In this document: positions 1 to 36,040 of the stretch, one piece after another
How positions within the stretch are numbered: position 1 is the stretch's first letter
Layout: each line of letters starts with the position of its first letter
DNA from: an uncultured Spirochaetaceae bacterium
Lineage (GTDB): Bacteria > Spirochaetota > Spirochaetia > DSM-27196 > PWMO01
Length of the DNA: 36,040 bases
Direction of reading: 5' to 3'
NCBI GenBank assembly: GCA_964345195.1
Contig: CAYFQV010000013.1
Location: forward strand, 1-36,040
Made by a program: the position numbers and the translations under genes
Notes under the pieces: model-generated
Told to the model about the DNA's origin: nothing
Databases searched by the model: none
The model's input: the letters and a program-made list of their open reading frames with translations, nothing else

Positions 1-3
1 AAG

Positions 4-543
4 CTATCCTCTCCGAGGACAATGCTGCCGGTAAGCTCGGCCGTGGCGGAAACCGGGATCCACGTCGCGCTCTACGAGAAAATCCGAGTGACGCTCAACT
101 GTATCCAGACGACGCTTGGTTTCCCGCGCGAAGGACTCTTTAATGTGCGTGTAGCCCGCTGTAAGCTGAGACCAGCGATAGAGGTCACTCGCGAAGGCGG
201 GAAAGGTCTCGACAAACTCTTGAAGATGGCGCTTTCCGCGGCGCATGACATCCAGCTCGTACTGGAGCTTTTCCGCGTAAATGATCGCTACCACTGTTCG
301 AGGGTCCATGTCGAAGCGCCCGCTCACGGCAACGATCGTCGGGATGTACCTAGCAATATCCGCATATACCAGCCGTTCAACCCGCCCGCGATCGGAACGG
401 CTATCGCCGTAACCGATCCCCGTTCCCGGCGACGCCGAGGTGATCTGAACACTGGAAGACAAGGTCTCGCCCGAACCGGGAATGGCCAATGCCGTGATCG
501 TGCCGCCGCTTGCGCGCAATACGGGCCTAACAAAAGCGAACAC
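4..543 (-). CDS. hypothetical protein (179 aa), family not recognised
   Basis: Complete ORF (ATG at 543, TAG at 4-6). Its composition looks more protein-like than the overlapping + strand ORF 22..555. An AT-rich promoter-like spacer upstream is shared with the divergent gene. Confidence 0.45.
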   Translation of the reverse strand: MFAFVRPVLRASGGTITALAIPGSGETLSSSVQITSASPGTGIGYGDSRSDRGRVERLVYADIARYIPTIVAVSGRFDMDPRTVVAIIYAEKLQYELDVMRRGKRHLQEFVETFPAFASDLYRWSQLTAGYTHIKESFARETKRRLDTVERHSDFLVERDVDPGFRHGRAYRQHCPRRG

Positions 544-566
544 GTCGATCAGTAATTACCCTCATC

Positions 567-587
567 TTTAATATCACAGATATTAAA
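567..587. promoter_or_regulatory. perfect 9-3-9 inverted repeat TTTAATATC-aca-GATATTAAA in a divergent promoter region (candidate operator)
   Basis: Read directly from the sequence. It lies between the start of ORF 4..543 (-) and the membrane-protein gene (+), and is followed by CTTTTTT. Confidence 0.35.
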
Positions 588-734
588 CTTTTTTAGCTGG
601 ATGCACAAGGAAGAATAAGAAGATCTTTCAGGACGATGTATAGGCCTTTGCCCGGAAGCTCACGTGACAGGTTCAACGGATATCCGAAAATCGCGCACAC
701 CCCAGCGCCGGTAGATGATAAACTTAAATTACAT

Positions 735-1406
735 ATGACAGCGCAAATGTTCGGTACGCTGGGCGGCGTGTTCGTAGCCGGACTAAGCATGGGCATCACC
801 TCATGTATGGTGCACTGCTCTCCGGTGATGTTCTACATTGGCGGCACGGCCAACGGGTGGCGGCAGGGCCTCCGATCAGTCTTAGCGTTTTCGCTCGCGC
901 GGCTTGCGAGCATTAGCTTGCTCGGGGCCCTTGCCGGAGGTATCGGCGGATACCTCATGACCTACCTCGCAGACGCAGCGATCGCCCTATGGCTCCGACG
1001 AGCGGCCGCCGTGTTCGTGCTCGTGGTCGGCATGATAATTCTCGTCGGGCGAAACCCCACGATCGATTCCATTCGGCTATGCCGAGTGATGAGCAGAAAT
1101 GTGCTGAAGCGCAACGCCCTGTTCATGGCCCTTCTAGGCTTCCTGGTCGGGATTACACCGTTTTGTCCGGTGTTTTTCGGTGTTCTCAACTACATTGCGT
1201 TCGGACTGGAAAGTGTCGGCCTTGGTGCGCTCTACGCCTTCATCTTTGGGCTCGGCTCCGCGCTGATTACCCCCTTCCTGGCAATCGGGCCGGCGGTGGG
1301 CGCCACGTCGAAGCTCTTCACGAGTCCGGCGCGCCTCAGGCTCTTCCGGCGCGCCTCAGGCGTCATGCTCTTGATTCTCGGCGTAAGTCTCGGCCTCACA
1401 ACATAG
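735..1406 (+). CDS. DsbD_2 / TauE-like multi-pass membrane protein (cytochrome c biogenesis transmembrane-region family)
   Basis: Strongly hydrophobic protein. It has the N-terminal motif GLSMGITSCMVHCSP (G..mG..sC..hC.P) and the typical tail RRASGVMLLILG. The start is ambiguous (ATG 636, 735 or 753); I chose 735, just before the first TM helix. Confidence 0.6.
   Translation: MTAQMFGTLGGVFVAGLSMGITSCMVHCSPVMFYIGGTANGWRQGLRSVLAFSLARLASISLLGALAGGIGGYLMTYLADAAIALWLRRAAAVFVLVVGMIILVGRNPTIDSIRLCRVMSRNVLKRNALFMALLGFLVGITPFCPVFFGVLNYIAFGLESVGLGALYAFIFGLGSALITPFLAIGPAVGATSKLFTSPARLRLFRRASGVMLLILGVSLGLTT
1313..1361. repeat. imperfect tandem duplication inside a CDS; the shared 17-mer TCCGGCGCGCCTCAGGC occurs at 1325-1341 and 1345-1361
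   Basis: Perfect 17-nt direct repeat 20 nt apart. GCTCTTC also repeats at 1313 and 1340, 27 nt apart and in frame. The 17-mer is therefore translated in two frames (SPARLR and FRRASG). Confidence 0.9.
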
Positions 1407-1450
1407 ACGGAGGGCACGGCGCACCATCACACCGAAGAAGAACGAGTGTT

Positions 1451-2038
1451 ATGAGGCGAATGATCGAAATACTTGTAATCGTCGCATTTGTGGCCCTTGG
1501 CCTGCTGCTGGTGACCGGGCGGCTTCCGCTCCCCGAGTCGCCGGTCGACGTGCAGGCTCTGCTTCCAAGCGCTGGGAGCCCGGAGGAGGAGCTTTCTTCG
1601 CCTTGCGCCTCCTGTCCGCTGGACTGCCCGTACGCGGGTGAGCAGGAGCCGACGGATACCTCGCCGCCCGAAGACCTATCGCGGGTAGATGGTCAGCTCA
1701 TCCGCGGCGAAGAGATACACGAGAACTACCCCGTGCTTTCGCAGCTACCACTTTCAGGAGGCGCGGTCATGCAGCACCGCGCGGAGACGCCGGAAGGAAC
1801 CCCGCGCGTCTGGATTGATATCGCAACCTGCTCGCCTACATCTGAGACAACTGAGTGGTACAAGCGGCGTCTCCCCTCTGCGGGGTGGAACCTCCGCAGA
1901 GAGGACGGGGCGGTCGTACCGAACGGGGTTTTCCTCTCCTTCGAGCGGAACGGGGACCTGTTGAATCTTCTCATCGAGGCCCGTTCAGATAGAACGAACA
2001 TCTTCCTCGACGTTCCCCGCGCATCACAGGTCCCCTAA
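1451..2038 (+). CDS. hypothetical membrane-anchored protein (195 aa) with a Cys-rich stretch CASCPLDCP
   Basis: This is the 3' part of track ORF 989..2038. An internal ATG at 1451 is followed by a TM helix (MRRMIEILVIVAFVALGLLLV). The upstream part of that ORF overlaps the membrane-protein gene in another frame. Confidence 0.5.
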   Translation: MRRMIEILVIVAFVALGLLLVTGRLPLPESPVDVQALLPSAGSPEEELSSPCASCPLDCPYAGEQEPTDTSPPEDLSRVDGQLIRGEEIHENYPVLSQLPLSGGAVMQHRAETPEGTPRVWIDIATCSPTSETTEWYKRRLPSAGWNLRREDGAVVPNGVFLSFERNGDLLNLLIEARSDRTNIFLDVPRASQVP

Positions 2039-2058
2039 ACCGCATCCCCGTCGCGCGG

Positions 2059-3204
2059 CTACTCCAGATACTCGTACAGGGCCTCGACCTGCTCCCGCAC
2101 AACCGTGGTTACCGCCTCCGAGCTCACTGTCGCGCCGGACGCGGCGTCAACTCGCCCGCCCGCGGAGCGGAGACCCACCTGCTGCAGTGTCAGCCCCTCG
2201 AACTGAGTCAGGAAGTCGTCTTCGGCGACCTTCGAGCCGACCCCCCGGGTTTCGTTCTGCTCGACCACATGCGCGCCGTGAATCCGCCGATCGAGGTCGA
2301 TGCCGACCGCCACCACGATGTTATCCTTATAGCCGGGCGCCGCGCCGATACCGGCGTATCCGATCACCTGTCCATTCCGCATCACTTCGTGGACGTGGCC
2401 CTCGAGCTGCTCGAAGCTCGCACGAGGAAAGATCTTTGCGAGCTCGGCCTGGGGATCCGCTACGTCTATCAGCTTTGAGGCGTGCCATTCATTGAGGATC
2501 ATTGCGGCTTTTGCGGCGACGTCCGCGGTCATTCGTGCACAGCGCTCGTGCCGCTCGTCCGAGCTCAGGTCATAGCCGGATTCCTCTACCCATTCACCGC
2601 GAGACTCCTCGCAGTTGATCGACGGAGCTTCGGTCTGCGGCAGTGGCTTGTCGTAGTAGTCTTCACCGGGAAACTCGTGGTTCACCGCATATCGGTTGGA
2701 TATGTCGGTCGGGAATGCCGTTGTCTGATAATACTCGACAAGCTCTGAAGCGAGCGGGCGATAATCCTCTCCCGCAATGAGATTGATTGCCGCCAGCGAT
2801 CCGACAACCGTCCCGCATGCGGAACCCTCTCCGGAAACGCCGCCCCGCCCGAAATGGAGCATGTACGTCGGGACCTGATCGTAGGGACTTCCAATTTCCT
2901 CCTGTAAAAGACCGACTATGGCATTGAAGGATCCATAGGCGCAGGATCCTTCGTGATGCCCCACATGTCCCCGCTTCCTCACTTCCTCTACATCGAGCTC
3001 GACGTATGGCCACGACTCCCGAGTGACTGCCGGCTTCACCATGTGCGAGTCATCATCCGCTTCCTCGCTGCGCTGGTAGTTTCCCTTTTCCGCGTCGGCA
3101 TCCACGAAACCTTGCGGCACGGAAGCCGCCGTTAGGCCGATACTCAGCACTGCAACGACAGCGGCCGCCGACCAAAGACGCGCTGTTATCCTCTTCCGTC
3201 TCAT
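2059..3204 (-). CDS. signal-anchored C_GCAxxG_C_C family redox protein fused to a C-terminal FMN_bind domain
   Basis: N-terminal hydrophobic signal or anchor (MRRKRITARLWSAAAVVAVLSIGL). C_GCAxxG_C_C-like motifs GSCAYGSFNAIVG, FGRGGVSGEGSACGTVVGSL, and C...C later in the protein. C-terminal FMN_bind-like region carries DAASGAT (Dxx[ST]GA[ST]). SD AAAGGAG lies 7 nt upstream of the ATG. Confidence 0.8.
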   Translation of the reverse strand: MRRKRITARLWSAAAVVAVLSIGLTAASVPQGFVDADAEKGNYQRSEEADDDSHMVKPAVTRESWPYVELDVEEVRKRGHVGHHEGSCAYGSFNAIVGLLQEEIGSPYDQVPTYMLHFGRGGVSGEGSACGTVVGSLAAINLIAGEDYRPLASELVEYYQTTAFPTDISNRYAVNHEFPGEDYYDKPLPQTEAPSINCEESRGEWVEESGYDLSSDERHERCARMTADVAAKAAMILNEWHASKLIDVADPQAELAKIFPRASFEQLEGHVHEVMRNGQVIGYAGIGAAPGYKDNIVVAVGIDLDRRIHGAHVVEQNETRGVGSKVAEDDFLTQFEGLTLQQVGLRSAGGRVDAASGATVSSEAVTTVVREQVEALYEYLE

Positions 3205-3550
3205 GGGATTCTCCTTTGCGCAATTCGTTTTGCGCTGTCCGTCTCTTCAGCCTTTGTCCACCTTGCCGGTCTGTCAAGCCGAAAACCTGCGAGGAGTCAT
3301 GAAAGAGCCAGTCCGGTTAAACTGCCGATTCGCCCTAATTCGTATGCGTGTTGGAGCCTCCGCTATCACGGAATCTCAGCTTGCGAAGAACAACACGGCG
3401 AAGGGTGGTCGCCGGCCAAGAACATTCGTGGCCTTGGTAGAAATATCGGGAAAGCCAGGACGGCTACGGACTAGGTGCCGAGACCACCTGTCAAATTATC
3501 AAATTAAGGCTGTCTACTGAACGAACTCCTCAGGCAGGGCCTCGGCCATG

Positions 3551-4411
3551 CTATTCGCTGGAGTTCGAGGAATCTAAGCGGTAGGCTGATGGCGCGATTC
3601 CTGAATGCTTCTTGAATGCATTTGAGAAATAGTAAGCATCAACGTAACCGAGCTGCTCGGCAATCGCGCGGACACTGCGATTCGTAAACTGGAGGAAATG
3701 CTCCGCTCGTACCATCTTTTGCCGGATTAGGTAGGCGTACGGTGTAACCCCCACTTCTTTCTTGAAGAGGCGAGTCAGGCGCGAAGAGGAAAGCCCTGCG
3801 TAAGTCGTCATTTCTTTTATGCTAAGCGATGACTCCAGATTCCTGTGTATGAGGTCCACAACCGCCTGAATCCGTGGCGTGAGTGAAGTCCGGTCCTGGT
3901 GGGCGTCCGCTGTCAGTGCCAATACCAGCTGGTGGAAGAGTAACGCTGCCTGATCGTGAATATTCGAAGCCGGTGCCTGCCGGAGGCTCGCGATGGATCT
4001 CATGACAGGCTCAACGTTGACAGAGCGGAAGTGCACTCGCCTTCCGAGCTGGTACGCACTGAGAAGATGAGGTATCAGAGTCCCTCTGATGACAATGTAG
4101 AGTTTAACCCACGGTCGAATGGGATCTGCAGAGTACCAGTGGCTTCTTCCCTTCGGCAGTACGAACAGATCTCCCGCTCCGACATGGTACAATTGATCTT
4201 GCACCCGTAGCGTCCCGGCCCCGGAGAGAACGGCTTCGAAGTTCCAGTACGCCCAGTCGTCCCGTTCGAACGCTTCGGCAGGTCGAGCGTTTGTCTCGTG
4301 AGCAAAGACCAACTTGAATGCCGGATTCCCGTGATCCGTCTCGTACCCGAACTCGTGTCCCGGCTCACGTGCTATGCGCGTTTTCCTCATGGCGAAACTC
4401 GTATTATCCAT
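3551..4411 (-). CDS. AraC family transcriptional regulator (cupin sensor + HTH)
   Basis: C-terminal AraC HTH signature (YAGLSSSRLTRLFKKEVGVTPYAYL...AEQLGYVDAYYFSNAFKKHSGIAPSAYR). N-terminal cupin-like domain. The start is ambiguous (4411 or 4390). Confidence 0.85.
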   Translation of the reverse strand: MDNTSFAMRKTRIAREPGHEFGYETDHGNPAFKLVFAHETNARPAEAFERDDWAYWNFEAVLSGAGTLRVQDQLYHVGAGDLFVLPKGRSHWYSADPIRPWVKLYIVIRGTLIPHLLSAYQLGRRVHFRSVNVEPVMRSIASLRQAPASNIHDQAALLFHQLVLALTADAHQDRTSLTPRIQAVVDLIHRNLESSLSIKEMTTYAGLSSSRLTRLFKKEVGVTPYAYLIRQKMVRAEHFLQFTNRSVRAIAEQLGYVDAYYFSNAFKKHSGIAPSAYRLDSSNSSE

Positions 4412-4638
4412 TCCTGTGAGCTGTACACGCTTGTATACTACATTCCGGGATCTGCGACTGCAAGGACGGAACATGAAAAACCTACAACTCGGAGTCAGCG
4501 AACTCCACAGCAGAGGTAGCATTAGCTGTCTCGCTCATGCGCCCGGGAAAGACGGTCGCGTGGCGGCGTGTTGCAACATGGACACCTCCACACCAAACAC
4601 GGAGCCCACCGATCAAAGACACATGAGGGGTGCAAACC

Positions 4639-5742
4639 ATGGCGGACAGTAAGACGTCGCATCCGGCGAAAGCTATAAGCCACTTCGACATCCCGGGGAC
4701 CTGCTTGGACGTGAAGGCCTACGGTAACGGTCACATCAACGACACCTACGCCGCCGTCTTCTCGCATCAAGGCAAACGGCGGCGCTATATTCTGCAGCGG
4801 ATTAACAGCAACGTCTTCTCGGACGTGGTGGGGCTGATGGAGAACATCCGTCGAGTTTGCGAACATACACAGGAGAGTCTGAGGCTCCGAGGCGCTGCTG
4901 ATATTCATCGTCGAAGCCTCTCACTAATACACACTCGCAGCGGTGACGTTGTTCACCAGGACGGACACAGCTGGTGGCGAGTATACAACTTCGTGGAAAA
5001 CGCAATCGGATACGACTGCGCAGAGAGTCCGCAGATGGCATTCGAGGCAGCGAAGGCCTTCGGTGAATTTCTTGGCCTGCTCGCGGATCTACCAGGGGGC
5101 CAACTGAACGAAACGATACCGGACTTCCACAATACTCCGTCGCGTTACGCGACCTTGGAGAAGGCGATTGCCGAGGACCGTCAAGGACGCGCATCACAGT
5201 GCAAAGACGCGATCGAGTTTGCGCTATCGCGCCGGAAACTTGCTCACGAACTCTCCAATCTGAAGCTCAACGGTGAACTCTCGGAGCGTGCGACACACAA
5301 CGATACCAAACTGAACAATGTCTTGATTGATAGCCGGACGAAGAGTGCAATGTGTGTAATTGACCTTGATACTGTCATGCCCGGCCTGGCGGCCTATGAC
5401 TTCGGAGACCTCGTCCGGACAACCATCAGTTCCGCCGCAGAGGACGAGCGTGACATCACACGGATTCGGGTTCGGACGGACATCTACGAACGACTCGTCC
5501 AGGGCTTTCTCAAGGGAGCCGGGACCGCCTTGTCCGCCGCGGAGAAATCTTCGCTGCCGATCGGTGCCAAAGCCATGACATTCGAGAACGGGATCCGCTT
5601 CCTCACCGATCACCTCGCAGGGGATACCTACTTCAAGATTTCACGACCCAACCAGAATCTGGACCGTTGCCGGGCACAGTTCGCCCTACTCCGATCAATC
5701 GAAGACCACTGGGGCGAGCTTGAAGCCCTCACTTCACAGTGA
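4639..5742 (+). CDS. nahK: N-acetylhexosamine 1-kinase (NahK/LnpB-like, APH-fold phosphotransferase)
   Basis: Near-colinear with Bifidobacterium longum NahK as I recall it: GNGHINDTY, YILQRINSNVF, WRVYNF, FHNTPSRY, THNDTKLNNVLID (HxDxxxxN), IDLDTVMPG, ENGIRFLTDHLAGDTYF. SD GAGGGG upstream of ATG 4639. Confidence 0.85.
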   Translation: MADSKTSHPAKAISHFDIPGTCLDVKAYGNGHINDTYAAVFSHQGKRRRYILQRINSNVFSDVVGLMENIRRVCEHTQESLRLRGAADIHRRSLSLIHTRSGDVVHQDGHSWWRVYNFVENAIGYDCAESPQMAFEAAKAFGEFLGLLADLPGGQLNETIPDFHNTPSRYATLEKAIAEDRQGRASQCKDAIEFALSRRKLAHELSNLKLNGELSERATHNDTKLNNVLIDSRTKSAMCVIDLDTVMPGLAAYDFGDLVRTTISSAAEDERDITRIRVRTDIYERLVQGFLKGAGTALSAAEKSSLPIGAKAMTFENGIRFLTDHLAGDTYFKISRPNQNLDRCRAQFALLRSIEDHWGELEALTSQ

Positions 5743-5941
5743 GATTGCGATAGCAGTACATCCTCGGTGCGGGGAGTATAAGCTGGTGTAGCTGAGATAC
5801 GCTTGATTAAAGGGCGAATCCCGGTTATGGCTTACAGCCCCTATTCAGCGTCACTTTGGAGCAGGTTGTTCCACCGGGACACGTACAGCCACTAGCCCGC
5901 GAAATCCATCGAGAACTGATCGGCCATCGTCCGTTGTGCTC

Positions 5942-7654
5942 TTACGTATGACGGCACGCCTCGCGGATCGCCTCGTTTACTCTCCCACGCAGGTCGAGCA
6001 GCCAAGAGGCAGAACGCGGATACTCGCTGAACGTAATCGGGGTTTCGACGCCTTCCTCGAGTATCGCGAGGGTCTGAGCTCTCCCAACAAGCGATTCGAG
6101 CAGACGGAGCGCGCCCAGGTCCTGGAGCGCTTCGCGGAGAACTTCGAAGCGAATCGAGCTGATCGGCCCGTCGTCTCCCGGATAGACGAGAAACGCGTCA
6201 CCTGATGGGAAGGCCGCACCGGCGTCAGTTGTGAAAAAAGGGTTCACCGCCCACCTTGAGTACTGCGAGTACCAGAAGTTGTAACCCCAGTGGAGGAACC
6301 CTGCGACGTCAAACCTGTAGAGCTGAATGCCTAGAACTCGATTACGGGCCGAAGGCATGCAAAAGAACCGATTGGACACGTCAACCATTTGACTGACGCA
6401 GTAGTAGGTCCACAGGGGGCGCACCTCGTTCTGAATGAACGGCTCAATATGGTTGCTTGCCGGGACAGGAAGATCGACGACACCGTCTTCATAGAACTCG
6501 TACCGCGAAAGCGCGTCCATGATCGGGAATCCGGAGAGGTGATGCGTGATAAGTTCCCGCGCCGCACGGTAATCGTCTAGCTGTTCAAAGCGGGGTTCGT
6601 CGGAGACATGGAAGTAGCATCGCTTTTCGAGACCATGGGCGCGGATGAACAATACGAGCGCGGGAAGAAATTGGTTTAGGAACGCCCCGTAGGCGCCGCC
6701 GGTTGCGGGTGTATCCCACCCGAATATCTGCTTCGCTTCACCGTCAACCTCTGCGACGATCTTCGGGCAGAACGCGGCGCCCCATTGCGTGAATAGGTGC
6801 GAGAACTCGAAGTACTCAATGCCTGCGGCCGAGCAAAGTTCGACCCAGCGTTTCAACCGCTCGAATCGGAATTCGTACATCACACCATCGCTGCCTGTAC
6901 GTCTCGTGACGTCGACGAGCTGGACGGTTGGTCGTTCCCCGCCAACCTCGGTGTCGAGCGGAGGCGTAAAGATCGGAGTGAGGATCATATTCACTCCGTG
7001 TTGCGTGGCCGTCTTGACGAACTGCGCGATCCTGCGCCAGTGCTCCTCGCTGAAGACCTCGAGACCGTAGTACGTAGCCAGGCAATCCGAATGAAACCAT
7101 TCGGTGTGAATGAGATCCTGCTTTGGGAGTCTTACGTCCAGGATATCGAGGTAGTGCTCCTCGGCGGCGAGCTCGAGTCCGACTTTAGACTCGAAGATGA
7201 TTCGGATGCGATGCAGACCCGGTTCTGCCGGCCCGGGGGATGTGGATTCCGGCAGGCCGTCGTCGGAGCCACCGTTCGAGAGGTCAACGGTTATCCAAAC
7301 CGAGCGCCACTGTTCCGGGAAGGCGGTGATTCCCTCCGAGGGATCGATCGCGTAGAGCGGATCGGGATAGAGCCCCGGGGTGGTACGCAGGACGTCCGCG
7401 TCGTGTTCGTCGAGCCACGGTAACTCGCTCGAGACGAGACCTACCGTACGCACTCTGATCCAAGGCGCGAGATCCGAGTGAACTCGCACACGGATACCTT
7501 TCAGCAACTTGCTGGATTGCACAGCGAGCTGAAACGAGTAGACTTCGTTCGCAAGCATGGCCCCGGATTGTACGACCGGTGCCTCGAGCGGTTCGTCGGC
7601 AAAAACCTTCGTGAGCGAAGACAGAGATCGTGTCTGCAACGACTTCGAGTCCAT
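5942..7654 (-). CDS. DUF4091 / GH123-like glycoside hydrolase (putative beta-N-acetylgalactosaminidase), no signal peptide
   Basis: 570-aa protein with an N-terminal beta-sandwich-like region and a TIM-barrel-like region. It contains HVSDEP, a candidate equivalent of the GH123 catalytic Asp-Glu pair. The family call is from memory of DUF4091 proteins. Confidence 0.65.
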   Translation of the reverse strand: MDSKSLQTRSLSSLTKVFADEPLEAPVVQSGAMLANEVYSFQLAVQSSKLLKGIRVRVHSDLAPWIRVRTVGLVSSELPWLDEHDADVLRTTPGLYPDPLYAIDPSEGITAFPEQWRSVWITVDLSNGGSDDGLPESTSPGPAEPGLHRIRIIFESKVGLELAAEEHYLDILDVRLPKQDLIHTEWFHSDCLATYYGLEVFSEEHWRRIAQFVKTATQHGVNMILTPIFTPPLDTEVGGERPTVQLVDVTRRTGSDGVMYEFRFERLKRWVELCSAAGIEYFEFSHLFTQWGAAFCPKIVAEVDGEAKQIFGWDTPATGGAYGAFLNQFLPALVLFIRAHGLEKRCYFHVSDEPRFEQLDDYRAARELITHHLSGFPIMDALSRYEFYEDGVVDLPVPASNHIEPFIQNEVRPLWTYYCVSQMVDVSNRFFCMPSARNRVLGIQLYRFDVAGFLHWGYNFWYSQYSRWAVNPFFTTDAGAAFPSGDAFLVYPGDDGPISSIRFEVLREALQDLGALRLLESLVGRAQTLAILEEGVETPITFSEYPRSASWLLDLRGRVNEAIREACRHT

Positions 7655-7813
7655 GCGCGCAGTGTAACCGGACCGGTTGTTGCTGTCACGTAAGAGAAAG
7701 GTGATTCAAACCCACCCGCAGTCGTAATATGCACGCAAGCTTCCGGGCCAAAACATCCGCACATTCATCTGAACAAGTTGATGAAGCTGCTTGTCATCAA
7801 ACTGTAGATCTCC

Positions 7814-8929
7814 TCATGGCAAATGAAACGGTTGCTGGATTCTCACAGTTCTTTCCACCGGAGGATACCAGCCTTGCGGAGCATATTCGTCCGTGTGCAA
7901 ATAGCACTGCACGCGAACCTCATCGTGTCCGTCGACGAACGTCATGACTCGGGACATGGGTGTAATTCCCGCATGGTATCGGGTTAGGGCTGAGCAGTTT
8001 AGAAAGTAAGCGCCCCACTTTTCTTCTAAGTGAGTCCGGCCCCCTTTCGTGTCGTTCGGGTGCGTGTGGGTGTGCCCGCCTAACCAGAAGGAAATCGCAC
8101 CGTTTTGTTGCGCAAGGTAGTTCTCAAAGGACTGAGCATCCGGCCTCCCGCCGACGAAGTATAGATATGAAGCGCCCTCAGGCCCCCCATCCTCGAAGTA
8201 TCCATGGTAGTGACCGACCCAGTTTCCGTTCTCATCTCTGACATAGCCTTCCCACGGACCGGATGCGACCGTTGTCTCCTTTAATACGTGGTGGTGTGCC
8301 GTGATAATGATCTTATCTGAATTAGATTCGACTTGGGACTTCCACCACTCAAAAGTCTCTTCCGTAACCGCTCCAGCCGGATACCCTCCCGTCTCACTAC
8401 GCCCAACCGGAGGACCACCGTCGTTCCGATCTCCCATAAGCAAGAAAAGTATATTGCCGGCTTGGAAAGAGTATCGCTCCCACGTGCCCTCAATCGGAAA
8501 AGGCCGGTGCTCGTGATGTACTCCGGAGAACTCGGGGTTGCTTCCGGTGGGATCAATCCATTTTTTAAACCACCACTGAGTCGACTCCGTGGGACCGGAG
8601 GCATCATGATTCCCAAGAAGGTTATAGACATCCTCACGCCGGTGCTTTCTCAACGTCCCGAACTGCCGTATAACTTCTTCCCCTTCTTTATCCGTCGGAG
8701 GAAGTTGTCCACCACAGGTATCTCCCACATGGACCGCGATGTCCCAATCGATGGGTGGACCTCCTAACGCTTCATCTCCGAACTCCGATTGCCGAATGGC
8801 CGTACTCAAGGATTCGTAACCAGAGCGAATGTCCGTATGGACGTGGCAATCCCCACAGGCCCAGACACGAAATACTCTTTCACGCGCAATTTCGCCCTTG
8901 TCCACGGCTTTCCAGAGTGATCCAGACAT
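7814..8929 (-). CDS. calcineurin-like metallophosphoesterase
   Basis: Motifs GDCHVH (DxH), HVGDTCGG (GDxx), LLGNHD (GNHD/E), and later HHH and GHTHTH. SD GGGAGAG upstream. Confidence 0.75.
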   Translation of the reverse strand: MSGSLWKAVDKGEIARERVFRVWACGDCHVHTDIRSGYESLSTAIRQSEFGDEALGGPPIDWDIAVHVGDTCGGQLPPTDKEGEEVIRQFGTLRKHRREDVYNLLGNHDASGPTESTQWWFKKWIDPTGSNPEFSGVHHEHRPFPIEGTWERYSFQAGNILFLLMGDRNDGGPPVGRSETGGYPAGAVTEETFEWWKSQVESNSDKIIITAHHHVLKETTVASGPWEGYVRDENGNWVGHYHGYFEDGGPEGASYLYFVGGRPDAQSFENYLAQQNGAISFWLGGHTHTHPNDTKGGRTHLEEKWGAYFLNCSALTRYHAGITPMSRVMTFVDGHDEVRVQCYLHTDEYAPQGWYPPVERTVRIQQPFHLP

Positions 8930-9195
8930 TAGGCTCTCCCACTGCAGCTCTATGTGCGCAACTCACAACATTGTCGTAAGCATAAGGGCTACCCCTGCTT
9001 ACTTTCCATCCCCAGCGTTCAACAGGGGCAGCCACGAACCGTTCTACTTGACCTGCTGTCGAAGCCACCCCTGCTCACCGACAATACGGACGGAGGTTGA
9101 AAGCCAACTGCTTTCGGCGAGACAGTGTTCCAAAGTGAGTGAAGCCGCAGTCGACATGTAATCTCATAAAGGCTATAGTCGCCATGGAGGATCAC

Positions 9196-10665
9196 ATGAA
9201 AAACCTCGTCTGGATCTGCACCGATCAGCAACGGGGTGATAGCCTCGGATGCACTGGAAATCAATTCGCCGAAACACCGACTCTCGACAAACTCGCCGGC
9301 GAAGGGACGCTCATCACCCGACTCATGAGCCCACATCCGGTCTGTATGCCCTCCCGCGCGTCTATGCTCACCGGTCAACACGTGCCGCGCCATGGTGTAA
9401 TCTCCAACGGTATAGCGCTCGCCGAGCGCGGGCCCGATGACGTGTTGGGAAAGAGCCATGTCACTACAATCGCGCACCACCTCCGCGATCATGGATACGA
9501 CACATCCTGCATTGGAAAGCTACACCTCGAACCCCACCTCGCTCCATTACACTACCGCCGTCGCGAGTCGTATGCGATGTGGGAGGCTGGCGAAAACGAA
9601 TCATGGAACGGGCCGCTTTACGGTTTCAATCGGCTTGAACTGACAGAGCGACACGGAGCTCAGGCAGGCGGACGATACCTCCGATGGCTCCAGCGGATGG
9701 ACCCTGATGCAGCCCGTCGACTTACCGATCCAGAAAAGACGGAATGGCCGATCCCACCAACAACTATCGATGATCTGCGGCCCGCACCAATCGATCCGGA
9801 GTTGTCGGCGACAATGTGGACAGCAAATAGCTTCGACGCGTTTCTATCATCACGCGGAACAGACAACGACCCCTTCTTCGCGTGGATTGGAATCCCCGAT
9901 CCGCACCACCCATGGCACCCACCAAAAGAACTTGCAGATCGGTTTGCAAGCCGCGGTTTTTCCTCTCCGATCCGAAAAAAGCGAAAGGACCCTCCGTCGT
10001 GGTGGGAGCAGGACAATAAACCGAATGCGATGATCGCGGGACGGCCTGATGAGGACTTGTGCGCTGCCATGGTCAGGCAATATACGGATGCACAGATCGC
10101 ACTTGTGGATCGGGCAGTCGAACAGATTCTTGACTCGCTTCGGGCCAAGGGCCTTCTGGAAAATACGGTTGTATGCTTCGTCTCCGATCATGGAGACTTT
10201 CTCGGTGACTATGGTCGCATTCGGAAGATGGGATACGCATGCGGGAGTTTGAGCCACGTGCCTGCGATCATCCGCGATCCCGACCACTCGTTGCCGGATC
10301 GGATCGACGCGGTGTGCGGTGGTGTGGATCTCGCCCCGACTCTGTGTCGGGCAATTGGCGTACCATGGTCGGTTCCCGACGGCACTGAGCTTCAGTCCGG
10401 TTCTCCCGGACGAGCTTTCTCCTTCTGTCTCCAGGATCTGGACCAGTTGGGCGGGAACCAACTCACCGTGTGGACCGACACTGAGCGGTACTCATATCAA
10501 CCAATGAGTGGAGAAAGAGAGTACTACGATCATTCGACTGATCCACAGGAACTCTCGAACGAGTCGTCTGCACAACATAGTCGGTGCGCAGAACTGCACG
10601 ATGAACTTGTAGAAGAGTATCTATCGTGCAGCAAGCCGAACGTTGCACGGCTCAGCCAGTGGTAG
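9196..10665 (+). CDS. Cys-type sulfatase (formylglycine-dependent), no signal peptide
   Basis: N-terminal MKNLVWICTDQQRGDS and sulfatase signature CMPSRASMLTG (CxPxR). Start placed at ATG 9196 because GGAGG (9186-9190) lies 5 nt upstream. Confidence 0.9.
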   Translation: MKNLVWICTDQQRGDSLGCTGNQFAETPTLDKLAGEGTLITRLMSPHPVCMPSRASMLTGQHVPRHGVISNGIALAERGPDDVLGKSHVTTIAHHLRDHGYDTSCIGKLHLEPHLAPLHYRRRESYAMWEAGENESWNGPLYGFNRLELTERHGAQAGGRYLRWLQRMDPDAARRLTDPEKTEWPIPPTTIDDLRPAPIDPELSATMWTANSFDAFLSSRGTDNDPFFAWIGIPDPHHPWHPPKELADRFASRGFSSPIRKKRKDPPSWWEQDNKPNAMIAGRPDEDLCAAMVRQYTDAQIALVDRAVEQILDSLRAKGLLENTVVCFVSDHGDFLGDYGRIRKMGYACGSLSHVPAIIRDPDHSLPDRIDAVCGGVDLAPTLCRAIGVPWSVPDGTELQSGSPGRAFSFCLQDLDQLGGNQLTVWTDTERYSYQPMSGEREYYDHSTDPQELSNESSAQHSRCAELHDELVEEYLSCSKPNVARLSQW

Positions 10666-10783
10666 CGGAGAGTGAACGGCCTGACGGCTTGAATAGAATC
10701 AGCATGCTCTTGTAGCGGACAGTTCAGGAAAGACGATGGGCCTGTTTGACGCAGAAGAGCTAAGAAAAGGAGGCAGGACAGTA

Positions 10784-12250
10784 ATGCCCACACAACACCC
10801 GAACATCATTATCATGTATGCTGACGACCTTGGGTTCGGCGACGTCGGTTGCTATGGGGGAACGGCAATTCCCACGCCAAATATCGACCGCCTTGCTGCG
10901 GAAGGACTGCGGTTCACCAACGGCTACGCGACGGCCGCAACCTGTACGCCCTCACGCTACAGTCTGCTGACCGGTGAGTATCCGTGGCGTAATGCAAAAG
11001 CGGCAATCCTACCGGGCGATGCGCCCCTCATTATTGATACAGAACGCGCAACGTTACCGTCGCTGATGCGGGAGGCTGGGTACACGACTGGTGTTGTGGG
11101 GAAGTGGCACCTGGGAATTGGAACTGGTGCTACCGACTGGAATCAGCCGATACCAAACACACCCAACGATATCGGCTTCGATTACTCCTTCATTATGGGC
11201 GCGACCAACGATCGTGTTCCGTGTGTTTACGTGGAAAACCGCAGCGTCGTCGGGCTCGATCCGGATGATCCCATTGAGGTAACCTACGAGCACGATCAAG
11301 CCTTCGAAGGAGAGCCGACCGGACGTGATAACCCAGAGCTTTTGAAGATGCGCTATAGCCACGGGCACGACTGTAGCATCGTCAACGGTGTGAGCCGGAT
11401 CGGCTACATGCGCGGAGGTCGCTCAGCGCTCTGGATCGACGAAGACATGGCCGACACCTTCTCGCAAAAAGCGATCGAGTTCGTCGAAAAAAACGCCCAT
11501 CGCCCTTTCTTGCTATACTATCCTTTCCACGAACCACACGTACCCCGGCTGCCGCACCCACGGTTCGCCGGAACAACCAGTCTCGGACCGCGCGGTGACG
11601 TGATCGTGGAAATGGACTGGTGCGTAGGCGAGATGCTTAAAACGCTCGACCGCCTTGGTCTGGCCGATAACACGATCGTGGTCTTCACCAGCGACAATGG
11701 CCCAGTGCTCGACGACGGCTACGAGGACGAGGCCGTTGAGCTCCTTGGCGATCACGCGCCCGCGGGACCGCTTCGCGGGGGCAAGTACAGCAGATTCGAC
11801 GGCGGAACCCGGTTACCATTCATCGTCCGTTACCCTGGACACGCACGCATCGGCGAATCAAGCGCGCTTGTAAGCCAGCTAGACTTCGCCGCGTCTTTCG
11901 CCTCGATGGCTGGGATGACCGTACCTGACGGCGTTGCGGTGGACAGTATCAACGTTCTGAGAGCACTTTTTGGTGAGACTGATACAGGGCGAGCTGAACT
12001 TGTTACTGAGGGTATGCAACGAAAAACGCTTCTTCGAAGCGGTGAGTGGGCCTTCCTGCCGGCAATGGACGGGCCACGCTACAGCGAGGGGACCGGAAAC
12101 GAGACTGGCTTCAGTCATTGGGACCAGTTATACCGGCTGACCACGGACATCAGCCAGCACCGAAACGTTGCCACCGAGTTTCCCAATGTCACGGCTCGCT
12201 TACGTGCGAGACTCTCAGAGCTCCTCGGCTCGACGAAGACAAAGATGTAA
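10784..12250 (+). CDS. arylsulfatase-like Cys-type sulfatase, no signal peptide
   Basis: NIIIMYADDLGFGDVGCYGG and CTPSRYSLLTGEYP (CxPxR). Strong SD AAAGGAGG upstream of ATG 10784. Confidence 0.9.
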   Translation: MPTQHPNIIIMYADDLGFGDVGCYGGTAIPTPNIDRLAAEGLRFTNGYATAATCTPSRYSLLTGEYPWRNAKAAILPGDAPLIIDTERATLPSLMREAGYTTGVVGKWHLGIGTGATDWNQPIPNTPNDIGFDYSFIMGATNDRVPCVYVENRSVVGLDPDDPIEVTYEHDQAFEGEPTGRDNPELLKMRYSHGHDCSIVNGVSRIGYMRGGRSALWIDEDMADTFSQKAIEFVEKNAHRPFLLYYPFHEPHVPRLPHPRFAGTTSLGPRGDVIVEMDWCVGEMLKTLDRLGLADNTIVVFTSDNGPVLDDGYEDEAVELLGDHAPAGPLRGGKYSRFDGGTRLPFIVRYPGHARIGESSALVSQLDFAASFASMAGMTVPDGVAVDSINVLRALFGETDTGRAELVTEGMQRKTLLRSGEWAFLPAMDGPRYSEGTGNETGFSHWDQLYRLTTDISQHRNVATEFPNVTARLRARLSELLGSTKTKM

Positions 12251-12254
12251 AACC

Positions 12255-12278
12255 GGAACGAACACCATGGTGCGTTCC
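12255..12278 (+). terminator. hairpin immediately after the sulfatase stop codon (weak terminator candidate)
   Basis: GGAACG-aa-CACCATGGTG-CGTTCC starts 5 nt after TAA 12248-12250. There is no clear U-tract after it. Confidence 0.3.
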
Positions 12279-12612
12279 GTGCTTAAATCAGCATGGTGGC
12301 CATTGCCGCTGTCCTCGGCGACAATTGGTTCTCATCATAAATACGACTAATGAGCGAACTGGTGCACCACGTCAGGCTTTCTGAGCCACAGACTGAGCGC
12401 AGACAGGTTCGGCAGCCCTCGTATTACTCCCTCAGATCGAGTGTTAGCACACGTGACTAATCCCTTCTCCTTCTCATATAGCTCAAAAATTCAGATCGAT
12501 AAGCGAAATAGTGCGCGTAGACGCGCTTTGCGACAGTTTGAGTACTTGATCTATGAAATCCATAGCGAGCAACTTGAACCACATAAAGGAGCACCTCGGG
12601 CAGACCGCCACG

Positions 12613-14073
12613 TCAATCTGAAGCATGTTTATGAGGCGTCTCTTTCGGGCGTGCGTGAGGGAGCATAGCTTGGTATTGCCGTCCTGCAACGAGAGCGTCC
12701 CCCTCGACAAATCCTTCGGATCTTTGCGCAAGTGTACGTACCATCTCCCGTCTCCAGTGCTCCATTCGTGACGCTCGATCCGGATCTGACGACAAGTCAC
12801 GAAGCTCGTGTGGATCAGCCTTCAGATCGAAAAGCTGCTCTCTTCCGTCCTCAACAAACCATATGTACTTTTCTTCGCCGTCTGTGAGTGTTTGATGTAT
12901 CGGGGCGTGCTCGATGTGCAGGTGCTTGCGCCACCGTACATCCTCGACTCTCATAAGCGGGAGTAAGCTACGACCTTCTACGCTATCGGGTATGGGAACC
13001 CCTGCAAGCTCAAGCAGAGTCGGCATCAGATCTTCAAGACAGACCGGCTGGTCGCAAACGGTACCGGCACGAACCCCAAAGCGCTTGGGTACCGAGAACA
13101 ACATGGGAACGTGCGCTGAGCCTTCGTACGGCATCATCTTGTGCCACATGTAGTGGTCACCCAGCATCTCACCATGATCACTGGTGAAGACAACAATCGT
13201 ATTCGAAAAATCGATCCCACTGACGAGCGGCGAAAGCAGACGGCGGATCTGATCATCGACGTGATTAATCAACCCGTAGTACGCGGCGCGGGCCGAGAGT
13301 AAGCGTTCATTCTCTAAAACCGCCCGGCGGTCCGAGACAGCAAGCCCCAATCCGTCGTTCGGCGGGCGATCAGCCCACTCGCCTACAAAGGGGTTGGGAA
13401 CACCTGTCCGAAGGTATCGGTCGAAATAATATTGAGGAGGCTGAAGAGGCGGATGTGCCGCTAAAAACGATACGGTAAGAAAAAAAGGAGAGGAAGGGTC
13501 GCGTTCTTTCAAAAACTCAAGAGCACGATTCACGGTCCAGTTCGTGTCATGCCTATGCTCCTCCAATGGCCAGGGATGCGCAGTCCAATCATTGTGTGTT
13601 ACCCCTGCGCCAAAACGCCCTCCACTCTCCGGATTGTCACTAAGAAGCATCTCTGCGTGCTGATGGTGAGTGACCATATGGTCGTATCCGTAGCGTTTGC
13701 GACGGGGCATCTGATGCATGTCTCGACCAACGAGGTATGTATGATATCCCGCAGCGCGGAGAGCGCCCGGAAGAGTTGTGGGAGCGTTCCATTCGATGCC
13801 GTCTCGATAACCTACCATTCCGTGGGTGGCCGGGAACTGTCCCGACAGTAGGCTTCGGCGCGCGGGGATGCAGGTCGGGCAGGTGGAGTATGCATGAGAG
13901 AAGCGAACGCCTCCCGCCGCTAAAGCATCCATATTCGGTGTCTGCAGTACTGGGTGTCTTTCTATGCCAAGGCAGTCGCCGCGATGCTGTTCAGTCATGA
14001 GGAACAAGATGTTCGGTTTATTTTTCGTGGTCGGCTCAGACACCGCCGACTGATCAGATTGTGTTTTTGTCAT
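12613..14073 (-). CDS. Cys-type sulfatase, no signal peptide
   Basis: NILFLMTEQHRGD and CPTCIPARRSLLSG (C-I-P-A-R matches CxPxR). Sulfatase-like DHGE and K..Y.G motifs follow downstream. Confidence 0.9.
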   Translation of the reverse strand: MTKTQSDQSAVSEPTTKNKPNILFLMTEQHRGDCLGIERHPVLQTPNMDALAAGGVRFSHAYSTCPTCIPARRSLLSGQFPATHGMVGYRDGIEWNAPTTLPGALRAAGYHTYLVGRDMHQMPRRKRYGYDHMVTHHQHAEMLLSDNPESGGRFGAGVTHNDWTAHPWPLEEHRHDTNWTVNRALEFLKERDPSSPFFLTVSFLAAHPPLQPPQYYFDRYLRTGVPNPFVGEWADRPPNDGLGLAVSDRRAVLENERLLSARAAYYGLINHVDDQIRRLLSPLVSGIDFSNTIVVFTSDHGEMLGDHYMWHKMMPYEGSAHVPMLFSVPKRFGVRAGTVCDQPVCLEDLMPTLLELAGVPIPDSVEGRSLLPLMRVEDVRWRKHLHIEHAPIHQTLTDGEEKYIWFVEDGREQLFDLKADPHELRDLSSDPDRASRMEHWRREMVRTLAQRSEGFVEGDALVAGRQYQAMLPHARPKETPHKHASD

Positions 14074-14126
14074 ACGCTTCCGTCGCTCCTGGTAGGATTA
14101 AAGTGTCAACGAAGAGTCCCACACGC

Positions 14127-14963
14127 TCAGAGACCATTAGCAGCAGAACGAAATTCCGTCGGTGTGCAGCCCGCATGTTTCTTGAATGCTTTTGAAAAAT
14201 AGTTAGGGTTGTGATACCCTACAGCGTGACTAACTTCGGAGACGTGGAGATCGCTCTTACGGAGTAGTTCCCTAGCTTTCTCCATCCGTACCGAGGTGAG
14301 ATACTCAAAGATAGAGAAATCATTTTCATTACTGAAGACATGTGAGAGATAGTAGCCGCTCACGTTGAGCGCCGTCGCAACATCTGCCAACGAAATTCGT
14401 TCGGCGTAGTTGTCTCTGAGAAACGACATAGCCGCGTGCATAAGCCGTTTGCGACGCAGAGCTCGGGCCGGCGTCTCTTTGTTCGTTCCACTCGACGTCG
14501 CCGCTCGTAGCATCAACATCAAGGCCTCAAGCAGTCGACAGCGAACGAGAAGTTCATTCACCGCCCCTCCCGAACGTAGCTCGCCCCTGATTCTATCGAA
14601 CGTTCCCACAAGCTCCGCTTTTCTATAGCTACCCATGGATAGAAGCGTTTCATTGTTAACGTACTGAAAGAATTCTTTCTCTCGTGACCATTTGATAGAC
14701 ACGAAAAAGATTTGGAGTCCTTCTTCGGGGTCGAAAACATCCATATGAAGTGTTCTAGTCGGCATTACCAGCGTGTCACCCGGTTCACCATGATATATGC
14801 GATCGGATACTTGGAGATCCAGCTTGCCGCTAACGACGTGGAGTATCTCAAAAAACGCCGACTCGTGGACGAACTCACCCCATACGGGATCGAAAGCCTG
14901 GAGACCAATCTGATTCAGTTGGGGCATAGATTGGCCGATCTGTTCTATTAGCTGGTCACACAT
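14127..14963 (-). CDS. AraC family transcriptional regulator
   Basis: C-terminal AraC HTH (ADVATALNVSGYYLSHVF...SHAVGYHNPNYFSKAFKKHAGCTPTEFR) and an N-terminal cupin-like region. ATG 14963 preferred over TTG 14984. Confidence 0.85.
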   Translation of the reverse strand: MCDQLIEQIGQSMPQLNQIGLQAFDPVWGEFVHESAFFEILHVVSGKLDLQVSDRIYHGEPGDTLVMPTRTLHMDVFDPEEGLQIFFVSIKWSREKEFFQYVNNETLLSMGSYRKAELVGTFDRIRGELRSGGAVNELLVRCRLLEALMLMLRAATSSGTNKETPARALRRKRLMHAAMSFLRDNYAERISLADVATALNVSGYYLSHVFSNENDFSIFEYLTSVRMEKARELLRKSDLHVSEVSHAVGYHNPNYFSKAFKKHAGCTPTEFRSAANGL

Positions 14964-15065
14964 TTTTTCCACGAATAACTGCAATCTTCCGCCACACGGG
15001 TAATGTACTCGTGGAGAGTTAATAGAACAAACCTGTCGAGCGTCTCCTTAGTCGGAACAGTCTGC

Positions 15066-16907
15066 TTATCTCGACATCCTGCACCGGACAATAGACAGAG
15101 GCGGCACGGTAAGTCGTTCTTCATCTATGGATGCGTGAGCTGAACGGAGCGGAGATATTGGTTGCTCGCCGGCAAGCCCGGTGAGCTCGCACCCGTCGGT
15201 ATCAACACCTTCCAATTCGATCCTCGCCTCTTGCGACGGATGCCGGTTTACGAAGAAGAGCCACGTGGCGCTTTCACTCTTCAAGGCCAAGCCCTCAACC
15301 GTCTTTCCCGCTCCGAGCGTTGAAGTCTCTATTTCCAGAGCTACGAAACGTCCCGGAAGCGCAGGCCGGTAGAGCTTGAACACTTCCGCAACGCCGGTAA
15401 CCTTCACGTTGGCTCCCCGACGGTTTACGATACCCATACAGTTCACAAGGTTGTAAAAATGAGCTACTTCGAACGTCGGCGCTAACGCCGCGAACCGGTG
15501 GATCATCCCGGCGGCAAAGAGGGCGTGCAAGGTGAGTGGCGGCTCTTCGAAGTCGTGCCCGTCCCAGTGCGATGCCTGCAACCACCAGTTCCACTCGGCA
15601 ATGCCCACTTTCATGTTCACTCCGCGTTCTTGGCACCGGGCAATGAACGAGCGGGTAGAAGTTTCGAAGGTACGCAGTTGGTTAACCACCTGTTCCACTT
15701 GTTCGTAGGGATCCGCAATGCCCCCGTCGTACTCTCCGGCCGGCTCGGGGCGCACGCCTAGTCCCCCGTAGTTCTGAAACTGAATGAGATCCACCATGTC
15801 GGAGGCCTCCTGCAGGATAGCGTCACGCCACGGGGCCTCGCCGTCCGGCACGTCGAGATCCGCGCTCGACATGACAGCCACGATCCTACAGCTTGGATAA
15901 TTATGCTTGACTGCCGGTATGTAGCGTTTCAGGACATCTATGTACATCTGAGGCGTCATCTGCGCAAGCGTGGGGCTATACGGATGGTTTCCAATGTGCC
16001 AGTGAATAAGCGGAGGATCGATGCCCTGAGCGCGGAACCATTCAGCGCAGTACACCGCCCACGCGGCGGCTTCTTCCGGTGGCGACGTGGCGATATTGAG
16101 GGTAAGCGCCGGGGTGACCGCTTGTTCCAGACAAAGCTGGAGGTACTCGTCGGTCCCGAAATCGTAGTGCATGTACCAATCATGATGGAACGACGCATCG
16201 AGCATGTCGGGTCGCAGATGTACCGGGCCGGTGCCGTGTCGCCAGTTATAGGTCGTGGTGGCGATCCCTCCGGGGAAACGGAGAATCGGTATCTGCATTG
16301 TGGCAATCTCTCGAGAGATGTCGGCCGCTATGTTCGGCTGGCCGTACGGGCGGAGATGAATCTGATCGAACCAGAGCTCGCCACCACCCATGACATCGAT
16401 CTTCAGCCGGGCCTCGTCGTCATCTCGCGGAGCGTGAAGAGGAACGACATACCGCTTGAAGTACGGCGTGGCGATTTCGACTGATCCGGTGTCGTAAGGT
16501 TCGAGCTTTACGGCCAATGGCTTGAGCTCTACGGACAACGTTACGGGACCACGCCAGGCGCGTGCCCAAATCTCAAGCTCCAGATCCTCGCCTTCACGGA
16601 TCTGTATGCGATTCTGATGAAGCGCTGGACCGCGCGCCATGTTCGACGTCCGCACGAGCTGAGCTTCGGAGCCGCAAAGCCCAGCTTGAGGCGTCAACTC
16701 ATAGGCAATAGCCGCATGGCTCGCGCCGTACCACTCAGGAGCGATCCCAGTCATCCGGTGGGGAGGACCTACGAACTTAGGGTTGCGAAGCCGGTTGGAC
16801 AGCAGCCCATCCACTGTCGTGGCGCAGGTCTCGATATTCTGGCCCAAAATCATCGGAGATACTAAAGCTCCCGGCTTTTCCCCTACGGCTACTACTGCCT
16901 TCACCAT
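15066..16907 (-). CDS. GH51-like (clan GH-A) glycoside hydrolase with an N-terminal CBM-like domain; the acid/base position reads GNH
   Basis: LRFPGGIATTTYNWRHGTGP, HWHIGNHPYSP (GH51 has W.IGNE.DGP) and VGIAEWNWW (nucleophile motif EWN.W). Strong SD GGAGGGAGGAG. No signal peptide. Confidence 0.6.
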   Translation of the reverse strand: MVKAVVAVGEKPGALVSPMILGQNIETCATTVDGLLSNRLRNPKFVGPPHRMTGIAPEWYGASHAAIAYELTPQAGLCGSEAQLVRTSNMARGPALHQNRIQIREGEDLELEIWARAWRGPVTLSVELKPLAVKLEPYDTGSVEIATPYFKRYVVPLHAPRDDDEARLKIDVMGGGELWFDQIHLRPYGQPNIAADISREIATMQIPILRFPGGIATTTYNWRHGTGPVHLRPDMLDASFHHDWYMHYDFGTDEYLQLCLEQAVTPALTLNIATSPPEEAAAWAVYCAEWFRAQGIDPPLIHWHIGNHPYSPTLAQMTPQMYIDVLKRYIPAVKHNYPSCRIVAVMSSADLDVPDGEAPWRDAILQEASDMVDLIQFQNYGGLGVRPEPAGEYDGGIADPYEQVEQVVNQLRTFETSTRSFIARCQERGVNMKVGIAEWNWWLQASHWDGHDFEEPPLTLHALFAAGMIHRFAALAPTFEVAHFYNLVNCMGIVNRRGANVKVTGVAEVFKLYRPALPGRFVALEIETSTLGAGKTVEGLALKSESATWLFFVNRHPSQEARIELEGVDTDGCELTGLAGEQPISPLRSAHASIDEERLTVPPLSIVRCRMSR

Positions 16908-18241
16908 TTGGCTTCTCCTCCCTCCCCTTCACCCCACGCACGGTAGAGCAGGTTCACTGAACGGTCTACCAGTTGAAACCCCGCGACCGACGCAAAGCGC
17001 GTCCAGCGAATCGGCTCTCCGGAATAGCCGCCGCCCACGCGTGCGTATGGAGTGGGCAGATAGCCTTCCTGACCGTTGGCCAAACCGATAATCCCGCTAA
17101 TCGGGGCAGGACTTCGTCGTTTTATGTCGATGCCGTACTGGCTGTACAGCTCGAACGGCACAGCGCAGAACGCAAGATCTCCGATACGCAGCGCCTGAAG
17201 CGGGACACATTGAGATTTCTGCCCACCGAGTTGTTCCTGGAGACTCTTGATCCCGTAGGCAACAATAAAGTCCATTCCGGTCCGCTGCGAGACATGAGTC
17301 GCTTTCTCAAGCACCGAGTCGGCCCATTCGATCCGTTCGGGCTTCGGGAGTTCTATAGGAAGCTCAAGGTCCTCGCCGGCGACGCCAAGGGTGGCAGACT
17401 CATGGAACGGTACCTCAGTAAACAACCTCAGCGTCTCCCCAGAAACCTGGTGAGCAGTGCGCGACATGACAAGCTCCCTATCCGCGTTACCAAAGTGCTT
17501 TGTCAGCTGATCCTCTATGCTAATGTCGCCCTGGGCACCATTGAAATAGAGAACTACCGTAGACTGTCCAAGTGCCTCTCGGAGGAAGGTTCTCGCCATA
17601 CCGGGAAAGTCTGCAGAATAGAATGTTGATCCGTAAAATGTTGTGGGATGAGTAGTGTTGTTATAAAGTACGGCGAGAGGTTTATCCTCTAAGTCCACGG
17701 CGAACAGAACGACATGATCCGAATCATCAGGACCTTCAAGGCCCCGAAAATCCCTGCGCCTGGTGTCGCCATGCATAGTGTGTGATCCATCCTCCCAGCA
17801 ACAGCGGCGATTGTAGCCAATCCGCTGGCTACCCCGCCCCCAACCGAGGCGCGCGCGGCGAGTATTCGACGCAGCCTCGCGCCCGAGTCGCTCACAAAGC
17901 ACCTCAAGTCGGTCAAAGTACGCTGTGTCAACTGGTTTGTCAGGATGCGTTTGCATCGTCGAAGGCCCGGAGTGCATATGGGTCGCCGCAACGAGCACGT
18001 GGTTGGGATCGATCTCCGCACCGCGAGCTGCTGCTTGTCGCATACGCCAGGCCACTGCCATCTCCAATCCGACGAGGTCCAGACTGATTAGCAAAACCGT
18101 ACGCTCACCGTCATGGATGAGCATTGCGTTCGCCTCGCAGGGATCGCGAACATATTCGGCCTTCTTCGTATGTCCGGCCGCCTGAATGAAATTTCCTATC
18201 TCATGCGTGATATCTACAGAAGCAGCACCGACTCTAAGCAT
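16901..18241 (-). CDS. neutral/alkaline ceramidase N-terminal-domain-like zinc amidohydrolase (paralogue 1), cytoplasmic
   Basis: VAATHMHSGP (neutral ceramidases have THTHSGP) and NGAQGDIS (compare GDVSPN). Colinear with paralogue 28045..29364. SD GGGAG. 7-nt overlap ATGGTGA with the next gene. Confidence 0.6.
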   Translation of the reverse strand: MLRVGAASVDITHEIGNFIQAAGHTKKAEYVRDPCEANAMLIHDGERTVLLISLDLVGLEMAVAWRMRQAAARGAEIDPNHVLVAATHMHSGPSTMQTHPDKPVDTAYFDRLEVLCERLGREAASNTRRARLGWGRGSQRIGYNRRCCWEDGSHTMHGDTRRRDFRGLEGPDDSDHVVLFAVDLEDKPLAVLYNNTTHPTTFYGSTFYSADFPGMARTFLREALGQSTVVLYFNGAQGDISIEDQLTKHFGNADRELVMSRTAHQVSGETLRLFTEVPFHESATLGVAGEDLELPIELPKPERIEWADSVLEKATHVSQRTGMDFIVAYGIKSLQEQLGGQKSQCVPLQALRIGDLAFCAVPFELYSQYGIDIKRRSPAPISGIIGLANGQEGYLPTPYARVGGGYSGEPIRWTRFASVAGFQLVDRSVNLLYRAWGEGEGGEAKW

Positions 18242-18256
18242 ATTCGGCTCCCTGTT

Positions 18257-18766
18257 CTACTGTTTTCTCTTGCGCAAGAGACGTGCGGGAACACCGGCTA
18301 CCACAGAATATGGCTGCACATCGTGCGTGACCACCGCACCCGCTGCGACTATACTACCCGTACCAATGCGAACACCTCCAATGATGACCGCATTTGCCCC
18401 GATCCACACATTGTCTTCTATCACAATTTTCTCTTGTTGCGCCGGTCCGTCTACGAAGGCTACCTCAGGATCTTCGTGCGTGTGCCGAACCGCGGCGAAC
18501 ACCGTGTGGGCGGCCACAGCACACTTGTTGCCGACTTCGAGTGGACCATAAAGAACACAGAACGGAGCGAAGTGTGTCATGCTTCCAATCGTTATACCGG
18601 GACCCACCTGAATGTGTACACCGACATTGAACAAGGTGTTGTCGCCGATCGACAGGCGCTCGGGATCGAGTATCGTGACTCCTGTAGCGAACTCAACATT
18701 ATCACCGATATGCTTTAGCCGATCGACACAATCCGGATACGTCACGATCCTGTTGGCAACTCCCAT
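18257..18766 (-). CDS. hexapeptide-repeat (left-handed beta-helix) acyl/acetyltransferase
   Basis: Repeated [LIV]-G-x4 hexapeptides and the C-terminal motif VWIGANAVIIGGVRIGTGSIVAAGAVVTHDVQPYSVVAGVPARLL, typical of maltose/galactoside O-acetyltransferase-like enzymes. Confidence 0.85.
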   Translation of the reverse strand: MGVANRIVTYPDCVDRLKHIGDNVEFATGVTILDPERLSIGDNTLFNVGVHIQVGPGITIGSMTHFAPFCVLYGPLEVGNKCAVAAHTVFAAVRHTHEDPEVAFVDGPAQQEKIVIEDNVWIGANAVIIGGVRIGTGSIVAAGAVVTHDVQPYSVVAGVPARLLRKRKQ

Positions 18767-19145
18767 CGCTTACTCCCTGCACGATCATCGCGCTCTTCCA
18801 CATACAACGTGGTTTCGCCATTACTCTTTGAGGTTCCGGCTTACTGACCGGATTTTTCGCTTCTCGACCTCTAATCCCACAACCATCGTACGAACTATTG
18901 GCACCTTAGCCATGAAGACCGCCGGCCACCAACTCACGGCCCGAATCCCAAAACCAATTTCAAGGGTATTAAGCGAGTTGTGCGGATGGGCCCAGGATGG
19001 GAGGCCCATTCCATCCAAAGCTCAGCCTCATCAAAACCGACTTGGCTTTTCAGCAAACACTCTTATTCGTGCCGGCTTGATTTCATGCCTGGTTGCTTAG
19101 AAACCCATTTGCTCGTCTTACTTGGTGTGGTGAAACGCACAAATT

Positions 19146-19183
19146 AAAAAAACGATCCGCACAACCAACAGCGGTTGTGCGGA
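19146..19183 (-). terminator. Rho-independent terminator of the ABC importer operon
   Basis: On the minus strand: TCCGCACAACC-gctgtt-GGTTGTGCGGA (11-bp stem), then 'tcg', then a run of 7 T. It begins 60 nt downstream of the binding-protein stop. Confidence 0.8.
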
Positions 19184-19242
19184 CCATTGATTTTCGGGCG
19201 TCGCTCCAGTCGGCGAGCGCCTGTTGCATTTAGATCCTATTC

Positions 19243-20775
19243 CTACTCTTCTCCAACCCACATTGCGTACTGATTGAGACCATCTATGTACTCTTCGTAG
19301 CCGGCATCCATCACTTCCTGCACAAAATCGTCCCATTCATCGTCAATGCTTCGTTCACCAGTGACAAACTCGATATACCATGTATCCCTGATCTCGCTAA
19401 TCCGCGTCTCGATGTTTTGATACATGTCGTTCATGTCGTCCGGCGGCAGAAAGATTAAGTTATTGGGTACACCATCTTCAGCTACAGTCTCCATTGCCTG
19501 AAGGACCGGTTCGGGGGCAAATGCATCATTACGATATACCGGACTTTCGCCCAGGTGTTTCATCTCAGAAACATGGTTGGAGCCAATGTCCCTATCATAC
19601 GCCGCCTCGATTATCTGTCGCTCGCCGTTCTCCATTGTGTAATGGACACCTTCGATTCCCCAGTATACGGTCTCGCGACCTTCCTCGGAATGAAGATAGT
19701 CGATCATCGATAGAATACGTACTCGCTCTTGCTGAGTCGTGTCTGCGGAGATCGCGATGCTCTTCAGAAAGCCATGATTCCTTGGCCGGAAGCGACCAGC
19801 GGGGCCTTCAAGGGTATTGAGATAGGCGCTATCTATATTACTTTCCTCCTCCGCCGTTTCTATCAGCCTCCCATAGTGGTTGGCGTTGCCGGTAATCCAT
19901 GAACCAAACGTTCGGCCTTGGATGTAACGAGAATAGACATCTGCTCGATTGGCAATGCCGAACTCAGGATCAATAATTCCATCTTCGTAGAGACCATTCA
20001 AATACCTTAACGATTCCCGATATCCGGGAACAAAGGGGGTGTACTCGTACTCCCCGTTATGACGCGTCCAGTCACCGTTATGAGGGCCAAAGAATCCCAT
20101 GGTGAAATGCCGAAGCTGGACAGGATTCCAACCCGAAAATCCGGTTGTAATGTCAGGGTCGTTTTCAATAATGGCCTGCGCTACGTCACGGAATTCGTCG
20201 TAGGTCTCGGGCATCTCGTACCCATACTCGTCCAAGAGGTCTTGTCGTACCACGACATGACCCGCCACATAACCGAAAAACAACGGCACAACCGGAAGGC
20301 TTCCACCGTCTCCAAACAGCTTATAAGCCGCCGGATGAGCAGCCAGATGTGCTTCGAGGTTCGGAAATTCACCAGGGTACATTTCCAGCAGCTCTGCGAT
20401 ATCGACGATCAACCCATCATTGATCCAGGTATTCAAAACGGCGTTACGATTCGAATCGAGGAAATAAAACACATCAGGAATGTCACCGGAGGCAAAACTC
20501 AGGTTCATTGCCTGCATATAATCTCCCCACGGGGTGTTCTTGAAGCTTAAATCAACGTTGAATTTATCTTCATAGAACGCCTGCACCTGATCGTTGTCCG
20601 GAGGAACATTGCCACCCGGAACGGAATACTCGAGCGTTACTTGTGCCGACGTGTCACTCCCCGAGCCAGGTGACACCTCTTCTTCCTGACTACCCGCAGC
20701 GAACGCAGCTATTGTGAAGCCCGACAATAGCAACGCCACTCCCAAGACCTTATACCGCCGCAAACAAACTAACAT
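19243..20775 (-). CDS. extracellular solute-binding protein of a carbohydrate ABC importer (large LplA/YtcQ-like family 1 SBP)
   Basis: Signal peptide with an AFA/AGS cleavage-type site and a Ser/Glu-rich linker, then an SBP-like body. AGGAGGG lies 5 nt upstream of ATG 20775 (Met14 of the track ORF). Confidence 0.85.
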   Translation of the reverse strand: MLVCLRRYKVLGVALLLSGFTIAAFAAGSQEEEVSPGSGSDTSAQVTLEYSVPGGNVPPDNDQVQAFYEDKFNVDLSFKNTPWGDYMQAMNLSFASGDIPDVFYFLDSNRNAVLNTWINDGLIVDIAELLEMYPGEFPNLEAHLAAHPAAYKLFGDGGSLPVVPLFFGYVAGHVVVRQDLLDEYGYEMPETYDEFRDVAQAIIENDPDITTGFSGWNPVQLRHFTMGFFGPHNGDWTRHNGEYEYTPFVPGYRESLRYLNGLYEDGIIDPEFGIANRADVYSRYIQGRTFGSWITGNANHYGRLIETAEEESNIDSAYLNTLEGPAGRFRPRNHGFLKSIAISADTTQQERVRILSMIDYLHSEEGRETVYWGIEGVHYTMENGERQIIEAAYDRDIGSNHVSEMKHLGESPVYRNDAFAPEPVLQAMETVAEDGVPNNLIFLPPDDMNDMYQNIETRISEIRDTWYIEFVTGERSIDDEWDDFVQEVMDAGYEEYIDGLNQYAMWVGEE

Positions 20776-20824
20776 ACAGACCCTCCTATTATTTGGTCGA
20801 TGCTGAAATCGCACTAGCTACGAT

Positions 20825-21679
20825 TCAGCCCTTTATTGCTCCCAACATTATTCCCTTCACGAAGTACTTCTGCAGAAATGGATACACGAGTAGTATCGGC
20901 ACCGTTGTAATCATCACATTCGCGAGTTTCGTAATCTCAGTCGGGATATAATCCGCCGTGAGTTGCGCGTCTTGCAGTTCTATGTCTCTGATAATTCTGT
21001 ACAAGTACTCTTGGAGGAGTTTCTTGTCAGCGTCGTTAACAAAAAAGAGGGAAGGGAACAGAGTGTTCCAATACTTCACTGCCAAAAAAAGACCTATGGC
21101 GGCTAGTACCGGTTTTGAAAGAGGGATGACGAGCCTGAAAAAGATCCCATACTCGGACAAGCCATCGATTCGCGCCGAGTCCAGGATACCCTCCTCGAAA
21201 TCACGAAACCACGACCGAAAAATGATCATGAAAAAGACAACTACTAACTGGGGAATAATGTACACTCCATAAGAGTTAAGAAGCCCCACTGATCTAAACA
21301 TGATGTAAGTAGGAATCAAGCCGGTCTCGAGGAACATACTGATGACTAAGAGAGTCATCATGATCTTGACGCCTCTCATTCGTCGCGACAGTCCATAAGC
21401 TGTACAGGAGGTTGCGAGAAGACTCAAGACTGTTCCAACGGCAGTGATGATCGTTGTGTTGATGAACGGGCGAAAGATTGTGCCTTTGGAAAACACTTCC
21501 TGGTAAGCCGAGAGTGTCGGCTCAGACGGATACACCAACACGGCGGTCTTCATATAGTCCCCGTAAGTCATAAGCGAACCCACCAGCGTATACCAGAACG
21601 GATAAGCCATGAGGATACAAAGAACGACGAAAAAGCTGCGATTGAAGACCGTGAATAGATCGAGTTTCTTGCTCCTCAT
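20825..21679 (-). CDS. carbohydrate ABC transporter permease (LplC-like)
   Basis: Six-TM protein with an EAA-like loop DSARIDGLSEYGIFFRLVIPLSKP. Its ATG directly abuts the upstream TAA. Confidence 0.9.
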   Translation of the reverse strand: MRSKKLDLFTVFNRSFFVVLCILMAYPFWYTLVGSLMTYGDYMKTAVLVYPSEPTLSAYQEVFSKGTIFRPFINTTIITAVGTVLSLLATSCTAYGLSRRMRGVKIMMTLLVISMFLETGLIPTYIMFRSVGLLNSYGVYIIPQLVVVFFMIIFRSWFRDFEEGILDSARIDGLSEYGIFFRLVIPLSKPVLAAIGLFLAVKYWNTLFPSLFFVNDADKKLLQEYLYRIIRDIELQDAQLTADYIPTEITKLANVMITTVPILLVYPFLQKYFVKGIMLGAIKG

Positions 21680-22603
21680 TTAAATCACCCCCCGCTGCCC
21701 CAATCGTTTTGCGAGGAAGTCGGCGCCGAAGACCAACGCCATGGCCACAAGAGCGTCAAACATCCCAGCTGCTGTAGCGTAACTGTAGCGAGCTTCAAGA
21801 AGGCCGGTTCTGTATACATATGTTCGCAAGATGTCGCCGACCTCATACACGCGCTGATTGTACAGTACGAGCACTTGCTCAAATCCAAAGCGCATCATGT
21901 TGCCAATTCTGAGTATCAAGAGAATTACGATCACGTTGAGAATCGATGGTATCGTAATGTAAACAATTTTCTGTAGGCGGTTGGCACCATCAATGATCGC
22001 AGCTTCGTATAACTGTGGGTCGATGTTGCTCATACTCGCAAGATAAATAATGGTACCCCAGCCCGCCGTTTTCCATATACTGGAAACAACCAGAATGCCT
22101 CGAAACAACGACTTGTCTGCCAGAAACACGTGGGGCTCTCCACCAAACCGCACAATGATCTGGTTCAAGATTCCCCCGTTCACTGAGAGAAGATTAAAGA
22201 TGATTCCGCCGAGCACCACCCATGAAATGAAATGAGGTAGGTAGATGATCGTTTGGACTGTTCGCTTAAAGGACTGTTTGCGTATTTCATTTAGCAAAAT
22301 GGCAAGGATAATAGGTACAGGGAAGCCGAAGAGCACCTTGTATGACGAGATCACAATCGTGTTCCAGAATGCCTGCCAAAATTGCGGCGTTGAAAACAGT
22401 TGCTCGAAGTATGTCAAACCTACCCACGGAGCCTCGCTCAGTGCGCGAGTAACGCGGTAACCACGAAACGCCACCTGAAGGAAGTACAGAGGGTAGTAAT
22501 TCAGGAACACCACAAGAATTACGCCGGGAAGCGCAAAGACGTAGAATGCGCGGTTTTTTTTGATATGCTGCGACAGCGTCTCGCTGCCTTTAAGCTGATT
22601 CAT
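21680..22603 (-). CDS. carbohydrate ABC transporter permease (LplB-like)
   Basis: Multi-TM protein with EAA loop YEAAIIDGANRLQKIVYITIPS. ATG 22603 preferred over GTG 22612 because of its spacing from the GGGGG SD. Confidence 0.9.
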   Translation of the reverse strand: MNQLKGSETLSQHIKKNRAFYVFALPGVILVVFLNYYPLYFLQVAFRGYRVTRALSEAPWVGLTYFEQLFSTPQFWQAFWNTIVISSYKVLFGFPVPIILAILLNEIRKQSFKRTVQTIIYLPHFISWVVLGGIIFNLLSVNGGILNQIIVRFGGEPHVFLADKSLFRGILVVSSIWKTAGWGTIIYLASMSNIDPQLYEAAIIDGANRLQKIVYITIPSILNVIVILLILRIGNMMRFGFEQVLVLYNQRVYEVGDILRTYVYRTGLLEARYSYATAAGMFDALVAMALVFGADFLAKRLGQRGVI

Positions 22604-23130
22604 CTGGGACACCCCCTACAATGCAGATAACAGGAATCCAATACCTTTGCTTGGTCGAAGGAGGAGTGAATACACCATCGGGGGACAGGTGACTGATAGC
22701 CGCCTAAAAAATGAACCCTGTATCGAATACTAGAAAACAGCATTTTAGCTTTGAACAACCTCTTTTGCGAACAATAGATCTTCGCTTTACGAACTTGCAA
22801 GAGTAATACTTTGCTATTTTGGGTGTTCCGTTGCTTCGTAGTTGCAGTTAAATGAACCCGGAAACTATGGCCAAACGAAGCGGCGTCGAACTTGGGAACA
22901 GACGGTCTTATCCACATTAGCAAGCGAAAGATGCTGGCAATATAGTTTCCTCTCTCCTCTCGAGCGCTGGAATCCCAACTCTGCGGCCGGAACGCTTCAC
23001 TAGGACTTGGGGAGCGGCAATAATCAAGGAAAATGAGCCGCTGACAAAGCGATCAATCAGTTATGACCCGATCGGAGATGAGATATTCGTCTTCAGACCT
23101 TTGCGTCTCCCAGGCAACGATTGATTGGTT

Positions 23131-23158
23131 TTCAATGCGCTTTCGAAAACGATATAAT
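23131..23158 (+). promoter_or_regulatory. sigma70-like promoter TTCAAT-16 nt-TATAAT, 8 nt upstream of the ATG (possible leaderless mRNA)
   Basis: -35 at 23131-23136 and a perfect -10 TATAAT at 23153-23158. ATG at 23167 with no SD between. The spacer contains the palindrome TTTCGAAA. Confidence 0.4.
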
Positions 23159-23166
23159 CCTGATTC

Positions 23167-25368
23167 ATGCTACAAACTACACCTGGCCGTTATCATGGTT
23201 TCGCAACTACCTCGCTAGGTTCTGAGGTGCAAGCCGGCTCCATCTGCACTTTCAGTGTCGTCTACAATGTCGGTGATTACGGAATCGACGATTCGGGAAG
23301 CATCAAGCTATGTTGGAGATTCGCCTCCGACATCGGTACTCCCCAATTTGGTGACCCAGACGCGCCGAACTTTCTTGCGATCTCAACCACCGCAGATTGT
23401 GAGCTCGAACCTCGTTTCGACATTAAGGGAAACACGCGACCCTGGGGCCGAACCGTGTATGTAAAGACCCAGAAAGGCTTCCTGTCACCTGGTGATACCG
23501 TTCGGTTTGAGTTCCGCAATCTTCGTATGCAAACTTTCGTAGAGCGAGACTTTCGGTTTCGCTTGTACGTCGACGACGTTGCGACCTACGTTTACAATGA
23601 AGTCGCGGTAGCTCCCGCGGCGGACATTGTACCCGGGCCGGCGCAACGCATGCGGCTTTATCTTCCATCTGTTGCCCAACCTGGAGACGCGGTAGAGCTC
23701 CGAATCGTTGCAGAAGACCGCTGGGCCAATCCCACCACGTTTAACCGCAGAATCCGTCTCCGCAGCCAAGGGGCGCTTACCGGGCTCCCCCAGGTGATAG
23801 ACCCTGTTGAACTATTGAGTTCATCCACGTCCGGTAGTTCGAGGCCGACTCCCCTCCGAGTAGACGAACTACGGGTCACGGAGGCAGGCGTCGTGAGGGT
23901 TTGGGCGACTTGGGATGCGGGCGATTCATCTGTCGAGTTTGAGTCTAATCCGCTCGTCTCCGTTTCCGAGGGGCAGGAGAAAAAGGTGTGGGCGGATATG
24001 CATGGTCAGTCCGGTGAGACCATTGGAACAGGATCGATAGAGGAGTATTTCCGCTTTGCTCGAGATCTCGCCTGTGTAGACGTCGCCGGCCACCAAGGCA
24101 ACGACTTCCAGATTACTCGGGACTTCTGGGCGAAACTTCAGGGTGTTACCGCCACATTCAACGAAGAGGAACGCTTCATCACATTTCCAGGATACGAGTG
24201 GTCGGGTAATACTGCAGTTGGCGGTGATCGAAACATCTATTTTCGCACGGAAGGGAATCACATCCGCCGGAGTTCTCACGCCTTGTGTCCCGACGTCTTG
24301 GATGCCGGTGACGACTGCACGAATGTCGGCGATCTTTTTGAAGAGCTTTCGGCGGAGGATTGTCTCGTCGTGCCGCACGTTGGAGGAAGATACGCAGACG
24401 TCCATCAGCACGCCCCGGAGCTCGAACGCTCTGTCGAGGTGCACTCTGCATGGGGGACTTTCGAGTGGATACTTCACGATGCCATCCGGGACGGACACAT
24501 CGTTGGAATTGTTGCGATGAGTGACGGCCATAAGGGTCGCCCAGGCGCGAGTCACCCTGGCCGTGGCAAGTTCGGTTCGTACGGTGGTTTGACATGCCTT
24601 TCCGTCGACGCACTCACTCGTGATGAGGTTTGGAACGCATTTCGGAATCGACATCACTACGCCACGACTGGAGCACGCACGGTGCTCTTTCTGGACGGAA
24701 CTGAGCTCAAGTCAGGCTACAGCCTTCGCATGGGTGACTACCTTCAGCTTGCAGCCGCGGATAAACTGCGTCTTTCTGCTCGCTACGTGGGAACCGGCCC
24801 TGTCTTGGCAGTCGACGTGTTCAACGGGCTTGACTTGGTTGAGCATCGACGTATCCCTGGTCATGGCGACCGGATCCTGGTGTCATGGTCGGGATCTCTT
24901 CGACGTGGTCGAGGCCGCCAGATTAACTGGTCAGGATCCTGCGAAGTTGAGGATGGTGAGATTTCTGACATTAAAGCCATTAACTTTCACAATCCTGAGA
25001 GTCCCCTTCGCCAAGATTCGCCGAGCCGCCTCTCTTGGAATTCCTTCACTACCGGTGGATGGAGTGGTTTTGTTGGGCGACTTTCCAACCCACTCTCGGG
25101 CAAGCTGCAAATTCGAACTGACCGGCTCGACTACACCATTGATCTTGAGTCGATAGATAAGGAAGAGATAGCAATACCCGCAGGCGGTGTTGATGCCCAA
25201 CTTCGAGTCATGAGACTACCATCAAAAAACGAATCGAAAGAAATTGATTTCGAGGCTGAATATGAACTCTACGACACGAACGCCATATACTTACGGATCA
25301 CTCAGGAAGACGGCACTATAACCTGGTCGAGCCCGATGTACATAGACCGGAAACAAAACCGTTCTTAA
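23167..25368 (+). CDS. large cytoplasmic hypothetical protein; the central region resembles DUF3604/PHP-type metal-dependent hydrolases (tentative)
   Basis: 733-aa ORF. Central motifs WADMHGQSGE, FPGYEWSGNTAVGGDRNIYF, VPHVGGR and SDGHKGRPG suggest a PHP/DUF3604-like metal site. The first ~270 aa look like a beta-sandwich. The family assignment is from memory only. Confidence 0.5.
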   Translation: MLQTTPGRYHGFATTSLGSEVQAGSICTFSVVYNVGDYGIDDSGSIKLCWRFASDIGTPQFGDPDAPNFLAISTTADCELEPRFDIKGNTRPWGRTVYVKTQKGFLSPGDTVRFEFRNLRMQTFVERDFRFRLYVDDVATYVYNEVAVAPAADIVPGPAQRMRLYLPSVAQPGDAVELRIVAEDRWANPTTFNRRIRLRSQGALTGLPQVIDPVELLSSSTSGSSRPTPLRVDELRVTEAGVVRVWATWDAGDSSVEFESNPLVSVSEGQEKKVWADMHGQSGETIGTGSIEEYFRFARDLACVDVAGHQGNDFQITRDFWAKLQGVTATFNEEERFITFPGYEWSGNTAVGGDRNIYFRTEGNHIRRSSHALCPDVLDAGDDCTNVGDLFEELSAEDCLVVPHVGGRYADVHQHAPELERSVEVHSAWGTFEWILHDAIRDGHIVGIVAMSDGHKGRPGASHPGRGKFGSYGGLTCLSVDALTRDEVWNAFRNRHHYATTGARTVLFLDGTELKSGYSLRMGDYLQLAAADKLRLSARYVGTGPVLAVDVFNGLDLVEHRRIPGHGDRILVSWSGSLRRGRGRQINWSGSCEVEDGEISDIKAINFHNPESPLRQDSPSRLSWNSFTTGGWSGFVGRLSNPLSGKLQIRTDRLDYTIDLESIDKEEIAIPAGGVDAQLRVMRLPSKNESKEIDFEAEYELYDTNAIYLRITQEDGTITWSSPMYIDRKQNRS

Positions 25369-25484
25369 ACTACCGACAAATCGCTCGCTATTCCCGGCGA
25401 GAGGCCCACGATTCCGTTGCCGGCGAGATCAGCATAAATGCCGTTTATAGGAAAATTCGCCGGCCGTTCAGATTCCTTGAGTGC

Positions 25485-26555
25485 TTACTGCCCGAAAGCT
25501 TGGATTGCTTCACGGTCTTCAAGGACACCGATTTCGAGCTCAATCTGCCTACGGCCGAATGCGGATAATACGTCAACCATATTTCGTGCGGCCGCGTTCT
25601 CGTAACCTATCGGTAATGTCGTAGCAGGTTCCATTCCCATGGCATAGTCCTGCGCTGCCGGACATAGCCAGGAGGTGAAATACGGTAGGTGGAGCTTCCG
25701 GTACTTCACGTACAACCCGAGTTCACGCTCCGGATTGATGATCGCGGCCGAAACCGTACCGTCCGACTGCTCAACTAATTCATGGAAGTAGCACCGCTCA
25801 GACGCACCGGGCACTGGGTCCGCGAGCATTAGCTCTGACATGGCTACCTTCGACTCAGGCTCCTCACGAGAGATGATGGACGACGACCGTGTCACCAATT
25901 GCGCCCCATTATTCACCAGAGGGTAACCTCCGTTGATATGATAAAGCAACATGAACGGAGTATCTGTCGGTGAGTCGTTCTCAACGACGTCAATGATGGT
26001 AAAGGAGTTTACCCCGGCCACTGCTCCGATCTCTCGTCGCAAAGTGAGACTCTCGCCGAACGCCATCGACTCGCGCATAAGCCCGGAAACGCTAATCTGG
26101 TAGACCCCGTTAGACCATCCAGTCCGAACGCCCATCTGCTCGGCGGTAATATTCGAGATTCTCCCATGCAACCCCTGATCTTGCCACCCGAGTGGATCGC
26201 CGCGATTCACCGACGATGGCGGCCCAACATTCGAAAGACCGCACGTGGTGAGGAGTCCTCCGAAGAACCCGCGCAACCAGCCAATTCCTCGTGATTCGTA
26301 GCGCGACGCGGCGATAACGCCGCTCTTGGAGAGATAACTCAGGGGAACACCGCGAAACGATAGGCGAGAAATGTCCATGCCCCGCCCCGGTAGCACCGTG
26401 AACTCGAGACCGCTGCCTGTCCGGACGTCCACTGCACTCGTCCCGGCAGCTTGCCCCTCTTCCATTGTATATCGAACCGCACCGGCGAGAGCAGACATAT
26501 TTCCGACACGAGATCGCAGATACCGCTCGTTCTCAGGGAAGACAAACTCCTTCAC
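25485..26555 (-). CDS. DUF4432 / aldose 1-epimerase (mutarotase)-like protein
   Basis: Galactose-mutarotase-like beta-rich sequence (LPGRGMDISRLSFRGVPLSY...GLHGRISN). Proposed GTG start at 26555, with GGGGGA 6 nt upstream and a GTGA overlap with the kinase stop. The alternative GTG 26579 gives a 28-nt overlap. Confidence 0.6.
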   Translation of the reverse strand: MKEFVFPENERYLRSRVGNMSALAGAVRYTMEEGQAAGTSAVDVRTGSGLEFTVLPGRGMDISRLSFRGVPLSYLSKSGVIAASRYESRGIGWLRGFFGGLLTTCGLSNVGPPSSVNRGDPLGWQDQGLHGRISNITAEQMGVRTGWSNGVYQISVSGLMRESMAFGESLTLRREIGAVAGVNSFTIIDVVENDSPTDTPFMLLYHINGGYPLVNNGAQLVTRSSSIISREEPESKVAMSELMLADPVPGASERCYFHELVEQSDGTVSAAIINPERELGLYVKYRKLHLPYFTSWLCPAAQDYAMGMEPATTLPIGYENAAARNMVDVLSAFGRRQIELEIGVLEDREAIQAFGQ

Positions 26556-28042
26556 GTAGAATCCCCCTGTGCTGGCCACATACGCAGTTCCAGATCTTGA
26601 TACGCCGCGAAAACCTGTTCGTAGTGTTGGTGCCGCTTTTCATCCGGCTCGAATCGCTGGTCGTCTTTAATCAGTGATGCAGCCTCGTCGACATTCCGAT
26701 AGATCCCTGAGCCGAGGCCCGCGAGCACGGCGGCTCCCACGGTGGCCGTTTCATGGGTTTGCGACACCCGTACCGGCAGCCCGGAAACGTCGGAAATCAC
26801 CTGACACCACGGCGCGCTTTGAGCGCCACCACCGTACATGCAGAGTCCCTCGGGCCGGTGCGATTCATCTGCAGAGAGAATGTTCGCATGGATCTGAAAT
26901 GCAATGCCCTCGAAGACCGCACGAACCACATCTTGTGCCTGGGTGTTGAGAGTCAATCCGACGAACGCTCCGGTCGAATTCTCTACCCAGCGCGGGCTCC
27001 CACCGCCGGCGAGGTGGGGATAGTAGAAGACCGAGCCGCTCCCCACACCGGAGCGGGCCGCGAGCGACGACAGCTCGGCGTACGCAGTCCCGGGGTAGAA
27101 CGTGTCGCGCAGCCAGCGCAATGACGCCCCGGCCGTCCCAAGAACTCCATCAAGAGTCCAGTTTCCGGCAAATAGTGACGGTGAGCAAGGAAGAGCAGAA
27201 GTTGGATCAGTGTCAGGACGGTCGAGTTGGAGCAAGATCTGGCACGCGGTACCCAACGACACACCTGCCTCTTTCTCGGCCATGCCTGCTCCTAGAGCCG
27301 CACAATGCTGGTCTTGCCCGCCCACGCAGACCATGGTTTCCGGCGTCAGACCGAGGTCGCCGGCCACCTGCTCGCGTAGTCGGCCCACTAGGGTACCCGC
27401 ACGCTGGATGTGCGGCAGCATGTCCGTTTCCACACCCGTGAACTCGAGCAGCTCGCTCGACCAGCGTCCATTAACCAGGTCATACATGAGGCTGCCTGAC
27501 GCCATGGTGCAATCGGTTGCGAAAACGCCGCAAAGCTTGTGAAGCACAAAGTCGTGTGCCATGAGGTACCTGGCCGTCTTCCGATGCACCTCCGGTCGGT
27601 GTGCCCGGAGCCACATCAGCTTCGGCAGGACGTAATATGCGTTGTTGCGCTTACCGGTAAGGCTTCGAACTCTCTCGTTCCCTATAGATTCAGAGATCAC
27701 CCGCGACTCCGCGGCCGCTCGTGTGTCGAGCCAACTCAAGGCATTGCACAAAGGATCTCCCGCCTGATCAACGGGAACGAAGGATATGCCTTGCGAACTG
27801 ACGCTGATCGCACGGACATTCGCCGGACTCACATCGCACTGGGATACAACCTCACGTGCCGTTCTCTGAACCAATTGCCACCATTGATCGGCGTCTTGTT
27901 CAACCTCGCCGCGCTCACCAGTCAGCAACGGATACTCATAGTAGCTGACTCCAAGAGTTCGTAACCCGGAAGTAAAAAGGATCGAACGACAGCCCGTAGT
28001 TCCCAGGTCAATTCCCAGGATGCACGCCTCGCTACCGCCCAT
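26552..28042 (-). CDS. FGGY-family carbohydrate kinase
   Basis: ILGIDLGTTGCRS (N-terminal FGGY motif) and YGGGAQSAPWCQVISDVSGLPV (C-terminal FGGY motif). Start placed at ATG 28042, 2 nt after the upstream TAA. Confidence 0.85.
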   Translation of the reverse strand: MGGSEACILGIDLGTTGCRSILFTSGLRTLGVSYYEYPLLTGERGEVEQDADQWWQLVQRTAREVVSQCDVSPANVRAISVSSQGISFVPVDQAGDPLCNALSWLDTRAAAESRVISESIGNERVRSLTGKRNNAYYVLPKLMWLRAHRPEVHRKTARYLMAHDFVLHKLCGVFATDCTMASGSLMYDLVNGRWSSELLEFTGVETDMLPHIQRAGTLVGRLREQVAGDLGLTPETMVCVGGQDQHCAALGAGMAEKEAGVSLGTACQILLQLDRPDTDPTSALPCSPSLFAGNWTLDGVLGTAGASLRWLRDTFYPGTAYAELSSLAARSGVGSGSVFYYPHLAGGGSPRWVENSTGAFVGLTLNTQAQDVVRAVFEGIAFQIHANILSADESHRPEGLCMYGGGAQSAPWCQVISDVSGLPVRVSQTHETATVGAAVLAGLGSGIYRNVDEAASLIKDDQRFEPDEKRHQHYEQVFAAYQDLELRMWPAQGDST

Positions 28043-28044
28043 TA

Positions 28045-29364
28045 TTACAATGCGTCCATCAGGCGGCCGGCGGTCGCAACCAGTTCCGCTCCAAAGTCCG
28101 GTGCCAGTAGCGATGTATCGACCTCGTAACCGCCTTCCCGCTGTGCCGCCGGCGTGCAGACATATCCGGGGAGGCAACCATTGGCAAGAGACACCACCAT
28201 AGTGGTCTGTCCGCCGCGCAGACTCTTGATCTCGGTTCCAAACTCAACGAATAACTCACCTGGCAGTCCTACCATCGTCACACCACCAACGGCGAGCACT
28301 TGGACTTCGGCCTCACGCTCATCCTCGTATAGCTCCAGAGCTCCGCCTTCCTTGAATACCTCAACATACCCGAGAAGGTCTTCGGCGCCGAGAAGCAACA
28401 CATTCGCATTCTGTCGCTCGATGTACGGCGCACCGGAATGTTCGAGCGCAGCATGCGCGGCCGCTGCCTTGCGGACAGCATCATACGCCTTCTCTTTGCT
28501 CGGAAGCTCTCGCAGTCTAATCGGCACCTCGACTGAGCGCGCACGCACGCGAAGCTCGCGACTGGTCGAGATTGACTCCAGGGCGGCGCCGGCGGCATCA
28601 GCGATCGTGTAACCGATTCGCCGAGCCTCTTCAAAACTCTGGTCCGTACGAAAATAACGCGTGCTCTGGTCTCCGGATGTACCCTGCAGAAACAATGTGA
28701 GCGCATGGGGATAACGTTGGGAAAGCCGCTCGCGTACGTAACCTGGATAGTCCGCTGAAACCGCTGTATTCTCCGCGTGAAGTAAGGTGGGATGCAGCGC
28801 GTAGTTGACCACAATGGCGCGACACACACCCTCGGAATCCACCACTTTCAAAACACCTACGGTCGGGTCCTGCGGCCCCTCGGGATCACGACGATTTCCG
28901 CCGACGCCCTTGTCAGAACCGCATATCTCGGTTCCCGCGCCGAACGACGCATCGAACATGCCTTTCTGTGCCTGTACAACGCTGTCCACCACACGCTCTC
29001 GGAGAAACGTCACGTATGCCTCGTCTTGCATTACTCCATTTCGGAGCGAATCAATATCGAGTCGACCCGAAGCCCATGGGCCGGAATGAGTGTGGGTGCA
29101 GCCGATCAATACATTTCGACGCGGAATACCCGTGAGTTGCTCAACTACTTCACGAACCGCGGTCACATGCTTCTTGGAAAAAAAGAGAAGATCGAGGGAC
29201 ACCATTGCTATACTAGAAACACCGTCACTGATGACAACTGCGGTCGAGAAAAGCGGATCATGCACCTCCGTATTGTGGCGTGGATGATGCGGATAGCCCG
29301 CCAATTCCATCCCCTGAGGAGGCGTAATCTCGGTTCTGCCGGCGCCCGCACGGATTCGACTCAT
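28045..29364 (-). CDS. neutral/alkaline ceramidase N-terminal-domain-like zinc amidohydrolase (paralogue 2), cytoplasmic
   Basis: IGCTHTHSGPW, NYALHPT, LQGTSGDQS and LANGCLPGYV. Colinear with 16901..18241. ATG 29364 overlaps the upstream TGA as ATGA. Confidence 0.6.
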   Translation of the reverse strand: MSRIRAGAGRTEITPPQGMELAGYPHHPRHNTEVHDPLFSTAVVISDGVSSIAMVSLDLLFFSKKHVTAVREVVEQLTGIPRRNVLIGCTHTHSGPWASGRLDIDSLRNGVMQDEAYVTFLRERVVDSVVQAQKGMFDASFGAGTEICGSDKGVGGNRRDPEGPQDPTVGVLKVVDSEGVCRAIVVNYALHPTLLHAENTAVSADYPGYVRERLSQRYPHALTLFLQGTSGDQSTRYFRTDQSFEEARRIGYTIADAAGAALESISTSRELRVRARSVEVPIRLRELPSKEKAYDAVRKAAAAHAALEHSGAPYIERQNANVLLLGAEDLLGYVEVFKEGGALELYEDEREAEVQVLAVGGVTMVGLPGELFVEFGTEIKSLRGGQTTMVVSLANGCLPGYVCTPAAQREGGYEVDTSLLAPDFGAELVATAGRLMDAL

Positions 29365-30752
29365 GAGTCGAATCTCTCCACGGATAGGCCCGGTACCCAG
29401 TCGCATGCGAGCGCGAGCACATCCGCACATTGCCGGTAGATGGCCGAACAATGATGAACGTATGGCCCTTCGATCAGGCGACGTTCCCAACGGGGCCAGT
29501 TATCGACTTCCAACCAGCCGTAAACCTCGCGGGTCGCCGGCCCGGGAACCATGCGTCCCTCCCCTACACCAAGTCGGTATTCACCTCTCGCGCCGTCAAA
29601 CCGACAAACCGTTACATCGCCGTCTTTGAGCTGGAACTGTAGCGACGTAGCCGGAAGCCCCTCGAGAATCCAGGGGGGGAGAATCGGAATAGGCCCGGTA
29701 TCCGGGCGCCTGAGGGAGACCGGTGCGGACGCGTGCCAGAGCAAAACTGCGTTATCGTTGTTCGGATGGCGGGAGGTGAACTCCGGAAAGAATGACGGCG
29801 TAGCATCAGAGGCGGCGGCTTCGATCATGACCGAGCTGAGCGCTCCGTGGATATCGGTCTCCGCCGAAATCGGAATGCGCTCTTCCGCAAGTGCGACGCC
29901 GAGCCCAAAGCCCTCTCCAACCGCATCCTGAATCGAGTTAAAACTCTGCATCGCAATTGCGTCTAGACCGTGTTGCTCCGCCATGTCGAGCATCTCGTCG
30001 CGGAGCGCAAGGCTGTTCAGAAGCCCATCGTCGGGTACAGAGTTAAGATCGATCAATTGCCCCAAGTCTCGGAGCTCAGCTCGATAGTCGGCGTCGTTTA
30101 CCGAACGTCGTTTTCGAAGTCTCTCAATCACTTCAACCATGTCGAACGGCATAACCTCGATTCCGAAGCGATTCAGCAGATCCGCTTCATCGATAATCGT
30201 CGACCAGAAGAAGTCTATGCGGCTGCCGAGTTGTCCGATCCGAGCCGTCTGCAACGCTTTCGCCACGCCGACTGAGTGTAGGAAGCTCTGAATGCCGTTT
30301 TCGAACGCCGCGTCGGAAACCCGACAATTCTCAAGGTATCGGTAGTTCACGGAAAGTGTGTGTAACACCTTGCTCGACGCGAAACATCCGCAGAGTGAAT
30401 CCCGGAGCCGGGACCCATCCTCTCTCGGTGCATCATCACGGGGCCCCCAGAGTAACGTTGGCACGTTCAGACGGCGAGCGACTACGCCGGCAACCCCTTC
30501 GGTTCCAAAATTGCAGTGGGGCAGAAACAAGGCATCAACGCTGTTGTCCCTGAAGTACTTGGCAACCCTCTCTGCATCCTCCTGTCGCTTGATTAAGCCG
30601 TCAGGGACGATGCCTTCAAGGTCCACCGTCTCGACACCCATCTCGGCCAGTTTCTTAAGCACGAGGTTCTTTTGTCGGACGGCTTCTGTATGCGAGAAGA
30701 CGAACTTACCCAGCGGGCATACAGCAAGTCGCACCGTCTTCTTTCTGAACAT
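29361..30752 (-). CDS. L-fucose/L-arabinose isomerase family protein (COG2407-like, short form)
   Basis: 463 aa. The N-terminal region (RLAVCPLGKFVFS...FLPHCNFGTEG...PTLLWGPRD...RLRDSLCG) is typical of FucI-related isomerases. SD GGGAG upstream. Confidence 0.7.
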   Translation of the reverse strand: MFRKKTVRLAVCPLGKFVFSHTEAVRQKNLVLKKLAEMGVETVDLEGIVPDGLIKRQEDAERVAKYFRDNSVDALFLPHCNFGTEGVAGVVARRLNVPTLLWGPRDDAPREDGSRLRDSLCGCFASSKVLHTLSVNYRYLENCRVSDAAFENGIQSFLHSVGVAKALQTARIGQLGSRIDFFWSTIIDEADLLNRFGIEVMPFDMVEVIERLRKRRSVNDADYRAELRDLGQLIDLNSVPDDGLLNSLALRDEMLDMAEQHGLDAIAMQSFNSIQDAVGEGFGLGVALAEERIPISAETDIHGALSSVMIEAAASDATPSFFPEFTSRHPNNDNAVLLWHASAPVSLRRPDTGPIPILPPWILEGLPATSLQFQLKDGDVTVCRFDGARGEYRLGVGEGRMVPGPATREVYGWLEVDNWPRWERRLIEGPYVHHCSAIYRQCADVLALACDWVPGLSVERFDS

Positions 30753-30791
30753 GACTTATCATCTCCCGGGACGCACAAGAGGATCCTTCAT

Positions 30792-31292
30792 CTACTCGCC
30801 GATCAGACGAACCTGCAGTGTCCGCGCACGTGCCCGGACCTGATCCCAGTCCACAAAATAGATGAATCCAAACTCTCCCAAGTCCAGCTGCCCTTCGTCG
30901 AGAACGATACTCTCTGATCTCCCGAAAAGGCACGACCGGAGGTGGGCATCTGTGTTTAGACTGGTCCATTCGCCCTCTTCGCCCACGCTCATTGCGAACT
31001 CGATGTGCTTTGGGCCCGGATGCATGTATTGACCCTCAACCCGACAGGTCGGAAAGATCCTCTCCATTGCGTTACACAGATCCTGTTGCAGATACTCCAG
31101 ACCGAAATACGTCGTGTCGTGCGAACATTCTTGAAGCATCACGGAGCACGTCGTGTGGCGTGAATAGACCACGCAAATCCCATCAGTCATGCCCGATCGC
31201 CCACAGATCGCCTTCACTTGTTCAGTGACATCGTGAAACGTCGGGTGCAGGCCGACGGACTTTACCTCCACGGTCTCTCGATACGTCTTCAT
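30792..31292 (-). CDS. YjbQ/UPF0047 family protein (so-called secondary thiamine-phosphate synthase)
   Basis: Family pattern CVVYSRHTTCSVMLQE, NTDAHLRSCLFGRSESIVL and the C-terminal ...RLIGE, colinear with E. coli YjbQ as I recall it. ATGA overlap with the upstream gene. Confidence 0.8.
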   Translation of the reverse strand: MKTYRETVEVKSVGLHPTFHDVTEQVKAICGRSGMTDGICVVYSRHTTCSVMLQECSHDTTYFGLEYLQQDLCNAMERIFPTCRVEGQYMHPGPKHIEFAMSVGEEGEWTSLNTDAHLRSCLFGRSESIVLDEGQLDLGEFGFIYFVDWDQVRARARTLQVRLIGE

Positions 31293-32005
31293 GTTGGTAA
31301 CTCCTTGTTTCTATCGTCCCATGCCGCCCGGACAGCTCCAATCATGGCATCCACTGCGGCAGCCCGATCAGGAGCCTGAGTTATTCCGCTGGACGAACCA
31401 GTGGCATCGGCTCCGGATCGAATGGTCTCGTACACATCTTGCGCCGTCCTGATCCCGGCCCCTTGCAGGACGAGAATATTGGAATCAACGGCGCGGATGG
31501 CACCGTTCGCCGCTTCCACGTACACCCGATCGCTTGTGTGGCCGGTGCCAATGAGCTCGGTAGGCTCCGCCACAATGATATCCGGACCGAGCGTAGCGAT
31601 TGCCTTCGCTTCGCGAATGGAGTCGGCACACACGATCGTGAACAGCCCTACTTCACCCGCACGTCTCACAGTCGCGTTTAGCTCAGCGAGTGTGAGCGGG
31701 TGCTCAGCATGATTGAGCATGACCCCCGCGCATCCAAGCGCTCTCAGCGACTCAGGCAGGATCTTGGTGAGACCACGACCGGGGTACAGGGCGTCCATGT
31801 GCGGAGCACAGATGATTAAACGTTCAGTCGTCTCGACAACTAATCGTAAGTCGACGAAGGGTGCTGTAAAGAGCACATCCACATTGTACTTGATTGCGGC
31901 GGCGTCAGCGATTCGCGCGAGTTCGGCAACATCCTCGCCGTAGAGATAGGCCTTCGGCCCCACTTCAAAAAAAGGTGGGCGTGGTATCCGTGGGGCCTTA
32001 ACCAT
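31289..32005 (-). CDS. triose-phosphate isomerase family protein, archaeal-type paralogue
   Basis: Candidate catalytic Lys (EVGPKAY), LNHAEH (HSE-type His) and VAEPTELIGTG (catalytic Glu; archaeal TIMs have EPPELIGTG). ATG 32005 preferred over TTG 32035. No SD; the leader is A-rich. Confidence 0.75.
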   Translation of the reverse strand: MVKAPRIPRPPFFEVGPKAYLYGEDVAELARIADAAAIKYNVDVLFTAPFVDLRLVVETTERLIICAPHMDALYPGRGLTKILPESLRALGCAGVMLNHAEHPLTLAELNATVRRAGEVGLFTIVCADSIREAKAIATLGPDIIVAEPTELIGTGHTSDRVYVEAANGAIRAVDSNILVLQGAGIRTAQDVYETIRSGADATGSSSGITQAPDRAAAVDAMIGAVRAAWDDRNKELPT

Positions 32006-32036
32006 ATTTTTTTTCGTTTTTGATTGCACGAACAAG

Positions 32037-32065
32037 ATTGTTAACTAATCCACGCAATACGTCAA
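32037..32065 (-). promoter_or_regulatory. candidate sigma70 promoter of the six-gene operon (TTGACG-17 nt-AACAAT)
   Basis: Read on the minus strand: -35 at 32065-32060 and -10 at 32042-37, about 30 nt upstream of ATG 32005. Two TTTGTAT direct repeats (32096-32102 and 32112-32118) lie just upstream. Confidence 0.3.
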
Positions 32066-32358
32066 CCTCATTAACCAAAAACTCACTGTCGTCTTTGTAT
32101 GTAAAAATTTTTGTATATCCAGCTGTCTCAAGCGTTGTCGGCCCTGCGACGCCGCAGCCAACGAGAAACACATGGACGACGGCGAACGCGCTTCACCGAC
32201 AACAAAGTTATGTCGCTCGGCTTTTGAGCGGATCAGAACGTGGTATGACCGGGAAAACGAATGTGGAAGACACCAGCGGCACGAGCAACCTCACCGTCGG
32301 CACCGTGGAGGGTGCGGACGTGGGGAGGATACTCACCGCAATAAAGTTTGACGACTTG

Positions 32359-33135
32359 TTAACAACAATGAATCTGCAAGCCGAGACGCTCAATTCTATG
32401 TAGCGTCTCAGAGTCGGCGTCTGAATCCGTCACCAAGTGAGAGGCGGGAGAAAAGTTACCGAACTTATAGAAGCTCTCATGATCGATTTTCATAGAATCA
32501 GCCACGATGATCGTTCGATCGGAGCGGTCCACCATAATCCTGTTGATTTCCGCTTCCTCGGCGTGTAGCGTTGTTAAACCTTTCTCCGCGGAGATACCGT
32601 CGACCGATAGAATTGCACTATCAGCCTTGTACTGTAGGAGCTCCGAACCCGCGGTGTCCCCGAATGTAAATGCATGCTCCGAGTTCACGCTTCCTCCGAG
32701 TAGCAGAACACGAAATCCAGGCACCGCACTCAGCTCGACGGCAATTGGCAACGAGTTCGTGACAACGCTCAGATTCTTCCTCTTTTTCAATTCGAGGGCA
32801 GTGCGGTAGGCTGTACTCCCTGAGTTGATCATCAGCGTGCTGCCGTCGTTAACCAATTCGACCGCCAAGAGAGCGATCCGCCTCTTCTGCTCCCCTTGCT
32901 GTTCTGCTCGATGGCGGAACTCGAGACCAGTGATTGTAGGTGCCGCCCGGGTAGCCCCACCAGGTGTCCGCCTGCAGTATCCGTCGCGCTCCAGTATTGC
33001 AAGGTCGTTCCGAAGCGTGACTGGAGTCGCATGGAGCAGTTTTCCAAGTTCGGCTACGCGCACCTCTCCATCACGCCGCAAGAACTCCAGAATGGATCGC
33101 CGTCTACTGTCGATTTTCAGCTCATCCTTTGCCAT
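32359..33135 (-). CDS. DeoR/GlpR family transcriptional regulator
   Basis: N-terminal wHTH (RRRSILEFLRRDGEVRVAELGKLLHATPVTLRNDLAILERDG) and a C-terminal DeoR sugar-phosphate sensor domain. Confidence 0.9.
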   Translation of the reverse strand: MAKDELKIDSRRRSILEFLRRDGEVRVAELGKLLHATPVTLRNDLAILERDGYCRRTPGGATRAAPTITGLEFRHRAEQQGEQKRRIALLAVELVNDGSTLMINSGSTAYRTALELKKRKNLSVVTNSLPIAVELSAVPGFRVLLLGGSVNSEHAFTFGDTAGSELLQYKADSAILSVDGISAEKGLTTLHAEEAEINRIMVDRSDRTIIVADSMKIDHESFYKFGNFSPASHLVTDSDADSETLHRIERLGLQIHCC

Positions 33136-33144
33136 AGGTAACCC

Positions 33145-33738
33145 TCAAGAGTTCAACCGCTCTCCCACTGCACCGCCCGGATGGATAAGCGCAAACTCAT
33201 CCAGCCCAAATTGCGTGCCTTCCATGATGGCGACTTGCAGGGCGTCGAAGATCGCCACGGTAGCCATGAAACTGGCGGTGGCCATGACGTTGAACCGGTC
33301 ACTCTCCCGCTCGATCTTCAGCTTCAGGAGGATATCACTACTCCGAGCCAGAGGCGAATCCTCGTTCTCCGTAATCAGGATAACAGTTGACTTCTTCTTT
33401 TTGCATACCGACACAATTGGGATAAGCTCCGCCGTCCGTCCTCCTCGTGATGCCATCACCATTGTGTCACCTTCCTGGACGAATCCGAGTCCACCATGGG
33501 GAGCCTCTCCGGGAGGAATGAACTTGGCAGACTGTTCAACACAGCACAGCGAGTGCGCAAATTTCATTGCCGCGATTCCGGCATTTCCGCATCCAGTAGT
33601 GGCAATCCTGTTCGCGGAAGTCAGCGAATCCACCGCGCGTGCGAATGCGTGCTCGTCGAGATACCCTTGGATATCGGAGATCGCCTGGGATTCGATCAGA
33701 AGCGAGTGGCGTGCCATTTTCAACGATTCTTCGTTCAT
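33145..33738 (-). CDS. single-SIS-domain sugar-phosphate isomerase-like protein (KpsF/GutQ-type SIS without CBS domains)
   Basis: RIATTGCGNAGIAAMKFAHSL (KpsF has GxGKSG), PHGGLGFV (KpsF has HGDLG), ASRGGRTAE and the C-terminal HPGGAVGERL. It lies 9 nt upstream of the DeoR gene. SD AGAGG. Confidence 0.75.
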   Translation of the reverse strand: MNEESLKMARHSLLIESQAISDIQGYLDEHAFARAVDSLTSANRIATTGCGNAGIAAMKFAHSLCCVEQSAKFIPPGEAPHGGLGFVQEGDTMVMASRGGRTAELIPIVSVCKKKKSTVILITENEDSPLARSSDILLKLKIERESDRFNVMATASFMATVAIFDALQVAIMEGTQFGLDEFALIHPGGAVGERLNS

Positions 33739-33881
33739 CTGGAACCTCTGTTTCTTCCTTAGTCAACACGTTCAACGGCCTACACTTGTGCTGCGTGTCG
33801 GTTACAGTGCGATTCTGCTCTCTCTCGATCGTCACTACTGTGACACTGAAGAAATAAAAAGACCGGTGTGTGTCGTTTTCG

Positions 33882-33927
33882 CATCATAGGTAAATACTAT
33901 TGTACGCAAATGATAGTAACATCATAG
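33882..33927. promoter_or_regulatory. repeat cluster upstream of the SIS-DeoR operon (candidate operator)
   Basis: CATCATAG occurs at 33882-33889 and 33920-33927. These copies flank an inverted repeat TACTAT (33895-33900) / ATAGTA (33913-33918). The cluster is 145-190 nt upstream of ATG 33738. Confidence 0.3.
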
Positions 33928-34359
33928 AAAATTGCACTGATGAAAACAACAGTAGGCTGGAATAATCGCGTTTCGCCAGGACATGAAACAAGCGCAAGCC
34001 GTCCGTCTTCTGGGTCAATAAAATAACAGGTTTCTATATTTCGGTGTTGAGCGTCGGTTATATGCATTAAGAGGTCGATTCATGGATCTTCACATACCAC
34101 GGCGCATTCATCGGTCGTCTGAAGCCCCAGGGGCAGGCCTCATTAGTGCCGCTCGTAGACCTGGTCGGCCAAGGATCTAGCCCGGCCACAAGATCCCCGT
34201 CAAATCGGATCGGGTTCGCCCCGAAGACCTCAGCGTACTCTCCGCTGCGGGCGTCCTCCAGAGAAGCCGGAAGATCGTCAAGCAATCAGCTCTGAGGAAC
34301 ACCGCGTACAGAGCGTCCCGCTAGGCATACCGCGAGCAAGGATCATTATGATCTTCACT

Positions 34360-34857
34360 CTATTGTGTATCTTCCACGTACTTTTTCAATTCCGCGTTCA
34401 TCTTCTGGAATCCCGCCGGGGCCGACTTCATCATTGGCAGGCTCTTCATGAGCAACGAAAGTACTCCCCGGTACTCTTCACGATTCGTGACACGAGTTGT
34501 GTTCTCGTCGAGCTTTTCGAGCTCGAAGAAGTGTTCGCCGTCGAACACTCGTGGAAGTCCCGTCCGTTGCAGCCATGCGAACTGTTCGTTCTCGTTCCAA
34601 CGGCTGATCGTCGGTTTGAACTCATACGGTTGTGCATCTGCTACGGACAATTTGAGATGAAGCCGTCCACCCGGTCTAAGGTCTCCGCCGAGATATTCAA
34701 GCTGGCTGTTCCATTCAGAGTGGGAGCTGAGGTCTACGATCGTCTGCCAGACCTTTTCCACGGGGGCGTTTATCTTAATGGCTTCGTTTATCTCGAATCT
34801 CGTCAGGCTCAAGGCCGCAACAACAAAAACGATCCCCACAACGATATATAGAATCAT
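34360..34857 (-). CDS. SRPBCC (START/polyketide-cyclase-like) domain protein with an N-terminal TM helix
   Basis: MILYIVVGIVFVVAALSL anchor followed by INAPVEKVWQTIVDLSSHSEWN, the typical SRPBCC opening. AAGGAG upstream of ATG 34857. Confidence 0.7.
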   Translation of the reverse strand: MILYIVVGIVFVVAALSLTRFEINEAIKINAPVEKVWQTIVDLSSHSEWNSQLEYLGGDLRPGGRLHLKLSVADAQPYEFKPTISRWNENEQFAWLQRTGLPRVFDGEHFFELEKLDENTTRVTNREEYRGVLSLLMKSLPMMKSAPAGFQKMNAELKKYVEDTQ

Positions 34858-34953
34858 GACTGTGACACTCTCCTTTTCCGTGCTACGTAAGATAGTATCC
34901 CCTCCCCACGTGTGCAATGCTTCAGTCCCGGGCTCTCGCGTTGAGTGGATACC

Positions 34954-36040
34954 ATGCCTGCTGACACATCCCCCGCCGACGTGCTACGCAAGACGTGGAA
35001 AAACAGCATGACCAACACGCACTCTCGCTCACACAGTCAGCAGTCGAAGTCGCAGTCTTACGACCTCGTCGCCACCTGCGCCGGCGGGCTGGAGCCCATT
35101 CTCGAGAAGGAGCTCGGCACGCTCGGCGTTTCGGTCACCGGCCACGACGCCGGTCTGGTCCGCGCCGCCGGCAGTCCCGCAACGCTTGTTACCCTCAACC
35201 GACAGGTCCGCACGGCGTCCCGCATTCTTATATCTCTAGCTAAGGGTCCGGTAGAGACCTATGACGATGTCTACGCTCTAGCCCGGAAGGTAGCGTGGGA
35301 GTCGCGGATCAACGCATCGGCAAGCTTTGCGGTTACGGCCCTGCCGCGCTCGCGGAGCCTCACGAATCACAAGTACCTGGCCATGCGGGTAAAGGACGCG
35401 GTTGTCGACCGTCAGCGCGACCGTGGCGGCAAGCGCTCCAACGTGGAACGGCGCAGTCCGGATTACCCGATCGTGGTCCATGTGGATGACGAGGCCGCGG
35501 AGATTTCGCTGGACACCAGCGGCCGCAGCCTTCATGAACGGGGCTACCGCCGCGAATCCGGCGAGGCTCCGCTGCGCGAGAGTCTTGCCGCGGGACTGGT
35601 GCTGCGCTCCGGCTGGGACGGGACGGTACCTCTCTTCGACCCGTTCTGCGGATCCGGAACAATCGCCATTGAGGCGGCACTCCTGCAGGCGGGGATCGGC
35701 CCCGGTGACCTCGGCCGCCGCTACGCCTTCGAAGGCTGGCCGGAGTTCCGCGGTGTGACGGCGGGGCGCGCGCCGGGCGGGGAAACCACTCAGACGGCGC
35801 GAGCTCCCATCATTGCGGCGGACAAGGACGCGGATGTGTTGGAGAAGGCCCGCCGCAACGCCCGGCGCGCGGGGGTGGAAGAGCGCATCACCTTCGTGCA
35901 CGGCGCCTTCGAGGAGCTGGAACCCGACGAGTTGCTCCGTCCCTCGAGCGGAGAGCCCCCCGACGGCGCGGACGGTGGTCTACAGGGCGTGATCATTAGC
36001 AATCCGCCCTACGGCGAGCGAATAATCTATGAGGCTGTTG
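34954..36040 (+). CDS. THUMP-domain class I SAM-dependent RNA methyltransferase (RlmL N-terminal half / YpsC-like), 3' partial
   Basis: Not in the ORF track because there is no stop inside the window. Hand translation of frame 1 is open from ATG 34954 (alternative ATG 35008) to the window edge. It reads YDLVATCAGGLEPILEKEL, HERGYR, PLRESLAAGL, DPFCGSGTIAIEA (motif I) and VIISNPPYGER (motif IV). Confidence 0.85.
   Translation, partial: MPADTSPADVLRKTWKNSMTNTHSRSHSQQSKSQSYDLVATCAGGLEPILEKELGTLGVSVTGHDAGLVRAAGSPATLVTLNRQVRTASRILISLAKGPVETYDDVYALARKVAWESRINASASFAVTALPRSRSLTNHKYLAMRVKDAVVDRQRDRGGKRSNVERRSPDYPIVVHVDDEAAEISLDTSGRSLHERGYRRESGEAPLRESLAAGLVLRSGWDGTVPLFDPFCGSGTIAIEAALLQAGIGPGDLGRRYAFEGWPEFRGVTAGRAPGGETTQTARAPIIAADKDADVLEKARRNARRAGVEERITFVHGAFEELEPDELLRPSSGEPPDGADGGLQGVIISNPPYGERIIYEAV

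Follow-up and report, generated by a model that had tools for sequence, protein, structure and literature searches.

A modular sugar-catabolic gene set with a SIS, TIM-paralogue and YjbQ trio that matches no pathway found

The window, a 36,040-nt stretch of DNA from a spirochaete-like microbial-mat genome, contains eight densely packed genes, all on the minus strand, and its ORF listing together with Pfam and NCBIfam profile searches (equivalog cut-offs from NCBIfam release 20, June 2026) confirmed both the genes and the domain families given in the first-pass annotation. Read along the minus strand, they encode a single-domain SIS phosphosugar isomerase of 197 aa (33145–33738; Pfam SIS, 73 bits), a DeoR-family regulator (32359–33135; DeoRC, 158 bits, and HTH_DeoR, 38 bits) and, beyond a non-coding leader of 353 nt (32006–32358), an archaeal-type TIM paralogue of the 'GPK' subfamily (238 aa; 31289–32005; PRK04302, 163 bits), a divergent YjbQ/UPF0047 protein (166 aa; 30792–31292; Pfam UPF0047, 89 bits), an aldose-ketose isomerase of the AraA/FucI/SftI fold, subfamily 't1' (463 aa; 29361–30752; fold from an AF2 model), a short ceramidase-fold zinc amidohydrolase (439 aa; 28045–29364; Ceramidase_alk, 54 bits), a xylulokinase-like FGGY carbohydrate kinase (496 aa; 26552–28042; FGGY_N, 215 bits, and FGGY_C, 100 bits) and a DUF4432 mutarotase-fold protein of 356 or 364 aa (25485–26555 or 25485–26579; PF14486, 282 bits).

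The junctions reported earlier were borne out by the sequence. The stop of the TIM paralogue and the start of YjbQ overlap as ATGA, as do the isomerase stop and the ceramidase-like start; 39 nt on the same strand separate the YjbQ stop from the isomerase ATG; the ceramidase-like and kinase genes meet at TAA-ta-ATG; and the kinase stop falls within a GTGA, the GTG of which, or a GTG 24 nt upstream, starts the DUF4432 gene. Only 9 nt lie between the SIS stop and the DeoR start. These junctions appear close enough for translational coupling, and from them we infer that the cluster is probably co-transcribed. The TIM-paralogue ORF spans 31289–32035 from a TTG, and gene callers chose the ATG start at 32005 on identical public contigs; the 323-nt gap after DeoR noted earlier is thus correct from the TTG and becomes 353 nt from the ATG. 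This leader probably holds the promoter and operator of the six-gene unit. A sigma-70-like TTGACG-17-AACAAT lies at 32065–32037, sites of this kind being no more numerous than chance, and promoter-like and terminator-like matches are no commoner than in shuffled sequence. Searches of the leader found no Rfam match, no coding remnant and no operator motif in common with four related loci.

The AF2 model of the isomerase (pLDDT 91.5) resembles L-arabinose isomerases (TM 0.82, 13–15% identity) and FucI (TM 0.75), and a sequence search of the PDB returned no match. Its Fucose_iso_C score (23 bits) is below the cut-off, its top NCBIfam match, SftI, reaches 82 bits where the cut-off is 700, and it has 581 relatives among GTDB species genomes. 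The ceramidase-fold protein corresponds to a catalytic domain only, its 54 bits coming from the N-terminal domain of Ceramidase_alk. Its HTHSGP, HPT and PGE motifs align with the zinc-site residues of 2ZWS, and its AF2 model (pLDDT 88.7) matches neutral ceramidases only (TMq 0.71–0.73, 16–18% identity). It shares the catalytic-domain fold and the zinc-site His-x-His, His and Glu of neutral ceramidase (2ZWS, 4WGK) but has 439 aa against about 640–690. No signal peptide is evident and the gene is embedded in sugar operons, which makes a lipid substrate unlikely. The kinase scores 336 bits with XylB (below the cut-off of 380), 182 with FucK and 77 with RhaB, and the DUF4432 protein matches 3TY1, a 'hypothetical aldose 1-epimerase' (7.7e-24).

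The SIS protein is KpsF/GutQ-like and has no CBS domains (NCBIfam kpsF, 118 bits, below the cut-off of 204); among solved structures it is closest to 3FXA, an uncharacterised SIS protein from Listeria (1e-45), and next to three arabinose-5-phosphate isomerases (3ETN, 5UQI and 2XHZ). AgaR is the top NCBIfam match of the regulator (194 bits, below 260). For the TIM paralogue, the PRK04302 score exceeds its cut-off of 132, Pfam TIM gives 61 bits and the TIGR00419 equivalog 78, below 131. Aligned to 1HG3 (1.7e-35), it retains the Lys, the His (LNHAE), the Glu (AEPTELIGTG) and the phosphate loops and carries Gly in place of Asn, a change not expected at the catalytic site of a functioning TIM. The altered motif, FExGPK instead of INFK, with the conserved Glu gained, is common to all trio-linked TIM copies. 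YjbQ passes TIGR00149 (72 bits, cut-off 68) and differs from 1XBF by two insertions (..YFGLEYLQQDL.. and ..HPGPKH..), by QECSHD and by GEFG replacing GTWQ, features common to all trio-linked YjbQ copies; among 1.84 billion proteins it has only 29 cluster representatives at E<=1e-30. In the enigmatic YjbQ family, the E. coli protein, when overproduced, aids the making of a four-carbon phospho-keto acid (PMC3010111).

The genes for SIS, the TIM paralogue and YjbQ are closely linked as a trio, in most cases accompanied by DeoR, and this linkage tracks the active-site type of the TIM. SIS adjoins a GPK-type TIM in 17 of 22 loci and in all eight with a flank of at least 1.5 kb; within 6 kb of well-flanked GPK-type TIM genes, SIS is present in 8/8 loci, YjbQ in 7/8 and FGGY in 6/8. 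NFK-type true TIMs show such linkage in neither of two well-flanked loci (0/4 overall). When metagenomes were scanned with the TIM paralogue, the three genes again turned up side by side in shuffled orders (L099, L103, L104, L107, L115, L123 and L139). An FGGY kinase usually accompanied them, and a distant FucI-like isomerase together with a gene of ceramidase-like or CE4 deacetylase type often did so. The DeoR-SIS pair also adjoins TIM-YjbQ in L086, L095, L136, L138 and L139. The SIS protein had been taken for half of a SIS/DeoR regulatory pair; since it belongs to a co-inherited trio, it is instead a pathway enzyme and not a mere partner of the regulator. In the E. coli gut operon, srlR (DeoR) likewise lies beside gutQ, which encodes a SIS arabinose-5-phosphate isomerase, and here too a DeoR regulator adjoins a KpsF/GutQ-type SIS gene in a sugar operon. 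GutQ has CBS domains and its part in glucitol use is unclear; unlike gutQ, the SIS gene here co-varies with the TIM paralogue and YjbQ.

The grouping of these genes exceeds chance, and the same families recur together in other genomes. The expected conservation of the six-gene set held for its content and failed for its order, which is not kept elsewhere. The complete or almost complete set, arranged differently, is present on two further spirochaete-type contigs. The order in L086 is DeoR< SIS< TIM> YjbQ> isomerase> ABC transporter, second isomerase, ceramidase-like, FGGY, DUF4432<, and L007 resembles it with NagA-like and NagB-like genes in addition. A module consisting of the AraA/FucI-fold isomerase, the short ceramidase-fold amidohydrolase and the XylB-like FGGY kinase extends over Spirochaetes, Clostridia, PVC bacteria, Chloroflexi and Armatimonadota. 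Among 80 GTDB loci holding the isomerase, FGGY is near it in 27, a ceramidase-like gene close to or beside it in 21–23, and URO-D-like (18), GFO/IDH/MocA (13), class-III aminotransferase (9) and creatininase (5) genes follow. DUF4432 is the least conserved member (3/80), Aldose_epim taking its place in some loci; it was found in L006, L080, L086 and L088, with a remnant in L089.

What the analysis shows is the identity and co-inheritance of the genes, the folds of the proteins, and which active-site residues are kept or altered; from these we infer a substrate, an order of steps and the individual reactions. Our confidence is about even that the cluster serves the catabolism of an acylated, probably N-acetylated, monosaccharide by deacylation, isomerisation and phosphorylation, with a rearrangement by the trio and without an operon-encoded aldolase. 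The eight genes would together encode a single pathway in the cytoplasm, controlled by DeoR, that degrades an imported reducing monosaccharide bearing an acyl group, likeliest an N-acetylated amino sugar freed by neighbouring glycan-degrading genes. The DUF4432 protein would equilibrate the anomers, the ceramidase-fold zinc enzyme would take off the acyl group, the AraA/FucI-fold enzyme would convert the aldose to the ketose (maybe with loss of ammonia if the amine is at C2), and the XylB-like kinase would phosphorylate the ketose. The ketose phosphate would then pass to the trio of SIS isomerase, GPK-type TIM paralogue and divergent YjbQ, joined in some genomes by a ribulose-phosphate-3-epimerase paralogue. 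The trio would shift the carbonyl and/or invert stereocentres adjacent to the phosphate end to give an ordinary pentose-phosphate or glycolytic intermediate, much as erythritol catabolism in Brucella is completed by EryC, EryH and EryI; such a finish would explain the absence of an operon-encoded aldolase.

The idea of an N-acyl amino sugar, raised in the first-pass annotation, has gained circumstantial support. The amidohydrolase slot is filled elsewhere by non-homologous hydrolases of creatininase (L136), NagA (NagA-like, 212 bits) and CE4 type, a distant NagB relative occupies the isomerase position, and in some loci genes for DHDPS-type lyases are found close to the trio or to the ceramidase-like gene. 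A CUT2-type transporter with a ribose-binding-protein-like receptor in related clusters counts in favour of monosaccharide import, and a Ribul_P_3_epim gene in the SIS-DeoR unit of L138 and L139 in favour of ketose-phosphate chemistry. The creatininase family includes a C-C ring hydrolase, and the slot therefore need not belong to an amidase; the L136 protein matches IolN (67 bits). XylB-like FGGY kinases normally phosphorylate the end distant from the carbonyl, which would leave a TIM-type enzyme without an evident substrate, save in the case of a short sugar or of a prior step by SIS.

Erythritol and tetritol catabolism is governed by DeoR-type regulators. In the Brucella erythritol route (EryA, EryB, EryC, EryH/TpiA2 and EryI), as in the pathway proposed here, several phosphosugar isomerases (three there: EryC, EryH and EryI), including a TIM paralogue, act after an FGGY kinase, and a pentose-phosphate intermediate is reached without an aldolase (PMC11508834). 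By analogy, the SIS protein could stand in place of RpiB (EryI), and YjbQ where the racemase EryC might act. Unlike EryH, the TIM paralogue is archaeal-type with the GPK motif; the proposed pathway also lacks a dehydrogenase and places an aldose isomerase and an amidohydrolase before the kinase step. The L-fucose (FucU/FucI/FucK), L-arabinose (AraA/AraB) and sulfoquinovose routes, which open with mutarotase, isomerase and kinase, share with the cluster the isomerase fold, an FGGY kinase and a mutarotase-fold protein, SftI belonging to the sulfo-transaldolase pathway (PMC7491151). In contrast to these routes, all scores here are far under the equivalog cut-offs (82 against 700), the unit has no aldolase, transaldolase, sulfoquinovosidase or lactaldehyde enzyme, and its kinase is XylB-like rather than FucK/RhaB-like.

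The single six-gene unit envisaged at the outset proved to be modular, and the modules, being found apart, may serve different substrates in different genomes. The window could thus hold two modules side by side, a substrate-specific front end (isomerase, ceramidase-like, kinase and DUF4432) and a general phosphosugar unit (SIS, DeoR, TIM paralogue and YjbQ) for another substrate or several, a reading we regard as unlikely. The trio is missing within 10 kb in L006, L088 and most of the 80 isomerase loci (SIS 2/80, TIM 1/80, YjbQ 1/80), and L136 and L138 carry it without the window-type isomerase. L089, the closest relative (85% isomerase identity), lost one module only, its TIM and YjbQ being gone and its SIS and DUF4432 mere remnants beside intact isomerase, ceramidase-like and kinase genes; this coupled loss also counts as evidence for the favoured reading. 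In the window, the 353-nt gap parts SIS-DeoR from the remaining genes. Against this, TIM-YjbQ lies just 39 nt from the isomerase on the same strand, and the trio is interleaved in many orders with a FucI-fold isomerase, an FGGY kinase and a deacylase-type gene (the scan loci above together with L086 and L007). Repeated re-association in different lineages argues for a single pathway.

A conventional route of the fucose, rhamnose or Aga type that depends on an aldolase seems improbable; in it, the ketose phosphate would be cleaved by an aldolase or transaldolase from elsewhere in the genome, the TIM paralogue would interconvert DHAP and GAP, and SIS and YjbQ would be accessories. The E. coli Aga pathway (AgaR, AgaA, AgaS, AgaI and KbaY) serves N-acetylgalactosamine and galactosamine catabolism. 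The cluster resembles it in its AgaR-like regulator, its SIS enzyme and the GH123 N-acetylgalactosaminidase gene present in the window, and related loci contain NagA-like, NagB/AgaI-like and class-II aldolase genes. Where the Aga system uses a PTS, there are an ABC transporter and an FGGY kinase here; the SIS protein, with its single domain, resembles KpsF rather than AgaS, and the ceramidase-fold deacylase, FucI-fold isomerase, TIM paralogue and YjbQ have no Aga counterpart. NPK-type copies of the same TIM clade do lie beside class-II FBP/tagatose-bisphosphate aldolase and PTS genes (L105–L111), and TAL_FSA (transaldolase/FSA) genes occur in L112 and L123; C-C cleavage may therefore belong to the pathway and be encoded elsewhere here. 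The retained Lys, His and Glu would also suit this route. However, it is opposed by the Gly and conserved Glu of every trio-linked TIM copy and by the lack of an aldolase in the window's unit and in the examined DNA of L086, L104, L107, L136 and L139, and it leaves the strict SIS and YjbQ linkage unexplained.

A pentose route without amide chemistry, of D-arabinose type (the alternative raised in the first-pass annotation) or of L-pentose type, the ceramidase-fold protein being unrelated, is a doubtful alternative that we consider quite improbable. Here the isomerase and a pentulokinase would act before SIS, an RPE paralogue and TIM/YjbQ, yielding xylulose- or ribulose-5-phosphate. It would accommodate a SIS protein nearest to arabinose-5-phosphate isomerases, the fold of L-arabinose and D-arabinose/L-fucose isomerases, the XylB-like kinase, the ribose-binding-protein-like receptor, the RPE paralogue (Ribul_P_3_epim) within the SIS-DeoR unit of L138 and L139, and a weak GH51 arabinofuranosidase-like gene adjoining a second ceramidase-like gene. 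It gives no reason for the almost constant presence of a metal-dependent hydrolase in the set, be it ceramidase-like, creatininase, NagA-like or CE4, or for the addition of NagB-like genes and aminotransferases. That the pathway has been described in literature outside that searched is very improbable: the search, which omits most subscription-journal papers, found no paper describing the set, no NCBIfam equivalog exceeds its cut-off for any of the eight proteins (generic family models excepted), and the PDB holds only generic fold relatives and no characterised close relative.

The earlier claim that the enzyme set matches no known pathway is supported by the profile libraries, structures and papers searched, and the interpretation as a whole is partly supported. 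Acylated-sugar catabolism completed by the trio is the reading that we favour at the strength given above. The cluster represents a conserved sugar-breakdown gene set, present in many unrelated bacteria and matching no pathway found, that includes a phosphosugar trio with a member of the YjbQ family.

The system is a predicted sugar-catabolic operon assembled from known superfamilies, and its most interesting part is the trio of SIS protein, TIM paralogue (TIM*) and YjbQ protein (YjbQ*). All eight genes of the unit lie on the minus strand, and an ORF map, with the junctions read directly in the sequence, bears out the gene order and junctions of the first-pass annotation, which had proposed a novel six-gene catabolic operon under a SIS/DeoR pair. 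DeoR (32359-33135) starts 9 nt past the stop of the SIS gene (33145-33738) and is separated from TIM* (31289-32005) by 353 nt to the gene callers' ATG, or 323 nt to an upstream TTG. TIM* overlaps YjbQ* (30792-31292) by an ATGA, a 39-nt gap leads to the FucI-like isomerase (29361-30752), a further ATGA joins this to the ceramidase-like gene (28045-29364), the FGGY kinase (26552-28042) follows after TAA-ta-ATG, and the kinase stop lies inside the GTGA of DUF4432 (25485-26555 or 25485-26579). From this spacing, TIM* to DUF4432 is predicted to form a single transcription unit. Scans for promoters and terminators gave counts equal to or under those of shuffled sequence. The 353-nt leader has no Rfam match, so no riboswitch or other RNA element was seen in it, nor was a tRNA, and its repeats are short and unconvincing; a decayed gene was rejected, as blastx returned only the window's own spurious antisense ORF. 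When the upstream regions of five loci were compared by 9-mers, nothing common to them emerged that could be a shared DeoR operator.

Pfam and NCBIfam profiles uphold the family assignment of every one of the eight proteins, and none of the eight reaches the cut-off of a named-enzyme equivalog. Both FGGY domains of the kinase are clear, with a XylB equivalog score of 336.5 just under the cut-off of 380.25, and DUF4432 matches a mutarotase-fold structure. The isomerase sequence has no match in the PDB, relatives there being recovered by fold search alone; no FucI or AraA profile in Pfam/NCBIfam matches it at E<0.01, and Fucose_iso_C scores 23.3 against a cut-off of 29.3. Its AF2 model (pLDDT 91.5) nevertheless has the three-domain fold of the AraA/FucI superfamily, superposing on L-arabinose isomerases (AraA) at TM 0.82 with 13-15% identity and on FucI and D-arabinose isomerase at TM 0.75. 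Candidates for the metal-binding and catalytic Glu/Glu/His/His set of the superfamily, picked by conservation, are E298, D300 and H434, which do not vary across three subfamilies, together with the largely retained E409 and E423. Membership of the sulfoquinovose pathway was rejected: the isomerase scores 82 bits, against a cut-off of 700, for the equivalog of SftI, a proven sulfoquinovose isomerase (PMC7491151), and transaldolase and sulfoquinovosidase are both missing from the unit.

Neutral ceramidases are the sole matches of the AF2 model of the ceramidase-like protein (pLDDT 88.7; TMq 0.71-0.73, 16-18% identity), which has their catalytic-domain fold and zinc residues (HxH, H, E) that align with theirs. 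Whereas neutral ceramidase has 630-690 aa and a C-terminal domain, the window protein is a catalytic domain alone, of 439 aa; it covers the N-terminal half only of the Pfam profile (positions 3-223 of 509) and scores 19.9 bits for the ceramidase_neut equivalog, against a cut-off of 1200. On architecture and gene context, membership among genuine ceramidases was rejected. A second ceramidase-fold paralogue, about 25% identical to the first, lies at 16901-18241, within a minus-strand group of genes at 15066-18766, and overlaps a 613-aa protein with a weak GH51 arabinofuranosidase-like match (58 bits). A hexapeptide acetyltransferase gene precedes this pair, and homologues of the 613-aa protein adjoin FucI-like isomerase genes in two related loci (L023, L038).

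The active site of TIM* is both conserved and altered. Alignment to 1HG3 and 2H6R, and within the family, shows that the catalytic Lys, His (LNHAE) and Glu (AEP[TS]ELIGTG) and the phosphate loops are kept. The catalytic-site Asn of N-x-K is gone (VGPK versus INFK) in every trio-linked copy, all of which read F-E-x-G-P-K where archaeal TIMs have I-N-F-K. TIM* scores above the archaeal subfamily model PRK04302 (163, cut-off 132) and below the TIGR00419 equivalog (77.7, cut-off 130.6). TIM copies beside PTS and class-II aldolase genes carry NPK, and none of these neighbours accompanies a true NFK TIM. The NPK copies form a sister group to TIM*, found in five loci (L105, L106, L108, L109, L111) between PTS EIIA/IIB and class-II FBP/tagatose-bisphosphate aldolase, with YjbQ copies nearby in L105 and L111. 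One 2.7-kb ENA contig (P0242) encodes a 398-aa GPK-type TIM with an internal tandem duplication of ~160 residues, either real or an assembly artefact.

YjbQ* is above its family cut-offs (PF01894, 89.4 bits versus 27; TIGR00149, 72.1 versus 67.75). It departs from the canonical protein in having GEFGFI in place of the C-terminal G-T-W-Q-G-I and in exceeding the compact length of ~135 aa, with two insertions of together about 28 aa relative to 1XBF. Trio-linked YjbQ proteins have in common the two insertions, a QECSHD motif and GEFG instead of GTWQ, and among 1.84 billion proteins only 29 cluster representatives score at E<=1e-30. In the literature located, YjbQ/UPF0047 is still listed as of unknown function despite solved structures; in E. 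coli, overproduced YjbQ provides a bypass of pdxB by way of the small phospho-keto compound 2-oxo-3-hydroxy-4-phosphobutanoate (PMC3010111). The third member, the SIS protein, is a SIS domain alone of 197 aa with no CBS pair, and its kpsF score of 118 bits (cut-off 203.7) sets it apart from KpsF/GutQ. Its nearest solved relative is the uncharacterised Listeria 3FXA, followed by arabinose-5-phosphate isomerases.

A metagenome scan with the TIM paralogue gave 43 loci, many on short contigs and with crude ORF calling that left some genes masked by antisense ORFs; E-values of the locus scans are relative to the candidate stretches only. SIS, TIM and YjbQ are mutually adjacent, in several orders, in about twenty of these loci. 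Their usual companion is a XylB-like FGGY kinase; a ceramidase-like or CE4 deacetylase gene and a distant FucI-fold isomerase, with ~20% identity to that of the window, are often present too. Thus, with < and > for gene direction, L104 and L107 read DeoR< FGGY, isomerase, (CE4), YjbQ, SIS, TIM, ceramidase-like; L103, from a human gut metagenome, FGGY, isomerase, YjbQ, SIS, TIM; L099, SIS, TIM, YjbQ, ceramidase-like, isomerase; L139, ABC transporter, LacI, isomerase, ceramidase-like, DeoR< SIS< RPE< TIM> YjbQ> CE4<; and the cultured gut bacterium Christensenella massiliensis (L136), GH38, URO-D-like, FGGY, creatininase, URO-D-like, DeoR< SIS< TIM> YjbQ>. Where at least 1.5 kb flanks the TIM gene on both sides, GPK-type TIMs are accompanied by SIS in 8/8 loci, YjbQ in 7/8 and FGGY in 6/8, and NFK-type TIMs in 0/2. 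This linkage and the shared subfamily signatures argue, from sequence comparison, that SIS, GPK-type TIM and GEFG-type YjbQ co-evolve as a unit, and that SIS is a pathway enzyme. A NagA-like amidohydrolase (212 bits, cut-off 226) and a ~320-aa distant NagB relative (NCBIfam 34 bits; PDB 6NBG at 1.7e-4) join or replace members of the set in L090, L100, L112, L120 and L138. In L138 (9091-9750) and L139 (9202-9855) a ribulose-phosphate 3-epimerase paralogue sits inside the DeoR-SIS unit, divergent from TIM-YjbQ. A DHDPS-family lyase gene followed by two small paralogues (~150 aa each, with no Pfam match) is repeatedly found next to the ceramidase-like gene or to the trio (L092 229-2009; L138 5666-7585; L090 5183-6136, where the two appear fused), and L092 also has a DUF386 gene. 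Carriers of the system come from mats, sediments, digesters and the human gut; cultured ones include Christensenella massiliensis (CP117826) and Anaerobacterium chartisolvens (QPJT01000036, L092).

Conservation was also viewed from the isomerase. Metagenome contigs from microbial mats (ENA PRJEB25599 and others) carry identical copies of the window's gene, and the nearest genomes are MAGs of Treponemataceae and Spirochaetaceae. With one genome per GTDB species, 581 relatives were found and 80 loci examined over flanks of up to 10 kb, neighbours being called by tblastn and ORF clustering with Pfam labels. Nearby were an FGGY kinase in 27/80, a ceramidase-like gene in 21-23, a URO-D-like gene in 18, a GFO/IDH/MocA oxidoreductase in 13, a class-III aminotransferase in 9, DeoR in 8, a creatininase-family hydrolase in 5, DUF4432 in 3, and TIM with YjbQ in one (L007). 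The isomerase core thus recurs widely, in Spirochaetes, Clostridia, Planctomycetota, Verrucomicrobiota, Lentisphaerota, Armatimonadota, Chloroflexota and Actinomycetota, and the six-gene order does not; conservation of the six-gene set held for its gene core in many phyla and failed for the exact order across the 80 loci. All eight genes are present, differently arranged, in one locus (L086, 66% isomerase identity): DeoR< SIS< TIM> YjbQ> isomerase> CUT2 ABC transporter, a second distant isomerase, ceramidase-like, FGGY, DUF4432<. As a ligand clue its CUT2 binding protein offered only generic ribose-/galactofuranose-binding relatives. L088 (64%) reads LacI, isomerase, ABC transporter, ceramidase-like, FGGY, MFS, DUF4432, aminotransferase. 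In L089 (85%) the genes for DeoR, isomerase, ceramidase-like protein and FGGY kinase are intact, with URO-D-like, aminotransferase and GFO genes added, TIM and YjbQ missing, and SIS and DUF4432 reduced to tblastn fragments (1460-1865 and 6312-6578); this looks like module decay, though it may be an assembly error in the Logan contig. URO-D-like genes, the third commonest neighbour, are found in L006, L008, L011, L015, L016, L020, L089, L136 and others, with faint MtaA/CmuA methyltransferase similarity. The rival reading that two modules are merely juxtaposed has the single TIM-YjbQ pair among the isomerase loci on its side, and the eight genes of L086 and the trio's frequent isomerase and ceramidase-like companions on the other.

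The remaining window is a glycan-utilisation region with three sulfatases, a GH123 N-acetylgalactosaminidase, an APH-family kinase, two AraC regulators, a CUT1 ABC transporter, the acetyltransferase, the second ceramidase-like paralogue, the 613-aa protein and a DUF3604 protein. Sulfatases, GH123 and APH-family kinase form a cluster of sulfated-glycan type (4630-14073), in which one of the three sulfatases is above the arylsulfatase equivalog cut-off and the kinase has no NCBIfam match. Convergent with the operon is the gene of a 733-aa protein that matches DUF3604 faintly (23167-25368, plus strand); in a Kiritimatiellales MAG a homologue with 41% identity adjoins the FucI-like gene (L051 6097-8178). 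G+C is 0.48-0.50 over the ABC-transporter genes (19000-23000) versus 0.55-0.60 over the six-gene unit (26000-32000), and jumps to 0.67 in the last kilobase (35001-36000), shifts from which a mosaic origin of the window is possible.

From gene identities, folds, retained or changed active sites and co-inheritance, all of them observed, we infer that the route runs in the cytoplasm and that its substrate would be a reducing monosaccharide, imported and carrying an acyl group. The anomers of the imported sugar would first be equilibrated; deacylation, aldose-to-ketose isomerisation and phosphorylation would follow, and the trio would last rearrange the ketose phosphate to a central intermediate, helped in some genomes by the RPE paralogue. 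A circumstantial reading of gene content would make the substrate an amino sugar: metal hydrolases of four unrelated families take turns at a single position, related loci contain NagB-like, aminotransferase and GFO genes, and genes for DHDPS-type lyases adjoin the ceramidase-like gene in L092 and the trio in L138. Weighing against it, the creatininase family also includes a C-C hydrolase, and some relatives carry transaldolase and class-II aldolase genes. An aldolase-dependent route with its aldolase encoded elsewhere is a rival that these last genes would suit, as would the aldolase beside NPK-type TIMs; the trio's own loci follow the GPK type. A pentose route without amide chemistry is another; the SIS protein may still be an arabinose-5-phosphate isomerase, since single-domain isomerases of that type exist (3ETN). 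The route may already be described beyond the libraries searched, although no paper in the literature searched joins these families in one pathway. Similar in logic only is Brucella erythritol catabolism, in which an FGGY kinase is followed by a racemase, a TIM paralogue and an RpiB isomerase that finish the route (PMC11508834); the families of EryC (AP_endonuc_2), EryH (bacterial TIM) and EryI (RpiB) are all absent from the window unit. The claim that the enzyme set matches no characterised pathway stands for the profile libraries, PDB and literature searched, and as far as these resources go the finding is real, conserved and uncharacterised.

It is possible, if on our own estimate somewhat doubtful, that the trio is an undescribed three-enzyme module performing a carbonyl shift and epimerisation of a ketose phosphate, without aldol cleavage, for an unusual sugar, probably one derived from an N-acetylated amino sugar. 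If so, the widespread YjbQ/UPF0047 proteins would gain their first physiological reaction, and short ceramidase-fold proteins would be cytoplasmic sugar deacylases. The strict linkage of a YjbQ subfamily to two phosphosugar isomerases and a sugar kinase reduces the YjbQ question to a defined in-vitro experiment. The cluster would also give the ceramidase fold a first non-lipid role and fill a gap in the routes by which bacteria use modified sugars.

Follow-up and report, generated by a model that had tools for sequence, protein, structure and literature searches.

Short neutral-ceramidase-fold hydrolases coupled to sugar-catabolism genes in an uncultured Spirochaetaceae bacterium

Introduction

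All characterized members of the neutral-ceramidase fold that we could find are lipid amidases. Here we describe two short bacterial proteins, Cer1 and Cer2, in which the full active site of this fold is wired into sugar catabolism, and ask what such proteins act upon. They are encoded in a 36,040-nt stretch of DNA, hereafter the window, from an uncultured Spirochaetaceae bacterium. Our literature searches returned no description or biochemistry of the short bacterial family to which they belong, the corresponding Pfam domain, PF04734, being mentioned merely as a source of "partial domain" matches (PMC4443539), and no solved structure of a short-family member was found. The family is a large one: when the whole library was searched with Cer1, 15,500 cluster representatives were retrieved at E <= 1e-3, among which there may be canonical ceramidases, and the best 150 of these matches are mostly about 440 aa long. 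With thousands of members automatically annotated as "neutral ceramidase", identification of the substrate would give a function to the genes that carry this name, would reveal a nutrient of gut, rumen, digester and sediment anaerobes, and would explain the adaptation of a lipid-binding active site to a polar ligand.

Results

Two short proteins of the neutral/alkaline ceramidase superfamily

The first-pass annotation of the window had described two ceramidase-like ORFs, of 439 and 446 aa, that share T-H-x-H-S-G-P and G-D-x-S motifs. Both ORFs were confirmed on the minus strand, and the motifs could be read in each of them:

28045..29364, minus strand: Cer1, 439-aa cytoplasmic hydrolase with the neutral-ceramidase catalytic-domain fold (Pfam, AF2, Foldseek)
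29094-29086, minus strand: Cer1 H91 and H93, catalytic residues of H-x-H
28893-28891, minus strand: Cer1 R158, catalytic residue
28794-28792, minus strand: Cer1 H191, catalytic residue
28674-28663, minus strand: Cer1 GDQS, within GTSGDQS
28257-28255, minus strand: Cer1 E370, catalytic residue
28164-28162, minus strand: Cer1 Y401, catalytic residue
28128-28126, minus strand: Cer1 Y413, catalytic residue
16901..18241, minus strand: Cer2, 446-aa paralogue of Cer1 (profile and fold comparison)
Within Cer2, minus strand: catalytic residues H88 and H90 (within 17983-17963), R145, H198, E364, Y394 and Y406

Cer1 contains GCTHTHSGP, with HTHSGP at 29094-29077, and Cer2 contains AATHMHSGP (17983-17963) and GAQGDIS, with GDIS at 17530-17519. 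A longer Cer1 ORF with a TTG start at 29490 (481 aa) was rejected because the extension overlaps the FucI-like gene described below and is not hydrophobic, and because homologues begin at the ATG at 29364.

Both proteins belong to the neutral/alkaline ceramidase superfamily and consist of its catalytic domain (PF04734). The comparison with Ceramidase_alk that had been proposed at first pass bore this out directly for Cer1, which scored 53.7 bits (E 1.8e-14) against a Pfam cut-off of 32.1; Cer2 remained under the cut-off (25.7 bits, E 5.6e-06), though it is assigned to the superfamily by profile and fold comparisons. Cer1 and Cer2 are 27% identical (E 1e-24), the profiles of their two families match each other with a probability of 100% (E 5.5e-51), and the Cer2 profile matches the Pseudomonas aeruginosa neutral ceramidase 2ZWS with an E of 8e-8. 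The only PDB entries matched by sequence were the neutral ceramidases 2ZWS and 4WGK. AF2 models were obtained with a pLDDT of 86.6 and a pTM of 0.90 for Cer1 and a pLDDT of 89.8 for Cer2, and a Foldseek search with both matched only neutral ceramidases (2ZWS, 2ZXC and 4WGK), with E-values from 1e-22 to about 1e-24 and query TM scores of 0.67-0.72; for 2ZWS and 4WGK the TM scores were 0.69-0.72, with E-values of 9e-25 for Cer1 and 1e-24 for Cer2 (the latter against 2ZWS). The next matches had E > 1e-4 and TM < 0.2, and the likeness to ceramidases is thus far above chance.

The resemblance covers the catalytic domain. The P. aeruginosa enzyme (2ZWS, 2ZXC) shares this fold with Cer1 and Cer2 (TM 0.69-0.71 over the query) at 15-19% identity, with about residues 235-354 of Cer1 unalignable by sequence, but its chain has 630-646 residues and includes a C-terminal domain, whereas the window proteins, at about 440 aa, stop where the catalytic domain ends, about 25 residues past the second catalytic Tyr. 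The target-normalized TM scores are only about 0.5. The C-terminal ceramidase domain is absent from both proteins, PF04734 being their sole Pfam match at E-values up to 1, and no match to Amidohydro (the NagA-type Amidohydro_1) was found by Pfam in either. Against NF041649, the NCBIfam neutral-ceramidase equivalog, Cer1 scored 19.9 bits where the cut-off is 1200, and Cer2 gave no match.

A complete catalytic set in cytoplasmic proteins

The motifs had been taken at first pass for the zinc/catalytic His pair and the region equivalent to GDVS, and this reading held up: the catalytic residues all align with those of ceramidases, metal-ligand positions included. Residues H194/H196/R257/H303/E540/Y579/Y591 of the human enzyme ASAH2 (4WGK) align with H91/H93/R158/H191/E370/Y401/Y413 of Cer1, and the P. 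aeruginosa enzyme, when aligned by HMM, has its H-x-H, His, Glu and two Tyr at the same positions as Cer1 and Cer2. H196, R257, Y579, Y591 and S354 have been described as critical residues of human neutral ceramidase (PMC6952831). The catalytic positions are invariant in 40/40 orthologues of Cer1 and their equivalents in 30/30 orthologues of Cer2. When Cer1 and Cer2 were aligned with 135 diverse representatives of the short family (137 sequences), H91, H93, R158 and H191 are kept in all 137, E370 in 134, Y401 in 135 and Y413 in 131. Since every catalytic residue is conserved, we rejected the reading of Cer1 and Cer2 as pseudoenzymes. The Ser of G-D-x-S varies across the Cer2 family in the orthologue alignment, and the Cer1 family (40 orthologues aligned) has additional invariant arginines near its catalytic motifs, R159, R236 and R239.

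Neither protein has a signal peptide, a TM segment or a hydrophobic N-terminus. Both begin at the first strand of the catalytic domain, with alignments starting at residues 2-6 and no room upstream. N-termini and Pfam scan thus agree with the earlier description of both as lacking signal peptide, TM segment and C-terminal domain. "Cytoplasmic" is apt for both window proteins and for the Cer1 family, in which 0/120 members have a signal-like N-terminus, but it cannot be extended to the Cer2 subfamily as a whole, in which about one third of the orthologues (38/119) have signal-like N-termini. ASAH2, which has a C-terminal domain, is by comparison a glycosylated ectoenzyme that is anchored to the membrane and whose substrate pocket is narrow and hydrophobic (PMC6952831), while the window proteins are soluble.

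Cer1 is part of a sugar-catabolism operon

The genes around Cer1 are as follows:

33145..33738, minus strand: single-SIS-domain sugar-phosphate isomerase, KpsF/GutQ-like (Pfam SIS; NCBIfam kpsF 118 bits, sub-threshold)
32359..33135, minus strand: DeoR-family regulator (Pfam HTH_DeoR, DeoRC)
31289..32035, minus strand: archaeal-type triose-phosphate-isomerase (TIM) paralogue, first gene of the operon (NCBIfam PRK04302; Pfam TIM)
30792..31292, minus strand: YjbQ/UPF0047 protein
29361..30752, minus strand: FucI-like sugar isomerase, 463 aa (weak Pfam Fucose_iso_C; SftI 82 bits)
26552..28042, minus strand: FGGY-family sugar kinase, 496 aa, nearest to xylulokinase (Pfam FGGY_N, FGGY_C)
25485..26579, minus strand: DUF4432 aldose-1-epimerase-like protein (Pfam DUF4432, 282 bits)

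Translational coupling, which had been claimed for both ceramidase-like genes, was read directly from the junctions. The stop of the FucI-like gene and the start of Cer1 overlap in ATGA (29361-29364), and the TAA of Cer1 is followed by "ta" and then by the ATG of the FGGY gene at 28042 (2-nt gap). The likely start of the DUF4432 gene is a GTG at 26555, which overlaps the FGGY stop (GTGA). The neighbor identities given in the first-pass annotation held up, namely FucI-like and FGGY proteins (the latter XylB-like) beside Cer1 and GH51-like and acetyltransferase proteins (the latter of the hexapeptide type) beside Cer2. The 82 bits of the FucI-like protein against SftI, the NCBIfam sulfoquinovose isomerase, are far under the cut-off, and the FGGY kinase reaches 336 bits against TIGR01312 (XylB; cut-off 380). 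The TIM paralogue exceeds the PRK04302 cut-off (163 against 132 bits), and the DUF4432 protein matches PDB 3TY1, a "hypothetical aldose 1-epimerase" (E 7.7e-24).

The Cer1 operon of the window has no transporter, deaminase or aminotransferase gene. NagA-like and NagB-like genes were also looked for across the genome and not found, and the class-III aminotransferases recovered there are distant (27-30% identity); as the genome is 82% complete, missing partner genes are not proof of absence. The GC profile shows no clear sign of a foreign origin of the operon, and a scan for promoters and terminators found sites no more numerous than in shuffles.

Gene context is conserved in relatives of Cer1

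The core of FucI-like isomerase, Cer and FGGY kinase is kept in the closest relatives. It is accompanied by Aminotran_3 and a GFO_IDH_MocA oxidoreductase in locus L179 (73% identity) and by Aminotran_3 in locus L089 (71% identity), and the Aminotran_3/GFO_IDH_MocA pair is also present in L055 and L016. We counted neighbors in the 53 related loci whose flanks were long enough: 48 have an FGGY kinase no more than 3 kb from Cer, 42 a NagB-like gene and 38 a NagA-like gene; these counts do not represent independent events, because the loci were gathered with Cer1-specific peptide patterns and come mostly from related Clostridia. Loci with a NagB-like gene usually also hold a separate NagA-like deacetylase. 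FucI-like orthologues adjoin Cer in six loci (L179, L001, L019, L038, L049 and L055), and CUT2 monosaccharide-binding proteins with an ABC importer do so in L001, L009 and L090. Of the 43 loci with at least 6 kb of flank, 13-17 have YjbQ together with TIM, SIS and DeoR in the vicinity of Cer, and a DeoR-type regulator is also found in L089, L090 and L179. Carriers are mostly Clostridia and spirochaetes; in named control genomes, PF04734 was found in 0/14.

Cer2 lies among sulfatases

The genes adjoining Cer2 are different:

18257..18766, minus strand: hexapeptide-repeat acetyltransferase (Pfam Hexapep; NCBIfam sugar/maltose acetyltransferase models all sub-threshold)
15066..16907, minus strand: GH51-like (alpha-L-arabinofuranosidase-like) protein, 613 aa (PDB 4ATW/3S2C/3UG3; NCBIfam ArfA 58 bits)
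14127-14984, minus strand: AraC regulator, downstream of the Cer2 block
12613-14073, minus strand: sulfatase with an SGSH_C domain, downstream of the Cer2 block

The acetyltransferase gene is upstream, with 15 nt between its stop and the ATG of Cer2, and the stop of Cer2 overlaps the GH51-like start by 7 nt (ATGGTGA, 16901-16907). The GH51-like protein matches 4ATW with an E of 2.7e-25, and 4ATW, 3S2C and 3UG3 all at about 3e-25. A GH123 gene and sulfatases surround Cer2 in the window. Among 49 metagenome loci, 12 have a sulfatase directly adjoining the Cer2 homologue, as do L091 and L092, while the rest of the neighborhood varies among the 49, and two to four Cer2 paralogues occur per locus in L115, L113 and L097. 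Cer2 is a member of a PVC-type subfamily that travels with sulfatases.

Discussion

We consider it rather probable that Cer1 and Cer2 are active zinc-dependent hydrolases composed of the ceramidase catalytic domain only, and that their substrate, most likely a soluble, monosaccharide-sized sugar amide, is probably not ceramide. We infer zinc use and amide chemistry from homology with neutral ceramidase, in which case Zn would be held by two His, one Glu and one Tyr, and a Zn-bound water would attack the amide carbonyl with help from the second His of H-x-H, the Arg and the second Tyr. The conserved gene context favors a soluble-sugar amide over a lipid, and candidate substrates would include an N-acyl amino sugar, an N-acyl amino-polyol or an N-acyl glycosylamine. 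In a catabolic operon under DeoR control, Cer1 would catalyze a single step alongside its translationally coupled partners, the FucI-like aldose-ketose isomerase and the XylB-like FGGY kinase, and the mutarotase-like protein, the TIM paralogue, YjbQ and the SIS isomerase may pass the product to central metabolism. For Cer2, the coupling to an acetyltransferase and a GH51-like glycosidase, together with the association with sulfatases, suggests that its probable role is to remove or modify an N-acyl group of a sulfated-glycan fragment.

The proposal made at first pass of a soluble glycan-derived amide in place of a lipid is therefore strongly favored as far as gene context can indicate, but plain C2 N-deacetylation, one form that it might take, fits Cer1 poorly, because its operon has no deaminase and the NagA-like, NagB-like and aminotransferase partners of its relatives are missing from the operon and from the 82%-complete genome. 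NagA-type GlcNAc-6-phosphate deacetylases may be functional analogues, being metal-dependent cytoplasmic sugar amidases in a kinase-deacylase-deaminase pathway; their fold (Amidohydro_1) is nevertheless unrelated to that of Cer1 and Cer2, and in relatives NagA-like proteins are encoded by a separate neighboring gene. NagA-like and Cer genes are found together and not as substitutes for one another, so the amide cleaved by Cer is probably a different one.

True ceramidase activity, or cytoplasmic N-acyl amidase activity on environmental sphingolipid-like or N-acyl lipids, with the FGGY kinase and the other enzymes degrading an amino-alcohol backbone, would agree with the fact that ceramidases are the only characterized relatives. 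The L089 operon, which includes a class-III aminotransferase, has an FA_desaturase-family gene beside it that hints at a lipid-like moiety, and the window encodes a GH123-family protein; glycosphingolipid glycans are a target of GH123 enzymes. We regard this reading as very improbable, given that Cer1 and Cer2 have neither an export signal nor a C-terminal domain, that Cer1 falls so far below the ceramidase equivalog cut-off, that operons of relatives hold monosaccharide ABC importers, aldose-ketose isomerases, mutarotase-like proteins and NagA-like and NagB-like proteins, and that carriers are mostly Clostridia and spirochaetes. A ceramidase-type zinc site could alternatively act on a non-amide bond (an O-acetyl or other ester, a lactone, a carbamate or a phosphoester) or catalyze a reaction other than hydrolysis, with a sugar or sugar phosphate of the same pathway as substrate. 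An amine released by Cer1 would have no handling enzyme in its operon, the title of the human neutral ceramidase crystal entry 4WGK reports phosphate on Zn, the extra invariant arginines lie close to the catalytic motifs, and the acetyltransferase beside Cer2 is O-acetyltransferase-like. We find such chemistry unlikely all the same: the ceramidase catalytic set, with both Tyr and the Arg, is kept family-wide, so that the same amide chemistry is the simplest explanation, and NagA-like, NagB-like and Aminotran_3 genes recur in related loci.

For Cer2 only, the substrate might instead be a sulfated oligo- or polysaccharide chain, Cer2 then being an N-deacetylase or de-N-acylase that serves as a CAZyme of polysaccharide-utilization loci and does not act on a monosaccharide-sized metabolite. 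We take this to be a minority possibility, but one of some weight, as sulfatases are the sole recurrent neighbors of the subfamily, several loci carry multiple paralogues, signal-like N-termini occur among the orthologues, and the window's own Cer2 is coupled to a GH51-like protein amid sulfatases and the GH123 gene. On the other hand, that Cer2 lacks an export signal, the GH51-like protein and the acetyltransferase also appear cytoplasmic, and the context other than sulfatases is variable. With Cer2 and its neighbors cytoplasmic, the substrate would have to be an imported fragment of a size that an ABC transporter can handle.

Returning to soluble sugar amides, the short proteins may be the hallmark of an as yet undescribed cytoplasmic pathway that is widespread among anaerobes, comprising import of a monosaccharide-sized, amide-linked sugar, its de-acylation by the ceramidase-fold zinc enzyme, FucI-like isomerization and FGGY phosphorylation. 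Candidate substrates would be an N-acyl glycosylamine, or an amino sugar or amino-polyol that is N-acylated at a position other than C2. We propose this pathway tentatively, with somewhat less confidence than even chances would imply; if correct, it would represent a new reaction class for the fold as well as a new nutrient route. The set of FucI-like, FGGY, mutarotase-like, TIM and SIS proteins is similar to those of the FucI-FucK, AraA-AraB and XylA-XylB pathways and of tetritol pathways that use a TIM-like enzyme. Unlike these isomerase-kinase pathways, the Cer1 operon encodes neither an aldolase nor an epimerase, and its isomerase and kinase are below the cut-offs of all NCBIfam equivalogs. 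We know of no ceramidase-fold hydrolase in any of these pathways. P. aeruginosa neutral ceramidase also differs from Cer1 and Cer2 in that the latter have no signal peptide and lie in a sugar-catabolism gene context. With cultured carriers available, namely Anaerobacterium chartisolvens DSM 27016 and Anaerosacchariphilus hominis NSJ-68, the question can be tested directly.

Two Short Proteins With a Neutral Ceramidase Catalytic Domain

The window, which belongs to a metagenome-assembled genome of 3.83 Mb (410 contigs, 82% complete), encodes two short ceramidase-fold proteins, Cer1 and Cer2:

28045-29364, minus strand, Cer1, 439 aa
16901-18241, minus strand, Cer2, 446 aa

The motifs from which the first-pass annotation had recognized them were read back at checked coordinates: GCTHTHSGP and GTSGDQS in Cer1, AATHMHSGP and GAQGDIS in Cer2. 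The public gene call for Cer2 (P0272, 407 aa) starts 39 codons downstream of the 446-aa ORF start; the longer ORF is backed by homologues aligning from residue 1 and by a ribosome-binding site (GGGAG, 15-nt spacer region). A TTG at 29490 would lengthen the Cer1 ORF but is an unlikely start, as the extension runs into the upstream gene and homologues begin at the ATG at 29364.

Against Pfam Ceramidase_alk, a model of the N-terminal catalytic domain with a gathering score of 32.1, Cer1 passes with 53.7 bits. The family match proposed earlier did not reach this score for Cer2 alone (25.7 bits), although the orthologue-set profiles of the two proteins match with a probability of 100% (E 5.5e-51); pairwise they are 27% identical (E 1e-24). 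Their solved sequence relatives are solely neutral ceramidases, from P. aeruginosa (2ZWS, 2ZXC) and human (4WGK). AlphaFold models built from orthologue alignments were confident (pLDDT 86.6 and pTM 0.90 for Cer1, 89.8 and 0.91 for Cer2), and in the Foldseek comparison suggested by the first-pass annotation both retrieved these three structures at E 1e-22 to 1e-24 and TM 0.67-0.72 over the query; apart from them, no PDB match was better than E 1e-4 or TM 0.2.

When the Cer1 family is aligned by HMM with 4WGK and 2ZWS, the active site falls as follows.

Active-site equivalents of human ASAH2, with conservation among 137 sequences (135 diverse representatives of the short family plus Cer1 and Cer2)
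ASAH2 H194: Cer1 H91, Cer2 H88, 137/137
ASAH2 H196: Cer1 H93, Cer2 H90, 137/137
ASAH2 R257: Cer1 R158, Cer2 R145, 137/137
ASAH2 H303: Cer1 H191, Cer2 H198, 137/137
ASAH2 E540: Cer1 E370, Cer2 E364, 134/137
ASAH2 Y579: Cer1 Y401, Cer2 Y394, 135/137
ASAH2 Y591: Cer1 Y413, Cer2 Y406, 131/137

The catalytic residues of ASAH2 are H196, R257, Y579 and Y591, and its narrow, hydrophobic pocket has S354 at the base (review PMC6952831). All seven positions are invariant among 40 Cer1 orthologues and among 30 Cer2 orthologues, and the P. aeruginosa equivalents, counted by chain position, are H97, H99, H204, E411, Y448 and Y460. As zinc ligands we take the other two His, the Glu and a Tyr of the ceramidase site. 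These putative ligand positions, which the earlier reading had asked to be compared with the Pseudomonas and human structures, align to Cer1 and are conserved. The Ser of the G-D-x-S motif is less constant (96/137 family-wide) and varies in the Cer2 subfamily. Since the catalytic positions are conserved across Cer1, Cer2 and the short family, both proteins very probably work as enzymes, with the chemistry of ceramidases, as judged from alignment.

The catalytic domain and active site are thus shared with neutral ceramidases (2ZWS, 4WGK), whereas Cer1 and Cer2 lack the C-terminal domain and the export signal. Both stop about 25 residues past the second catalytic Tyr, Pfam detected no C-terminal ceramidase domain in either, and on the NCBIfam neutral-ceramidase equivalog (cut-off 1200) Cer1 scores 19.9 bits and Cer2 gives no match. 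Neither has a signal peptide or transmembrane segment, and alignments to mature ceramidase chains begin at their residues 2-6. The absence of all three elements, as first described, is therefore borne out for both window proteins. Signal-like N-termini occur in 0/120 Cer1-family and 38/119 Cer2-family proteins, so "cytoplasmic" is true of both window copies and the whole Cer1 family but not of the whole Cer2 subfamily.

Short ceramidase-fold enzymes are not unique to the window. Among 1.84 billion cluster representatives searched with Cer1, 15,500 matched at E <= 1e-3, a number that may take in canonical ceramidases, and 7,765 at E <= 1e-10; of the best 150 matches, 135/149 are 400-490 aa long. 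Relatives are publicly named "neutral ceramidase", [quoted passage not shown] or "hypothetical protein", and we found no NCBIfam model, PDB entry or published paper for the short form.

The Cer1 Operon and Its Relatives

Cer1 lies in an operon of the following genes, in order:

33145-33738, minus strand, SIS isomerase
32359-33135, minus strand, DeoR regulator, followed by a 323-nt gap
31289-32035, minus strand, archaeal-type TIM paralogue
30792-31292, minus strand, YjbQ
29361-30752, minus strand, FucI-like isomerase, directly before Cer1
26552-28042, minus strand, XylB-like FGGY kinase, directly after Cer1
25485-26555 or 25485-26579, minus strand, DUF4432 mutarotase-like protein

The coupling claimed for Cer1 can be read from the sequence, as an ATGA overlap with the FucI-like gene and a TAA-ta-ATG junction with the FGGY kinase; the kinase and DUF4432 genes probably share a GTGA overlap. 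Convergent with the operon, 23167-25368 (plus strand) encodes a 733-aa protein whose single match, to DUF3604, is weak; a 30%-identical homologue is directly upstream of the Cer gene at locus L044.

We collected 81 non-redundant loci of Cer1 relatives from named genomes, mostly Clostridia with some spirochaetes, Actinomycetota and one Verrucomicrobiota, and clustered neighbouring ORFs de novo. Because the search for loci used peptide patterns specific to Cer1 and many of the loci found are related, the counts are not independent. Of the 53 loci with at least 3 kb available on both sides, 48 have an FGGY kinase no more than 3 kb from Cer, 42 a 320-aa NagB-like protein (remote glucosamine-6-phosphate deaminase similarity only, E 0.002) and 38 a NagA-like Amidohydro_1 protein. 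The DeoR, SIS, TIM and YjbQ module is found within 6 kb in 13-17/43 loci. The 320-aa protein, directly downstream of Cer in 58/81 loci (e.g., L029:10562-11524), has no Pfam match and probably represents an undescribed NagB-like family. A 310-aa Cys- and His-rich protein, likewise without a Pfam match, lies near the Cer/FGGY/NagA-like cluster at L037:12326-13258 and 33 further loci.

In a maximum-likelihood tree, window Cer1 and its two closest metagenomic relatives form a fully supported clade outside the large Clostridia clade, in which the NagA-like/NagB-like context prevails; mapping the context labels onto it takes 16 changes, against 28.8 in shuffles, so they cluster. The closest relatives retain the core of the window's operon:

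L179 (73% identity): DeoR, FucI-like, Cer, FGGY, 91-aa ORF, URO-D-like, Aminotran_3, GFO_IDH_MocA
L089 (71% identity): 329-aa protein, Cer, FGGY, DUF4432, FA_desaturase, Aminotran_3
L090 (55% identity): DeoR, SIS, TIM, YjbQ, ribose-type ABC importer, Cer, FGGY

The FA_desaturase-family gene that follows DUF4432 with a class-III aminotransferase (L089:10085-12526) is odd for a sugar pathway. An aminotransferase and oxidoreductase pair recurs in a verrucomicrobial (L055) and a clostridial (L016) locus, and in two others (L001, L009) a CUT2 monosaccharide-binding protein is followed directly by the Cer gene.

Cer1 and Cer2 are the only family copies in the window's genome (82% complete). A survey of 40 related genomes, three of them congeners 93-96% complete, gave no Cer1 orthologue (best match 41% identical), which makes the operon an accessory trait of patchy distribution. 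As the best named relatives (~50% identity) are from Clostridia and spirochaetes, it was possibly acquired laterally.

The Cer2 Block and Its Sulfatase-Rich Surroundings

The genes around Cer2 are:

18257-18766, hexapeptide acetyltransferase, 15 nt before Cer2
GH51-like protein, 613 aa, after Cer2 (PDB 4ATW, E 2.7e-25)
AraC regulator, next after the GH51-like gene
sulfatase with an SGSH_C domain, last

The 15-nt gap and a 7-nt overlap with the GH51-like gene agree with the coupling to both neighbours described earlier. Elsewhere the window holds three further sulfatases, a GH123-family protein with an APH-family kinase, and a sugar ABC importer. At 9139-14073, three sulfatase genes stand in a row, two with an SGSH_C (sulfamidase-type) C-terminal domain, and the region for this reason resembles a sulfated-glycan utilisation locus. 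Another group looks like a GalNAc-releasing and GalNAc-phosphorylating module:

3551-4522, minus strand, AraC regulator
4630-5742, plus strand, APH-family kinase, 370 aa
5942-7654, minus strand, GH123-family protein (Pfam GH123_cat, 366 bits)

Named Cer2 relatives come from Planctomycetota and Lentisphaerae MAGs. Across 80 metagenome loci, the sole recurrent neighbour is a sulfatase, which directly adjoins the Cer2 homologue in 12/49 usable loci; sulfatases make up 27/429 neighbour ORFs. Two single loci with this adjacency are L091 (order URO-D-like, Cer2, sulfatase) and L092 (an SGSH_C sulfatase, then Cer2). Several loci carry two to four Cer2-type paralogues; in L115, L113 and L097 these are interleaved with sulfatases, and this suggests a family expansion like that of CAZymes in PVC bacteria.

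Proposed Substrates

In sum, Cer1 and Cer2 keep only the catalytic domain of the ceramidase superfamily, with its active site intact; they carry no export signal and are tightly coupled to sugar enzymes. The structural reading of the first-pass annotation is correct, and its functional hypothesis, an amidohydrolase acting on soluble sugar amides, is plausible. The recurrent partners (FGGY kinase, aldose-ketose isomerases, mutarotase-like protein, monosaccharide ABC importers, NagA-like and NagB-like proteins, aminotransferase with oxidoreductase) fit a small, polar, sugar-like, nitrogen-carrying substrate, and the most economical reading is a putative zinc amidase that takes an acyl group off such a molecule. 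Some other reaction at the same zinc site, such as a non-amide hydrolysis, is rather improbable. Given the gene context and the missing C-terminal domain, it is very unlikely that they are genuine ceramidases or lipid amidases of the cytoplasm, although FA_desaturase in L089 and GH123 in the window speak for that reading.

The sugar-amide proposal fits less well in its simplest form. Cer is found together with the NagA-like deacetylase rather than as its replacement, and the window's Cer1 operon has no deaminase or aminotransferase; nor did a search of the rest of the genome (82% complete) yield any of the partner types, apart from distant class-III aminotransferases at 27-30% identity. We therefore do not favour simple C2 N-deacetylation as the role of window Cer1. 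An amide at another position, or an N-acyl glycosylamine, would fit better. With the latter, the sugar product would shed ammonia spontaneously and could pass straight on to the mutarotase-like protein, isomerase and kinase. The setting of Cer2, with an acetyltransferase, a GH51-like protein and a sulfatase as neighbours, suggests that it edits an N-acyl group on an imported sulfated-glycan fragment.
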